A program made the translations under genes and the position numbers. From Diplonema japonicum (Eukaryota; Protista; Euglenozoa: Diplonemea): a stretch of DNA of 64,000 bases. The notes under the pieces are model-generated. The model did not search any database and was not told where the DNA came from. It worked only from the letters and a program-made list of their open reading frames with translations. Shown piece after piece: positions 1-64,000 of this stretch; the first letter of the stretch is position 1; every line of letters begins with the position of its first letter. The stretch spans positions 434,001 through 498,000 of the forward strand of contig OZ025709.1 of the NCBI GenBank assembly GCA_964019335.1, given 5' to 3'.

Positions 1-604
1 GGGGGGATGAATTTATTGCACTAATAAAATCCATTGACGCAGGATCTGTTCTCTTTCCCCCCCCCCCTTTTTCCCTTCCCCGTTCTCTTCAGGTGTCTCT
101 CTGAAGGGGGGGGGGAGGGAAAAGAAGGCTTGGTAACAAAAAAGGGGGGTGTGCGAAGGAGATAATTCACTACAGCTCTTACTCACTGTGGATGTCTGGT
201 GAGATCTTCACACGGCAGATTAGATTTTTTTTTTTAAAAAAAGAATAAGAAAAACAGGGTGGGCAGCAAAGTGCAACAAGGGGAGAACCTACACTACTGG
301 ACATGTGCGTGTTAAGAAAAGAATGGGGGTGGGGGGTAGGAAAACACACTTTTTTTTTATTATATATTTGTTCATCTCTCTCTTATTTTTTTTTCTTTCT
401 GCACAAAAAAAAAAGAAGAAAAAAAAAAAAAAAAACACACTACTTAAAAATGTCTCCGTCACCCCCCTACTTCTTTGCTCCCCACCCCTTCCTACAGCCA
501 ACACAGGGTACTATAGGTATTCTTCTGAACCCTTCCCTTCTTTTTTTTTCTTTTTTGTTTGTCCCCCCCCCCCCCCCCCCCCCCTCTCGTTCCGTCCTCT
601 TTTT

Positions 605-2169
605 CTAGTTGCTTTCTTGACTACATGCAAGTTTCTTCAGTTTGTTCATGAAGGTCTGCAAATTTGCGTCGTCAGTGTGGATGACCTATAAAAAAAAAAA
701 AAAAAAAAGTATTTTTTTCTTTGCTCCGCAAACACAAACCTGAGTCTCGGACCCCACGGAGGAAGAAGAGGTGTCGCTGGGGTTGGTTTTGTAGAGGAGG
801 TACCTGGCTTGGCTGCCATATTGGTCACAAATAGTGATCTTGGGGACAGGGAAACGCCTTTCAAGGATTTTGGCCATGTCGGTGTGGGGTGCTTTGAGCT
901 GCTGGCCGAAAGACTCATACTCAGGCTGCTCATGGTACTTCATGTCCCTCCACTCAGCAATGGTCCTTCCATGGTGGATGATGATATCGAAGTACGTGTC
1001 GCACAATAGAATATTGTCATACTTGATACTCTTGGAGTCAAGTAGAACAGGCTGTGCCTCGTTGGTACCGTACTCGTACGCCATGAGCGAGGGCTGCAGC
1101 ATCACCACGCACTGAGGGACGGTTTCCCGGAACAAACACGACCTGAAGAATACAGTCTCGTCAACAGAGCTGTTAAACACCTGCAGGAACTCCGACCGCC
1201 TCAAATGGTACATAAATTGCGGGAACAACGAGTACTGCTGGTCCAGCTGCAGCGAGTCGGGGTCGCCAGGGTTGTAATTCGCAAACTTCTGCACGAACCG
1301 GATCAGCAACCTGTCCACCCATCGTAAAGTTGGCGGCAACGTGTTCCCGCTTTGTTCCATGTACTTCGCTGCCATCCTTCCGATAACACTTGCTGCCGTC
1401 ATCTGGTCGAAGGCGTAGACAGCGTTCATGACTGATTTGTGCGATGATTGTGCGATTTGCTGGCAGGTTGTGGTCACTCTTAGGCGTCGCACCCCGTTGC
1501 AGTCTACGAAAGACGTGATGAACTGCGCCAACCTGTTCCCCGATGAAGGGCTCTGTCCTTCCTCTTCCGGATCGAATACAACGCAGAAGCTTGTGTTTTG
1601 GTCTATCGTCGCTGTGCTCCATGCGCATGTCCTTGCCTCCCCCACTTCCACCTTGGTGCTCACGTTCGGGCTGCTCTTCTCCAGCCCTCTGCACGGTCCG
1701 ATGCAGCCGGCGATTTTCGTTTCACTCGACGTTTGCACCTCCAGCACAGCGTCAAAGAACATATTGTTCACACCTCTGTCCTCCAGCCGTTGGAACATTT
1801 TTTGCATTGAATTTTTGAACACCGGTGAGTGGAAGGTGTCGCTAGACAGTATGTACCCCCCTGTGTAGGTCACAGCCTCGGACAGCTCCAGCAGACCGAC
1901 CTGCGATTATCATTATTATTTTCTGTATTGTGCGCAGACCTGGTCTAACGATATCATGAACAGGTCCAAGCAGAACCCGATCGCTTTCAGCCTTGTGGCG
2001 ATCCCCTTCCCGAACTCTGTGGCCTTCGCCATGTGCGGCGCCAGCCCGTCCTTGATGTCTGCGTGTGACCGCAGTGTCTCCTCCTCCGACAGCGACACCA
2101 TGCGACCGGGACCCCTTGTGCAAGGCCCTGACAGGAACAGCATCAGTCGGCCATTGTGGTTCACCTTAC

Positions 2170-2200
<31 letters not shown>

Positions 2201-3048
2201 TGTGATTGCCTGCATACGTCATGTCCTGCCAAGAGTTCTGCTGTGGCGACAGCCACTTCGAGTGCTGCTCCTGTGGACCTCTGTGCCCTCTCACGGGGCG
2301 GCACCGGCCACGGGTCGGGCTGCAGGTCTTCCATGATGGACTGCAATGCGATCTCAGCTTCTGAGATCGGCAGCAGCACCTTCCCTTCGACACCTTGCCC
2401 GCTGCCTACCTTTGCGCCCTTCTTCACCCCGAGGTACTCCCTCACCTTGTCTTGTGTGTAGCTGCCTGTCTTTGGAAGGCCTGTGAAGACGACGCACCGG
2501 GTCCCATCGTAGCCTGTCTCCCAGACGGTGACGTGCTGGCCGACGGTGATGAGCCCGACGAGGGAGTCGGGTGGGAGGCGCGTAAGGGACTGGAGGAGCG
2601 CGTCTTTTTCACCTTCGAGCTCACCGGGATTTGTAGCCACGTCAAGGATGTAGATGAACACTGGGGGGGGCGTCTTGACGCGGGGCAGCTCGTACTCTAC
2701 AGTGCAGACGCCCTGCTGGAAGTCGGGGGTGATCTGGTCGGAGCCGCAGGAGAGGTCGTTCCTCGTCCGACAGAAGGGGCACGTCCAGCATCTGCCTGAG
2801 AAGTCAAGCCGGCAGAAACTGTTGCTGACAGCCCCACACTGTTTGCACTTGTTGGGCGCCCCTTTGATAGATGGTGTGGGTGTGTGGCTCTTCAAAGGTG
2901 TGATGACACACGCCAAGGGGACCACCATGTCAGGTATGTACGTAGCCCCGTTCGAGGCGCCCCTGTCCTTCGCGGGCTTGGGGGGGTACGTGTGCCACGT
3001 CCACCGCACCCCGTCGTTGTCTTCCATTGTTTGGAAGTAGTCGGCCAT
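605..3048 (-). CDS. SEC23: COPII coat protein Sec23, 4 exons: join(605..685,740..1900,1940..2170,2218..3048)
   Basis: EDNDGVRWTW N-terminus, zinc finger CKQC..WTCPFC, vWA trunk RSTGAALEVA, FPQFMYHLRRSEFLQVFNSSVDET, GSQARYLL. Removing three GT-AG introns (2171-2217, 1901-1939, 686-739) joins the ORF pieces in frame and ends in VIHTDDANLQTFMNKLKKLACSQESN*. Confidence 0.95.
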
Positions 3049-3691
3049 CGATAATCCTGCCCTGCCCCTGCTATGTGTGATTTAGTTTTGAAAAAAAAAA
3101 AAAAAAGAACGAAAAGAAAATCACCACTAAGGGGACCCCCCCCACAAATATCTAAAAGATTTAAATAAACGAGGGAAAGGGAGGGGTCTTTTTTTCCTCT
3201 TTATTTCCATAAAAATAGTATCCTAGATCCTTATTTGGGACCAACATCAGCCTCCTTCCAGAGGGGAGGCCGAAAGTTGAAGAGTTTAGCCTTTTTTTTT
3301 TTTTTTTATATTATGAACTCAAGGGTACGGGGAACTGGTTTCAAAAAAGAAATTTGAGGTTTCTTTACATCTCGCAGAATCACAATTACACAAGATGATG
3401 CCCTGCAAGGCGCACCAGCAGTACCAACGCACAGGAAGATCAGCAATAACAACAACAAAAAAGGCGGGAAAAAAAAACCAACAGAAGGCTATCAAGAGCC
3501 ACAATCCATTTTTTTTTTTTGACCTGTCTCCGACCTTTCCTGCACAAAAAAAACCCCCCCTTTTAGGTCAAAACACTGGGGGAAAGGGGAAGAAAAAAAA
3601 AAAAAAAAAAAAGAAAAAAACCTGTTGGTCCAAAGAATAATAATAATAAAGAGGCTAGCTTTCACAAAAAAAAAAAAAAAAAAAAACCTTG

Positions 3692-4462
3692 TTACAAGAT
3701 AAACGTGCGAGTCTCATCCTTGGTGACAGGGAGGGTCTGGGCCAGCTGGTCAGGGTTGGTGTAAAGTTTGAGTGGTGGGGAGTCATCACTGTGCATCGAA
3801 GCGTCTGTGGCCATGTCCTCGATGTCCTTGAGGCGGGTGGTGGCCTGCATGGTCATCTCGTTGGTGCCGAACTTGTGAAACCAACGCACATCCTTCACGA
3901 TAACACGCACCCTGTCAACTCTGATGAACTGCCTGAGCAGCACGAACCAGCAGGTGGGCATGGTCCGGGACTTCAGCGTTACTTTCGACGTTCCGCAATC
4001 ATCCAAATCATCTTCAAACAGGTCAGCGGACATGAAGTGCTGGATGGGTTGGCTGGTGTCCTGCAGCAGTGCGATATCGATAGTGCCGCCCTCTTTGCTC
4101 TCTATTGCGGGGTCTACTCCAGTGAAATTTTGCATTTCGTACGTCCAGTGCAGCCCTGAGTGGAAGGTGTCAACGTCCTTCTTCTTCCATAGGTCGCTGT
4201 AGGTGCACTTCACGTCTTTCGCCGCCTCCTCTTTGCTCACTTTCGCCGCTTCGATCGCCTGCACCGCTGTGAACTCCAACACCTTCTTCCCCTTGTGCTC
4301 CATCTTCAAGTAGTGCCCCTCGAACACCTGGTCCGGGAGGTTCGTCACCTTTAATGTCTCGCAGATCTCATCGTCCCTTTCGCTTGTGAGGATGCCCCCT
4401 CCGTTCCCGCTCTCTATCCGCCACTCGCGTGTCTCGAACACTTCAACTCCTTCAAGCGACAT
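3692..4462 (-). CDS. TIPRL: TIP41/TIPRL-like PP2A-family regulator
   Basis: Motifs LPDQVF, WTY, LFEDDLDDCG, RTMPTCWFVLLRQFIRVDRVRV. The likely start MSLEG follows a CAG acceptor. Confidence 0.9.
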   Translation of the reverse strand: MSLEGVEVFETREWRIESGNGGGILTSERDDEICETLKVTNLPDQVFEGHYLKMEHKGKKVLEFTAVQAIEAAKVSKEEAAKDVKCTYSDLWKKKDVDTFHSGLHWTYEMQNFTGVDPAIESKEGGTIDIALLQDTSQPIQHFMSADLFEDDLDDCGTSKVTLKSRTMPTCWFVLLRQFIRVDRVRVIVKDVRWFHKFGTNEMTMQATTRLKDIEDMATDASMHSDDSPPLKLYTNPDQLAQTLPVTKDETRTFIL

Positions 4463-4830
4463 GGCGACGTGGTCCTGTTGATGGTTGCAGTGGATGCTAG
4501 GGATGCACAAGGGGGAAATAAAAGAGAGAGAGAAAAAAAGGTGCTATAAAAAAGATTTTTTTTCTTCCTTTTTGAGAGAGAGAGAGAGAGAGAGAGAAGA
4601 AAAAGAACGCTCGTTGAAATATGGGAGAGGGCCACAGAAGCAAATCAACTCCAAACTGGAGCGTGTGTTGTTGGAGGCATGCTTCACTGGCGCAAACAAT
4701 CAAATGATGGTAAATATACAGGTACTTGGCCTGTACTGAAATTGATAGAGAGGCAAAGAACACTCATCAATATGACGCTGCTTCTACAGGCGCATCATAG
4801 TTGGTGGTGATGGTCTTTTCTTTCATTTCC

Positions 4831-6048
4831 TTATTCAGTTGAATAGTGGATCAGATACTCAGACGACCAAAGACAGAGTCACAGGCATCAGGAGCACGGT
4901 AGGTGTCCAGACCAACAGTAGCTTTGTATGTCTTGCCCAGCCGCACACGGCTGCAGAACATATAACCCTGTCCCCCTGCGTACTCATGGCACTTGCATGC
5001 CTGGTCACTGAAATATACCCGCACCAAAAAGGTTCTCGTACGAGTCATTCTCTTTAAGCTCCCATTTCTTCAACACCGCCTTCGCACGGACCAACTCCTT
5101 GCTGCTGTGGTACATGCTCCACAAGCTTTCGTCCACCACACGTTCCATCGACTTGATATGGAACTTGACCCTGCATCTTCCGCACACCGTGGAATTCATG
5201 ATGCCCTCCATCCTGACGCGCAGGTCGTCTGCCTCTACCTCTTTCCAATAAGGGGGAAAGATCGAAACATAAGGTGCTACCGGAGCTCCTTCTAGATACT
5301 GCCTCAGGTACTCACTTAGATATTCGCACTCAAGGTCCCTTGCCATCTTCCAAGCCTTCTCGACATCTTCTGGGCTCATGCCCTCAGTGAGCACGTCTGA
5401 GTGGTACAGGTAGCGCTTCAGAAGCTTCACTGCACTCAAGGGATATATGCGGTTTGTCTGCAGGTAGTACTGTGGCTTGTCTGTCTTCTCGAGGCAGAGC
5501 CTGCCAGCACAAGCAGGTATCACGAGCTCCAACACCAAGCGATGCACACGCACGCTCACCTCCTCGTGTTCCTCGTTGTGGGCAAATACGACGGTATCTG
5601 TTTGCTCCTCGTCCGCCTGCAAGAGGGCACCTATGTTTCTGGCCTCAGGTAGTGTCACATCATCACACTTCGGCTGCACATTGATTGCGTCCCACAAGTG
5701 CTCCAGGTCCCTCACGTTTTCGTTGATAGCGTACTGGTTGGGTGGGTTGTCAACCAACCTCCCAGCAGAGCACTTCTTCGGGTACATCAGGGATCCATCC
5801 ACAAGCAGCACGCACTTGACACCCGCAAGGAGCTTCAAGGCAGGATCGGACGAGGCACTTTCGTTCTCGCCAAGCTGCCTGTTCAGTTCCTCGTAGATGG
5901 GCTTCAGAATAGATAAGGACACAGTATTCTCTGCACATATTCTTGACAGGTGCCCAACAATGCCGTCCACAGGTGCCTCCTTCTCAATTAAGCGCTCTAG
6001 CTTGTCGCTGAGCGAGAACGGGAGCAGCAGGTACGACCCTCTTGCCAT
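4831..6048 (-). pseudogene. BTB/POZ + PARP-type ADP-ribosyltransferase region, disrupted; probably the former C-terminus of the sacsin-like gene
   Basis: BTB-like VHRLVL..AVKLLKRYLY..LECEYL. PARP motifs are split over three frames: LFGAGI / YFSDQACKCHEY..MFCSRVRLGK..DSVFG / EYLIHYSTE*. Confidence 0.75.
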
Positions 6049-6056
6049 AAAGACGG

Positions 6057-9000
6057 CTAAACGGCTGAGTAGACATCGTCGACAGCATGGCAGGTACCGT
6101 TATGTGGGAAGATGTCACCCCGCAGGGAGCGGCACCTCTCGACTTCAGCATCCGGAAGTGTGTTGATCGTCTTGAAGAAGGCAGACTGGTACGCCTCGTG
6201 GTCCACGCTGCCTCGTAGCTTGGAGAGGTTCGGCTGCAGTAGGCTCTGCAACCCTTCAAAAGATCTGCAGGACTTCATGCACTTCGAGTAGACAGCAGGG
6301 ATCGAGGAGTCTTGACCGGACATTAGTATCTGCACCAGCGGGTCAGTGACATCCCAGTAGTCGCGCAGTCTCTTCTCACCTACGCGGACCAAGGCAAGGT
6401 CCTTCATGTGCGCCGTCAGGTCCTCTGTTGCAATGAGTTCAAGCATCTCTATAACGTGTTCCTTAGGCAAACATTCATCGAGTGTGAATTTCAAGAGTGT
6501 CTCTGTACACGACATTATGCTCAAATGGGGTTCTTTCTCCAATTCATCGAACCCCTCCTCACAAAGAGCGAAGACAGGAAAGTTATTTCTCAGTATGGCT
6601 GCGAAGCCTACAGTTTTAATTACTTTTTTACGAGACGAACCGAAGCTTCGAAGGAACGTGCATTCCCGTAGCGTGTACTCCTTGTGGTTTACGACAACTA
6701 GCTTCACGTCTTGCAGGTAGGAACTCGCCAGCTTGCCACCAACGAATGCCAGCAGCGCACGCAGCCCTCCAACACCCAAAGCGGAAACGTCAAGCTGGTT
6801 GATGTGCTTTTGCAAAAACGCCGCAACGAACTCCCTTGAGTCCCCCACATGCGATGCCTCGGCACTACCTGGCATAGGATCGCAGCTGAACCAGCAGCCC
6901 ATTCTTCTTAGGGATTGCAGGGGTTCCCGCCATGGCGCTGGTTCTTTTGGAGCAAGCAACGCACAATGTTTTCCGAAAAGCACAGTCTTCACTTTGCTAG
7001 TGTTATCAGCGGTATACCTACACACACGGACTTCGATCTTGTTCTCAAGAACCTCGATCTTGTTCTCAATCCAGTTGTACGGGTTTCGTTCAGAGAAATG
7101 TTTCCAAAATTCTCGTGCATCGATGTCTTGGAGATGGGACACAACATGGTTCGGGTTGCGTGGATCACACAGCCCTGTGCGCTTGGGGACGTCACTAAGT
7201 TGAGTTTTCACAACACTCAAAAAATCAATGGAGTTCAAGATACGATCTTTTGCAAGGACAATGGACTCTGTTCCACTGCTGCAGTGCCAGATGGGCTCGG
7301 AGCGGTGCATGAAGCCCTTCTTACAAAGCACGGGGCACTGCGTGAGGTCGTAGTCGGGCAGGGCCAGGAATATCCATTCAAAGAGCTCTGTATACAGGGC
7401 AGGGTCTGTGAAGGCGGTTTCAATGAACTCGTTGTGCACGCCGTCCCAATGCGGCTTAGTCAAGAAGGGGAACAACTTAAATACAGCTGCCAATGACTCT
7501 GGCACCACCACCAGCTGTGCCTTGTTGTACAGCCATTTCCGTGCCGAGCTTGACAGGTCAGTGTACTCTAATCGTAACGGCTTTTTTGGTGTTGGGGCGT
7601 GACGGCTGTTTGGTGTTGGGGCGTGACGGCTGTTTGGTGTAGTTTGCGTTATTGTTTCACTCGTAGTCGGTGGGCCCACTGAGCCTGACACTTGTGCGAA
7701 CCTGCTGCCCAAGAGCTCCTCTCGGATGTACGTTGCCGCCACAGCAGCATCGAACGGGAGGCTACAATTCTTCTTCTTGTAGCTCAAGGCTAACTTGGTG
7801 AAGATCCCAATATCTCTTTCTGTGACACTGGGCACCTGTGACACCAAAATACGTGCCCAACAGAGAGCGATGTGACTTCCATTCAGAGAACCGAACACAG
7901 CACATCCCGGCAGCACCGTTTGGAATTCTTGTACTTTGTCCGGAAAAACCTTTTGACCCGTTAGCCGTTTCGAACCGCAGAAAGCCACCTGTGTGTTCTC
8001 CTGACGCGCCACCACCCACTCTGTTCCGTTGACAGTGTGCTTCTGGGTGAGGCCGTTGTCTTCCACTTTAACTTTATATTCAGCGTTAGGAAATAACGAG
8101 ACAGGCTCGCCATTCTTACTAGCTGCGATCTTCAAATAACGCACATTCGAGAGGAACACAACTCGGTCTTCGTACTCCTTGATGTCAAGTAGACACTCGT
8201 CACGCAGTTTGAATGAAGTGAATTGCATTGCTGCCAGGTTGTCATTGACGAAGTAGTCCAGCCTGATGCACGTACCCTGCTGACAGACAGAAGAAGCCTC
8301 CCCTGACCAGTATCTGGGGATGCGTGGGTCGTTCTTCAACACGGTGACTGGCCATTCCCTTTTTTTCGCATCTTTGCAGCACATGTTGAGGTAGCAGATT
8401 GTGTCACCGCTACAAACACTTGCGTGGCAGCTGCCGTGCAGCAGCCACCTCCACTCCTCGTCAAAGCGCAACAATGGGAGCCAGTCGGTGATGACGCTGT
8501 CACTGTGCAAGTAAAGTGATGTGTTATAAGCATGCTTTTCTAAACGCCTGCTCTCGGCGTGATTTACCCCCATCTCCAGAATGACCCGCACATCCGTGGC
8601 CTCTGCATCCTCGCAGTACTGCACCCACCGTCTCACGTGTTCAGAAAAGATAGCGTCGTTCTCTATCTCGTTGCTGCGGTTAGCCCGAGTGGTGTGGTAG
8701 TTTTTGTTCTCACATTCCTCCAACAGCGGCAGCGTCATCTCGTTGATGCACAATGTACTCAGCTTGACAACCTTTAGCAGATTCGAGTATGGGATTGCTA
8801 TGTTGTGCAAGCTATGGCGCCCTTCCGGCCTTTCGTCAGCGGTGATGTCTTTAAAATACAGCTGATCAACTGGCCTCAGCACACCTTCCACATCAGGTGC
8901 AACTAATCTCTCGCAGTCCAGTTCAGGGAGATCCGGGAACGACTCAACTGCCTCCAAGCACTTCAACCATATGTTGTTTTGCATTTCTTCAGAACATTTT

Positions 9001-12000
9001 GAAGGGCGCAGTGCAAGCCCTTCAAGGACAGCTAAGTAGTTCCCTACTGACAGCTTCGCTTCGATGTGCCTAAACACGGGGTAGCCACTCATGTCAAGTG
9101 GCAGCTGTGTCACGAAGGGCTCCAGCGAGTCAGCCATGCCATCGCGTGTCACCTGCCAGCTTTCCATGAACTGCCGCAACTTGTCACTCCATATCCACTT
9201 TCCCGACCTCTTCAGCTCCCCGATGGTGTCGTAGTTGCGTTCGCATGTGAGTCTAATGTAGTGCCTCTGTATGACTTCTGCCCTTGCACTGCCATGGGCG
9301 GAGAAGGCGTTGATGCTCTCCACGAGCACTGCGTCCGTGATATTGGCAGACACCCGCACATTGAGGAACCTCTTCAAGAACACATCATCATGCAGACACC
9401 CGAAATCACCCACCACACGCACACACCCCAGGTCATCGTGGTTCCACACCTCTGTTTCTGCTGGTGCAACGAAAGTACCAAACGTGCTGCCCAGCCACGG
9501 CCCCTCCCAGTCGCACGGTTTCTCCTTTACAGGAATGTACTTGATGCTCTGGAGCTTGCGGAACATGGCATTCAAATTGTCCGCAAGATCGTTCGGTGTG
9601 CAGGCTCCAACAGAACGTCTCTTGAGGTAGTCTACGAGTACGTGGGCCGCTTTGACTGGGGACTGCGCCTTCTCTATGTTCTCAGCAGCAGTGAGGATCT
9701 CATCAGGCGCCAGTTGTGTGCGCAGGCCGACCTTCTTCAGCAGACCCTCCAAAGCAGCCTCCTTGACAAGCACGCCGCTGAGCTCGTCTCGAAGGTACGG
9801 GAACTTGTTTTCCATGACGCTCGTTTCGAGGCAGGTTGTCGGGGACACGAGACTTCCTGCGACAGAGGTGACGAACTCCAGTTGTGACACGTCCTTCTTA
9901 ACAAGGTCGAGTGTGTGCTCCAAGTTCAGAACGGTCCGCATGAGATCAGACACCTTCTGCACAGGGATCTCTTTGGCTTCAATCTTTTTAAAAACCGTTC
10001 TCAAAAGCTCTTCCGTCCTTTCGTATTTGGCAATCTTGGACCTGTCCAGCATGACAGCGATGTCGCCCCCCTCGTTCAGCACCCCGGGGAGGTCCAGCTC
10101 CACCAGTTGCTCACGAAGTTCAGCCTCTATCTCAGAAGACATCAGCAGCGCGTTTTCGGGAAGCTTACGCAGAGCCGTGCTTCCACAGACACGCAGCATG
10201 GCCGTTTGTTGGCACAGGTACAGGGTGTAGTGTCTGTTTTCTGCGCGGCTTGCCTGCACGAGCAAGTCTAGAAGATCCCGTGCATGCTTTCCTTCGGATG
10301 GTGCCCCGTGTGCCTTGACACTCTCGACCACTGCCCTCACCGCGTCACTTGGGCTGTCCCCATCGACGAATTTCTCAATCCCTTGTATTCTCGGAACCAT
10401 CTTCACACCTGTCCACCGCAGTACTTCTGACAGTGTGCCATCCTCCTCGGGAAGTAAGTAAGACCGCACACGCTGGTGCAGGGGCTCGAAGTTGAGGTCT
10501 CCGTTGCCATCGTCCACAGGCAGCACAGATAGGTCGTCCAGGCAATGGCTTTGGTTGGAGGCTCTCTTAATTGGCGTCTTTGTGTCGAGCCACGTCCACA
10601 GGATTCGTGCCCAGTCTTCGGTCACCTCAAAACCACCATCCTCGTCAAGGATGCTCGGGATGTCCTCTACCTCAAGCTGCCTTACGAACTTTGAATCTTT
10701 AAGTAAGTACTCCACCTCTTTCAAGCACCTCATCACCTTGCCCGAGTTCAAAGGGAGCACCACTTGTTCCTCCACTTGTTGCGGGAAGATAACTACGTTG
10801 TCCTCGCTGAACGCCTGCACAGTACCGTCGTAAAGGTGGCACAACATGCACCCCGCAAGGTCCTCAACATCGTCAGAACTGCGTGTGAATGTCGAAAGCA
10901 ACCACGCAGCGTCCTCGCGGCAAGGCGCGACCTTTTTGTCTCGCAGCCAGCTTCGTATCACACTTCCACTAAGCCGGGGGGGCGCTTCGTGACAGCATTC
11001 CTCGAGAGCCTCCTGCATAAAGGGGAGGACCGTAACTACTGAGCATCCTATCCTTTGGAAGACTTCCTGTTCTTTCTTCGTGCAGCTCTCTAGTTTTGTT
11101 ATCGGCGGCCACGCCTCGAGCTTCTTGCCGCAACAGGTGTAGAAAATGCCTGGGTGATCCAGAACCTTGTTGTAGAAAGCTTTTGAAAAGTACTGCACAT
11201 GCTCAGCACTGTCACCAGTGTGAGGGAACAGGTGCGTCGGTGTCGTTCCGGTCTGCGAGGCACGCACGGTAATGAGCTCCAGCAGTGCGTCCACAGCATT
11301 GTCCAGGTAGCTCTTGTTGATCTTCGACCACTTCTCCTTGTCGCCTCCGTACCCGTCTTGAACTGCGAAGATCGTGCGCCTGTCGGAGCTTGTCCAGAAC
11401 AGTGCGTCTATGTGTGCCTGGCTCTGCGTCTCGATGGGAAGGGGCAGCCTTGCGAAAAAGCGCCCTTTCTCGTCCGCGTCTTCGCCCGCCGCGTCACACA
11501 ACACGGCGACAGTGGCCCCACCGACGTGGCACATTAAGTATCTGCGTGGAGTCACAACCTCGCCATCCCCTTCGCTGTGCGTGGTGGTGCGGATGGTCAC
11601 GCATTGCGTCCCGTCTGCGTTGTCGCTGCTGCTGCGCACGAGCTCTACCAATGTCCTGTTGTCGCCGTCCCTTGTGACCTCACTTACAACAAGCTCGTTG
11701 AGCGACCTCAGGAAGAGCAAGATGAGGTGCCCTTCGCTCACATGTTTCTCCACCATGCTGCGCCACTGGGTTTCTCCAAACACGTAGTCTCTGATGTCGC
11801 TCTCGTCTGCCTTCTCCTCGCTCCGAACAGGGAGTCTTATCAACGTTCCGTCGAAGTGCCTGTCCTCCCCAAACGAGTAACCCAGTGACTTGTATGGACG
11901 GAACTGATCAGGCCACATTTCCGGGAAGTCCCTCTTGTCCATCTCCAGCTTGATGCCAGGCTTGTCGGGTGTCGCACCGACGTCCTCAAGGTGCTTCACG

Positions 12001-15000
12001 TGCGGGTCCAGGAACAGAATGGCTTGCCCGCTCAGGATGGTAGGCTGGTCCGTCAAGTTATAGCATGCGTTGAACCCCAAGCCGTGGCGGCCGATCTTCA
12101 CATCCTCCTCGCCTCGCTTGCCCCCCACGCCCAGTCTGGTGATCGCGCGCCAATCCTTGCTCGAAAATAATGCGTCGTTGTAGAAACACAGTGCCGGCCC
12201 TTGCCACGAGTGCATGCCCCTGGACAGGAGGGACTTCGTTCCGTGGCTGCGTCTGTCAAAGATCATGTGCATGCTCTTTGCGCCTGCGTCTTCAGCATTC
12301 TGAGCGAATTCCAGCGGCAATGAAGCAATCTGGTAGTCCTTCACAGTGTTCTTCAACCTGACTGTGAGAGGTTCCTGCTGTCCCATTACGCACATGCCGT
12401 CGTCGCTTCCCCACACTTGTTGCTTGCCCTCTGCCACCATCATGCTCCCAAGGTTCTGCGCACCGAGGAACAAGGCGGTAGCAAAAGGGATGTCTTCGTG
12501 CAGCAGACTCTGGTCTGCATCATCTAGTTTCGGGTCCGTCTTCAGCCACGCCATGTTGTTGACAACCACTTTCGATGCAGGGCGCAGGTACCCGTTGGTG
12601 TCCAACAGCAGTGCCCCATCAAGGCCTCCTCCTCCTTTTGAAACACTGCAACGCAGTTGTCCAATCACCTTCACACATACATCCTTCTTGTCCGCGTCAA
12701 GAGAGTCTCCAGCCGCCTTCTCGTTGATGGCATGCAGCACGCGCAGTAGGTCCTCCACACTTGGTTGTTCCGCAAGACCCTCGAATACCTTCATGTTGCT
12801 CCACGAACGGGGTATGGACCACAGGTAGGGCTCAGCATCTGTGTGCTGCGATTTGAAAACCTCATTCCTTGTAACTAATTTGAAGCCAGATGGAAGCTCC
12901 AAGCACACCCACTTGAAGTCCTCTGGAAACTCAGGTTCTGCTTCGAGATGCTTGTAGATGAGCTCGCAGGTTTCCACAGCTTCCTTCCACTGGTCGGGAC
13001 ACGCTTCCAACCCAGAGGGGAGTGTCTGCAGATTCCTCACCATGTCGTCCTCCGCAGGTTGCAGTGGGACCTCCAGCATGTCAAGCACGCTCTCAGGTAG
13101 GTCCCTGTGCAAGATAGGTGCGACTTGCCCCACAAGCCTCGCACTTTCTTCCGAGTAGCGTGTCACGTTTCCTTCACCTGCCATGCTGCAGAGGTCTGGG
13201 GACCCGTCCCTTGGCAGCCACCGACATCCTCGCACTTCTTCCAAACCCTCAAAGCCAACGGGATGCCTTTCCAGATACCGTCCCAGCATCAACGCGGTCT
13301 CTCTATCCTCTACCCTGCTGAATAGTAGACGCAGCTCATCTTCGTTCACCACATCCCTCAACCCAAGGGTTTTCAGGGGCGCCACAAGCCTCTCTTCAGC
13401 AGCCCACTCTTCACACATGGTGCACTCAAGCAGGTTGCTCAACCCCGTGAACTTTCGTTCGTCAAGCAACAGCAGGGCCTCCGAAGGGGTTCGGTATCCT
13501 CCACGGGTTGGAACGAAGGCTTCTGCTGCTAGAGCGCGGAGAGCCCTGTCGTCGCATCCATCATCCAGTGTCGGGATGATCTCTTTCAAGACGCGTGAGT
13601 AGCATGCAGGGTCAATGGCACATTTGTTTGGGATCAAACAGTTCAGCAAAACCTCTTCTACACTAGCGCTGGGCACCTCAAAGCAGCGCGTGAGGCATGT
13701 CTCCTCGCGAACAAGCATCTTGAAGTCCAACCCCGTCTCTGCGATGGTGTTCACGAGCTGCTCGTGTATGTCAGGAGGAAGTAGCTTGGTGTCGTGACCT
13801 ACGGAGGAGGACGTCATCTCTGAGCCTGGAAACTTCATGAAGAGAGGAAGTGATTTGAGGCTCTCGGCATGCTCCCTGAGAATGGGTTCCCCCGCATCTT
13901 CAAGCATCCTGCGCACTCTCAGCCACTCCTTCGCGGGTGCGGTGACCAGGTCCGGTTCCACAATCCTTCTTCTTCCAAGAGCCTCAGCAAAGCTGTCAGG
14001 ACTGTACTGTAAGAACAAGCGTTCGCAGATGTGCCTGGGGACATCGGAGGAAGCAAGTACGAAAACACCACAAGCTGCCAAGATCTCTACCAGCTCGCTG
14101 CCTAGCTTCCCGATCTCATAAAAGGTGCTTCTGCGGTTGCTGAATTCTATGACCTCCCCACCACCACCACCAGCGCCTTCAACCGGGAGCACCACCAAAG
14201 GCCCCAAGACATCTATCCCTTCCGTCCCCAAACTTCCTTCCTGTGTTGCTTCCGCCAACCACCCCCAAAGAGCTTGTTTCTGAACGGTCGTGATGTCCCC
14301 CTGCAGCAAAAACAACCGAGCCACAGTGTCGTAGTCGAGAGTGCTCAGCGTCTTCGCCTCGTGCAGCTTGCTGGCCGTCTCGACAGGCACGTCGGCAACA
14401 CGAGCCGACCCTACATCAACAAAGCTCTCCAGAAGTACCCTTTCAGCTTTCGTCTTCAGGGCAATGATGGGCTGCGGCGCGCCCCCGGCTGTCGGGAGCG
14501 CCACAACGCTGTCACACCCAAAGAGGGGGCACAGGTTGCAGCCACCGACATCACCTCCATCGCTGAGGCAGTACTCCAGGACCGTCCACGTGTCCTCGCG
14601 AGACAGGGGCCAAGACCTTTCTCTGTTTCCTTGAAGCCGTCCACGAATGGTTTCTGGTGACTCCTGCTGGCACCCTAACCCTCGGTACTCATCCCACACA
14701 CCGAGACCGAGTGGCACGACCGGGATGCCCAAAGATGTCCACAGGGGGTCAAGCGGGTTGGGGCCACCCGACGTCCTGACCTCTTCCAGCGGGCGCACCA
14801 GGAAGTCGAAGGTCTCAAGAGGCTCGCCGGCAAGGTCGCAGTGCATCCGAGGATGCGAAGGTGCGTTGCTGTAAAAGTACGTGGCGAGCTTCTTCAGGTA
14901 CGGGACACTGGTGTGCGAGGTGACGGGGAACAACCTCAACGGAGTCTCCCTGTCGAACGCGGCGCGGTGTTCCAGGTACAGCGTCCACACACGCGCAACC

Positions 15001-16238
15001 TCCTGCAGAGAGGCCTCGTTGCTGGCTGCAGCGCTGTGGTCGTCAAGCACAAGTGAGCGTCGGTCCGAGCTGGACACAAAGTTGGCGCTCACGCTGACCG
15101 GGGTGCCCGTCTGCAAATCACCCACAGGCAGCCTGCAGCAGATGCTGCCCTGGGTGTCTCGGGTGGCCTGCACCGGCACGGCGACACTTACCTCACCCTC
15201 TTCCAAGATGTGGAACTCGCACTCACTCTTTTTCGGATCATCATAATACTGGGTCAGGAGAGAGATGCTCGGGCTCAAGCTGGAGTGCCTTTCGACAGCG
15301 ATCCTCCTGCGTGCCCTCAGCACGGGCGGTCCTCCCTCTCCTTCGTTGTGTTCCCAAAGCTCAACGGTTTCTATGTTTCGAAGAAACAAGCGGTTCTTGT
15401 GACCACCCTCTTGCTCCGCACACACAAACTGCTCCCAGTCCAAACAAGACTTGCAGATTTCAGAAAGGGCGGCCGTCTCTTTTGTGCGGAGCGGCATGTG
15501 GATCACCGACCCTGGGAAGTCCCTTCCCTCCTTGAAGGCGGTCGGGTCTTCGGTGCACAGCTCGGCGATCGAGGAAAGGGGGGCGAACTGATCGGGGTAG
15601 AACCTCATTACATCTACTTTGTCCAACGAGATCCTTGCACCTGGCCGGGCAGCGTCGGCGAGACCCTTCAGGTACCTCACATGCGGGTCGAGAAAGAGTG
15701 CCCCTGACCCGCTCACCACCACAGGTATGTCAGTGATGTTGTAAGCCGCGTTGAAGCCCAACCCGTGTCGACCAATCTTCCCCTCCCTCATACGCTTCGC
15801 ACCCGTTCCAAGGGACTGCACGCCTTCCCAGTCCTCGCTCTTGAAGCTCGCGTCGTTCCAGAAGTTCAAACTGGGCCCCTGAAGATCTTGCATCTCCCGA
15901 GTCAAGAATTTATTGCCCCCCACCTTCGGTGTTAGCAGGACCACCTTGAGCTTCGTAGCACCAGCGTCATCTGCATTTTGGATCATCTCCCTGAACAGCG
16001 CCACCTCGGTGTAGTCCTTCAAGATGTTCCGCAGCCTCGTTGTCAAGGGCTCGCTCTGCCCACAGGCGCTCACTCCGAGTGGGATCTGTTGCGCGGGTTC
16101 GGATCCGAGAACAGCGGGAACAGTGGGAACAGCGGCGTTGAGACTCATTGCCCCGTAGAACTCTGCGATTGCCCTGGCTACTTTCAACCCTTCCTCCTTT
16201 ACAGAGGTTGTGGCATCCTCCTCTTGCTCTCGTGGCAT
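6057..16238 (-). CDS. Sacsin-like giant protein (~3390 aa) with two intact and one degenerate HSP90/GHKL-like sacsin repeats
   Basis: GQSEPLTTRLRNILKDY..EMIQNADDAGAT..KIGRHGLGFNAAYNITD and GQQEPLTVRLKN..EFAQNAEDAGAK..KIGRHGLGFNACYNLTD; third decayed copy WVQYCEDAEATDV. Start placed at MPREQEE (frame is open to 16544). Confidence 0.9.
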   Translation of the reverse strand: MPREQEEDATTSVKEEGLKVARAIAEFYGAMSLNAAVPTVPAVLGSEPAQQIPLGVSACGQSEPLTTRLRNILKDYTEVALFREMIQNADDAGATKLKVVLLTPKVGGNKFLTREMQDLQGPSLNFWNDASFKSEDWEGVQSLGTGAKRMREGKIGRHGLGFNAAYNITDIPVVVSGSGALFLDPHVRYLKGLADAARPGARISLDKVDVMRFYPDQFAPLSSIAELCTEDPTAFKEGRDFPGSVIHMPLRTKETAALSEICKSCLDWEQFVCAEQEGGHKNRLFLRNIETVELWEHNEGEGGPPVLRARRRIAVERHSSLSPSISLLTQYYDDPKKSECEFHILEEGEVSVAVPVQATRDTQGSICCRLPVGDLQTGTPVSVSANFVSSSDRRSLVLDDHSAAASNEASLQEVARVWTLYLEHRAAFDRETPLRLFPVTSHTSVPYLKKLATYFYSNAPSHPRMHCDLAGEPLETFDFLVRPLEEVRTSGGPNPLDPLWTSLGIPVVPLGLGVWDEYRGLGCQQESPETIRGRLQGNRERSWPLSREDTWTVLEYCLSDGGDVGGCNLCPLFGCDSVVALPTAGGAPQPIIALKTKAERVLLESFVDVGSARVADVPVETASKLHEAKTLSTLDYDTVARLFLLQGDITTVQKQALWGWLAEATQEGSLGTEGIDVLGPLVVLPVEGAGGGGGEVIEFSNRRSTFYEIGKLGSELVEILAACGVFVLASSDVPRHICERLFLQYSPDSFAEALGRRRIVEPDLVTAPAKEWLRVRRMLEDAGEPILREHAESLKSLPLFMKFPGSEMTSSSVGHDTKLLPPDIHEQLVNTIAETGLDFKMLVREETCLTRCFEVPSASVEEVLLNCLIPNKCAIDPACYSRVLKEIIPTLDDGCDDRALRALAAEAFVPTRGGYRTPSEALLLLDERKFTGLSNLLECTMCEEWAAEERLVAPLKTLGLRDVVNEDELRLLFSRVEDRETALMLGRYLERHPVGFEGLEEVRGCRWLPRDGSPDLCSMAGEGNVTRYSEESARLVGQVAPILHRDLPESVLDMLEVPLQPAEDDMVRNLQTLPSGLEACPDQWKEAVETCELIYKHLEAEPEFPEDFKWVCLELPSGFKLVTRNEVFKSQHTDAEPYLWSIPRSWSNMKVFEGLAEQPSVEDLLRVLHAINEKAAGDSLDADKKDVCVKVIGQLRCSVSKGGGGLDGALLLDTNGYLRPASKVVVNNMAWLKTDPKLDDADQSLLHEDIPFATALFLGAQNLGSMMVAEGKQQVWGSDDGMCVMGQQEPLTVRLKNTVKDYQIASLPLEFAQNAEDAGAKSMHMIFDRRSHGTKSLLSRGMHSWQGPALCFYNDALFSSKDWRAITRLGVGGKRGEEDVKIGRHGLGFNACYNLTDQPTILSGQAILFLDPHVKHLEDVGATPDKPGIKLEMDKRDFPEMWPDQFRPYKSLGYSFGEDRHFDGTLIRLPVRSEEKADESDIRDYVFGETQWRSMVEKHVSEGHLILLFLRSLNELVVSEVTRDGDNRTLVELVRSSSDNADGTQCVTIRTTTHSEGDGEVVTPRRYLMCHVGGATVAVLCDAAGEDADEKGRFFARLPLPIETQSQAHIDALFWTSSDRRTIFAVQDGYGGDKEKWSKINKSYLDNAVDALLELITVRASQTGTTPTHLFPHTGDSAEHVQYFSKAFYNKVLDHPGIFYTCCGKKLEAWPPITKLESCTKKEQEVFQRIGCSVVTVLPFMQEALEECCHEAPPRLSGSVIRSWLRDKKVAPCREDAAWLLSTFTRSSDDVEDLAGCMLCHLYDGTVQAFSEDNVVIFPQQVEEQVVLPLNSGKVMRCLKEVEYLLKDSKFVRQLEVEDIPSILDEDGGFEVTEDWARILWTWLDTKTPIKRASNQSHCLDDLSVLPVDDGNGDLNFEPLHQRVRSYLLPEEDGTLSEVLRWTGVKMVPRIQGIEKFVDGDSPSDAVRAVVESVKAHGAPSEGKHARDLLDLLVQASRAENRHYTLYLCQQTAMLRVCGSTALRKLPENALLMSSEIEAELREQLVELDLPGVLNEGGDIAVMLDRSKIAKYERTEELLRTVFKKIEAKEIPVQKVSDLMRTVLNLEHTLDLVKKDVSQLEFVTSVAGSLVSPTTCLETSVMENKFPYLRDELSGVLVKEAALEGLLKKVGLRTQLAPDEILTAAENIEKAQSPVKAAHVLVDYLKRRSVGACTPNDLADNLNAMFRKLQSIKYIPVKEKPCDWEGPWLGSTFGTFVAPAETEVWNHDDLGCVRVVGDFGCLHDDVFLKRFLNVRVSANITDAVLVESINAFSAHGSARAEVIQRHYIRLTCERNYDTIGELKRSGKWIWSDKLRQFMESWQVTRDGMADSLEPFVTQLPLDMSGYPVFRHIEAKLSVGNYLAVLEGLALRPSKCSEEMQNNIWLKCLEAVESFPDLPELDCERLVAPDVEGVLRPVDQLYFKDITADERPEGRHSLHNIAIPYSNLLKVVKLSTLCINEMTLPLLEECENKNYHTTRANRSNEIENDAIFSEHVRRWVQYCEDAEATDVRVILEMGVNHAESRRLEKHAYNTSLYLHSDSVITDWLPLLRFDEEWRWLLHGSCHASVCSGDTICYLNMCCKDAKKREWPVTVLKNDPRIPRYWSGEASSVCQQGTCIRLDYFVNDNLAAMQFTSFKLRDECLLDIKEYEDRVVFLSNVRYLKIAASKNGEPVSLFPNAEYKVKVEDNGLTQKHTVNGTEWVVARQENTQVAFCGSKRLTGQKVFPDKVQEFQTVLPGCAVFGSLNGSHIALCWARILVSQVPSVTERDIGIFTKLALSYKKKNCSLPFDAAVAATYIREELLGSRFAQVSGSVGPPTTSETITQTTPNSRHAPTPNSRHAPTPKKPLRLEYTDLSSSARKWLYNKAQLVVVPESLAAVFKLFPFLTKPHWDGVHNEFIETAFTDPALYTELFEWIFLALPDYDLTQCPVLCKKGFMHRSEPIWHCSSGTESIVLAKDRILNSIDFLSVVKTQLSDVPKRTGLCDPRNPNHVVSHLQDIDAREFWKHFSERNPYNWIENKIEVLENKIEVRVCRYTADNTSKVKTVLFGKHCALLAPKEPAPWREPLQSLRRMGCWFSCDPMPGSAEASHVGDSREFVAAFLQKHINQLDVSALGVGGLRALLAFVGGKLASSYLQDVKLVVVNHKEYTLRECTFLRSFGSSRKKVIKTVGFAAILRNNFPVFALCEEGFDELEKEPHLSIMSCTETLLKFTLDECLPKEHVIEMLELIATEDLTAHMKDLALVRVGEKRLRDYWDVTDPLVQILMSGQDSSIPAVYSKCMKSCRSFEGLQSLLQPNLSKLRGSVDHEAYQSAFFKTINTLPDAEVERCRSLRGDIFPHNGTCHAVDDVYSAV

Positions 16239-16554
16239 GTCACACACAAGGGTCACGCAGCACCCCGCAAGAGTCCAGCAGGTAGTCCCCAGGGATGCAG
16301 CCTTCTCCGGAACTCTTGGCCTACTTGTTGTGCTCGACTCTTTTTTTTTTTTCGATGCTGAAATATTGTTGTGTGTATGGCCAACAGACAATGGGTGTTT
16401 ATTAATATGAACAAACTGAAAAGAAAAGAAAAAAGAAAGAAAAAGAAGAAAGAAAGAAAAAAGTGGGAGACCGTGCTCCATACAAGTCCTGATAAAGGTG
16501 TCGCACAAGGTGGCAGAGTATATAAAGTAAGGAAGGATCGTCACTTAAAGCGTG

Positions 16555-17490
16555 CTATTGCCGTCCGGTGCCCCAAGCCGGGTCATCAGGCGAGAGCGGG
16601 AGGGGTGCGGCAGGTCTTCGAAATGCTTGTCTTGCAAGCTGCTGGAGTTCGTGAACAGGTCGGGGGGGGGTGGCAGTAATTTTACATAGAAATTCATAGA
16701 AAAGGGTCAGCCATTGCTGACTGACGAACTCAAGATCGAGGGACGGCACAGCTCTGAAACCCACACTGATGCACATGCCGGGGTCTGCAATGTCAGCAGA
16801 GGCCATGCTGAAAGCCCTTGACTGCGAAGTCCCGACAGACACCCATTCGGAGTCGCTGCAGTTGTAAGCCTCCCAATGAGCGGTACCCTGTTCTTGTATA
16901 TAGATCGCATGTGTGCCGCTGTTGCTCCTCATCACGATTGTGTTATTACAGACCTTGACCTCCGGCTCGTTAGGCCGTGTGCAGAGTGAGAACCTGACGC
17001 ACACGGCCGACTCTGTCAGTGCCCTGTCCATCCCACGTGGTGTGATTTGCTGCTGAGAGGCAAGGACTGGGGATGCTGCAAGTGTCGTAAGGGGGGTGGT
17101 TGGTAGAATGGGGGGGGCTGGATTCACAGAAGGAGAAGGTAAAACAGGGGCAGAGACAGGTGGGGAGGTGGTGTAAGAAAGCGACGGCGATGGTGGTGCG
17201 CCTCGGAGGGCATCAAGACGCAGCTTCAAGCGGTGTGCTTCGACAAAATCTTCCATCAAAACAGCTTGCTTCTTGCGCTTCTCCAAATCAACGATCTCCG
17301 TATCACCCACGTTCTTAACACTGCGCTTGTTGGCACTGGCAGGCATGCCTCCAAACGCGTATTCAACATTTCGCTCACGATCGTAAGTGGCACCACTTTT
17401 CCCTGGTGTGCTCCGCGCCACCCGCATGGGCGATGGCGGGTCCTTGTAATACAAAGGGGACAGTGGTGGTCCGGGGTACGCCGACATCAC
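16555..17490 (-). CDS. Hypothetical protein with a UVR-like coiled-coil motif and a Pro/Ser-rich linker
   Basis: 311-aa ORF in the minus-strand block with coding-like composition; LEKRKKQAVLMEDFVEAHRLKLRLDAL resembles a UVR motif. Confidence 0.65.
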   Translation of the reverse strand: MMSAYPGPPLSPLYYKDPPSPMRVARSTPGKSGATYDRERNVEYAFGGMPASANKRSVKNVGDTEIVDLEKRKKQAVLMEDFVEAHRLKLRLDALRGAPPSPSLSYTTSPPVSAPVLPSPSVNPAPPILPTTPLTTLAASPVLASQQQITPRGMDRALTESAVCVRFSLCTRPNEPEVKVCNNTIVMRSNSGTHAIYIQEQGTAHWEAYNCSDSEWVSVGTSQSRAFSMASADIADPGMCISVGFRAVPSLDLEFVSQQWLTLFYEFLCKITATPPRPVHELQQLARQAFRRPAAPLPLSPDDPAWGTGRQ

Positions 17491-18030
17491 AGCTTAGGTC
17501 GGCTCCTGAGTATTATATTCGTGTTGCGACTGAGTGTTCTAGTGCTCAAATAAAAGGGGCGATATAAAAAAAAAAGAAATTAGAGGAAGAGGAGGCAGAC
17601 CAGTACCTTTTTTTTTTTTTCTCTGTTTTCTTTTTTGAAAAGGTTGGGTGGCAATTTACTTTTTTTTTTTTTTGTGTTTTTTTATTTTTTTTATTATTAT
17701 TTTTCTTTCCTGTTCGGTGCGAATGCTACTTGAATGCTGGAGATGGCAGTATGCACAGACCTTCCTTCAGAGATTGGAAACAGGGAAAAAAAAGGAGAAA
17801 GAAATAGAAACAAAAATAAAAATAAAAACAAAAATAAAAAGAGTGCATACACCGCGGTAAAGAGTCAAGACCCTAAGAGAGGGAATAAAAAAAAAAAGTG
17901 GGAGGAAAGAGAAGCAAGTAGAACATATGGCTACTTCTCTATTTGCTTGTGCGTTGTTTGTGGAGTCCTTTCACTGAACCCGACCGCTTTAATGAATTTC
18001 ATCTATAAGCATTTATATAGTTAGGTGTTT

Positions 18031-18061
<31 letters not shown>

Positions 18062-18815
18062 TTTTGTTGATTACCGCAAAGCAAAACAAAAAGATTCTGG
18101 AAGGGAAAGCCCCTCATACCCCTCCAGATGAATCGCAAACGCTGAACCAGAAGAAAAAACCAAAACAGACCGGCAAGTGACACACCGATTCAAAGAATAA
18201 GAAAGAAAATCTTTTAGTGGGAGTGGTGTTGTAGACCTGCAAACCCCGCACTATGCCGACTGGGCTCTGTGGCCCATGATGGATATGGTTGCAGTTTGTC
18301 TTTTCTTTTTTTTTTTTTTTTTTTTCTTCTTTTTTAACTCCCTCAGCACGAAGGTACTAGGAAAACAAACAGGATCCAAGAATAACCCATCTCTTGGCTC
18401 TTGCAAGCACAAGGTGAAGAGAAATAGTCCTGTGGTTTTACATAAACTAGTATTGCACTCCTGAAAATGTAATAATATGGAAAATATTGCAAATCAACTT
18501 TTAAAAAATCAGGGGGGAAACAGTTCTATAATTTATCTGTTTCAAATAATCTGCACCCCAAATATTTTCTTTTCGCTCCATATTAAGTACAAATACAGCA
18601 CTGCCTTTAAAAAATATTTTATATAAAAGAAGAAACACGTTGGCATTAGTATTATTATTATTTTTTTTTCTTTCTTTTTAGTTGTAAAGTGAGGAAATGC
18701 CGAAAATGACATAAGACACCCATGTGAGGTTTCACTCCAAGTCCCTGGTAAAAGTATAAGAAATTATGGGAAAGGGAATTTATGAATAAATATACAGGGT
18801 GTCTTACCGTTACAG

Positions 18816-19589
18816 TTATTCACTGATGGTGCGCGAAGCATAGGTGACAAGGGCTTTAGCACATTCATCCTTGCTGAGCCAGTTGTTCTTGATGGATCGG
18901 TTGGCTATGTTCACAAACTTCTTCTGCTGGACCGGAGTCATGTGCCCACTAGCACCTAGCATCCCAAGCGACTTTGCGCACTCATACTTACTTGCAGCTC
19001 CTTTTTCAATCAACTTCACGGCAAGGTCCACAAATGTGTCTTGCATTGTGTTGTTCATATAGCCACTGACAGCCAACTGGCCTAAAGCCCTTGTGCACAT
19101 CTCAGCACTGTGTCCCTTCTCAATAGCCTCCACAGCCACAGCAACAAAGTTCTGCCTCTGCTCCACAGTCATGTGATCACTTGCAGCAAACTGCCCCATG
19201 GCCATGGCACACTGCTCACTGCTTGACCAGTTTTTCTTGATGGAGTGTACAGCTACATCTGAGAAGGCTTGCTTCTGCCTTTCTGTCATGTGCCCACTTG
19301 CTGCAAATCTCCCCAGGGCCTTTGTGCATTCATACTTACTCTCCCATCCCTCTTGGATACATTGAACAGCCTTGTCCACTACTCTATTTTTCTGATCTTC
19401 TGTCATGTGGTTAGCTGCTGCAAACCAACCCAATGCCTTTGCCGCTTCATACTTCACTGGCCAGCCATCTTCTATTGCGTGTATGGCTAACCCCACCAGC
19501 TCTTCAATTTCATCAGGTGTTGCAGTATTCCGCTTTGCAATGATCGTTCTGACCTTGGCCTCCTCACCCATGCTAGCATTGTTCCCCAT
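18816..19589 (-). CDS. Tandem helical (HEAT/ARM-like) repeat protein, about six ~39-aa repeats, possibly N-myristoylated
   Basis: Repeated unit AV.SI..GW.SKYECAKALG.FAASGHMT..Q...FV; start MGNNAS matches MGxxxS. Confidence 0.7.
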   Translation of the reverse strand: MGNNASMGEEAKVRTIIAKRNTATPDEIEELVGLAIHAIEDGWPVKYEAAKALGWFAAANHMTEDQKNRVVDKAVQCIQEGWESKYECTKALGRFAASGHMTERQKQAFSDVAVHSIKKNWSSSEQCAMAMGQFAASDHMTVEQRQNFVAVAVEAIEKGHSAEMCTRALGQLAVSGYMNNTMQDTFVDLAVKLIEKGAASKYECAKSLGMLGASGHMTPVQQKKFVNIANRSIKNNWLSKDECAKALVTYASRTISE

Positions 19590-19705
19590 TAGGCTGTGTG
19601 AAGGCAGTGAAAAGGAAGAAATGGCTGGCAGCAATTGCAGTGAGAAAATAGCAAAACAAAAAGAAGACAAGTAGAGGGAAGAGAAAATTTGAGCCACCTG
19701 GAAAA

Positions 19706-19738
<33 letters not shown>

Positions 19739-20809
19739 CTTTTTTCTTTTTCCAATTCTCTTTTTCACTTTTGAGCCTAAAAGTTAAAAGAAATGGGGGA
19801 AGAAATTCAGGTCCCTGGGGACCTTGCCAACACTGAGCAGTGTGAAAAAAACTCAAAGTACAGGACAAGCCCCCCGCTAGAGGGCCCTATGGGAGGGGGG
19901 GGGGGGGGGGGGGGGGGGTCTATCTGTTAATACTCCCCTTCTGGAGCATTGCTTTAATTTCGATCGTGGCTGTGAGCGTCTTGCGAAGTCGAGTGATGCG
20001 ATCCCGCTTGTAGGCGGCCTTCAAATCCATCAGCTTGTCGTGCATGGACTGGGTAGCAAAAATGGGCCTCCTGGAGAAGCCTATAGCTGCCTTTCCTCCT
20101 ATGGCGATGAGGGACTTCACCCTTTTCTGCTCATCCGCTGGGAAGGGGCGTCGCTTCTTCCGTGCCCTGCACGCTGCGTTTATCTTTACGAAAAAAAAAA
20201 CCCTCCCAAACAAACTTTCCCCAATAATAAGATAAGATAGAAACATGCAAGTGCAGACACAGGAACAAGCCCACACCGATCACATGGAATAAACCCGGGT
20301 TACACTGCAGATCCAAGCTTGAGTACCACCCAACATCAACACTTAGGCACTGCCAAGGCAGACCAGGTATATTAAATGAGATGAGCAGGACAAATGGAAA
20401 AAAAAAAAAAAAAAGAAAGAAAGAAAGAAAAGAAGGGGAAAAAGAAACAAGAGTGTGAATGAAAGGGAACAGTAGATTGGGGGGATAAGAAGAATGTCAT
20501 GAAAAAGAAGGAAGAGAAAAAAAATGGGGCTTTGATTGCAACACTAGGTGGCGTTAAGCGTGCAATGACGGAAAAAATAACTATTGATTTTTAACCACTA
20601 AAGGACCATGAGGACATTTGTGTCCTTAAGAAAAACTATATTTTCTATATGACACTTTTTGTGCCCACGGCCCCTGGACTTTACTAAGACCCGTTGTTCC
20701 GCGATTTTTGTTAACCCATAAAGGACCGCTGTTTTTCGTCCAAAAAGTCGATTTTGAACTTTTCGTTCAGATACCAAAATAAAATGGCAAGGGTGGGAGT
20801 TAGAGGGTG

Positions 20810-22070
20810 TGTACCTATATTATTTCCACTACCCCATTTCTGGAGCGTGAAGCGGCCTGCATTTCAGCCTCAGACGCGCCCAAACTTTTGGTGGTAGAGC
20901 AGCATTCGAGAGAAACAACTCTGCAAAGGGCACATGCTATGTCGCGGAGGTTCCATGGTTTCGGCAAGCAGCGCTTATTCAGCGTGCAGGGTGGGCTGGT
21001 TATTTTTTTTTCACCACTTAAGGCCGTTGAACACAAGGTCCGGGTGCCGCAGATATGCGACTTGTCCAATTTAAACGTATTTTTATTTTCAAGTGGTTTT
21101 CAAGAGGTTTTCAGGTGGTTTTTTAAGGTGTCGTTTAGTGTGAAAAATTTCGAAACGGGCACAGGGCACATTGCTACGTTGCAATCTCTGCACAAGAACA
21201 TGGTCTAAGTGCGTTTTTTCTCTAGTTTGTTGCACACAGTGCAATTCCGTGCCTGCATCGAAAAAGCTGTGAAAGAACTTCCGATCACACAATACGAACG
21301 GCAGGCAATACAGACAAATGAAGTAGGAAACACGATCCACCATACTCAGGGCTCGCATCTCTTGGACAACACATCTCTTTGCTGCGAGATTTGAGCCTTG
21401 AGAATGAGGCAAACCCTGCGACAGCGACAACTCTGGCGTCGGCTCAGAGATCGGACTGCACTTTTCTTTCACCGCTTGGGGATCTTTGCAGCTGTCTTCT
21501 TCAGCTTTTCTGCCAGCTTCGCTTTCGCACCAGGGCTGTGTCTGCACTCCCAGTGCTCCTTCAGCTTCCCCGATCTTGACCGGATGGTCACCGCACGTTC
21601 AACACACTCAGGAGCAAGACACGGCCGCTTCTCCATGACCGTGCCATCCTTTTCCTTCGTCACTATCTTGCCAAAGTAGTACTCCTGAGAAGGGTCGATA
21701 CCATGTGCATCACCAACAGACCATGTCTTGTTGTCCCAGATGGATGTCTTGGGTGCTGTTGTAGAACATTCCTTGGCAGGTGCTTCCAACATGACTAGTG
21801 CATTTCCGGTGTTACCTTAGGTTGTAAGGCTTCAGCCATCAGAACCTTGATGGTGTCTTGCAGCTCCGTGATTCATGCTTTTGCAAGACCAAGTTTTGCC
21901 ATGGTATCGCGAAGCTGGTATGGGTTGTGGGTTATCGTCTTCATGGCCTCAAGACGATAAACCCGTTCGTCTTCCACATTTGGGGGGAAGTGGTGCAGGT
22001 ACCCGGGATCCTGTGTATACTCACACGAAACAGCAACACTGGATTGCTTTCCGTTGGTTTTCCACAAAGA
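20810..22070 (-). mobile_element. Internally deleted hAT transposase relic (BED-type zinc finger plus dimerisation-domain remnant)
   Basis: CLAPEC..KLKEHWECRH, VSYFICLYCLPFV..KFFHSFF, WNLRDIACALCRVVS; homologous to 27450-28090. Confidence 0.7.
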
Positions 22071-23196
22071 TGTTTCTCAGCGCCAGGGTGTTTTTAAATA
22101 TATTGGAGTGGGTATGGGGGCTTTTTTCTTTCACTCTTTCAATTCGCTTTCCCACCAATGGAATCAAGTTAATTTTTTATTCCCTGTACTATTATTTTAC
22201 ATTTAAAGAAGCGCATTCAGTTTGAAAAAAAAAGGGGGGGGGGTTGCAAGTTCCTTTGGAAAATATTAGCGAAACATAACAAAGGGGTAAAACCAAAACG
22301 GATTGTATTTTTTTTTTAAAAAATAAACTTCTTTTTTTTTTTTTTTTTGGCTGGCCAAGCCCTCTCCTTTCTTTTTCTCCCTCCCTGGCCTCGGGTAGGG
22401 GTTGGGGTGGGTGGGGCCCAGGTGGGTGAAAATGAAGAGTGAAAAAAGGGTACACAAGTCTATCCTGGCTTGCTTTTCTTTTACGGACGCTTTGCTCACT
22501 TTTGGGTAGGGAGGTGAGCAACTCATATCTACAAGTTTTGCCCTGGGTTACGTTTTTTCTTTTTTTTCTTTTTTCTTCTTTTTTCTTTCTGGGGGTGCGG
22601 TTGTTGGCATAACGTGGGTATAATCACTTGTTCCTTTCTTTTTCTTTTTTTTCTCTTCGTGGCGCTCTTCTTACTTCACACTTGTTCTCTTTTCTTCCTT
22701 TTTTTTCTTTTTCTGAGGGTAAACGTGTTGGGTTGTTTGGGTTCACGGGATTAGATAAGGCTGCTGCTCACAAACTTTCTTTTTCTTCCTCTTTCTTCTT
22801 TTCATGGCGCTCTTCTTATCTTTATTAATCTTACACTTGTTCTCTTTTTTTTCTTTTCCTTTTTCTTTTTTCTTTTCTTATTTTTTTTTTTTTTTTTCAT
22901 TTGTCCTGCTCATCCCATTAAATATCTCAATTCTCACACTATTTCCTTTCTTTTTATTTTTCGCTCCCGTTTTTTTTTTTCCTTTTTTTTTTTACTATTC
23001 TATTTACTTCTACTGCTGGTCCTGTGCGATCATCACTTCGATTGAACTGAAGAGGTCTGCGGTCTGCTGTGGTTTTTCGAGGAGTGCCTCTGCAAGGCCT
23101 TTGGCTCCACGTATCAGGAACTCATTTTTGAAAATATGGAAAGAAACGTAAAGAAGAAAAAACTATGTTCTTACGTTTTTCGTGGTGTGTGGGTTA

Positions 23197-23318
23197 GATA
23201 GAGCACAGACCCGGTTTCGTCCCTTACAACGACCCCTGGGTACGTGGGACTTATCAGCTGTGTCGCACCCTTTGCGGTCCGCCTGTGGCCAACAGGTGGA
23301 GGGCCAGTGTGCTCTATC
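23197..23318 (-). ncRNA. Hammerhead-ribozyme-like structured element with a non-canonical core
   Basis: Minus strand: GATAGAGCACA-CTG..CTGATAA-GTCCC..GGGAC-GAAAC-CGG-GTC-TGTGCTCTATC. This gives an 11-bp stem I, a 5-bp stem II and a GUC site. Confidence 0.5.
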
Positions 23319-23584
23319 GCGTCGGGTTGGGTTGGGGGGGCTGGCGGAAGGATGGAGGTGCTGCTGCGTTCGTTGTCATGGAAGGTGTGTGGGTGCCTGA
23401 CAAGAAGCAATCACCAATGGAATAAATATTTGTTAGTGATCATCCCTCGTCGTCGGTGGGTCCTCTTACCCACTACCTGTAAACGCAAGGTCTGGGCCAA
23501 AGCTTGGTTGGTAGGCTATTATGCGCTGCAATGCGGTTTCGTCCCTCTCCACCGGATGGAAGCATGAAAGATTGGTCATTGCAT

Positions 23585-24634
23585 TCAAGGATCACCAATG
23601 GAAGAAAGATTGGTCATCGCATTCAAGTCGACGGTTTCTAGTTTTTCGCACCTTGCCAAGAAGCAATGACCAATGGAAGAAAGATTGGTCATCGCATTCA
23701 AGTTGATGGTTTCTAGGTTTTCGCACCCATGCAAGAAGTAATGACCAATGGAAGAAAGATTGGTCATCGCATTCAAGTTGATGGTTTCTAGTTTTCTGCA
23801 CCCATGCAAGAAGCTATGACCAATGGAAGAAAGATTGGTCATCGCATTCAAGTTGATGGTTTCTAGGTTTTTGCACCCATCCAAGAAGTAATTACCAATG
23901 GAAGAAAGATTGGTCATCGCATTCAAGTCGACGGTTTCTAGTTTTTCGCACCTTGCCAAGAAGCGATCACCAATGGAAGAAAGATTGGTCATCGCATTCA
24001 AGTTGATGGTTTTTAGTTTTTCGCACCTATCCAAGAAGCAATCACCAATGGAAGAAAGATTGGTCATCGCATTCAAGTTGATGGTTTCTAGGTTTTTGCA
24101 CTCATCTAAAAAAAAATCATCAATGGTGGAAACATTGGGGAGGATGAGATCAACAGACGTCAGGTGGTCGCACCCTTGAAGAAACCCAGCGTCTATTCTT
24201 GCAACACAGCCTGTGGAGTCGGTGACAACGAGTAACCGAAGTCCAGAAGGAAGGCGTGTCCTGCTCGTGGACAAGACTTCGACAGCTGGAGAGTCCCCCA
24301 CCTCCACCACCAGAACCAGCTCAGGGTCAGCTGACACAAGCCCCTCAAGCTCCGAAACCACATCTGAGCTCTTAAGCTCCTCCAGCTGAACGGTTCTCAT
24401 CTTCGCCTCCACATGGACCACGCTGCCCTCCACGAGCCCAAGTTCCTGAACTTCCTCACCCCCGTTCTTGTCCAGGACCTCTCCCTCCCAAACCAGTTTG
24501 AACTTGCCCTCGAGTAAACCAGCAGCACACCCCGCCTTCTTGTACAGGATCCCAATTGTCTCCTTCCCTGACACTTCCACATCGTGGACCCCACCTCTCG
24601 TCTTCACGAACACTGTCATTCTCTTTCCATTCAT
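23585..24634 (-). CDS. Ubiquitin-like domain + BspA/TpLRR-type leucine-rich repeat protein; 3' end truncated by a deletion
   Basis: N-terminal MTVFVKT..FKLVWEGEVL..LGLVEGSVVHV (Ubl fold), then 25-aa repeats LETINLNAMTNLSSIGxxFLxxC. Confidence 0.8.
   Translation of the reverse strand: MNGKRMTVFVKTRGGVHDVEVSGKETIGILYKKAGCAAGLLEGKFKLVWEGEVLDKNGGEEVQELGLVEGSVVHVEAKMRTVQLEELKSSDVVSELEGLVSADPELVLVVEVGDSPAVEVLSTSRTRLPSGLRLLVVTDSTGCVARIDAGFLQGCDHLTSVDLILPNVSTIDDFFLDECKNLETINLNAMTNLSSIGDCFLDRCEKLKTINLNAMTNLSSIGDRFLARCEKLETVDLNAMTNLSSIGNYFLDGCKNLETINLNAMTNLSSIGHSFLHGCRKLETINLNAMTNLSSIGHYFLHGCENLETINLNAMTNLSSIGHCFLARCEKLETVDLNAMTNLSSIGDP
23590..24130 (-). repeat. 75-bp tandem coding repeat, about 7 units (LRR)
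   Basis: ccaatggaagaaagattggtcatcgcattcaagt recurs every 75 bp. Confidence 0.95.
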
Positions 24635-24744
24635 GTTCTTTTAGTATTGTTCTTTTTTCTGTTCTTCTTTTTTTTCGTTTTTTCTAATGTATTTTCCCTG
24701 TGTGTTTGTCTCAGAGGCTGCAGAAGTCAAATGAAGAAGAATAT

Positions 24745-25030
24745 ATGAGTTAAACTTCAAGGAGGCCGGTGTTGGCGGCGCCCTGCACAAGAACTGTCTA
24801 CTTGATTACAGGGGGTGCGCCGCGGCCGAGTTGTAGCTTCTTCTGCGTCCCGCGTCGTGTCCTTAATGTGTGCGGTGTACAGCTCAACCCCAGCCGGTGC
24901 ATCCTGGGTAACCAAGATTCTGCGCTTGTGCAGTTTGCTGCCTGTTTGTCACCCTGAGCATCTGCATTATGTTCTTCCACTCGGGCGCTACTGGTGATGA
25001 CCGACGCGGAGGTCAACAGCGAACAACAGC
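24745..25030 (-). repeat. Longest copy of a dispersed repeat family (core attaaggacacgacgcggRacgcagaagaagctacaac)
   Basis: Fragments recur at ~28610-29220, 31490-31690, 31990-32590, 32968-33180, 39932-39965, 43110-43185 and 60360-60435. Confidence 0.8.
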
Positions 25031-25141
25031 CCTCAAACTACAAGCAGAGGATCAAGAGGAGAAAAAGTGGGGGGAGTGGATGGACAGGCTGGAAAACTTC
25101 TCTGGAGTCCTAGAACAGAGGCAGTGTTGTTACGAGAATGG

Positions 25142-26221
25142 GTTGCCCCCCCCCGAGATTTTCGGGGGGGGCATGGGGGGGGGGGGCAAATCCAGGGGGG
25201 CGGGGGGGTGGGGGGGGGCAAAAAAATTTTTTTTCAACCCCAATATTGCCAGCCATGCCCCATTCCACCCAAGGTAGGCTATCAGGTAGTCTTTTCTGAC
25301 AGATTTTCTGGTTCTATTGGGGTGTCTTGTTGGGTTAGGTTATTTTTTAAAACAACCTGCCAATAAAGTACAGTAAAAACAGGGGGGGGGGGGGGGTAAA
25401 TACAAAGAATGAGAAAGGTAAGTTATAAAGGAAAGAAAAATGACAGATGGACCATTACTAGGCCAAGTACAGGTGCCCTTAGTGAAAAAAATCTTATTTT
25501 CTGAGGTAAAATATCACTTTTCAGGTGTTTTTGACAATTTTTTTTGTGAGGAAAAAAATTCTTTGGGCACTTTTTTTTTGACCCATGACCATCTCACTTT
25601 CACTATTAGCCTCATTAAGGTCTAGAATAGGTATTTTTGAGGGGAAAAAAAATTTTTTTTGAGAAAAAATCAATTTAAGGGTGTTTTTGGCCACTTTTTT
25701 TGGGAGGAAAAACAATTTTTTTGGACACTATTTTTTTTTTTTTTCCAGCACCCCATGCACCCAATAAAGTACAGTAAAAAAAAGGGGGGGTAAATACAAA
25801 GAATGAGAAGGGTAAGTCATAAAGGAGAGAAAACCAACAGATGGACCATTACTAGGCCTGATATAGGTACCCTTTTAGAAAAAAATCAATTTTTCTGAGG
25901 TAAAAAACCACTTTTCAGGTGTTTTTGACCACTTGTTCATGTGAAAAATAATTTTTTTTGGGCACCTTTTTTTTTGACCCCCAAACTTCTCTTTCACCCC
26001 ACTTCACTAAAAGCCTCTATTAAGGCCTAGGATAGGTACTTTTGAAAAAAAAAAAAAATTTTTTTTGGAAAAAAAATCAATTTTTGGGTGTCTTTGACAA
26101 CTTTTTTTGGGTGGAAAAAAATTTTTTTGGACACTATAAAAAAAATTTTTTTGCCCCCCCACCCCCCCCACCCCCCTGGATTTGCCCCCCCATGCCCCCC
26201 TGAAAATCTCGGGGGGGCAAC
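25142..26221. mobile_element. Non-autonomous TIR element (MITE-like) with ~90-bp G/C-tract TIRs and two internal ~400-bp direct repeats
   Basis: GTTGCCCCCCCCGAGATTTTC..GGCAAATCCAGG at left is mirrored by CCTGGATTTGCC..GAAAATCTCGGGGGGGCAAC at right. Internal units start at 25361 and 25762. Confidence 0.8.
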
Positions 26222-26480
26222 CAGTGTTGGTCCAGACCCTTGAGGGACTCAGGGGACTCCAAGGGACAGGACAGGAGTCCCCTGAAATTTTCAGGGGTCT
26301 GGAGGGGACTCAGGGGACTCTTGGGACCAAAAAATTTCTTTGTGTTTTTTGTGTCACAAAGACCCAAATTTAGGCTGGGGCTTGCATTTTTTTGGTACTT
26401 TTGGTTTCAAAAGTTCAAAAAAAGAGGTCCTAGGTTTGGGTGGGATCTTAGGCAAGGCTCATACTACCTTGTTGTGACTA

Positions 26481-26517
<37 letters not shown>

Positions 26518-27129
26518 CCTGGCATGTATTCCTTATCATGACAAAAGTACAACACAAATTATGTAAAAAAAAAAAAAAGAAGAAGAAAAAATCTAACTTT
26601 CAGTTATGAAAGGGCAGCCCTTCTGGGAGTTTTTTTTAGAAATTTCGACACAGAAAATATTTTATACACTGTATGGTACAATATAAAACAACACTTTGGT
26701 GTGTTGTGTTGTGTTGTGTTGTGTTACTTCAACACATTTTTTGTGTCAAGTGTATGAAATGTGAACAGAAAACACATCATGTTGCTTCACATTGTGTTGC
26801 ATTGCTGTCAGAGTCAATGTGTATTTATACAGTATTTAGCCTTTGTTTATCATTTTCTTTGTATTATTTTTTACAATTAACAGATAAAATGATTGTGGTA
26901 CTTGTTCTGCTTCTGTTCTTCGTTCCCGACACCGAAGCTGTGCCAAGTAGCAAAGAAGGTGAAAGGGGTGCAGAGGGTGCAGAGGATAAGCACCAGAAAC
27001 ATGACTGCCAACTCAACATGGCATGGCATGGGCTATGTTCAGGTAAATCTGAACTAGAGGAGGAGGAAGAAGAGGAGGAAATCAATACAAAAATGAAGAG
27101 AAAAGTTTAAACATTTGAAAAAAAAAAAA

Positions 27130-28440
27130 AAAAAAAAAAAAAAAATAAAGAAGTGCAAAAGAGAAAGTTCAAGTACAAGTAGCAGCAGTGGCAGCATTGA
27201 TGGACGCATCTTAACGCAAAAGGCATCAACTGTGTTCTCACAGAAATATGTGAAAACACAAGACCTTACCCAGACTGGCAACAAGAATGGCCTCAGCCAT
27301 GATGAAATGTTGCATTTCATGATGGGGAAAGGAGAAGGCACAACCTTCAGAGCCCACTTCTGGGGCACTGGAGGGGAGTGACACAAGAAACCAACACAGG
27401 ACGACATGGTTTCCGTCTGGGATGGGAAGATTGTTGGCATCTTGCCAGGTGTTGCTGTTTTGTGTGAGTATGCACAGGATCCTGGGTACCTGCACTACTT
27501 CCCCCCAAATGTGGAAGATGAACAGGTTTATTGTCTTGAGGCCATGAAGATGATAAACCACAACCCATACCAGCTTTGTGATACCATGGCAAAACTTGGT
27601 CTTGCAAAAGCACGAATCACAGAGCTACAAACACCATCAAAGTTCTGAAGGCTGAAGCCTTACAACCTAAGGCAACACACACCTTGTCCAGAAATGCACT
27701 AGTCATGTTGGAAGCACCTGCCAAGGAATGTTCTACAACACCCAAGACATCCATCTGGGACAACAAGACATGGTCTGTTGGTGATGCACATGGTATCAAC
27801 CCTTCTCAGGAGTACTACTTTGGCAAGATAGTGACAAAGGAAAAGGATGGCACAGTCATGGAGAAGCAGCAGTGTCTTGCTCCTGAGTGTGTTGAACGTG
27901 CGGTGACCATCTGGTTCACTGTCACAGGGTTTGCCTCATTCTCAAGGCTCAAATCTCACAGCAAAGAGATGTGTTGTCCAAGAGATGCAAGCCCTGAGTA
28001 TGGTGGATCGTGTGTCCATTTTTCCTTTGCCTGTATTGCCTGCTGTTTGTTTTGTGTGATCAAAGTTCTTTCACAGCTTTTTCAATGCAGGCAAATTGAA
28101 AGGAATCAACAGGAAACACGTGCAAAGCCGTGTTGTTGAACTTGGACAGGAGACATACGCTGCTGTCCTAAACAGGCTCAAAGGGCAGAATGTGTACCTC
28201 CTTGTTGATGGGGCCACAATAAACCGTTGAAGCATCCTTGGCATTAGTATGTCAGATGGGAAGAACAGCTACTTTTGCAAGATAATAGACCTTACAAAAG
28301 TGAGTGCCACTGCTGTCATTTCATCCCACATCCATGAAATGATACTGGAACTTCAGAGCCATGTTGTACATGTATTTTCAGTATGTGCTGATAATGCTAG
28401 TGCAAGCAGCACTTGCAAAGATACATCAAGACTTTGAAGT
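27130..28440 (+). pseudogene. hAT transposase pseudogene
   Basis: BED remnant CLAPEC, then LKGQNVYLLVDGATINR*..VFSVCADNASA (first two catalytic Asp motifs of hAT/DUF659 type); several stops and frameshifts. Confidence 0.75.
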
Positions 28441-30156
28441 GGAACTCAACCTTTCACTTGATGACACTGAGGATGTTAGCATGATGATGATGCTTCAGGT
28501 GTCACTGACCTTGACTCCAACTCTGAAACCGACAGCAACTCCAACAACACTGAGCTCTCTGCCAGAATGGACCAGCTTTTGAACGATACAACTACAATAC
28601 AAAAAATTCCACATGCAGAATGCAGAAGAAGCTACAACCCAGCTGTGGTGCACCCCCTGTAATCAAGTAGACAATTCTTGTGCAGGGCACTGCCAACACC
28701 AGCCTCCTTTAACTCTTGTATATTATTCCAAAGGTGGTGGGGATAACATGAAAAAACATCAGATGTGTTTCACTGTTGACCTCCTCATTGGTCATCACTG
28801 AGCAAACCACATGAGTGCAGCTCTTGGTTATCTGGGGTTGAGCTGACCACATGCATTAAGGACACAACATGGAATGCAGAAGAAGCTACAACCCGCAGTG
28901 CCACATGTATTAAGGACATGACATGGAATGCAGAAGTGGCCAAGGGTGCACCCCCTGTCACTGGTGTCTCCTTTACTTCTTTCATGTTATTTGGTGGTGG
29001 GGATTACACAGAAATATGGAAATATAAGAAGTACATCAGATGTGTTGTTCACTGTTGACCTCCATGCTGGTCATCGCCAGTAGTGCCTGAGTGGAGGAAT
29101 GTATTGCAGATGCTCAGGGTGATGAACTGGCAGCAAATTATGCACACCCAGAATCTTGGTTACCAGGGGTGCCATGGCTGGTGTTGAGCTGCACACTGCA
29201 CACATTAAGGACACGACACGGAATATTGTGCTGTCAGTGTTGTGGTGATATAGTCACCACTTTCAACCTTGATGATGCAAAGAGGAAAAAAGGGGGGAAA
29301 GAAAAAAAAAATTAGGTAAGGAATTCCCTGTTCTGCCAAGTTCCACCAGTTCCACCATGTTCCACCAGTTCCACTAGTTCCACTAGTTCCACCATGTTCC
29401 ACTGGTTCCACCACGTTCCACCATGTTCTGCCAGTTCTGCCATGTTCCACCAGTTCTACCAGTTCCACTTTCAACCTTGATGATGCAAAGAGGGAAAAAA
29501 AAAAAAAAAAAATGAAAAAAAAAGGGCAAAAAAAAAAAAATAGGTAAGGAATTCCCTGTTCCACCAAGTTCCAGTTCTGCCATTCTGCCAAGTTCCAACT
29601 TTTCAGTTTGGTGGAAGGGAACAGAATGACTTATCCCTGTCTGGACCAACACTGCTCTCAGGAGTAGGAAGTATTCAGTCATCATCACTGCTTGTTTCAT
29701 AGTCTCCATTCTGTTCAGGCAGTCAACAAACCAGGGCATGTGGGCCAAGGATCTTCCAATGCAAACGTGATCAGTGATCAGTGTAATTCCCACAAGTACC
29801 TTCCAAGCAGAAATAACTTCTGCCCCAAAGGCAACATTGCTTTCAAATGACTATGCCATTCCATTCAGACTGTATGTTGCCCTGTGGTGGATGGCATAGA
29901 TGCACATCTATCTCTTCAACTATAAACTCCCCTATAGAACCCTCTTTGACCTTCTCATCATCTCCACCTGTTTGTATTTGGTGATTATGGCCAAAGTGCA
30001 GAGGACAGGACTGTATGCTTACTGACTAACAATCTTACATGTTAAGAGCTGTCCTTCCCTCAAAACTGCACTTTTCTCAACTAGACTCCCACAAGCTTAT
30101 GAAAAGCTTTCATGGAAATACTGGTTTAGGCTGCTGTTTCTCCCCTGGGTGAGCCT

Positions 30157-30236
30157 AAAAAAAATCCACTGGAGTGGGGTTTGAACCCACTTTGCCTAGG
30201 TACAGGGCAAAGCCCCCCCAACTAGACTACTATGCC
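30157..30236 (-). other. tRNA-derived Pol III-type cassette (SINE head or decayed tRNA)
   Basis: A-box-like TAGTCTAGTTGG, hairpin CTTTGCC/GGCAAAG, T-arm GTGGG-TTCAAAC-CCCAC, T8 terminator; no acceptor stem. Confidence 0.55.
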
Positions 30237-31132
30237 TTCGAAAATATTTTCGGCTGAACTACTGGTCAGGAAAGATGCTGGCTTCTGATTGAACCCTGTA
30301 AACCATGTTTTTCAAAGGGAAAAGTGCCCAGTTGCAAAAGTTTGGCAAAAATGGCCAAAACCCAAAATGGTGACTTCCAAGGTCATTTTGGTTGGCCCCC
30401 AATATTTTTTTTTTGGAAAATCTTTTTTGGAATTTCCTTGGAACTCACTGTTCTTTCATGTTTGCCATATGGATTTTTTGAAAAAAAAAAATTCAATGAA
30501 CCTTTGGGCATTTTTGGCATTTTTTCCCCTATAACCCCTTTGGGACATAGGGTGGGTCACTTATCCTTTTTTTTTTTTTTTTTTTTGTATATTGTGCACC
30601 AGGAGGTGCACATTGTGACACCTGCTTTTCCCTGTGCAGCATAGTGGTACATGTTATAAAACACGTGCTGTGTTGTGCACCCTGTGTTGCATACATCATG
30701 TGGAACATCAGGTATGTGAAATATGGTGTAAAATATGTCACAGCACACCACATGGTGTGGTCGAAAATTTGTGGTGTTGGGGTGGTTTGTGGGCCAGACC
30801 CTCAGACCCCAGTCTGGCCAACACTGCCCATCCCCCTTTTTTTTTTTTTTTTTTTTTTTGCATTGTACTTTTCTTGCAAAGGCCTCTTTTTAATATTTTT
30901 TTCAAAGCAGGTCTCCAAACCCCCTGACATTTTTTTAAATTTTTTTTTTTTTTTAACATAGTCACAACAAGGTAGTATGAGCCTTGCCTCACATCCCACC
31001 CAAACCTAGGACCTCTTTTTTTGAACTTTTGAAACCAAAAGTACCAAAAAAATGCAAGCCCCAGCCTAAATTTGGGCCTTTGTGACACAAAAAACACAAA
31101 GAAATTTTTTGGTCCCAAGAGTCCCCTCCAGA

Positions 31133-32865
31133 CAGTGATGGGTGAATCCGGTCCGGTCCGGTGTACCCATTTTACCAGACTGACCAGACTGACCGGATCG
31201 GCTGGACTGAGTCTGGACTGAGGCACTGACCAGACTGACCAGACTCAAAAATTTTCTGCAATTTTTGACACACCTGCAAACACTTTTTTTTCAAATATTT
31301 TTGGACAATGATTTTTTTTTTTTTTTTTTGCCTTTTTTTTTTTTTCTTTTTCTTCTTCTTCATACCACAGACATGCACAGCTCCATCAAGCCATTTGCAC
31401 CTATCTACTCTGGTGCACTGCAGCTGCAGGTATGTACAAATGTCCGGAAATGTTGTATTTGGATGTAATACAACCCGGCTGTGGTGATCGATGCGGAACA
31501 CAGAAGAAGCTACAACCCGGCCGTGGTGAGAGATATATGAGTTAAAGGACCTGCACAAGACTACTTGATTACAGGGGGTACACCACAGCCGAGTTGTAGC
31601 TTCTTCTGCGTTCCGTGTCGTGTCCTTAATGTGTGTGGTGTTCAGCTCAACCCCAGCCGGGGCGTCCTGGGTAACCAAGATTCTGCTTGTGCAGGATTGG
31701 GTCGTTCCATTCCCTTCCGCCAAACTGAAAGTCGGAACTTGGCAGAATGGCAGAACCGGAACTTGGTGGAACAGGGAATTCCTTACTTTTTTTTTTTGTT
31801 TTAACAATATTATTGTCGAGACTAAAAACTAGTTGATGGCAGCATAATGAGCTATTTTATTAGGTAAAATTCCGCTCGTGCACACAAACAAATGGAGTGT
31901 CAAACTAGTTTCCCCCCCCCTTTTTTTTTCCTCTTTGCATCATCAAGGTTGAAAGTGGTGACTATATCACCACAACACTGACAGCACAATATTCCGTGTC
32001 GTGTCCTTAATGTGTGCAGTGTGCAGCTCAACACCAGCCATAGCCCTGGTAACTAAGATTCTGGGCCTGTGTAGTTTGCTGCCAGTTCATCACCCTGAGC
32101 ATCTGCAATACGTTCCTCCACTCAGGCACAACCGGTGATGACCAACATGGAGGTCAACAGCGAACAACACATCTGATGTACTTCTTTATATTTCCATATT
32201 TCTTTGATCCCCACCACCAAATAACATGAAAGAGGTAAAGGAGACCAGTGACAGGGGGTGCACCTTGGCCGCTTCTGCGTTCCGTGTCGTGTCCTTAATG
32301 CATGCGGTGTGCAGCTCAACCCCAGCTGGTGCCCTAAGTAGTTTACTCACCCTGAGCATCTGCAATTTGTTCTTCCACTCAGGGTGCTACAGGTGATGAC
32401 CGGCCAAGTGGATGGAGGAAATGCCTGTTCGTCGTGTTGGCGGTGCCTGCACAAGAACTGTTAACTTGATACAGGGGGGCACTGCAGCTTAGTTGTAGCT
32501 TCTTCTGTGTTCTGTGTTGTGTTCTTAATGTGTGCAGTGTGCAGCTTAACCCCAGCCGTAGCAACCCGGGGTAACCAAGATTCTGCGGCAAAAAAAAAGG
32601 GGGGGATGTGGTGTTGTGGTTGTATCTTGTCCGGTCCGGTTCAGTCCAGTCCGGTCCAGTCCGGTCCGGTCCAGTCCAGTCCGGTCCGGTCCAGTCCGGT
32701 CCAGTCTGGTCCGGTCCGGTCCAGTCCGGTCCAGTCTGGTCCGGTCCGGTCCGGTCCAGTCCGGTCAGTCCGGTCAGTCCGGCATAATTGGGTCGAAATT
32801 CACGCCGGATCCGGTCCGGTCCGGTCCAGTCCGGTCTAGTCCTAATTAGGATTCACCCATCACTG
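31133..32865. mobile_element. Nested non-autonomous hAT-like element, 17-bp TIR CAGTGATGGGTGAATCC, flanked by a CTCCAGA direct repeat
   Basis: Perfect TIRs; CTCCAGA at 31126-31132 and 32866-32872; subterminal CCGGT arrays; interrupts the right end of the outer element. Confidence 0.85.
32630..32840. repeat. (CCGGT)n pentamer array with CCAGT/CTGGT variants
   Basis: Seen directly; the variants are the expected CpG deamination products. Confidence 0.9.
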
Positions 32866-32967
32866 CTCCAGACCCCTGAGTCCCCTGAGTCCCCTCCAGA
32901 TCCCTGAATATTTCAGGGGACTCCTGTCCTGTCCCCTGAGTCCCTCAAGGGTCTGGACCAACACTGC

Positions 32968-33180
32968 ATTAAGGACACAACACGGAACACAGAAGAAGCT
33001 ACAACCCAGCTGCGGTGTGCCCCCTGTATTACGATGTGGAACGCAGAAGAAGCTACAATTCGGCCGCAGTGATTAAGGAAGTGACACGGAATACAAGAAG
33101 CTACAACTCGGCTGCGGTGATTAAGGACACGACACGGAACGCAGAAGAAGCTATAACCCGGCTGCAGTGATTAAGGAAAT
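32968..33180 (+). repeat. Tandem array of about four ~50-bp units of the dispersed repeat core
   Basis: attaagga..cggaa..agaagctacaa..ggc.gc.gtg repeated head to tail. Confidence 0.8.
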
Positions 33181-34030
33181 GAGGCGCACTGCCAAGGCTA
33201 CAAAGGCAGCAAACAAGACAGACAGGTAGGATGCTGCTTGCACGACGCATTTGGGTCAACATTCTCTGATGACCAAGCCGTCTTTTTCCGTTTCTTCTCC
33301 CCTTCTCTTTGTTATGTTATTTTCATTATTCTTTCTGGCGATAGACTGATACGGGCCATGGAAGCAACCTCTGCTTAATTCCTGGTACGTGGGAGGCTCC
33401 TCTTGAGGATGTCAGTCACCTTTTCCCTTTTTTACTCGACTCTCTGTTTTCGTATGCAGTATTTATTCTTTCCCACCCCCTTTTTATCTATTTCTTCGCT
33501 TCTTCATCCTAACTTAAAACCATTTCAGTTGCCCTTTGCTCACCCCCCTTTCTTAGTTTTATTTTTGCCATTTTTAAGGCTCTTGCAACAGAAACATAAG
33601 TTTTCCAGCAGACAGAGGGGACAGTGTGTAGGTACCCCAGAAAAGTGCCCCCCAAAAAAAAAGAAATGTCCAGAAGATATAATGTCCAGAAGAAAAAAAT
33701 CACCGGATGTTTCAGCGGTCTGGGCATTATATCTTACGGTGATTTTTTGTTTAGTGGAATGAACACAGATCTTCTAAATCTGGGAATTGAGGAACAATGT
33801 CCAGAAGGAAAACCATCAAGGACATTTTTCCTTCTGGTGATTTTCGTATTACAGTATTTGAAGGAAAAAAAAAAAAAAGAAAAAAAAAAAAAAAAAAAAA
33901 AACCTCTTGTAATCAATATCTTTGTCTTGCACTTTTTAGTATTTTATGTGGCTTTTTTTGTAAGTCTTCCAAAACCCAATCCTTGGGAAAGGGAACAAAA
34001 AAAAAAGGAAAAAGAAAAGGAAAAATGCAC

Positions 34031-35128
34031 ATGGTTGGGACAGTGGCCCTTGCCCTGTTCCTCTTCGAGGCTGTGCAAGGGTGTGTGAACGATGCTGATT
34101 GCTGGATGAACGGGATGTGCAAGGGCGAGGTTTGCCAATGCACAGCAGGGTGGACAGGTGAGAACTGCACCCTGTTGAATCTCAAGCCGGCACCAGTGGT
34201 GGGGGCATATGGGTATGCACCGAACGTGACCAGCTGGGGAGGGCTCCCAACAAGGATTGACGGTAAATGGCATATTCACGTGGCAGAAATGATCAACGGG
34301 TGCGGCCTTGCTGCTTGGAAGAAAAACAGCAGGATAGTCCATGCTGTGAGTGAGAACATGACAGGGCCTTACACACGGGAGGATGTTGCCATCCGCGACT
34401 GGGCGCACAACCCACAGCTGGCTGTCGATAACCACACGGGCACCCCAACGTACCTCCTTTTCCACATCGGCGATGGTACTCCGAACTTTCCTGAAGAATG
34501 TGGTGAGGAAACCCCTGAACCGCCTGTTCCGAGGAAGACTTCGAAGATTCTTCACACTGCAGATTCGCCGTACGGCCCGTGGGAGCCGTTTGAAGGCCTC
34601 CCACACATCAACAACCCGTCGCCGTTTCTTTTCCGAAATGGAACCATTGTGCTGACGGGTACAGAGTGGAAGATATGGAGGGCGGACAGCTGGAAGGGGC
34701 CGTGGAAGGCGAAGGATATCATTTGGGAAGGGAATGGTGGACAGGGCCGCTGGGAGGACCCCTTCATCTTCTACGAGCCGGTCATGCGCGTTTGGAAAAT
34801 GATCGCACACGTGTGGCCCAACTATTCTCCAGATGAACCAGCATGCGATTACAACTACTCTCTCCGTGTTGCGGGGTTTGCTTACTCTCTTGATGGGGTG
34901 ACTTGGGTGAAGTCTCCCATCCCTCCGTTCACCAACTCCGTCCCCCACACAGACGGGTCCGTCTCTCAGATGTCTACACGTGAGCGCCCAAAGCTGATTT
35001 TCGCCGTGGATGGTCATACTCCCATCGGGCTTGCTAATGGGGTGTCTTCACTCCCTGAGCCGTGGGGGTGCAAAACTAAAGCGGGAGTGGACTGGACGTA
35101 CACACTTGTTGCCCCTATTGGGGAGTGA
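34031..35128 (+). CDS. Secreted EGF-domain + GH43-like five-bladed beta-propeller glycoside hydrolase
   Basis: Signal peptide MVGTVALALFLFEAVQG; EGF CWMNGMCKGEVCQCTAGWTGENC; SWGG, NSRIVHAVS..GPY, AHNPQ, WEDPFIF, RERPKL. Confidence 0.8.
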   Translation: MVGTVALALFLFEAVQGCVNDADCWMNGMCKGEVCQCTAGWTGENCTLLNLKPAPVVGAYGYAPNVTSWGGLPTRIDGKWHIHVAEMINGCGLAAWKKNSRIVHAVSENMTGPYTREDVAIRDWAHNPQLAVDNHTGTPTYLLFHIGDGTPNFPEECGEETPEPPVPRKTSKILHTADSPYGPWEPFEGLPHINNPSPFLFRNGTIVLTGTEWKIWRADSWKGPWKAKDIIWEGNGGQGRWEDPFIFYEPVMRVWKMIAHVWPNYSPDEPACDYNYSLRVAGFAYSLDGVTWVKSPIPPFTNSVPHTDGSVSQMSTRERPKLIFAVDGHTPIGLANGVSSLPEPWGCKTKAGVDWTYTLVAPIGE

Positions 35129-36692
35129 CAGCATGATAAGACACAAGGAGGTATTTTTATCTTTCTCGTAATGTAAATCTTTGTCTACTCTTACTTTTCC
35201 CTTATTCTTCCAAACATGTCTCCCGCGTTTGTGGCATTCCCCCTCCCCCCTTTTTTTTTCACTACAAATTTTAGTTTTCTTTATTTTGTTTCGTAGAATA
35301 AATGGTTTTATTCGAAAGCCTCGAAAAATGATAAAAAAAAATAAAGTGCTACGAAAGACGGGGGAAAAAGATAATGGGAGATGGAACCACTGGCCTTCTC
35401 CTCTCGTAATCTCTTTGTACCCTTTCAAACAAAAAAAAAGGGAAAAAAAAAAGGAAGAAATAATAAAAAAAAAAGAATAATAAAGCCATTATTTAACACA
35501 AAACGCAAGAAACAAAGTGAAATCGTTGGCCTTTTAAATTGTCACGACGGCCAGAGCTTGAGAAGGAGGTTACAGTTGTTTCAAGGAAAAGGAGAAAAAA
35601 AAGAACAGAAAAGGGTGTAGTCTATCACCCCCCTCTTTTTCGCCCTGATGAACTGGACTTTCGTTATTGAACCCCCCCCCCCCCCCCCCCCACCCACCCC
35701 ACCAGCTGATAAAAATGCAGACATGCACAACGAAAGAACCATGCTCTATTTGTGTGGCCTCAAAATTGTAGCTTTGAACAGCAGCGGAAGGGAAACAAGA
35801 AAAGAAGAGGAAAAAAGAGAAAAAGGTGAGCTGCTCACTTTCCCCCCCCTTTCTCTTTCTTTTTTTCTGCCTCCCCCGGATGTGTTCCTTCCTTTTGTAA
35901 ATAATAAAACCGTGTGAAGGAATTGGAACCAATATTTTAGTGGCAACAACGGAGAACGAGGAAGAACATAGAAGGTAAAAGGAACAGAGTACAGTATCCT
36001 TAAAGCTAAAGTTAAAAAACTGATCTTCTTCTTCTTCTTTCTTCTTCTTTTTTTCACTTCCTTATGAAGCATTTCTTGTGTCTGTGGTTTGCCTTAGAAA
36101 CAAGTACACATGAGTAGTACATCCTGTAGTGGCATGGAAGGAGCAGGAACACAGGAAGTGTCGATGGGGGTGCTGGCACTGGACTTTGAGAACGTGACCG
36201 GGAAGGCCGAGCCGTGTAACACGCACTGCGATCTATGGGGGGACGAAGAGCAGTGATGTGATGGGGTTTGAGAACAATATTTGCATCGATGAAAAACAAA
36301 TAGGCTCGGCCTAGAAGAGTTGAAGAAGCAATGGGCAAAGGAAAGAAGGGGAAATGCAGCCAAGCCGGAGGCCGGCAAGACCGAAGAAAGAGAAACCGCT
36401 GTTGAAGGAGGATACAAGTAGTGGAAGAACAAGGGGCATCTCACAATGACCTCCTTTATCTCACATACATTTATAATCACTTACTTCTAAAAAAGAAAAA
36501 AGAAAGAAAAATAAAAGAAAGGAGAACAAGAAAGAAGAAAGTCTAATCCTTTTCTTTGTCCTTTCTTCAGCCGTCTTCCTCCTCTTCGCTGCAGGCTTCA
36601 TTTCACTTCTGAAGCCTTCAAGACAAGCACACAGGGAAAATAAAAAACAATGTAAAAAGCGTGTGGGGGAAAAAGAACGAAAAGAAAAGAAC

Positions 36693-37090
36693 ATGAATGG
36701 AAAAGAAAAAGAGACCAGATGAAGGGATGAACTATGACAGTGTGTTCGTGAAGACGAGAGGCGGGGTTCACAATGTGAAAGTGTCGGGAAAGGAGACGGT
36801 GGGGAGCCTGTACAAGAAGGCGGGGTGTGCTGCTGGTTTACTCGAGGGCAAGTTCAAATTGGTTTTGTAGGGACAGAGGAAGTTCAGGAACTTGGGAAAC
36901 AAATATTTATTTTCCAAAGCCTCTTGTTAGTTCCGCGGTCCGGTGGGAAGGGACGAAACCGCATTGCAACGCAATCCCAAGCTGGCTTTGGCCGAACCTT
37001 GTGTACAGGTAGTGGGTAAGAGGACCCGCCGACAACAGGGATGATCACTAACAAATATTGATTCCATTGGTAATAGAGGTAATCACATAA
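36693..37090 (+). pseudogene. Deleted Ubl-LRR family copy carrying the same structured insert as the 23.5-kb copy
   Basis: MTVFVKTRGGVHNVKVSGKETVGSLYKKAGCAAGLLEGKFKLV; upstream DNA shared with 24690-24740; insert 36940-37057 is followed by the LRR remnant ttccattggt. Confidence 0.8.
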
Positions 37091-37475
37091 CGAATATCTA
37101 TTCCATTGGCACAGTTTTCTTCTTCTTTCGATTCTTTCCTTTGATACAAAGATTAGCTTCATACAATACGTTTTGGTTTGTTCCCTTTTACCCCTTTAGG
37201 CGATCCTGTCACATACTGCAGGTTCCCTCCAAAGACACCTTGAGTTTTTTTTTCTTCCCCTCCTTCCCCCGGGTAATAAGTGACTTTCAGTACTCTTTTT
37301 TAGTGAACTACCCCAATAAAAAGAAAAAGAAAAAGGGAAGAGAGTTTTTAATCTTTTTTTTTTTTGTGATCAACATTAGTAGTGTAATTCTCCCCTTCAC
37401 CAATTAGTGGTGTAATCACTTTCCTTTTGAACGAATTCAATGTTTTTTTTTTTTCTTCTTCTTTTTATTTAATTC

Positions 37476-38450
37476 TGAGCAGCTCTCTCAAAGAATTTAG
37501 GCCGGAAGATATAAATCAGGTTTCACTTTATTTCACGGGCGTGAAATAAAGTATCTGATTTTTTTCCTAATGTTTTTAAGCCAAACGTTGCTGGGCGTGA
37601 AAATCAGGTACTTTATTTCACGCCCACAGTCATTTCTAGCAAAATGGGAAGAAAACCGAAGGCGACCGGGAAGCAAGCCAAGAGCATCAGCCTCGAGAAA
37701 GAGGCCAAAGCTGTGATGGAAGACACGCTTCCAACGGCAAGCAAAATAGCCTACAAGAAGGAGCCAGCATGAACCGGTATGTAAAACGCTCGGCTCAAGC
37801 AAAGAGGTCTCAGGCCGCCTACTAGGGCTGGAACAAACACAGCAGCCTGCAACGCCCCCTTCAGCCCTGCCCCTTCGACACAGCCCACTTCTACAACAGT
37901 GCACAGAATCACGTCTGACATAAACGTCAACATCGATTCGCCGAATTGATCACCAAAACCCAGTACCGTAAAGACTCGCATTGCACCGCTACAAGCAGGC
38001 AGCAGTGAAGCCACACCTAAATTATTTTCGAGAGCAGCTCATCATTAAATAAAATGCAGTATTGAATAAAATCAGAGCATGATTTCACTTGTGGGGTCCC
38101 CTTTTTGACTCGTTTTTTTACTTCACTCGCTTCGCTCGTGAAGTAAAATCACGTCGTCAAAAAAAAAGACCCCATGTTAAATTTACGAGAACTAGTAACT
38201 TGAAATCCCCTTGTAGCTTGTAATACCCAACCTTTTTTGCAGCCTCTCAGTTTTGATTTCTTCTTGTAACCTGTGTAACCTCCTATTAAATAAAACAACA
38301 TATCAAATGAAAATAAGTGCATTATTTCACTTGTGGTGGCGGGTTTAACTCGAAATTATTACTACACTCGCTACGCTCGTGAAGTAAGATCCTCTCTCGT
38401 TAAACCCCCTGCCACCACGCGTGAAATAATGCAATCTTAATTTCATTTAA
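37476..38450 (+). mobile_element. Crypton-like (tyrosine recombinase) deletion derivative with long hairpins
   Basis: From ATG 37644: EAKAVMEDTLPTASKIAYKKE, fused out of frame to SMNRYVKRSAQAK (candidate catalytic Tyr region). Hairpins at 38080-38180 and 38305-38450 have CTCGCT(T/A)CGCTCG loops. Confidence 0.5.
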
Positions 38451-38456
38451 TATATA

Positions 38457-39895
38457 CTGTAAAACGAATAATGTCGGACGGAAAAACTCCCGGACACCAA
38501 AAAAACCCGGACATTTTTCCGTCCGGGAGTTTTTCTGGGAAGAAGTTTTTTTACTTAAGGGGGGGTAACAGCTCCCACCACGTTTGCCTGGAAGGGCTTT
38601 ATTCCTTGTGCAGAGCCAAAATGTTTACCCTGCGTGGCAGTTTGAATTTTTCTTCCCCTTTCAATGCACCAACAAACAGCACCCACGGGATCTTTAACTT
38701 CTCATAAACCCGCTTCTTTCGTCAAATTGACCAGTTCGACTACCCAAGGCACGTTGAGCAGCTGGCTTGTGAGGGGCCCAACTTTGGTGCTGACACCCCC
38801 GGCCAGCTCACCCCCGAGAGGTGGAGGAGATAAACTCCTTACACCGGGCCGAGAAGGCCAGTACAAACCCCTGAAAGCAGCTTGGCGGCCTCTGCCTCGG
38901 TCAGAAGACGGCAGCAACAGGTTCAACAGAGCCCCCAGTTTCTTCCAGACGGAAATACTGGACGTTGCTATTCACCCAGCAGACTTTGGTGGAGCACTGT
39001 CCTTTTCCACTGACTAGGCTGACAAAACTTTGCAGCAAGAAAGACAAAAGCAGCAAGCCACCTCCGGAAAGCCTGGAAACGAGAAGGACAACGAGAGGGC
39101 ACGCTGTTTCACCATGGAATTCAGGTCCATAATCGACACCCATAAAGTAAGGCCGGAATTGGTCTGGAATACAGGGTTAAAACTAAAACGAAAAGGGGTG
39201 CTAAGGTCGTAAAAGTCCGTGGCTTGGGGGACAAAACGGGCTATAACCGAACAGTTGGCTGTTCCTTGGCTGGATGGGTTGCAACTTAAATACAAAGGCA
39301 AAGCGGAAACGCAACCGGCAGGGATTATCCGTGCCCCGGTCAAGCACCTGCCCGTCGAATGGAGCCTAACGGCATCGCCCAATCATTGGGCTAATTATGA
39401 TACTCGGTATCTGGGTTACGGAGCTGTTTCTTCCTTTTTGCTATAAATCATTGATTCCCATGGTTTTGCCGAACGGGCCGATTCTGCTGCTTGTCGGCGA
39501 CCACAACTCTCACACGACCTATGCCTATGGGTTCGTAGAGTTGTTCGCAGGCGCAAACGTGCACATTGCTTTTGTCCCCCTGGGCTCACCTACATGGTTC
39601 AACCGATGGATATTAGGTTGAACGCAGCTGTAAAGCATCTATTAAGAAAGGTAGTAGGCCACACGAAGGCTCGACAAGCTGATTGCCTCAGGGGCAGCAA
39701 GGGAGGACAAAGATGCAGAAAGGGAACCCTGGGGGTTTCTTCGCGCGGTTGCCGTTTGCAGCCCAGGCCAGTATGTAGGTGGTAGTGGACCAGGCCCCCT
39801 GACGGCCTTACCTAAAAAAAACTCCTGGACGGAAAAATTCCCGGACGCCAAAAAAACTCGGACATTTTTCCGTCCGGGAGTTTTTCGTTTTACAG
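38457..39895 (+). mobile_element. pogo/Tigger-like DNA transposon relic (DDE_1), TA target duplication
   Basis: TA-CTGTAAAACGAA..TTCGTTTTACAG-TA; subterminal cggacggaaaa repeats; PILLLVGDHNSH..VHIAFVP..VQPMDIRLNAAVK. Confidence 0.85.
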
Positions 39896-39958
39896 TAGTT
39901 ATTTTTTATTTTTATTTTATTTATTTTTTAGGGCGCCGCCAACACCGGCCTCCTTTAA

Positions 39959-40011
<53 letters not shown>

Positions 40012-40013
<2 letters not shown>

Positions 40014-41600
40014 GTCGATTTCAAACCCCCCCCCCCCAAAATGAGGCCAATTGACACTTTCGTTGCATCTTTGGGCATGCCGCCCCCTTTAAAAAAAATT
40101 CTCCATATTTCCCGGCCCATATTAGGAAAGAACCCGGGTCAGAAATCGCTCAAGGGTGCTATTTTGACCTATGAAAAATTCAGTCTTAGGGTCAAAATCG
40201 GGTTTTAGTGGTTTTGGTAAAGTCAGAGATTATGCTTTCAATAGCAAGAAATAGCGAAACTCACTGCTAGAAGGTGGCTGAAATGATGTTGGAAGTGGAA
40301 ACCTTCATTTCCTAGTCTTCTGCGGCTGAGATGTGCTGCTGCTGAGTGGGCGACCTCGTTTCTTTTTCATACTATTAGGCCTTCTACCGCATTTTGGGGG
40401 GGTTTTAAGAGGCTCATTCGTAGGTGTACTTGGTGCTTTGGGCTTGTCATGGGGTGGCGAGTATTTTCGTAATTTGGTTACTATTCTTTCTCGTTTTTCA
40501 AGTCCGGGAAGGCTATCAGGAACGTCCTCATACTCATCACAAGATTCATAGACTGGGGGCCTTTTCTCTGCCCTGTCTGCATCGAGTTCTTTGATGATGT
40601 ACTTTAGTTCTTTCTAGCTCGTGGACGCACACGTAGCAAATACACCCTCCGGTGTGCTCCTGAGCTCATATGCACCTGTAAAATCCGGAAACTCAAGAAT
40701 TTTCTTTTTGTACGGGCCAAAGACATCAGTAACTACATGCACGGCACACTGTATCGTATTGGTGATGTTAGCTATTTGTTCCACAGTTTTAATTGTTGTG
40801 GAACGAGGCACCCAAAACCAAAAAACACGAGAGAGCACACCAAAGTGGCTGTCCCTGTTGTTTTTGCCGTGTTTCTCCCCCAGAAACCACAGGGAAAACG
40901 TCCGATCGGGATATACAAAACGAAGACCAAAAAGAACAAAGTAGCAAAATTCCTTTGCACGAAAGTGACGCCCACCGTCAGTCCAGAGTATCCACTCCAT
41001 TTTTTTCTTTATTTTTTTCTGTGCCCATGCTACTGTGGAACAAGACTTTTCCAACAGTAAGGCCAGCTGCCCTTATTTCATCATGTGTGATGTGGTCAAG
41101 CCTCATGCCTCTGACCAATTGGCGCCGTGTGGTGTCTTGTTGGCTACTAAATCAACCAGAAAATGATAGCAGAAGTGCCGCTAGAAGTTCCCCTTTACAC
41201 ACTACGCCACAAACTAGTGCAGCACAGTCGTTGCCACTGAGCTTCTCAAAAACCTCTGTGGCGAGTGTCCTGATCGCCGTGGTGTTCCCATTTACCCTTT
41301 CTCGGTCCGAATACCATTTTTTTTTACCCCTAGCTTCTCAACAGCAAGTTTAAAAGCATCCATTTTTGTCACCCCCTCTTTTACTGAATTTGTGCAAAGT
41401 GAAAAAACCCATTTTTGCCCCTAGGACTGAATTTTCTGGGTACCAGTAACACTCACTTTCCCATTTTCTGGGGTGTTTTCTTTCCTTACCTGGGCCGGGA
41501 AAGTTGTAGAATTTTTTTTCTTTGGGAAAAAGTACTTAGAGAAATATTGAAAGTGTCAATTGGCCTCATTTTGGGGGGGGGGTTTTTTTGAAACGATGCC
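40012..41600 (-). mobile_element. Sola-like DNA transposon relic with ~45-bp imperfect TIRs and ATAT duplication
   Basis: TIR core CCCCCCCCCAAAATGAGGCCAATTGACACTTT at both ends; transposase fragment WTDGGRHF..FLGEKHGKNNRDSHFG. Confidence 0.7.
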
Positions 41601-41954
41601 ATATAGACGATTTGAAAAAAAATCTTTTACGCAAAGGGCTTTCAATGCAATACGGCCCGGCCCTTTCTTGCCGGCGGGGTCCTGCGCGGAAAATATGAAA
41701 AATATAAACTAAATGCTGCCCTAACTTAACAAGAAAATGAAAAAATAAAAAAAAACGCCAGCCCAAATTTACCGAGATGAGAAACAACTGTACAACTATT
41801 GTGTCCTTACCAACTCGGTTGAGGGTTTTATACCTAAGGTACCGAGGAGGGTGAACGAGGGGCCGAAGGCCACACCACAGCAGAAAGGTTCGATCAAGAG
41901 ATAGATTGAGACTCTTCAGGCGTCCTGCCACATACCGCAGGTACCCTTAAATGT

Positions 41955-41992
<38 letters not shown>

Positions 41993-42361
41993 ACTTGTTT
42001 TTTGTACCCCCTCTCAGGCACTTCAGGAACGATATTTTTGACAATGTTGTGGGGGTGGGCCCTGCTGTGGGCACCCTCTCTCTAGAATTGGGACATCTGG
42101 AGGCATTTCCGGGGGCATATAGCCCCGGCGTTGCGCTAGAATAGCTTTTTTTGAAGTTTTGAAAATTTACCCCCTGGTGGGCAAAAATGGTCCGTTGGTA
42201 GATGGTTAAATAGAAAAAAAAAAAGAAAAAAAAAGGGGGAAAAAAGGAAAGAAATAAATATAAAGGTGCACAATTGCTCAAGCCGACGAAAGCACAAACG
42301 TCTCAACACAATAATATTTCAGGGGGAGAATCGAGGATCGAAGAAGAAAAAAAAAGGGAAA

Positions 42362-43050
42362 ATGAGCATCACAGTGTTTGTGAAGACGAAAGCTGGGGTG
42401 GCACAATGTGGAAGTGGCAGGGGCGGAGACAATTAGGATTCTGTACAAGAAGGCGGGGTGTGCTGCTGGTTTACTCGAAGGCAAGTTCAAATTGGTTTGG
42501 GAGGGAGAGGTCCTGGACAAGAACAGGGGTGAGGAAGTTCAGGAACTTGGGCTCATGGAGGGCAGCGTGGTCCATGTGGAGGCGAAGTTGAGAACCGTTC
42601 AGCTGGAGGAGCTTAAGAGCTCAGATGTGGTTTCGGAGCTTGAGGGGCTTGTGTCAGCTGACCCTGAGCTGGTTCTGGTGGTGGAGGTGGGGGACTCGCC
42701 AGCTGTCGAAGTCTTGTCCATGAGCAGCAGTGACCTTCCTTCTGGACTTCGGTTACTCGTTGTCACCGACCCCACAGGCCGAGTTGATAATGCTTTTCTT
42801 CAACATTGTGAACACCTGACGACTGCTGATCTCATCCTCTCCAATGCTTCTACCATTGGTGATAGTTTCTTGTCCAGGTGCGAAAACCTAGAAACCATCT
42901 ATTTGAATGCGATGACCCATATTTATTCCATTGGTGATAGCTTCTTGTGTAGGTAGAAACCATTGTGATGATACTCGTTCCGTTCTTGTCGAGGTGCGAA
43001 AAACTAGAAACTATCGACTTGAGTGCAATGACCAATCCTTATTGGGCCAA
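42362..43050 (+). pseudogene. Ubl-LRR family copy, frameshifted near the 5' end, LRRs truncated
   Basis: Highly similar to 23585-24634; extra base after MSITVFVKTKAGV; stop at 42956. Confidence 0.85.
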
Positions 43051-43216
43051 GATTTTTCCGAAGCCGTATAGGGGGATTTTTAACATGCCAAGTAGTGCCA
43101 AGATTTTTTTATTAAGGACACGACTAGGAACGCAGAAGAAGCTACTTCTCGGCCGGGGGGTGCCCCCTGTAATCAAGTAGATAGTTCGTGCTTCGTTGCA
43201 TGCTTAACACCATCTA

Positions 43217-43973
43217 AAAGGAAAAGGGCAGTGCCCCACCAAAGTCTACCAGGTCTGTCTTTCGGGCTGGATTGGCGCACAGCAGCCCTTCTGCATAGGT
43301 GCATATTTGTTGTGCTGGGATAGGCTCACCAAGCCCGTTTACCTATCGACTCAAGCAAAAATCTTTCAGCCCCCGAAGGATGCTAAATCCCGTGTTGGGC
43401 GATACGCTGCTATCACGGCGTCGCGGCGGCCAGGGTGTGGTAGGGTGGAATAGCAACGTCCAGTATTTCCGTCTGGAAGAAACCGGGGGCTCTGTTGAAC
43501 CTGTTGCTGCCGTCTTCTGACCGAGGCAGAGGCCGCCAAGCTGCTTTCGGGGGTTTGTACTGGCCCGGTGTAAGGAGTTTATCTCCTCCACCTCTCGGGG
43601 GTGAGCTGGCCGGGGGTGTCAGCACCAAAGTTGGGCCCCTCACAAGCCAGCTGCTCAACGTGCCTTGGGTAGTCGAACTGGTCAATCTGACGAAAGTAGT
43701 ACGGGTTTATGAGAAGTTAAAGATCCCGTGGGTGCTGTTTGTTGGTGCATTGAAAGGGGAAGAAAAATTCAAACTGCCACGCAGGGTGACATTTTGGCTC
43801 TGCACAAGGAATAAAGCCCTTCCAGGCAAACGTGGTGGGAGCTGCTACCCCCCTTAAGTAAAAAAAACTTCTTCCCAGAAAAACTCCCGGACGGAAAAAT
43901 GTCCGGGTTTTTTTTGGTGTCCGGGAGTTTTTCCGTCCGAGAATTTTTCCGTCCGACATTATTCGTTTTACAG
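43217..43973 (-). mobile_element. Inverted partial copy of the pogo-like element (left end)
   Basis: Reverse complement of ~38457-39005, ending ttcgttttacag-TA; carries ~200 bp absent from the first copy. Confidence 0.85.
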
Positions 43974-45182
43974 TATTTTTTTTTTTTTTGCATGGACATT
44001 GATATCATATTATTTCCCCCGTTCCCCTTCTTTCTCCCTTTCCTCCTCCCTCCTGGTTAATAAGTTATAGTTCTTATTGTTAAGTTCGGGAAAAACCCAA
44101 CTGTTTTTGACACAAGTCACAGCATGTATTTCCGGTCGCTGGAGAAGTGTTTGATTTACATACACATCTTAATGTGAATAGATAGCATACTGTGAACATC
44201 TTCTGTATTGGATGGTAGGGTTTTGCATGCTGTTGATAGTTCCAATTAATTTTGAATTGAAGTTATTCTATTCACTCTTCTGAAATTACTTTGCACTTGG
44301 GGGCTCTAAAATTCAGACCTATCCCACACGCGAAATGGTTCAATTCTGATGGTGATTCTACAAAACTTGATCAGTTCCAGAGCGAGGATTGCATCATAAG
44401 ACTTGACAAATTAAAACCTGAAGTCAGTCTGTGGCAGGCTATAGGTTACCCATCCCTTTCACGTGCCCATATTCTGAATCACGAGTGGCGGTGTAAAGAA
44501 CTCAGTTTTATAATGCATGAAGCTACTTTCTAAGGCTCTGGTACTCAAGGCGAATCCGATACTTGCCACCTGAAATTTGATTACTTTTTTATGTCCTTCA
44601 TATGAGGAGTCTGGTACAATGGACGGATTCCAGTCATTAAGGTAGTGAACTACACGGAACACATGTGAAGTTGACATGCCCTCATAGAAGAGCCCTTATC
44701 ACATCTTACTTGTGCAAATGTCTGACAATCCTTGAAGCTTGAACGTGATCCAAAGTTGCTTGCCAGAAAAGGTGTATCTACATCTCCAGAAGCACCTAAG
44801 TTTGACAATGATTGACAGATAGTTGCAGTGGGAAGAGACAGTGGCACTGTAAGGGACTACAATAGGCACCATCTACTAGACACGTTGTGCATAGAAAGTT
44901 ATACTTTACCTTTTAATTTTATGCATGGATGTTGGTGTCATCTATTATCCCCTTTCCCTTTTATCTTTCTCCTTCCCCTCCTTCCCAAAGTTTTACCCGC
45001 TGCGTCGGCTGGTGGGGAAATCAACACTCTCGTTTGACCTACCCGAACCTACTCGAAGAATCCCACCTCTGCCGACAAGTATGCAGCGACGCAGAATGGT
45101 AGCAACACAAGATAGAAAGCCCCATTTATTTGTTTCTGTTGTTTCATTCACACGCGCCACTATCACCACCCCATCAGGTCAG

Positions 45183-48100
45183 ATGGTCTTCAGGCATGCC
45201 CCCATTGAACAGACTGCAGAAGAAGATGGGCTCGCATTCCTCAACACATTGCGGCAGAAGGCAAAAGCTTTGAAATTCATGAGCACAGAAGAGGTGCTAA
45301 CCTTCGTGGAGTGGTTCAGACTGAACGAGGTGAGATTCCCGGCACTACTTAAGAATTCTAAAACCAAGACGCGGGGCCTGCTGCTCCTTTCTGCGTGTGA
45401 TCTGCTGAAGGTGCTGCGTGAGTCGCTAAAGGACTGTGCGGAGGGCGACACAAGGGACATCGTGGTGATGAACAACATACACCTGTACCGTGTAGTGGCC
45501 TCCTTGGTGGCGCAGCTTGCCATGTGCGACGAAAGAGACGATGATGATAATGCAGAACAATTGCATGACTTCCGGACACTCGTGACAAGCCTGGAGAGAT
45601 ACAAGATGTTCATGCACACGTCGTCGGAAACGGACCACGAAGTCATCACCAAGGTGGGCAGGGTTATCGGAAGCATTCCCTGGGATGTTGCTGCAGTGTC
45701 CGATGTTCTCAAGACAAAGGCCTTCGATTCTCAGCATCTGAAGTACCTGCTTCTGGTGAGTATGCTTGCAACGAAAGATCGCAACCTCAAAAACGGACAA
45801 GAGTGTCCCAAGGGAACGAGTCTCTCTGAGCTGGACAAGCTTCTGGCGGATAAGATGGGGCGTGAGGTGCTGGACACTGTGAGGAGTGATGGAGAAGGGG
45901 AGTCGCTTGTTTCGCAGATGAAGGCCTTTAAGCACACGGTGAACTATTTGAGCATACTGCTGAAAAAGTCGAAAGAGACGTTAGGATACGAAAAGCTGCA
46001 GAACGAGGTTAATGCTGTCGGTGACTCACAGGTGAAAGAGTACAAGCACAATCAAGATGTACTGAAGACGCTTGTTTCGCAGATAAAGGCTTTTAAGCAC
46101 ACGGAGAAATGTATGAGCATACTGTTAAAAGAAACGTTAGAATACGCAAGGCTGCAGAACGAGACAGAGTTCAAAAAGCTGCAGAACGAGGTTAATGATC
46201 TCGATGACCCACAAGTGAAAGAAATGTCTCGGCAACTCGAGTTGTACAAGCACAATCAAAAGCTGCTGCTGGCCGGCACAATCGGAACCGATCGTCCCGA
46301 TGCCGCCGTTTCAGAGTCGCAAGACTTCATGAAGGACACTCTGTCGTTCCTCAAGAGGTTAGAGAACGATGTAGCGCAGTGCACAGCAAGTGACAAGATT
46401 GCAATGTTGCTGACGTTCGCGGAGGGGTTCAAGCTGACTTCACTATCCGAGGTTCGGGAGTATACGTTGATCGCTGTGTGCGAGCTTCTGAGGGTGTTGC
46501 AGCAGTCGCTGGGGGACAGTGCGGAGGGCGACGCAGGGGACATCGTGGTGATGAACAACATATACTTGTACCGTGTGGTGGCCTCCTTGGTGGCGCAGCT
46601 TGCCATGTACGACGCAGGAGACGGCATCACCCATGCAGAACAACTGGATGACTTCCGGACACTCGTGACAAGCCTGGACACGGAGAGATACAAGATGTTC
46701 ATGCACGCGTCGTCGGAAACGGACCACGAAGTCATCACCAAGGTGGGCAGGGTTATCGGAAGCATTCTCAGCGACTTTGCTGCAGTGTCTGATGTTGTCG
46801 CTCTCAAGACAAAGGCCTTCGATTCTCAGCATCTGAAGTATCAGTTTCTGGTGAGTGTGCTTGAAGCGAAAGATCCTGACCTCGTAAACGCGAAAGATCC
46901 CGACCCCGTAAACGCGAAAGATCCGAGCAGCCCTCAGGAGCAACCTCGTATTGCGAAAGATTTGAGCAACCTGCAACCTCGTAATGCGGAAGATTTGAGC
47001 AACCTGCAACCTCGTAATGCGGAAGATTTGAGCAACCCTAAGGAGCTACTTGTACGTAATGCGAAAGATCTGAGCAACCTCCAGAAGATCCACGAAGAAG
47101 AGTGTCCCGAAGGAACGAGTCTCTCTCTTCGTGCGTCGCTGTGGGTAGGGACTCTTGTTGACCTGCTGGTGTTTTCCCGTGTCGTGAAAGCGAAGCCAAG
47201 CAACAAGGAAGGGGAGGAGAGCCTTGTTCACAGCAACGGAGTTCTGTACCAAAGGATTCCTATTCTGGGGGAACAGCAAGGGATCATGCAGTTCCCTGAT
47301 GAGGTGAGGAAAACGGTGGTGGACTGTTTGATGGGTCTCCTGAAGCGTGATCGCGTGACACCTGATGAGCTGATGGCATTGTTGACAGAAAAGAACAAGA
47401 TGATTGTGGACAAGTTGACGAAGGCGATCGGTAAGAGCAGTGCGAAGGTGCGGCACAAGGCAGTTCTTGCCTGCTACGAGGTGATTGATAGCGGGGAGCT
47501 GGACAAGCCTCTGGCGGATAAGATGGGACGTGAGGTGCTGGACACTGTGAGGAGCGATGGAGAAGGGGAGTCGCTTGTTTCGCAGATGAAGGCCTTTAAG
47601 CACACGGTGAACTATTTGAGCATACTGCTGAAAAAGTCGAAAGAGACGTTAGGATACGAAAAGCTGCAGAACGAGGTTAATGCTGTCGGTGACTCACAGC
47701 TGAAAGAAATGTCTCGGCGGGCACTCGAGCTGTACAAGCACAATCAAGATGTACTGGCCACTATCGGACTTTGTTCCAATGCCGCCGCCGTTTCAGGACC
47801 CCAGCTTCCCGCGCGAAATGGGTTGCAAGACTTCGCGAATGACATCCTGTCGTTCCTCAGGGGGTTAAAGAACTGGGCAAAGGATGTAGCGCAGTGCGAG
47901 GCAAGTGAGAGGGTTGCAAAGTTGCAGAACTTCGTGAAGGGGTTCAAGCTGAACGAGGTGAAGCTCTCGTCGCTACCCGAGATTCGGAGCAGCAAGCTAG
48001 CGGCGGAGTACATGTTGGAAGCTGTGTGCGAGCTTCTGAGGGTGTTACAGCAGTCGCTGGAGGACAGTGCGGAGGGCGACGCAGGGGACATCGTGGTGAT

Positions 48101-51100
48101 GAACAACATATACCTGTACCGTGTGGTGGCCTCCTTGGTGGCGCAGCTTGCCATGTACGACGTAGGAGAACTGGATGACTTCCGGACACTCGTGACAAGC
48201 CTGGACACGGAGAGATACAAGATGTTCATGCACGCGTCGTCGGAAACGGACCACGAAGTCATCACCAAGGTGGGCAGGGTTATCGGGAAGAGCATTCTTA
48301 GCGACGTTGCTGCAGTAGCGTCTAGTGTTGTCGCTCTCAAGACATTCGGCTTCGACACGAAGACGTTTGAGGCAGCTGGGCGTGGCGTCGTGGGCTTGAT
48401 CAACATCAGCGACACTTGGAACACACAAGAAGAGGTGAAGACAGCAGCAACGTGCAATGCCCTATCTCAGCGTTTGAAGTACCTGCTTCTAGTGAGTTCG
48501 ACAACAAATGATGGGACGAAAGCAAGTGAGTACCTGAAGAATCTCGTGAAAAGGTTCCACGAGAAAATGAAACAGGGCATAGGAAAAAAGGCTCTTCCTG
48601 CTTCGCTGTGGGCAGGAACCCTTGCTGACCTGCTGGTGTTCTCCCGTGTCGTGTCGTCGGAGCCAACGAACGGGACAGAGTATGAGAGCCTCATCCACAG
48701 CAACGGGGTTCTGTACCAAAGGATCCCTGTTGCAGGGGAGCAACAAGTTGTTACACAATTCCCACCCGGCGTGAGGAAGGAAATGGTGAACTGTTTAATG
48801 AACCTTCTAAAGCAGGGTCGCACGACACCAAGACAACTGAAAACACAACTTGTGGAAGCGACCAAATTCTTGGGAGAGGTTCATGATGAGGCCAGCAAGA
48901 TCGTGGAATCTGAGGAACTTGCAGAAAAGCTGAAGGGGATATTCGACGAAGAAAAGATCAAAACCCTGAAAGCCTTTGACGAAGGAATGCAGGCAGTTGT
49001 GGTGGGACTGACGGCGTCCTCTGGGGGCAACAAGGGAGCTAGTGTGCGGCACAGGGCAGTTCTTGCTTGCTACGAGGTGGTCGAGAGTGGGGAGTTGGAC
49101 TGCGAACTGGCGAAAGAAATGTTCAAAGAAATGCTGGAAACATTAGGGAGCGAGAATGAAGGGAAGCGCCTGGAGCTGGCAGGCCGAGTGTTTGGGAAGG
49201 CGAGGCAGTACCTGAGGATGACGCTGCGGACAGAGGCGGAGACCTACAAGAATGACATGGAGGAGCTGCTACAGGAAGTGGAGAAGCTTCTGGAGCATCG
49301 AAGGGGAGTTTCGAACGAGGAGGCTAGAAACCACGTCGACAGACTTCTGAAAGAGGCGCAGAAGGCGGTGCAGGTGTATGCAACGAACCTCGAGGGATTG
49401 AACGCGATAGCCGGGACGACCCTGCTCCTCACGGCAAGTATCTTCGACAGGGTGGCAGGGATCGACAGGCAGCTTCAGGACATGAAGAAGGAGGTGAGTG
49501 ACATCCACACCTACCTCAAGCTGTACAGGAAGTTGGGCAACGACATCACAGCTTTGTATGACAATAGAGACTTCGGCCAGTGTGACAGGTACTCCTTCAT
49601 GAGTGTCACAGGAACCATCAGTTGTAAGGAAGAAATTGGAAGTCCTTCAGAATTTGCAAAACAATTAAGGGACGAGCTTTTTGAAGTGAAGAGTCATATC
49701 TTCGGTATGCACTGGGGCAAGGAGTTCATGTCTCTGGTGGAGAAGGAGCTGTGGAAGCTGTATTTTTCAGAAGAAAAAGAAATCCAGCAGAGTTCTGGGC
49801 AGAAGAAGTCCAGCAGAGTTCTGCTTCCTCTTCATGTATTCATGCCTGCGACGAAGAAGCCGACGACAAACCTTGTTGAGGAGGCCCTGTTGCAGCAGCA
49901 CAGGTTCACGATGAGGAACGTTCAGCGTCTTCAAGAGAAGACAAAGGAAACGAAGGTGCACCTGGTGCTGATCCTCGTGGGGTACTCGTTCCTCGACAAG
50001 GAGTTCCATTTGGATTCGATGAGGGAGAAGAACAGGCTTCACGAGTGGGGCAATCCCACCATCTTGGTGGCTGCAGACACTGCCGTTTTTGAGTACACCC
50101 TAGAAATGCTGTTTGGGACCAAGATGGACGATCAGCGCAAAAGCTGTGAGGTGTACAAGATGAAAGATATGACGATCGAAGACACAAGTCAGGTGCTCGG
50201 CACGGAGGATGCGTCCATTGGGTCGGTGCTGAGGGGTGCGCTGCTGTTCCCGATGTTCTGTGAGGAAACCATCAAGAGCCCACATGTGGGGGACCTTTCG
50301 CTTCGCATGCTTCTATCCCTCGTGAAGGCTATTAACGCGGACGACAACAAGCAAGGGTTTTGGTCGCTTGACAACGTTGAGGCTCGTAAATTTGGGTCCA
50401 GTCTGCTGGAGTCTGTGACGAAAGAACAAAAAAGCCTAAAAGAAGACTTTGCAGCTCTAGGTGAGTTAGAAGATCAGAGGGATGTGTCGTGGGATAAGTT
50501 AGTATCAAATGTGATGGAAAAGGTCGCGAAAGAGAAATGGTCCAAGTCGTCGGCCACCCTTACGAAGCTGAAGAAGCTCAACGACTTCAAGAATGTCGAC
50601 AAGCTGAAGGAGAAGGAGATGGACGCAGAATTCCTGATAACCTGTTTAGAGGAGTACCTCCGACTGTCGTTGAAGGAGCTGAACACGAAGCATCCCTCCA
50701 TCACCGATGGAGACCTCATCGGCCTTATGATGCACTACAACTCCCTCCTTGCCCTTGACATGACACGGCGCCACTCATTGCAGGCACCCTACAAGAGCAG
50801 GTGCAATAGTTTTCTGGAGACAAAACACACAGAGTACGACGTCAATAAGCTGGACCAGCAGCTGGTGCGCGACTTGTTCACAGCCTCTCCAGTAAAAGTC
50901 AAGGACGGCAAGAAGGGGGACACAGGGAGGATGTACGAGTTTATGTACCCGTGGATGCAAAAGATGTTCACCGCGATCGCCGTTCGCGACAAGCTGATGC
51001 AGATCCCCCTAAACCGCTGCTGCACGAGGTTCTTCGTGTCTGTGTTCTTGGAGATGAAGCCCGAACCACATCTGAGTCATTCTGAACAAACGCAGAAAAT

Positions 51101-53927
51101 ATGGGCATACTTCCGGAAGCACAAGGAACTGATGTTGATGAAGGTGAAGGGTGCCTTGGCCTCAAGAACAAATAAAATGGATGATAATACGATCTCAAAA
51201 TTCCTTGTCGGGGCATGTAGGGCGTGCACGAAAAAGGAGCCGTGGAATGTGTTGATGGAGGATCTGAAGAACTACCCTGATACCTTGGATGTGTTCTTGG
51301 CGGGCATGGTGAGGAAGAAGGATAAGGAAAAAAAAGAGAACGAACTGGTGTGGTTCAGGGACACGCTGTACTCTCTTGTGGAGCTGTCGAAGCTGCCGTG
51401 GTGCAAGGTTCCTGCCGCTGTGGCGATCACGATCCTGTCGGCAGACGACAGCTTTAGTGGGATGAACCTGAGAGGGATCAGAGTGGACGGAGCGTACCTT
51501 GAGGACGGCATCTTCGACAAAGCTGATATCGTCCCAAACCAGCGAGGTTCGGTTTCCAAAGAATTACAAAGGGTGTTCCTCCCGCATAGCTACCGGATCC
51601 CTAGATGCAAGATGTTGACCGACGAACTGCTTTCGTTAGCGGTCTTCACGGATGACAATGGTGCTGATATCGTGGCTGAGGTGTATGAAGACAAGGTGGT
51701 ATTGCTACATGGATATAAGGAAGTGGCCAAGGTGCAGCTACATATACCCGTTGGCAAAACGGCACTCCTGAGCAGGATAGTGCGGAGGGGCACCTCGCGT
51801 GTTCTTTTCGTCGCTTACACAAAGGGCGAAGAGTTGGTGATCAGGGATGTGGTGGTGGCGAAGAACCCAGCAGTACACGAAGTAGATAACATCCCGAATG
51901 CCGGACAGCTTGTGAGTATCTCGCATGATGGTTCGGTGTGGTGTGTGCGTTTAAAAAAAGGTGTCAAGGAGCTGATACAAGTACAGGGAAAAATTACGAA
52001 AAGGTACAAGAAAAACTACACTGGCAACCTAAAAGACGTGTGTTTGCTACAGCAGCGCCATCTCTGCTGGATAGATACCAATGGGAAGGTTGACACGTGG
52101 AACTTTGAGGAGGAAAATAAGAATAAAAAACAAAACAATGAAAAAGTCGAGGTACAAAACAATGAAAAAGCCAAGGAACAAACCTTGTATGGTGAAACTG
52201 ATAGTGAAACCGAGGGACAAACCTGCAGTGAAACTGGTAGTGACAACAAGAATCAAATCAGCATTGGTGAAACCGATAGTAGGGGTGAAGCCGAGGCAAA
52301 AACCGATGGTGAAGTCGATTTAGAAACCAATGGTGCCGAGGAAATCGGTAGGGAAGTCGAGGAAGAAACAAATAGTGTCGAAGAAATCGGTAGGGTAGTC
52401 GAGGAAGAAACCAGTGGTGAAGCCAAGGCAGAAACCAATGGTGTCGAAGAAATCGGTAGGGTAGTCGAGGAAGAAACCAATGTTGTCGAAGAAACTGGTA
52501 GTGAAGTCGAGGAAGAAACCAGTGGTGAAACCATGGCAGAAACCGATGGTGTCGAAGAAATCGGTAGGGTAGTCGAGGAAGAAACCAGTGGTGAAGCCAA
52601 GGCAGAAACCAATGGTGCCGAAGAAATCGGTAGGGTAGTCGAGGAAGAAACCAATGGTGTCGAAGAAACTGGTAGTGAAGTCGAGGAAGAAACCAGTGGT
52701 GAAACCAAGGCAGAAACCAATGGTGCCGAAGAAATCGGTAGGGTAGTCAAGGAAGAAACCAGTGGTGAAGCCGAACAAGAAATCAAAGCACTCACACCAA
52801 TGACGACGAGCAGCCTGCTTACCTGGAGCAAGGGCAGCAACGACAACGACTGGCAATGCACCGAGGTTCATGTGGGCGAAGAAAATAGAAAAGAGAAGCT
52901 CTTCATATACCACGATGCAACGGGGCGGGAAGAGGCCCCGCGACACGTTGTGCCAGGCACCGGCTCGTTACTGCTTGTGAGAGGGGAGAACGGAGAGAAC
53001 TACAGCTGGGAACTGAGGGAGAAAAACAGGGAAAAAGAAAAGACTGTGGTTAAGCTGTACACAAGGGTCTTTGGACAAGAGAACAAAAGGCTGAATGTCC
53101 GCAACATGTACGTTTCAGCCCGTCGCGTGTATTACCATCTCGAGGACACCAACAGGTTGGTGATCATGAAACTCCCGAAGAAGGAACCCGCCCTTTACGG
53201 CCATGCACAACAAGCTGTTGTCTCGGATGACGGCAACCAGGTGGGAGCACTGGTGCGTAGCTGCGGGGACGGCAAGGCAGGCGTTGTGGTGTACCACAGG
53301 GTGACAGGTGATGTGAGCAGTCTCGTGAAGACGTTAAACGCCGAGGACCCCGTCATCAAGTGGAACAAGGAGAAAAACCTGTTCGAGGTGCTTATGGGAA
53401 CCGGCAAAAGCAACCGAACATTCGATGTTGTAAAGGTGGGGATGCAGACGCTCGAGGCTACGGAACATAAACCAACAGAAGATCATCAAAGCGAATGTCA
53501 GGAGCGTTGTGCAGGAACCGATGACAAAAGCAATCGGGTACCATGGGAGTACAAAACCACCCCCACGAGACTGGACGAAACAGTGTACTCTGAGGTGGAG
53601 TGTGAAAAATCCTGTGACACGGTATGCATGAAGAAGGTGCTGAAGAAAGACGGAACAGTTGCACTGCAGGTGACAAAGAGGGGTGTTACGGAGGAGCTCT
53701 TGAGGGCCTCGAAAATAGATTGCTGCAATGCATCGAAAAGAACCCTTGTGGCGGTTGCAAGTGGGAACCTCTACGTCTGGAGGTGGCGGCATGCTAGTGA
53801 GGCACAGTACAATTACACGCCTCTAGGCTCAAAAGGGGAGTGGTGCATGATCAAGCGGCTCTCTCATTCAGAAACTGTGAACGTCCCTGCTTGTGTTGAA
53901 AAGCCAGAATGTTTCTACATCAGATAA
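45183..53927 (+). CDS. Giant NLR-like protein: duplicated helical N-terminal modules, coiled coil, degenerate NACHT-like NTPase, winged helix, pentapeptide repeat, divergent beta-propeller region
   Basis: LLPLHVFMPATKKPTTNLVEEAL..LVLILVGYS..NRLHEW..ILVAAD (NACHT-like); YEFMYPWMQKMFTA (winged-helix-like); AAVAITIL..FSGMNLRGIRVDGAYLEDGIFDKADI. Frame is open from 44925; start placed after a CAG. Confidence 0.75.
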   Translation: MVFRHAPIEQTAEEDGLAFLNTLRQKAKALKFMSTEEVLTFVEWFRLNEVRFPALLKNSKTKTRGLLLLSACDLLKVLRESLKDCAEGDTRDIVVMNNIHLYRVVASLVAQLAMCDERDDDDNAEQLHDFRTLVTSLERYKMFMHTSSETDHEVITKVGRVIGSIPWDVAAVSDVLKTKAFDSQHLKYLLLVSMLATKDRNLKNGQECPKGTSLSELDKLLADKMGREVLDTVRSDGEGESLVSQMKAFKHTVNYLSILLKKSKETLGYEKLQNEVNAVGDSQVKEYKHNQDVLKTLVSQIKAFKHTEKCMSILLKETLEYARLQNETEFKKLQNEVNDLDDPQVKEMSRQLELYKHNQKLLLAGTIGTDRPDAAVSESQDFMKDTLSFLKRLENDVAQCTASDKIAMLLTFAEGFKLTSLSEVREYTLIAVCELLRVLQQSLGDSAEGDAGDIVVMNNIYLYRVVASLVAQLAMYDAGDGITHAEQLDDFRTLVTSLDTERYKMFMHASSETDHEVITKVGRVIGSILSDFAAVSDVVALKTKAFDSQHLKYQFLVSVLEAKDPDLVNAKDPDPVNAKDPSSPQEQPRIAKDLSNLQPRNAEDLSNLQPRNAEDLSNPKELLVRNAKDLSNLQKIHEEECPEGTSLSLRASLWVGTLVDLLVFSRVVKAKPSNKEGEESLVHSNGVLYQRIPILGEQQGIMQFPDEVRKTVVDCLMGLLKRDRVTPDELMALLTEKNKMIVDKLTKAIGKSSAKVRHKAVLACYEVIDSGELDKPLADKMGREVLDTVRSDGEGESLVSQMKAFKHTVNYLSILLKKSKETLGYEKLQNEVNAVGDSQLKEMSRRALELYKHNQDVLATIGLCSNAAAVSGPQLPARNGLQDFANDILSFLRGLKNWAKDVAQCEASERVAKLQNFVKGFKLNEVKLSSLPEIRSSKLAAEYMLEAVCELLRVLQQSLEDSAEGDAGDIVVMNNIYLYRVVASLVAQLAMYDVGELDDFRTLVTSLDTERYKMFMHASSETDHEVITKVGRVIGKSILSDVAAVASSVVALKTFGFDTKTFEAAGRGVVGLINISDTWNTQEEVKTAATCNALSQRLKYLLLVSSTTNDGTKASEYLKNLVKRFHEKMKQGIGKKALPASLWAGTLADLLVFSRVVSSEPTNGTEYESLIHSNGVLYQRIPVAGEQQVVTQFPPGVRKEMVNCLMNLLKQGRTTPRQLKTQLVEATKFLGEVHDEASKIVESEELAEKLKGIFDEEKIKTLKAFDEGMQAVVVGLTASSGGNKGASVRHRAVLACYEVVESGELDCELAKEMFKEMLETLGSENEGKRLELAGRVFGKARQYLRMTLRTEAETYKNDMEELLQEVEKLLEHRRGVSNEEARNHVDRLLKEAQKAVQVYATNLEGLNAIAGTTLLLTASIFDRVAGIDRQLQDMKKEVSDIHTYLKLYRKLGNDITALYDNRDFGQCDRYSFMSVTGTISCKEEIGSPSEFAKQLRDELFEVKSHIFGMHWGKEFMSLVEKELWKLYFSEEKEIQQSSGQKKSSRVLLPLHVFMPATKKPTTNLVEEALLQQHRFTMRNVQRLQEKTKETKVHLVLILVGYSFLDKEFHLDSMREKNRLHEWGNPTILVAADTAVFEYTLEMLFGTKMDDQRKSCEVYKMKDMTIEDTSQVLGTEDASIGSVLRGALLFPMFCEETIKSPHVGDLSLRMLLSLVKAINADDNKQGFWSLDNVEARKFGSSLLESVTKEQKSLKEDFAALGELEDQRDVSWDKLVSNVMEKVAKEKWSKSSATLTKLKKLNDFKNVDKLKEKEMDAEFLITCLEEYLRLSLKELNTKHPSITDGDLIGLMMHYNSLLALDMTRRHSLQAPYKSRCNSFLETKHTEYDVNKLDQQLVRDLFTASPVKVKDGKKGDTGRMYEFMYPWMQKMFTAIAVRDKLMQIPLNRCCTRFFVSVFLEMKPEPHLSHSEQTQKIWAYFRKHKELMLMKVKGALASRTNKMDDNTISKFLVGACRACTKKEPWNVLMEDLKNYPDTLDVFLAGMVRKKDKEKKENELVWFRDTLYSLVELSKLPWCKVPAAVAITILSADDSFSGMNLRGIRVDGAYLEDGIFDKADIVPNQRGSVSKELQRVFLPHSYRIPRCKMLTDELLSLAVFTDDNGADIVAEVYEDKVVLLHGYKEVAKVQLHIPVGKTALLSRIVRRGTSRVLFVAYTKGEELVIRDVVVAKNPAVHEVDNIPNAGQLVSISHDGSVWCVRLKKGVKELIQVQGKITKRYKKNYTGNLKDVCLLQQRHLCWIDTNGKVDTWNFEEENKNKKQNNEKVEVQNNEKAKEQTLYGETDSETEGQTCSETGSDNKNQISIGETDSRGEAEAKTDGEVDLETNGAEEIGREVEEETNSVEEIGRVVEEETSGEAKAETNGVEEIGRVVEEETNVVEETGSEVEEETSGETMAETDGVEEIGRVVEEETSGEAKAETNGAEEIGRVVEEETNGVEETGSEVEEETSGETKAETNGAEEIGRVVKEETSGEAEQEIKALTPMTTSSLLTWSKGSNDNDWQCTEVHVGEENRKEKLFIYHDATGREEAPRHVVPGTGSLLLVRGENGENYSWELREKNREKEKTVVKLYTRVFGQENKRLNVRNMYVSARRVYYHLEDTNRLVIMKLPKKEPALYGHAQQAVVSDDGNQVGALVRSCGDGKAGVVVYHRVTGDVSSLVKTLNAEDPVIKWNKEKNLFEVLMGTGKSNRTFDVVKVGMQTLEATEHKPTEDHQSECQERCAGTDDKSNRVPWEYKTTPTRLDETVYSEVECEKSCDTVCMKKVLKKDGTVALQVTKRGVTEELLRASKIDCCNASKRTLVAVASGNLYVWRWRHASEAQYNYTPLGSKGEWCMIKRLSHSETVNVPACVEKPECFYIR
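52270..52780 (+). repeat. Acidic coding minisatellite (ETNGVEEIGRVVEEETSGEAKA variants)
   Basis: Recurrent gaagaaatcggtagggtagtcgaggaagaaacca units. Confidence 0.9.
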
Positions 53928-53947
53928 ACTCCTTTGTTATTGGAGAG

Positions 53948-53998
<51 letters not shown>

Positions 53999-56135
53999 CG
54001 ACGGTCCTGAGCTCTGTTTTGACTTGTGGCACTTTCCTGACGTTGAAAGAAATCGAAGTTTTTTCCCCCCCAGTCGTTGCAAGGGCGCCAGTAAGATGTC
54101 ACAAAAGAAAGAAAAATAAAAAAGCAGAAAATAAACAAAGAAAGAATGAAAGAGAGGGGGGTGTCGCGAACGAAGTCGCCACAAAACTAGAGGGAAAAAA
54201 GAACAGGGAAAAAAGAAAAACTTTCCATCCCCCCCCTCTTTTCTAATTTTTTTTTCTTTCCTTTTTTATGAGTTCCAAAGCGGGGGGGGGGGGGGAAGAG
54301 GCTCCAGGTGGTGTTTAATTTTTTTTTGCTTCTGTGGCTTTTCCCCATTTCAAGCTAAGCTTTCTTGACCTCTCCACTTTTATTCCTGTGGGGCCACAGG
54401 ACTTGGTTCAGCGATGGCAGCGAGAGACTTCCGGACTTGTAGACACAATACTCACGTACTGCAAGGCACTACTAAAATTGGGACAACTTTTTTTTTTGTG
54501 AACGAATAATAAATGAATTGAAAAATCCCCACCAACGTCCTGCAGCCTGATCAAGGCACCCTGCAGAAAAAAAAAAAAAAAAAAAAAGGGGAAAAAAACA
54601 CGAGATTCTAAATTCCCCTCACCCTTTTTTTTGACACGATCGCTCCCCTTCCTTTTTACAAGCTATTTGCCGCAGCAAGCAATGACTTTGCGTACCTTTC
54701 TCGGTCCCCCCCCTTTTTTTTAAAAATTTAAAAACTTCGCCGATTTGAGTCATTCTCCGCCGTTGTTTTGAAAAGAAAAGGCAACTCTCTCTGTCTGTAA
54801 CACAAGGGTCAATAACGGATTTTAGAGAGGGAGCAGTCGCCGCGAAACTTTAGAAAAAAGAAATTCCATTTTATCTACGTCACATTTTTTTTAAACATGA
54901 AACGATCGCTTTCCCCCCCTTTTTTAAAACGAGAAAACTGGACATTAAAATAGCTATTTATTGCCAACAAATTATGAGTCATTATTTAACTCGAGTTCCC
55001 GAGTTTTTTGCACTCGGGCCCTGCGACCTAATTTCTGAAGAGTGAAATAATAAAAAAAAAAAAAGAAAAAAAAAAAGGAAAAAAAAAGAGGTGTTGAGTA
55101 AAATTAACCTTTTCCCCCCTTCAAAATGTCAGGTTTTTTTTTTCTACCGAGTTTATTTTGCTCGTTTTTATAGGCAGCAGTACAGAAGGTCTTTGGCTTC
55201 GGTCTCAGGGTGTGAAAACACTTCCTCTTAAGTGAGAAAAGAGGTGTGTACTTTCCCTGCCTTCTCACCTGATGCCAGTGACCGGGGGGTATTAACTCGT
55301 ATGTAACATGTTGAGATGCCTGATGCTCCAGAAAGAAACCATAGAAATTTAAAAAAAAGGCACTCCGCATAATTAATTTCCTCCCCTCCTTTTGCTTGGC
55401 AAAGAAAAAAATGTAAACGAAACGAAAAATTTTAACATTTTTTATTTTAACGCCCCCTCCCCCCTTTTGTCTTTCTTTCCTCCCCTTCCCCCCCTTTTCT
55501 ATTTTTCAGCAAACCACAGAACCTCACCGACAAGGTCGCTACCCATATAAAACACAAGATGGATGCAGACTATGATTCTTCTACACATGCGGAGGGGCGA
55601 CGTTGTGCCAACCCCTGTGCCGACTCCTCCACCGTGCCGCGCCTTGTTCCTGCCACTGCCTCGATGTCTGGCAAAATCGTCGGGTTGGTGCAGTAAACCC
55701 CAAGCCCGCGGTGCAGTAAGAACCCCGTGGTAATCCGCAAGCCAACGATTGTAAGCCGGCAACAAAAGGATCCCAGCATGCGACGGCCTCTGGTCGGGCT
55801 ATGTGATTCGCCCCTAGGTACCGGGTCGTTCTCCTTTTCTAGATTAGTAACTCTAATGGAAGAAGGCCGTTCTGCTCTAAGCAGGAGGAGAGTAGAGAGG
55901 GTATTACCGATCCCTTGCAACCTCTGCCCCTGCATGCTTCCCTCTTGGGACTGCCCTATTCTCAAAGAACCTTTCGTCGGAACCCGACTCGTGTTTCTTT
56001 TCCATACAGCCCGCGACCGCAAGCGGAAGAGGAGATAAGAAAGAAATAAAGAAAACAATAATAACATATCTGTAAGGAGCGGAGGAAGCTTACTTAAACC
56101 CCTTTCACGTATTCCATACAGTTGACCACTGTGCT

Positions 56136-56960
56136 ATGTCGTGCTGTCCACCTGGGGCGGTTGGTTACCTGGAGCCGCAGGGAGAGGACGGAAAGAAGGC
56201 TACTGCCGGCGGGTTTGAGGTGTACGAGTCCGGTGAATTTGGGAAGCCGATGCTGTTGCTGCTTCCGGACATCTGGGGGTGGAACAGTGGTAGGATCCGC
56301 AGCTTGGCTGACAACTTCGCAAAGAACGGGTACTTCGTTGCCATTGCCAAGGTGATGCCAGCGTTTGAGGGCGGGACAGACGATGATGCCCTGCCCCCCT
56401 TCTTTGAAATGTCGAGGGTGAAGGAGTGTGTCTTCCCCCTCTTCGTGGGTGAATGGGGTGTCGAGGCAGTTGTTCCGAAGATCCAAAAGGTGTTGGAGCA
56501 CTACGCTAGCAAAGGGGTGGAGAAGGTTTCGTTGTACGGGTTCTGCTACGGAGGATGGGTCGGCATGCATCTTGCTGCTTCGAAGACAGCTATTCCTATT
56601 GTGTGTGCTGCTTCATCGCACCCTTCCATCCACATTGAGGGGCTGCTCGGCAAAGACCCTTCTGCTCTCGCGAGCAAGCAGTCGTGTCCATGGCTCTTCC
56701 AGCCTACTGGTGTGCTTGGTGCCGAGGGGGCAGACCCTGATATGTACGATGCTGGCGGTGTTCTGATGAAGGCTCTTGAGGAGCTGTACCCTGGTAAGAA
56801 CCAGTCCACGAGGTACACGGCACAGCCTCATGGTTTCGTAAACAGGGGTGCCATCACCAACGGAACGGTCATTGGATCTAACGACAATACCAAGTCCGAC
56901 ATTGAGAAGGCTATCACAGAGGTCTTGACATTCATGGAGAAGAGTGGTGCCAAATGCTGA
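56136..56960 (+). CDS. Dienelactone hydrolase family protein
   Basis: MSCCPPG start, PDIWG, nucleophile motif GFCYGG, HPS, HGFVNRG. Confidence 0.92.
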   Translation: MSCCPPGAVGYLEPQGEDGKKATAGGFEVYESGEFGKPMLLLLPDIWGWNSGRIRSLADNFAKNGYFVAIAKVMPAFEGGTDDDALPPFFEMSRVKECVFPLFVGEWGVEAVVPKIQKVLEHYASKGVEKVSLYGFCYGGWVGMHLAASKTAIPIVCAASSHPSIHIEGLLGKDPSALASKQSCPWLFQPTGVLGAEGADPDMYDAGGVLMKALEELYPGKNQSTRYTAQPHGFVNRGAITNGTVIGSNDNTKSDIEKAITEVLTFMEKSGAKC

Positions 56961-57260
56961 AGTGACTGAACTGGGCTCCTGGAGTAAAAGGGGCCAACCT
57001 TAAGGCGTCTCCTTTAGAACGTTTCTTTTGTTGTTTCAAGTAGTTTACCTCCGCATCATACTACAACAGGAAGGGATCGATAGACGATGGATCTTGACAA
57101 TAAAGACCCGAAGAGGGCAATCATGTACCTCAAGGGCACCGAAGAGACCACCGACTAACCCCCACCACTAGCCGTCTACCTAGTAAGCCATTCAAGGCAG
57201 CGGGAAGAAAACAAAGTAAATGAAGTGTAATTAACCATCTATCAACGAGCGTCTATATAT

Positions 57261-58849
57261 GGGTCGATTTCAAACCCCCCCCCCCCCAAAATGAGGCCAA
57301 TTGACACTTTCGTTGCATCTTTGGGCATGCCGCCCCCTTTAAAAAAATTCTCCATATTTCCCGGCCCATATTAGGAAAGAACCCGGGTCAGAAATCGCTC
57401 AAGGGTGCTATTTTGACCTATGAAAAATTCAGTCTTAGGGTCAAAATCGGGTTTTAGTGGTTTTGGTAAAGTCAGAGATTATGCTTTCAATAGCAAGAAA
57501 TAGCGAAACTCACTGCTAGAAGGTGGCTGAAATGATGTTGGAAGTGGAAACCTTCATTTCCTAGTCTTCTGCGGCTGAGATGTGCTGCTGCTGAGTGGGC
57601 GACCTCGTTTCTTTTTCATACTATTAGGCCTTCTACCGCATTTTGGGGGGGTTTTAAGAGGCTCATTCGTAGGTGTACTTGGTGCTTTGGGCTTGTCATG
57701 GGGTGGCGAGTATTTTCGTAATTTGGTTACTATTCTTTCTCGTTTTTCAAGTCCGGGAAGGCTATCAGGAACGTCCTCATACTCATCACAAGATTCATAG
57801 ACTGGGGGCCTTTTCTCTGCCCTGTCTGCATCGAGTTCTTTGATGATGTACTTTAGTTCTTTCTAGCTCGTGGACGCACACGTAGCAAATACACCCTCCG
57901 GTGTGCTCCTGAGCTCATATGCACCTGTAAAATCCGGAAACTCAAGAATTTTCTTTTTGTACGGGCCAAAGACATCAGTAACTACATGCACGGCACACTG
58001 TATCGTATTGGTGATGTTAGCTATTTGTTCCACAGTTTTAATTGTTGTGGAACGAGGCACCCAAAACCAAAAAACACGAGAGAGCACACCAAAGTGGCTG
58101 TCCCTGTTGTTTTTGCCGTGTTTCTCCCCCAGAAACCACAGGGAAAACGTCCGATCGGGATATACAAAACGAAGACCAAAAAGAACAAAGTAGCAAAATT
58201 CCTTTGCACGAAAGTGACGCCCACCGTCAGTCCAGAGTATCCACTCCATTTTTTTCTTTATTTTTTTCTGTGCCCATGCTACTGTGGAACAAGACTTTTC
58301 CAACAGTAAGGCCAGCTGCCCTTATTTCATCATGTGTGATGTGGTCAAGCCTCATGCCTCTGACCAATTGGCGCCGTGTGGTGTCTTGTTGGCTACTAAA
58401 TCAACCAGAAAATGATAGCAGAAGTGCCGCTAGAAGTTCCCCTTTACACACTACGCCACAAACTAGTGCAGCACAGTCGTTGCCACTGAGCTTCTCAAAA
58501 ACCTCTGTGGCGAGTGTCCTGATCGCCGTGGTGTTCCCATTTACCCTTTCTCGGTCCGAATACCATTTTTTTTTACCCCTAGCTTCTCAACAGCAAGTTT
58601 AAAAGCATCCATTTTTGTCACCCCCTCTTTTACTGAATTTGTGCAAAGTGAAAAAACCCATTTTTGCCCCTAGGACTGAATTTTCTGGGTACCAGTAACA
58701 CTCACTTTCCCATTTTCTGGGGTGTTTTCTTTCCTTACCTGGGCCGGGAAAGTTGTAGAATTTTTTTTCTTTGGGAAAAAGTACTTAGAGAAATATTGAA
58801 AGTGTCAATTGGCCTCATTTTGGGGGGGGGGTTTTTTTGAAACGATGCC
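57261..58849 (-). mobile_element. Sola-like element, second copy
   Basis: Same as 40012-41600; ATAT on both sides. Confidence 0.7.
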
Positions 58850-59203
58850 ATATAGACGATTTGAAAAAAAATCTTTTACGCAAAGGGCTTTCAATGCAAT
58901 ACGGCCCGGCCCTTTCTTGCCGGCGGGGTCCTGCGCGGAAAATATGAAAAATATAAACTAAATGCTGCCCTAACTTAACAAGAAAATGAAAAAATAAAAA
59001 AAAACGCCAGCCCAAATTTACCGAGATGAGAAACAACTGTACAACTATTGTGTCCTTACCAACTCGGTTGAGGGTTTTATACCTAAGGTACCGAGGAGGG
59101 TGAACGAGGGGCCGAAGGCCACACCACAGCAGAAAGGTTCGATCAAGAGATAGATTGAGACTCTTCAGGCGTCCTGCCACATACCGCAGGTACCCTTAAA
59201 TGT

Positions 59204-59241
<38 letters not shown>

Positions 59242-59610
59242 ACTTGTTTTTTGTACCCCCTCTCAGGCACTTCAGGAACGATATTTTTGACAATGTTGTG
59301 GGGGTGGGCCCTGCTGTGGGCACCCTCTCTCTAGAATTGGGACATCTGGAGGCATTTCCGGGGGCATATAGCCCCGGCGTTGCGCTAGAATAGCTTTTTT
59401 TGAAGTTTTGAAAATTTACCCCCTGGTGGGCAAAAATGGTCCGTTGGTAGATGGTTAAATAGAAAAAAAAAAAGAAAAAAAAAGGGGGAAAAAAGGAAAG
59501 AAATAAATATAAAGGTGCACAATTGCTCAAGCCGACGAAAGCACAAACGTCTCAACACAATAATATTTCAGGGGGAGAATCGAGGATCGAAGAAGAAAAA
59601 AAAAGGGAAA

Positions 59611-60299
59611 ATGAGCATCACAGTGTTTGTGAAGACGAAAGCTGGGGTGGCACAATGTGGAAGTGGCAGGGGCGGAGACAATTAGGATTCTGTACAAGAA
59701 GGCGGGGTGTGCTGCTGGTTTACTCGAAGGCAAGTTCAAATTGGTTTGGGAGGGAGAGGTCCTGGACAAGAACAGGGGTGAGGAAGTTCAGGAACTTGGG
59801 CTCATGGAGGGCAGCGTGGTCCATGTGGAGGCGAAGTTGAGAACCGTTCAGCTGGAGGAGCTTAAGAGCTCAGATGTGGTTTCGGAGCTTGAGGGGCTTG
59901 TGTCAGCTGACCCTGAGCTGGTTCTGGTGGTGGAGGTGGGGGACTCGCCAGCTGTCGAAGTCTTGTCCATGAGCAGCAGTGACCTTCCTTCTGGACTTCG
60001 GTTACTCGTTGTCACCGACCCCACAGGCCGAGTTGATAATGCTTTTCTTCAACATTGTGAACACCTGACGACTGCTGATCTCATCCTCTCCAATGCTTCT
60101 ACCATTGGTGATAGTTTCTTGTCCAGGTGCGAAAACCTAGAAACCATCTATTTGAATGCGATGACCCATATTTATTCCATTGGTGATAGCTTCTTGTGTA
60201 GGTAGAAACCATTGTGATGATACTCGTTCCGTTCTTGTCGAGGTGCGAAAAACTAGAAACTATCGACTTGAGTGCAATGACCAATCCTTATTGGGCCAA
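59611..60299 (+). pseudogene. Ubl-LRR family copy, duplicate of 42362-43050
   Basis: Identical ORF translations. Confidence 0.85.
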
Positions 60300-60482
60300 G
60301 ATTTTTCCGAAGCCGTATAGGGGGATTTTTAACATGCCAAGTAGTGCCAAGATTTTTTTATTAAGGACACGACTAGGAACGCAGAAGAAGCTACTTCTCG
60401 GCCGGGGGGTGCCCCCTGTAATCAAGTAGATAGTTCGTGCTTCGTTGCATGCTTAACACCATCTAGTGTTGCAATCTCAAAG

Positions 60483-60627
60483 CTGTTTGATGTTTGATGT
60501 CGGTGACGAGGTCAGTCAACGCATTAGCTAGAGGCACGGCCCCTAGGGAGGTGGCTCCGCTGGCGGGGAACCTGGTTGCCCTCAGGAAGAACGACAGGGA
60601 CGTGTGGCCCATAGCAGTCGAGGATGT
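60483..60627 (+). mobile_element. Short CRE/SLACS reverse transcriptase fragment
   Basis: Near match to ~62925-63065 (SVNALARGTAPREVAPL..LVALRKNDRDV). Confidence 0.85.
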
Positions 60628-60715
60628 GAGTGGGCTTTGCCTTCCTCTGGTGTGTTTCTTTTGGAAAAAAAAAAAAAGAAAAAACATTCTCAAGTCCCCC
60701 TTTTGATTCTTTTTT

Positions 60716-60752
60716 CCAACGATTCTAAAGCTACAGTTTCTGTACTTTATTG
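60716..60752 (+). other. Spliced-leader exon copy (37 of 39 nt), not followed by an SL-RNA intron
   Basis: CCAACGATTCTAAAGCTACAGTTTCTGTACTTTATTG closely matches the diplonemid SL exon as recalled; its 3' part CAGTTTCTGTACTTTATTG is shared with kinetoplastids. Confidence 0.9.
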
Positions 60753-63675
60753 GTCGTTCGTGTTCTGCTGGTGCCTGCCGCCTCTGCCTGGGTTTGCCGC
60801 TGCGTCCGTCGTCCGTCGTCGCCGTCGTCCGGGGGGGTTGTTTTGCCCGTCGGCCTGCCCGCCGCTTACCGAAAGGATCCCCTCCCCCAACACACTTTAA
60901 AAAAAAAATAAAAAAAATAAAAAATGGATCCAAGACGGAACGCAAGAGGAGGTGACCACACAAACCGCAGGGAGAAGGAACCCCGACAGGCCGCCAGGCT
61001 GCACACGACGCCAGGGCCGACCCAACCAGACTATCTGGTTGGGCAGTATGAATCCCCACCCCCACCCCCTAGATCCCCCCACCCCCCTTTAGAAAAAAAA
61101 AATAAAATAAAAAATCACTAGTAGAGACCGCGGTTTTGACCGCCGCTGCTACAGCCACGGCCGCCCCAGCCGCCCTGAACGCCGCAGCCGACCCTGCCGC
61201 CCTGATCACCGCAACTGAGACCGCCGCAGCCGCCCCTGCCGCAGCCACGACCGCCGCGACCACGACCCCTGCAGCCGACCCTGCTATTGTTGAAGAGGGA
61301 AGAAAAGAGGGAGAAAAAAAGGGGTGGGTACTGGTGTATGGTGAACACCCTCCCGGGTTGAGGACGGGCCCGGCTCCTGCCTTCCCGAAAGCCCTGCTTT
61401 CAGGAAAGTGGGAGGCCCTGTCTGGGAACTCAGGGAGGGAGACCCTCCAATACGGGTACCGGTGGGAGGGGATGAACGCCAAGGTGCGCCCCACCACGGG
61501 GATCCCAGGGGGGGCGGAGGGGTGGGTAGGTGGCCGCCGCCGCAGGGCTCAAGGTGGTCCCCAACCAGGTACTTGTCAACAAGTACAAGTCTGGTTGTGG
61601 GATTGCCGCCTAGGTTTATCGTGCCTTGTGTGTCTTATGGAAAAAAAAAAAAAAAAAAACATTCTCAAGGCCCCTTTTTTTATTCTCAAAAAAAAAAAAA
61701 AAAAAAAAAAAAGCCCACAAGGACGATGCCTTTCCCCCTCCTAAATTTTACCCCCTGCTCCACTCATTCCTCCCTAGTATGTTTTTGAATTTGCCTCTTC
61801 TTCTTTTAAGCCTTTTTTGAGATTTTTATTTTTGAATTTTTATCATTTGGAGTTGCTTCTTCTTCTTCCCCTCTCCCTCCCATAAAGAAAAAGAGAAACC
61901 CATGCCTTCCTCCCAGGTTGGAACTTGATTGTCTGTTTTGGAATATTTTTATTTTCTCTTAAGGTTTATCGTGCCTTGTGTGTCTTTTGAAGAAAAAAAA
62001 AAACATTCTCAAGTCCCCCTTTTTATTTATTTTCTCAAGTCCCCCTTTTTAAAAAAAAAAAAAACCCGCAAAGCACGACCCCGTTCAACTCGACAAGGGT
62101 ATGGAAGTGTCACCTGGATGCGCACCTGGAGAGTGATGAGATCCCGGAGAGCGTTCTGAGGAGACTGGACCTCGAGAGGTGCCTGGTGTGCAGGGGCTGT
62201 GTGTGGAAGGGTCAGGGGTGCCACGACGAGTGCAAAAAGGCGGTGCGAAGGGAAGGGGAATACACGACCCCCCCGCCGGCCCCGACGAGGACCGAGTTAC
62301 CCAGCCTGGAAGCCATAGCCGCCATGAACGTCACGACCATGGGGTCGATCCCGACGAGCCTTCAAAGACTGTGGGGGCTTACCCTTAAGCACACTCTGGG
62401 CCGGGCGGTGAAGGACAACACAGAGGAGGCTTGGCTGCTGGTGGCGATGCTCCCCAAAGCCTGCCTGTGGAAGAAGAGGGGAGGGAAGAAGCGGGACAAG
62501 GAGACGGAGCTGAGTGTCCAGGCCAGATTGGAGGAGTGGGAGAAGGGAAATTACATGGCCCTCTGGAATAAGCTGGAATCAGGTGAGAAGGGGGAACCTA
62601 AGAACGACGAGGTCTCTAAGGTCGCCAAGGCCACGGAACTGTGCAGCAAAGGGAGGTTCTCGGCAGGAAACGCGGCGCTTGTAGCCCAGGGGCTGGCGGA
62701 AGACAATGAGGATTGCTGGAGAGCGCTGCAGAGCAAACATCCAGAGCCACTACACCCCCAATGGGACAACCCGGCGAAGACGAAGGAAGCGGTAGAAGTC
62801 TTGCCGGAAGAAGTGCTGGACGCAATCAGGGACTTCCCGAGGGGGACTGCTGCGGGACCGACTGGGCTGAGAGCCCAGCACATCAAGGACGCGGTGGACG
62901 GAGCTTTTGAGTCTCAAGGCTGTTTGATGTCGGTGACGAGGGCAGTCAACGCATTAGCTAGAGGCACGGCCCCTAGGGAGGTGGCTCCGCTGATGGCAGG
63001 GGCGAACCTTGTGGCCCTCAAGAAGAACGACAGGGACGTGCGGCCCATAGTCGTTGGGGATGTGCTGCGTCGGCTGGTGGGGAAATCCCTTGTGAAGAAG
63101 ATCGCTCCGGAAGTGGCCTCTTCGTACCTGAAGAAAGGCGGCCAGGTGGGGGTATCGGTCCCTGCTGGAATGGAGGCGGCTATACACACCATCAGGCAGT
63201 ATGTGGACAGGGAACGGGGCAACAAGCAGGAAAACAAGGTGATCCTCAAGATCGACTATGCCAACGCCTTCAACAGTGTTTGTCGGAGACAGCTGTGCTC
63301 ACAGGCCTATGAGCAAGCGTCGGGGCTGTATGCGTGGGCCGATTGGTGCTACAGGGTGCCCTCCCAATTATACTACAACGGAAAGGTGATTAAGTCCCAG
63401 GAAGGGGTGCAACAGGGGGACCCGATGGGACCACTGCTGTTCTCTCTGGCCATCCAACCCCTGGTGAACAAGATAAGTGAAGACTGCAACCTGGACATCC
63501 TCCAGTTCTACCTGGACGATGGCGTCCTTGTGGGGAATGTGGATGAAGTGAGAAAGGCGTACAACATCTTGTGTGAGCTGAGCGGAATGATAGGGCTGAA
63601 AGTGAAACCCCAGAAGTGCGAGCTCATATGGGTTAGTGGCGACCTCCCCCAGACAGTGGAGGACACAGGCTTCGA
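60716..63675 (+). mobile_element. CRE/SLACS-clade non-LTR retrotransposon, rearranged and 3'-interrupted
   Basis: SL + GC-rich 5' UTR, ATG at 60924, Ala/Thr-rich segment, Cys/His motif near 62100-62240, then the RT ORF. Confidence 0.7.
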
Positions 63676-63937
63676 TGGCCGGTCTCCACGGCTAACCCGG
63701 TCGCAGACACGGCCCCTGCCACAGATCCAGTCCCCGCAACCAGCCCAGTCGCTGACCCGGTCCCCGTCACAGACCCGGTCCCCGCAGCTAACCCGGTCCC
63801 TGTCACGGACCCGGCCCCCACAACCAACCCGGTTGGAGACACGGCCCCCATCACAGACCCGGTCCCCGCAGCCAGCCCAGTCGCTGACCCGGTCCCCGTC
63901 ACGGATCCGGTCCCCGCATCTGGCCCGGTCTCGATAG
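62186..63937 (+). CDS. CRE/SLACS-type reverse transcriptase ORF, truncated after the RT domain (no RLE endonuclease in this ORF)
   Basis: AAGPTGLRAQH, LVALKK..VRPIVVGDVLRRLV, KIDYANAFNSV, GVQQGDPMGPLLFSL, YLDDG. Confidence 0.9.
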   Translation: MCRGCVWKGQGCHDECKKAVRREGEYTTPPPAPTRTELPSLEAIAAMNVTTMGSIPTSLQRLWGLTLKHTLGRAVKDNTEEAWLLVAMLPKACLWKKRGGKKRDKETELSVQARLEEWEKGNYMALWNKLESGEKGEPKNDEVSKVAKATELCSKGRFSAGNAALVAQGLAEDNEDCWRALQSKHPEPLHPQWDNPAKTKEAVEVLPEEVLDAIRDFPRGTAAGPTGLRAQHIKDAVDGAFESQGCLMSVTRAVNALARGTAPREVAPLMAGANLVALKKNDRDVRPIVVGDVLRRLVGKSLVKKIAPEVASSYLKKGGQVGVSVPAGMEAAIHTIRQYVDRERGNKQENKVILKIDYANAFNSVCRRQLCSQAYEQASGLYAWADWCYRVPSQLYYNGKVIKSQEGVQQGDPMGPLLFSLAIQPLVNKISEDCNLDILQFYLDDGVLVGNVDEVRKAYNILCELSGMIGLKVKPQKCELIWVSGDLPQTVEDTGFDGRSPRLTRSQTRPLPQIQSPQPAQSLTRSPSQTRSPQLTRSLSRTRPPQPTRLETRPPSQTRSPQPAQSLTRSPSRIRSPHLARSR

Positions 63938-63990
63938 TCCCTGACGACCCAGTGCCCACAACTGGCCCAGTCTACGCCACGGACCTAGTC
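63680..63990 (+). repeat. 18-bp minisatellite (reads TDPVPA-like in another frame)
   Basis: acagacccggtccccgca-type units. Confidence 0.85.
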
Positions 63991-64000
63991 AGTTCGCCTG

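Follow-up and report, generated by a model that had tools for sequence, protein, structure and literature searches.

A gene in the diplonemid Diplonema japonicum carries tandem leucine-rich repeat (LRR) units that are nearly identical in DNA sequence and differ from one another at amino acid-changing sites, which raises the question of what produced that pattern. The gene lies on the minus strand of a 64,000-nucleotide stretch (contig OZ025709.1, positions 434,001 to 498,000 of the forward strand), here called the window, and coordinates below are those of the window.

RESULTS

The window gene joins a ubiquitin-like domain to near-identical LRR units

The following features were assigned to the gene and its flanks.

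24635..24741, minus strand: about 100 nt 5′ of the ATG, a family 5′ untranslated or control region (blastn against 31 family loci)
23585..24634, minus strand: open reading frame of 349 residues, a 3′-truncated family member in which a linker joins the ubiquitin-like domain to BspA/TpLRR-type repeats (open reading frame list, translation, Pfam and AF2)
24386..24619, minus strand: ubiquitin-like (beta-grasp) domain, residues 6 to 83, starting MTVFVKT and without a C-terminal GG (Pfam PF00240 and Foldseek)
24077..24385, minus strand: helical linker and two degenerate N-terminal LRR turns, residues 84 to 186, conserved family-wide (family alignment and AF2 secondary structure)
23627..24076, minus strand: six complete 75-bp (25-residue) units, LNAMTNLSSIGxxFLxxCxxLxTxx, residues 187 to 336 (TRF and translation)
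23585..23626, minus strand: seventh unit, ending after IGD at an out-of-register junction (GAT-CC-TTGAATG) that leads to P-stop (translation)
23566..23588, minus strand: a further unit start, out of frame (LNAMTNLS...), left over from the array's missing 3′ part (sequence)
23401..23420, minus strand: lone unit-core relic (SIGDCFLSG), about 170 bp past the stop (sequence)

TRF placed a 75-bp array at 23591-24138 (7.3 copies, 89% matches), and the encoded repeats matched Pfam LRR_5 (PF13306) at 89.1 bits against a threshold of 27.7 (E of 2.8e-25). Read as LETIxLNAMTNLSSIGxxFLxxCxK, the unit fits the LRR_5 consensus LxxIxL(P)xxLxxIGxxAFxxCxx at core positions, with two additional residues in the first loop. 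The AF2 model of the protein (pLDDT 88.6, pTM 0.78) matched the TpLRR structure 6mlx in Foldseek (TMt 0.69, rmsd 3.3, 216 columns) as well as 4gt6, 4fs7 and 4h09 (probability 1.0), and phmmer matched the protein to 4fs7 with an E value of 4.9e-17. The Pfam match to ubiquitin was marginal (PF00240, 26.0 bits, cutoff 25.4, E of 8e-6); the N-terminal domain of the AF2 model matched NEDD8, ISG15 and ubiquitin over 77 to 82 residues in Foldseek (TMt 0.74 to 0.84, rmsd 1.6 to 2.4), and PF00240 is part of the precomputed annotation of relatives P0001 and P0089 and of many ENA proteins. The domain continues into ...VVHVEAKMRTVQLEEL and has no di-glycine of the kind that marks a conjugatable modifier. 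Neither a signal peptide nor a hydrophobic segment was found in the window protein, which ends ...SSIGDP without a CaaX box and contains no F-box (Pfam, E<=0.01). The first-pass annotation, which had described LRRs fused to a ubiquitin-like domain with no signal peptide, is borne out.

When the gene was compared by blastn with 31 family loci, the roughly 100 nt upstream of its ATG were 79 to 91% identical to the upstream regions of most members sampled, and its 3′ flank had no homology to their 3′ flanks. Rfam returned no match at E<=0.1 on either strand of 21000-27000, so a downstream hammerhead-like element is without Rfam support. We conclude that the window copy is a 3′-truncated and probably decaying member of its family, which has lost both the 3′ end of the array and the family's C-terminal cap and may be becoming a pseudogene.

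The window gene belongs to a large family

At least 152 matches to the window gene were found in its own genome, and the conserved 30-nt core of the unit recovered 632 matching units genome-wide and 0 in the control; the units are spread over a minimum of 150 loci. Ten family genes lie on the same strand within 50 kb in C95. Family arrays contain 6 to 26 or more units, with open arrays of up to 26 units, and germline loci are complete open reading frames that extend from the ATG through the C-terminal tail, which in the young subfamily is short and polybasic (...KRKVGV). Aberrant 3′ ends are common among members, the window copy included, and part of the family may therefore be decaying DNA. 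Three further loci were found within the window.

36739..36891, plus strand: 51-residue fragment of a ubiquitin-like domain, 76% identity
42384..43036, plus strand: broken copy with the N-terminal module and one or two units, 79% amino acid identity, with stop codons
59633..60285, plus strand: second broken copy, identical to 42384-43036, in a segment duplicated 17.25 kb away

Four copies in 64 kb had been counted earlier; the four loci exist, but only one is an intact open reading frame and the other three are relics.

Six codons per unit are under diversifying selection

Among the six complete units of the window gene, 13 variable nucleotide columns fall within nine codons (12, 13, 16, 17, 19, 20, 22, 24 and 25), and every difference changes an amino acid. 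Both the absence of synonymous differences and the allele list given in the first-pass annotation were reproduced exactly. Overall pS was 0.017 and pN was 0.112, and pS was 0 in the 19 nonhypervariable codons. Given a minimum of about 15 mutational events and a synonymous share of 21% of sites, the probability of zero synonymous changes is approximately 0.03, and thus the window gene alone is only nominally significant and the weight rests on family-wide data. We note a single partly synonymous step among these units, on one of the two possible routes that link GAT with GCA.

Family-wide, synonymous differences do occur, and here the earlier pattern fails: codon 9 is polymorphic for TCC and TCT (186:143), and codon 16 has synonymous variants as well (GAA/GAG and TCT/TCA). 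Selection was measured as piN/piS in a sample of 329 units with bootstrapping over genes, a ratio that on recombining repeats describes diversity and is not a tree-based test; it was 6.35 (bootstrap 5.4 to 7.6) at codons 12, 13, 16, 17, 19 and 25 and 0.31 (0.25 to 0.38) across the remaining 19 codons. The N-terminal module had a dN/dS of about 0.55. In an independent expansion in another eukaryote, variation was found at positions 12, 13, 16, 17 and 19 and also at 9. Old paralogs have 13 noncore positions that are free to vary (entropy of about 3 bits), only five of which vary in the young subfamily, and so the variation reflects neither relaxed constraint nor conversion from old donors. We conclude that strong positive diversifying selection acts on six codons per unit (12, 13, 16, 17 and 19 in IG-xx-FL-xx-C-x, plus an N/D dimorphism at 25) and purifying selection on the remainder of the unit, and that the first-pass proposal of diversification driven by selection holds when checked per codon across the family.

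These ratios bear directly on whether the repeats could instead be young selfish or nonfunctional DNA, amplified by unequal crossing-over or mobile elements, with the variable sites simply unconstrained. Such an origin would suit the broken or aberrant ends of many members, the truncation of the window copy, the location of copies within segmental duplications and near transposons, and the lack of any EukProt transcript more than 64% identical to the young subfamily. Relaxed constraint, however, predicts a piN/piS near 1 rather than 5.4 to 7.6, and would account neither for purifying selection in the other 19 codons and the N-terminal module nor for arrays of up to 26 units that remain open. 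Moreover, eight surface positions that are free in old paralogs remain fixed. We consider neutral decay unlikely.

Older paralogs are transcribed, and many carry membrane anchors

Two D. japonicum transcripts in EukProt, P0020 (which ends CIVC) and P0017 (which has a tail anchor), are 100% identical to the genome, and we conclude that older paralogs are transcribed. No EukProt transcript was more than 64% identical to the window gene or to a canonical member, a result in which Trinity may have collapsed repeats. In run X5, the kind of which is unrecorded, depth was 47 to 182 over the window gene, to which paralogs may contribute, and 1 to 2 over its 3′ flank; the same run (longest contig, 7.4 kb) contained an exact 89-nt piece at 24311-24399. 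Transcript P0001, which is possibly chimeric, was 69% identical to its best genomic locus among the 120 of 576 candidates that were scored.

Among approximately 35 older paralogs, 10 end in a CaaX box (e.g., CIVC in P0020 and CSIL in P0029) and 2 have a C-terminal transmembrane segment. CaaX boxes and tail anchors in so many older paralogs place the superfamily on the cytosolic side of membranes, and, together with the missing signal peptide, they uphold the earlier reading of an intracellular protein. At least one further eukaryotic genome in ENA has related expansions of several hundred genes, with at least 462 relatives in the P0088 group, and thus the phenomenon is not a single-species oddity. 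Clusters combining ubiquitin with DUF285 are labelled viral in the Atlas (scores of 0.81 to 0.83), which we treat as a lead only, and a scan of IMG/VR with the family alignment found no viral relatives.

The anchors also bear on the idea that the units each recognize a single element along a linear polymer (a nucleic acid, glycan or filament), much as TAL effectors (TALEs) do, with the KRK(KRK)V tail serving as a nuclear localization signal (NLS). Near-identical tandem units that differ at few positions, arrays of 6 to 26 or more units, and the resemblance of the C terminus LNLKRKKRKVGV and, in some members, of the N terminus MKRKRS to classical NLS motifs are what such a reader might have. 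The repertoire nevertheless comprises 153 hypervariable tuples among the 329 units, far too many for a small code, and neighbouring units have no periodicity in either the N/D dimorphism or hypervariable similarity. Prenylation boxes and tail anchors of older relatives point to membranes, not chromatin, and we know of no LRR that reads polymers unit by unit. TAL effector repeats are 33 to 35 residues long and helical, with a variable di-residue at 12/13, and the units described here have 25 residues, an LRR fold and six variable positions. We regard a modular polymer reader as distinctly unlikely.

Unit diversity is inherited in the germline

The synonymous diversity of units was about 0.06, and tandem duplication, both of single units and of entire genes, has amplified them recently. 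The 153 distinct hypervariable tuples compare with 260 expected under independence, the synonymous marker at codon 9 is linked to position 13, 12 nt away (Cramer's V of 0.63), and multiunit blocks are common only to close gene pairs. Between the window and main-subfamily units pS was 0.044, lower than the approximately 0.11 of the N-terminal modules, indicating that repeats have been exchanged between paralogs. Unit types recur and are rearranged between genes, as expected from the repeat shuffling suggested in the first-pass annotation. Contigs of four runs from three studies (2020 to 2024) contained no variant in the gene, which is weak evidence as the kind of library is unrecorded. We conclude that the diversity consists of inherited germline unit haplotypes reused in new orders, with no somatic or template-directed mutator.

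Adenine-biased mutagenesis had been raised as a source of the variation, either by a template mechanism like that of diversity-generating retroelements (DGRs), acting specifically on adenines, or by a deaminase-type mutator, writing into the GxxFLxxCx segment. An A allele is indeed present in 12 of the 13 variable columns of the window gene, as was claimed, the variation at codons 12 and 13 takes the form NNT/NNC, the third base being fixed, and a reverse transcriptase (RT) open reading frame lies 38 kb away. The A count, however, carries no signal. Variable columns make up 7 of the 21 with an A consensus and 12 of the 54 with other bases (Fisher p=0.38), so 14 A columns are constant; columns with a G or T consensus are equally variable; and among the 19 variable columns A occurs in 15, G in 13 and T in 12. 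No A-rich template was found: the unit sample reaches at most 9 of 12 A's at hypervariable columns with no N-N at 12-13, and a unit with AAY-AAY at these codons is absent genome-wide. Against directed writing, moreover, variants are linked to each other and to the synonymous marker at a distance of 12 nt, substitutions occur in every direction, as transitions and as transversions, and no variants were found in runs of three studies.

The only RT open reading frame in the window (62186-63937) has a generic RVT_1 match and had been read earlier, from sequence only, as a CRE/SLACS-type retrotransposon with a spliced-leader head. No dedicated RT was found among open reading frames of at least 110 residues in the C95 and C91 arrays, four of which were tested against Pfam. 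DGRs and the family have in common nonsynonymous variation within a short segment and NNY-type codons, but the family has inherited haplotypes, no template repeat and about 630 targets in at least 150 genes, a misfit for a system of one template and one variable repeat. As a DGR target, the gene is largely refuted by the lack of adenine specificity, of a template repeat and of an adjacent dedicated RT, and we consider directed hypermutation very unlikely.

Near-identical tandem repeats are difficult to assemble, and family arrays span 0.5 to 2 kb, which HiFi reads are taken to cover. A mosaic of misassembled or collapsed repeats is extremely unlikely, as units are in frame at dozens of loci and no difference is listed in the contigs that cover the gene, which come from four runs of three studies. 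The published assembly was built from PacBio HiFi reads (PMC13598402), the length of which is not given there.

DISCUSSION

The explanation that we favor as a whole, and think probable, is that D. japonicum has a young, rapidly expanding, germline family of cytosolic proteins with a diversified LRR stripe and a ubiquitin-like head. The protein plan would comprise a nonconjugatable ubiquitin-like head, a helical linker, a BspA/TpLRR-type solenoid of 6 to 26 or more 25-residue turns, and a polybasic tail. In a surface assignment made by DSSP of the AF2 model and general LRR geometry, the five hypervariable positions are predicted to fall in the segment that follows the second short strand, away from the hydrophobic core, on the convex or lateral side rather than on the canonical concave sheet. 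Stacking of turns would align them into a long variable stripe, and we infer that this predicted convex-side stripe binds targets. Judging from domain architecture, the head may dock a bound target onto ubiquitin-binding machinery (the proteasome, p97 or autophagy receptors). The basic tail or, in older paralogs, the CaaX box or tail anchor may direct the protein to the nucleus or to membranes, on their cytosolic face. Strong diversifying selection at six positions fits this explanation, as in a recognition repertoire.

Proteins of the BspA-like type are secreted or sit on the cell surface, and their repeats are divergent. The LRR subtype and the consensus LxxIxL...LxxIGxxAFxxCxxL are common to the family and to BspA/TpLRR-type proteins (T. 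pallidum TpLRR, surface proteins of Bacteroides and Faecalibacterium, TvBspA and Entamoeba families), and BspA-like families have likewise undergone large lineage-specific expansions in protists. The family differs in that its proteins have no signal peptide and begin with a ubiquitin-like domain, their units are two residues longer and nearly identical to one another, and a CaaX, tail-anchor or polybasic end serves as a cytosolic anchor. TALE repeats of Xanthomonas resemble it in DNA-level near-identity, few variable residues, variable unit number and basic NLS-like ends; TALEs, however, are injected bacterial effectors built of 34-residue helical hairpins in which two variable residues form a small DNA-base code, whereas the family has six variable positions in over 150 combinations, with nothing to indicate that it binds DNA.

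Lamprey VLRs and the LRRs of plant and animal NLRs share with the family diversified exposed LRR residues under positive selection, as well as clustered genes that evolve by birth and death. Somatic assembly from cassettes produces VLRs, and both VLRs and NLRs vary on the concave beta-sheet; the family, in contrast, has predicted convex or lateral variation, no NB-ARC or NACHT domain and no sign of somatic assembly, and its loci are complete genes without variation in the contigs of four runs, unlike an incomplete germline VLR. FBXL2 and FBXL20 (F-box, LRR and CaaX) also combine LRRs with a module of the ubiquitin system and, like older paralogs, carry a CaaX anchor, but the head described here is a ubiquitin-like beta-grasp rather than an F-box, and the LRRs are not of the cysteine-containing FBXL subtype. 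F-boxes do occur with BspA/TpLRR-type LRRs in P0004 (Proteobacteria MAG), P0085 and P0092 (metagenome). The UBL-UBA shuttle factors Rad23, Dsk2 and Ddi1 place a noncleavable N-terminal ubiquitin-like domain before a cargo-binding module, which in them is a UBA that binds ubiquitin chains and in the family would be the hypervariable LRR; by analogy, the family may hand cargo over to ubiquitin receptors.

We found no published description of a ubiquitin-like head combined with a hypervariable LRR, with anchors in older members, and no paper that connects diplonemids with the family, on which the D. japonicum genome note and the P. papillatum genome paper are silent; the family is apparently undescribed. 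Near-perfect repeats make the scaffold attractive for protein engineering, with a variable stripe predicted off the canonical concave face.

A more specific possibility, to which we give a small but real chance, is a germline repertoire of cytosolic "intrabody-like" receptors that would deliver foreign proteins to the proteasome or autophagy without an E3 ligase. Each gene would present a unique stripe rich in Tyr, Arg, Ser, Gly, Asp and His on an LRR rod, and targets might be effectors or surfaces of the Holosporales endosymbionts of D. japonicum or viral proteins. If true, this would add a new kind of innate immunity within cells, and engineered degraders would have a counterpart in nature. 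Few marine heterotrophs are as abundant and diverse as diplonemids, and to our knowledge almost nothing is known of how they recognize prey, viruses or endosymbionts. At least 150 loci, about 630 near-identical units and fast-evolving residues predicted to form one stripe are hallmarks of a recognition repertoire.

The window gene fuses a ubiquitin-like domain to TpLRR-type repeats

Tandem Repeats Finder indicated a 75-bp array of 7.3 copies at 23591-24138 of the window, enclosed by an open reading frame (ORF) encoding a ubiquitin-like domain and leucine-rich repeats (Ubl-LRR). Ubl-LRR sequences in the window were as follows:

23585-24634, minus strand: ORF of 349 aa (the window gene) enclosing the 75-bp array
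23627-24076, minus strand: six complete 25-codon units, LNAMTNLSSIGxxFLxxCxxLxTxx, read in frame
36739-36891: 51-aa Ubl-LRR fragment
42384-43036: broken Ubl-LRR copy with stop codons, identical to the copy at 59633-60285
59633-60285: second broken Ubl-LRR copy, also interrupted by stop codons, in a duplicated segment with a 17.25-kb offset

The first-pass annotation had counted four copies in 64 kb, of which the window gene is the one intact ORF and the other three are the two stop-containing copies and the fragment. The segmental duplication spans 40600-43050 and 57850-60300 (offset, 17,249 bp), and its halves have identical ORF sets and carry one broken copy each.

The window protein begins MNGKR-MTVFVKT. 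Pfam detected a marginal but passing ubiquitin domain at aa 8-79 (26.0 bits versus a threshold of 25.4) and BspA-type LRR_5 repeats (89 bits; E 2.8e-25). An AlphaFold2 model was generated from a family alignment of 12 sequences (mean pLDDT 88.6; pTM 0.78), and Foldseek hits to its N-terminal domain were NEDD8, ISG15, and ubiquitin (TMt 0.74-0.84; rmsd about 2 Å), and those to its repeats were BspA-type structures, including TpLRR 6mlx (TMt 0.69). Consistent with those matches, a phmmer search of PDB sequences returned 4fs7 at E 4.9e-17. The ubiquitin-like domain had no C-terminal di-glycine, and the protein had neither a signal peptide, as first reported, nor a hydrophobic segment. We conclude that the repeats belong to the BspA/TpLRR class, with which they agreed in every feature tested, and that the head of the protein is an integral ubiquitin-like domain and not a conjugatable modifier.

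The window copy is a truncated and probably decaying family member. Its seventh unit stops short after IGD, and its stop codon is created at an out-of-register junction between that unit and the start of another (GAT-CC-TTGAATG...). Some 170 bp further downstream is a unit relic, SIGDCFLSG. No similarity to the corresponding flanks of other members was found in the 3' flank, and the ~100 nt 5' of the ATG are 79-91% conserved with most family members sampled. Canonical members end in a special last unit followed by LNLKRK(KRK)VGV and older subfamilies end in a helical C-cap, and the window copy has neither. When contigs of unrecorded kind from four sequencing runs were compared, no variant was found in the window gene; in one of them, run X5, depth was gene-biased and an exact 89-nt piece fell in the unique linker region.

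Other features surround the gene. A dispersed repeat of ~280 bp at 24730-25010, about 100 bp upstream of the ATG, had 1453 candidate genome copies (the 40 scored were 92-96% identical) and enormous depth in each of the four runs (as high as 1e5 in X5), and looks like a SINE or MITE. A hammerhead-like element downstream of the gene (23197-23318) was without Rfam support: a search of both strands of 21000-27000 with permissive filters gave no RNA-family match at E<=0.1. Two long ORFs were also present, the second of which contains a nested 66/108/174-bp tandem repeat in its 3' part (52310-52790):

6057-16544, minus strand: sacsin-domain ORF, 3495 aa (E 6e-118)
44925-53927, plus strand: ORF of 3000 aa without a Pfam match at E<=0.001

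Diversification is concentrated at six codons

The window protein had at least 152 matches in the D. japonicum genome, and a conserved 30-nt unit core occurred 632 times (control, 0). Family genes lie in same-strand tandem arrays, such as ten genes of 7 to 26 units each within 50 kb of contig C95. Between the C95 genes are recurring ORFs (L036:1443-2318 and L036:8301-9089 in one stretch of the array; C95 251443-252318 and 258301-259089), of which one carries a P-loop kinase domain of the Zeta-toxin type (E 4e-14) and another a protein-kinase fragment (E 9e-27). An ORF of 759 aa without a Pfam match also recurs there (L038:7066-9342, in another stretch).

Across the six complete window units, 9 codons varied, at 13 nucleotide columns in all; the alleles were exactly those first listed, and every change altered an amino acid (pN 0.112; pS 0.017, solely from one path of GAT<->GCA). 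At the 19 codons outside the family-wide hypervariable set, pS inside the window gene was 0. Given about 15 events and 21% synonymous sites, zero synonymous change has a P of about 0.03, and the window gene alone is therefore suggestive but not decisive evidence of selection.

In-register units were cut from 30 loci, giving 371 units, 329 of which came from the young main subfamily of near-identical-unit members ending in KRKVGV. Per-codon diversity among the 329 identified codons 12, 13, 16, 17, 19, and 25 as hypervariable (piN 0.19-0.54). The piN/piS ratio was 6.35 at these six codons (5.4-7.6, bootstrap over genes) versus 0.31 (0.25-0.38) at the remaining 19, which bears out the proposal of selection-driven diversification; the N-terminal module of young members had a pS of 0.03 and a pN/pS of 0.56. 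Because synonymous polymorphism was present family-wide (TCC/TCT at codon 9, 186:143; GAA/GAG at codon 16), the absence of synonymous change, though true of the window gene, is a trait of very young arrays and not of the family.

Older paralogs, diverged relatives in the same genome, served to check two other explanations. In these paralogs 13 non-core positions had roughly the same freedom to vary (entropy about 3 bits), and position 25 was mostly Asp. The young subfamily varied at only 5 of those 13, plus an N/D dimorphism at 25, which rules out both simple relaxed constraint and gene conversion by old paralogs as the source of the variation; such conversion would also have introduced changes at the remaining eight positions and at synonymous sites. 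In another eukaryote, an expansion of independent origin was most variable at 12, 13, 16, 17, and 19 and additionally at 9.

By DSSP on the model, the main strand of each unit is T23-I24-x25, which forms the concave sheet, and S9-I10 forms a second, short strand; the G11-K20 segment bearing 12, 13, 16, 17, and 19 was non-regular. Alignment to the TpLRR consensus placed these five at the x positions of IGxxAFxxCx, flanked by core residues I10, F14, L15, C18, and L21, and the concave face (E22, T23, N/D25, and N2) was almost invariant. Equivalent positions of successive LRR turns are about 5 Å apart, and the five hypervariable positions should therefore make a continuous stripe. From the model and LRR geometry, the stripe should run along the convex or lateral side, where the segment after the second strand generally lies (Kobe and Kajava).

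Germline unit haplotypes carry the diversity

Hypervariable positions were strongly linked: the 329 units held 153 distinct hypervariable tuples versus 260 expected under independent positions, and a synonymous marker at codon 9 showed linkage with the amino acid at position 13 (V 0.63). Unit differences within a gene were as large as those between genes. Exact tuple repeats amounted to 3-7% within genes versus 1.2% between genes, and multi-unit blocks were common to close gene pairs only. Window units differed from main-subfamily units at a pS of 0.044, below the value of about 0.11 for N-terminal modules; the repeats therefore moved between paralogs, in agreement with the shuffling originally proposed. 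Taking tuple counts, linkage, block sharing, and the pS contrast together, we conclude that the diversity resides in germline unit haplotypes spread by unit duplication, gene duplication, and ectopic exchange, with selection favoring new residues at six codons.

The first-pass annotation had also raised adenine-biased mutagenesis, as all variable columns but one include an A allele. The count was accurate for the window gene (12 of 13 columns), and the mechanism failed. Among 19 columns with a minor allele of at least 3%, A occurred at 15, G at 13, T at 12, and C at 6; A-consensus columns were variable in 7 of 21 cases versus 12 of 54 for other consensus bases (p=0.38), and fourteen A columns never varied. 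A search for an invariant A-rich template copy found at most 9 of 12 A's in the hypervariable columns of any sampled unit, no sampled unit with Asn-Asn at 12-13, and no AAY-AAY unit anywhere in the genome. The only reverse transcriptase (RT) ORF in the window lies 38 kb from the window gene and matches the generic RVT_1 model only; a degenerate 18/48-bp proline-rich tandem repeat accompanies it (63696-63930):

62186-63937, plus strand: RT-domain ORF (RVT_1, E 9e-17)

A DGR-like process is rejected on the lack of A enrichment, the lack of an A-rich unit, and the distance of the sole RT ORF. We conclude that the mutator idea is wrong and that the A alleles stem from A/G transitions and from polar residues having A-rich codons.

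Relatives and proposed function

When the N-terminal 170 aa were used in an exhaustive HMMER search, 59 cluster representatives were recovered; of the 22 looked up, 20 were transcripts of D. japonicum and 2 of D. ambulator. Two D. japonicum transcripts in EukProt, assembled with Trinity, were 100% identical to the genome over their full length, in support of its assignment to that species, and the older paralogs are thus transcribed; no EukProt protein exceeded 64% identity to the window gene or the young subfamily. CaaX ends (CIVC, CSIL, CLLM, CCVM, and others), in many cases preceded by polybasic residues, were found in 10 of about 35 older paralogs and a C-terminal transmembrane segment in 2, sequence features by which the superfamily is predicted to be cytosolic and often membrane-tethered. 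The second large expansion, in the other eukaryote, comprises at least 462 proteins of 300-530 aa with the same Ubl + TpLRR architecture (P0088, P0089, and P0095-P0212); the ENA contigs encoding them are 0.1-2.7 Mb long, and CaaX boxes (CSVS or CVCM) terminate about 20% of the proteins.

Three Proteobacteria MAG and JGI metagenome proteins (P0004, P0085, and P0092) combine an F-box with the IGxxFLxxCxxL LRR subtype, which is repeatedly paired with ubiquitin-system modules. In the ESM Atlas, the nearest feature matches were clusters with ubiquitin/Rad60-SLD and DUF285 (BspA-like LRR), one of them labelled 100% viral, scoring 0.81-0.83, too low to be counted as reliable; no relative turned up when IMG/VR was scanned with the family alignment.

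The family resembles other LRR recognition repertoires in evolutionary signature, TALEs in its near-identical units, and both FBXL2-type F-box-LRR-CaaX receptors and UBL-UBA shuttles in architecture. It is none of a DGR target, a VLR-type assembled gene, a TALE, or an F-box protein, as for each of these a defining feature was looked for and was absent. A literature search found no publication describing the Ubl-LRR family, which is real, strongly diversifying, and apparently undescribed. A plausible function for the family, judged from its domains, would be that of an intracellular recognition module tied to the ubiquitin/proteasome machinery.
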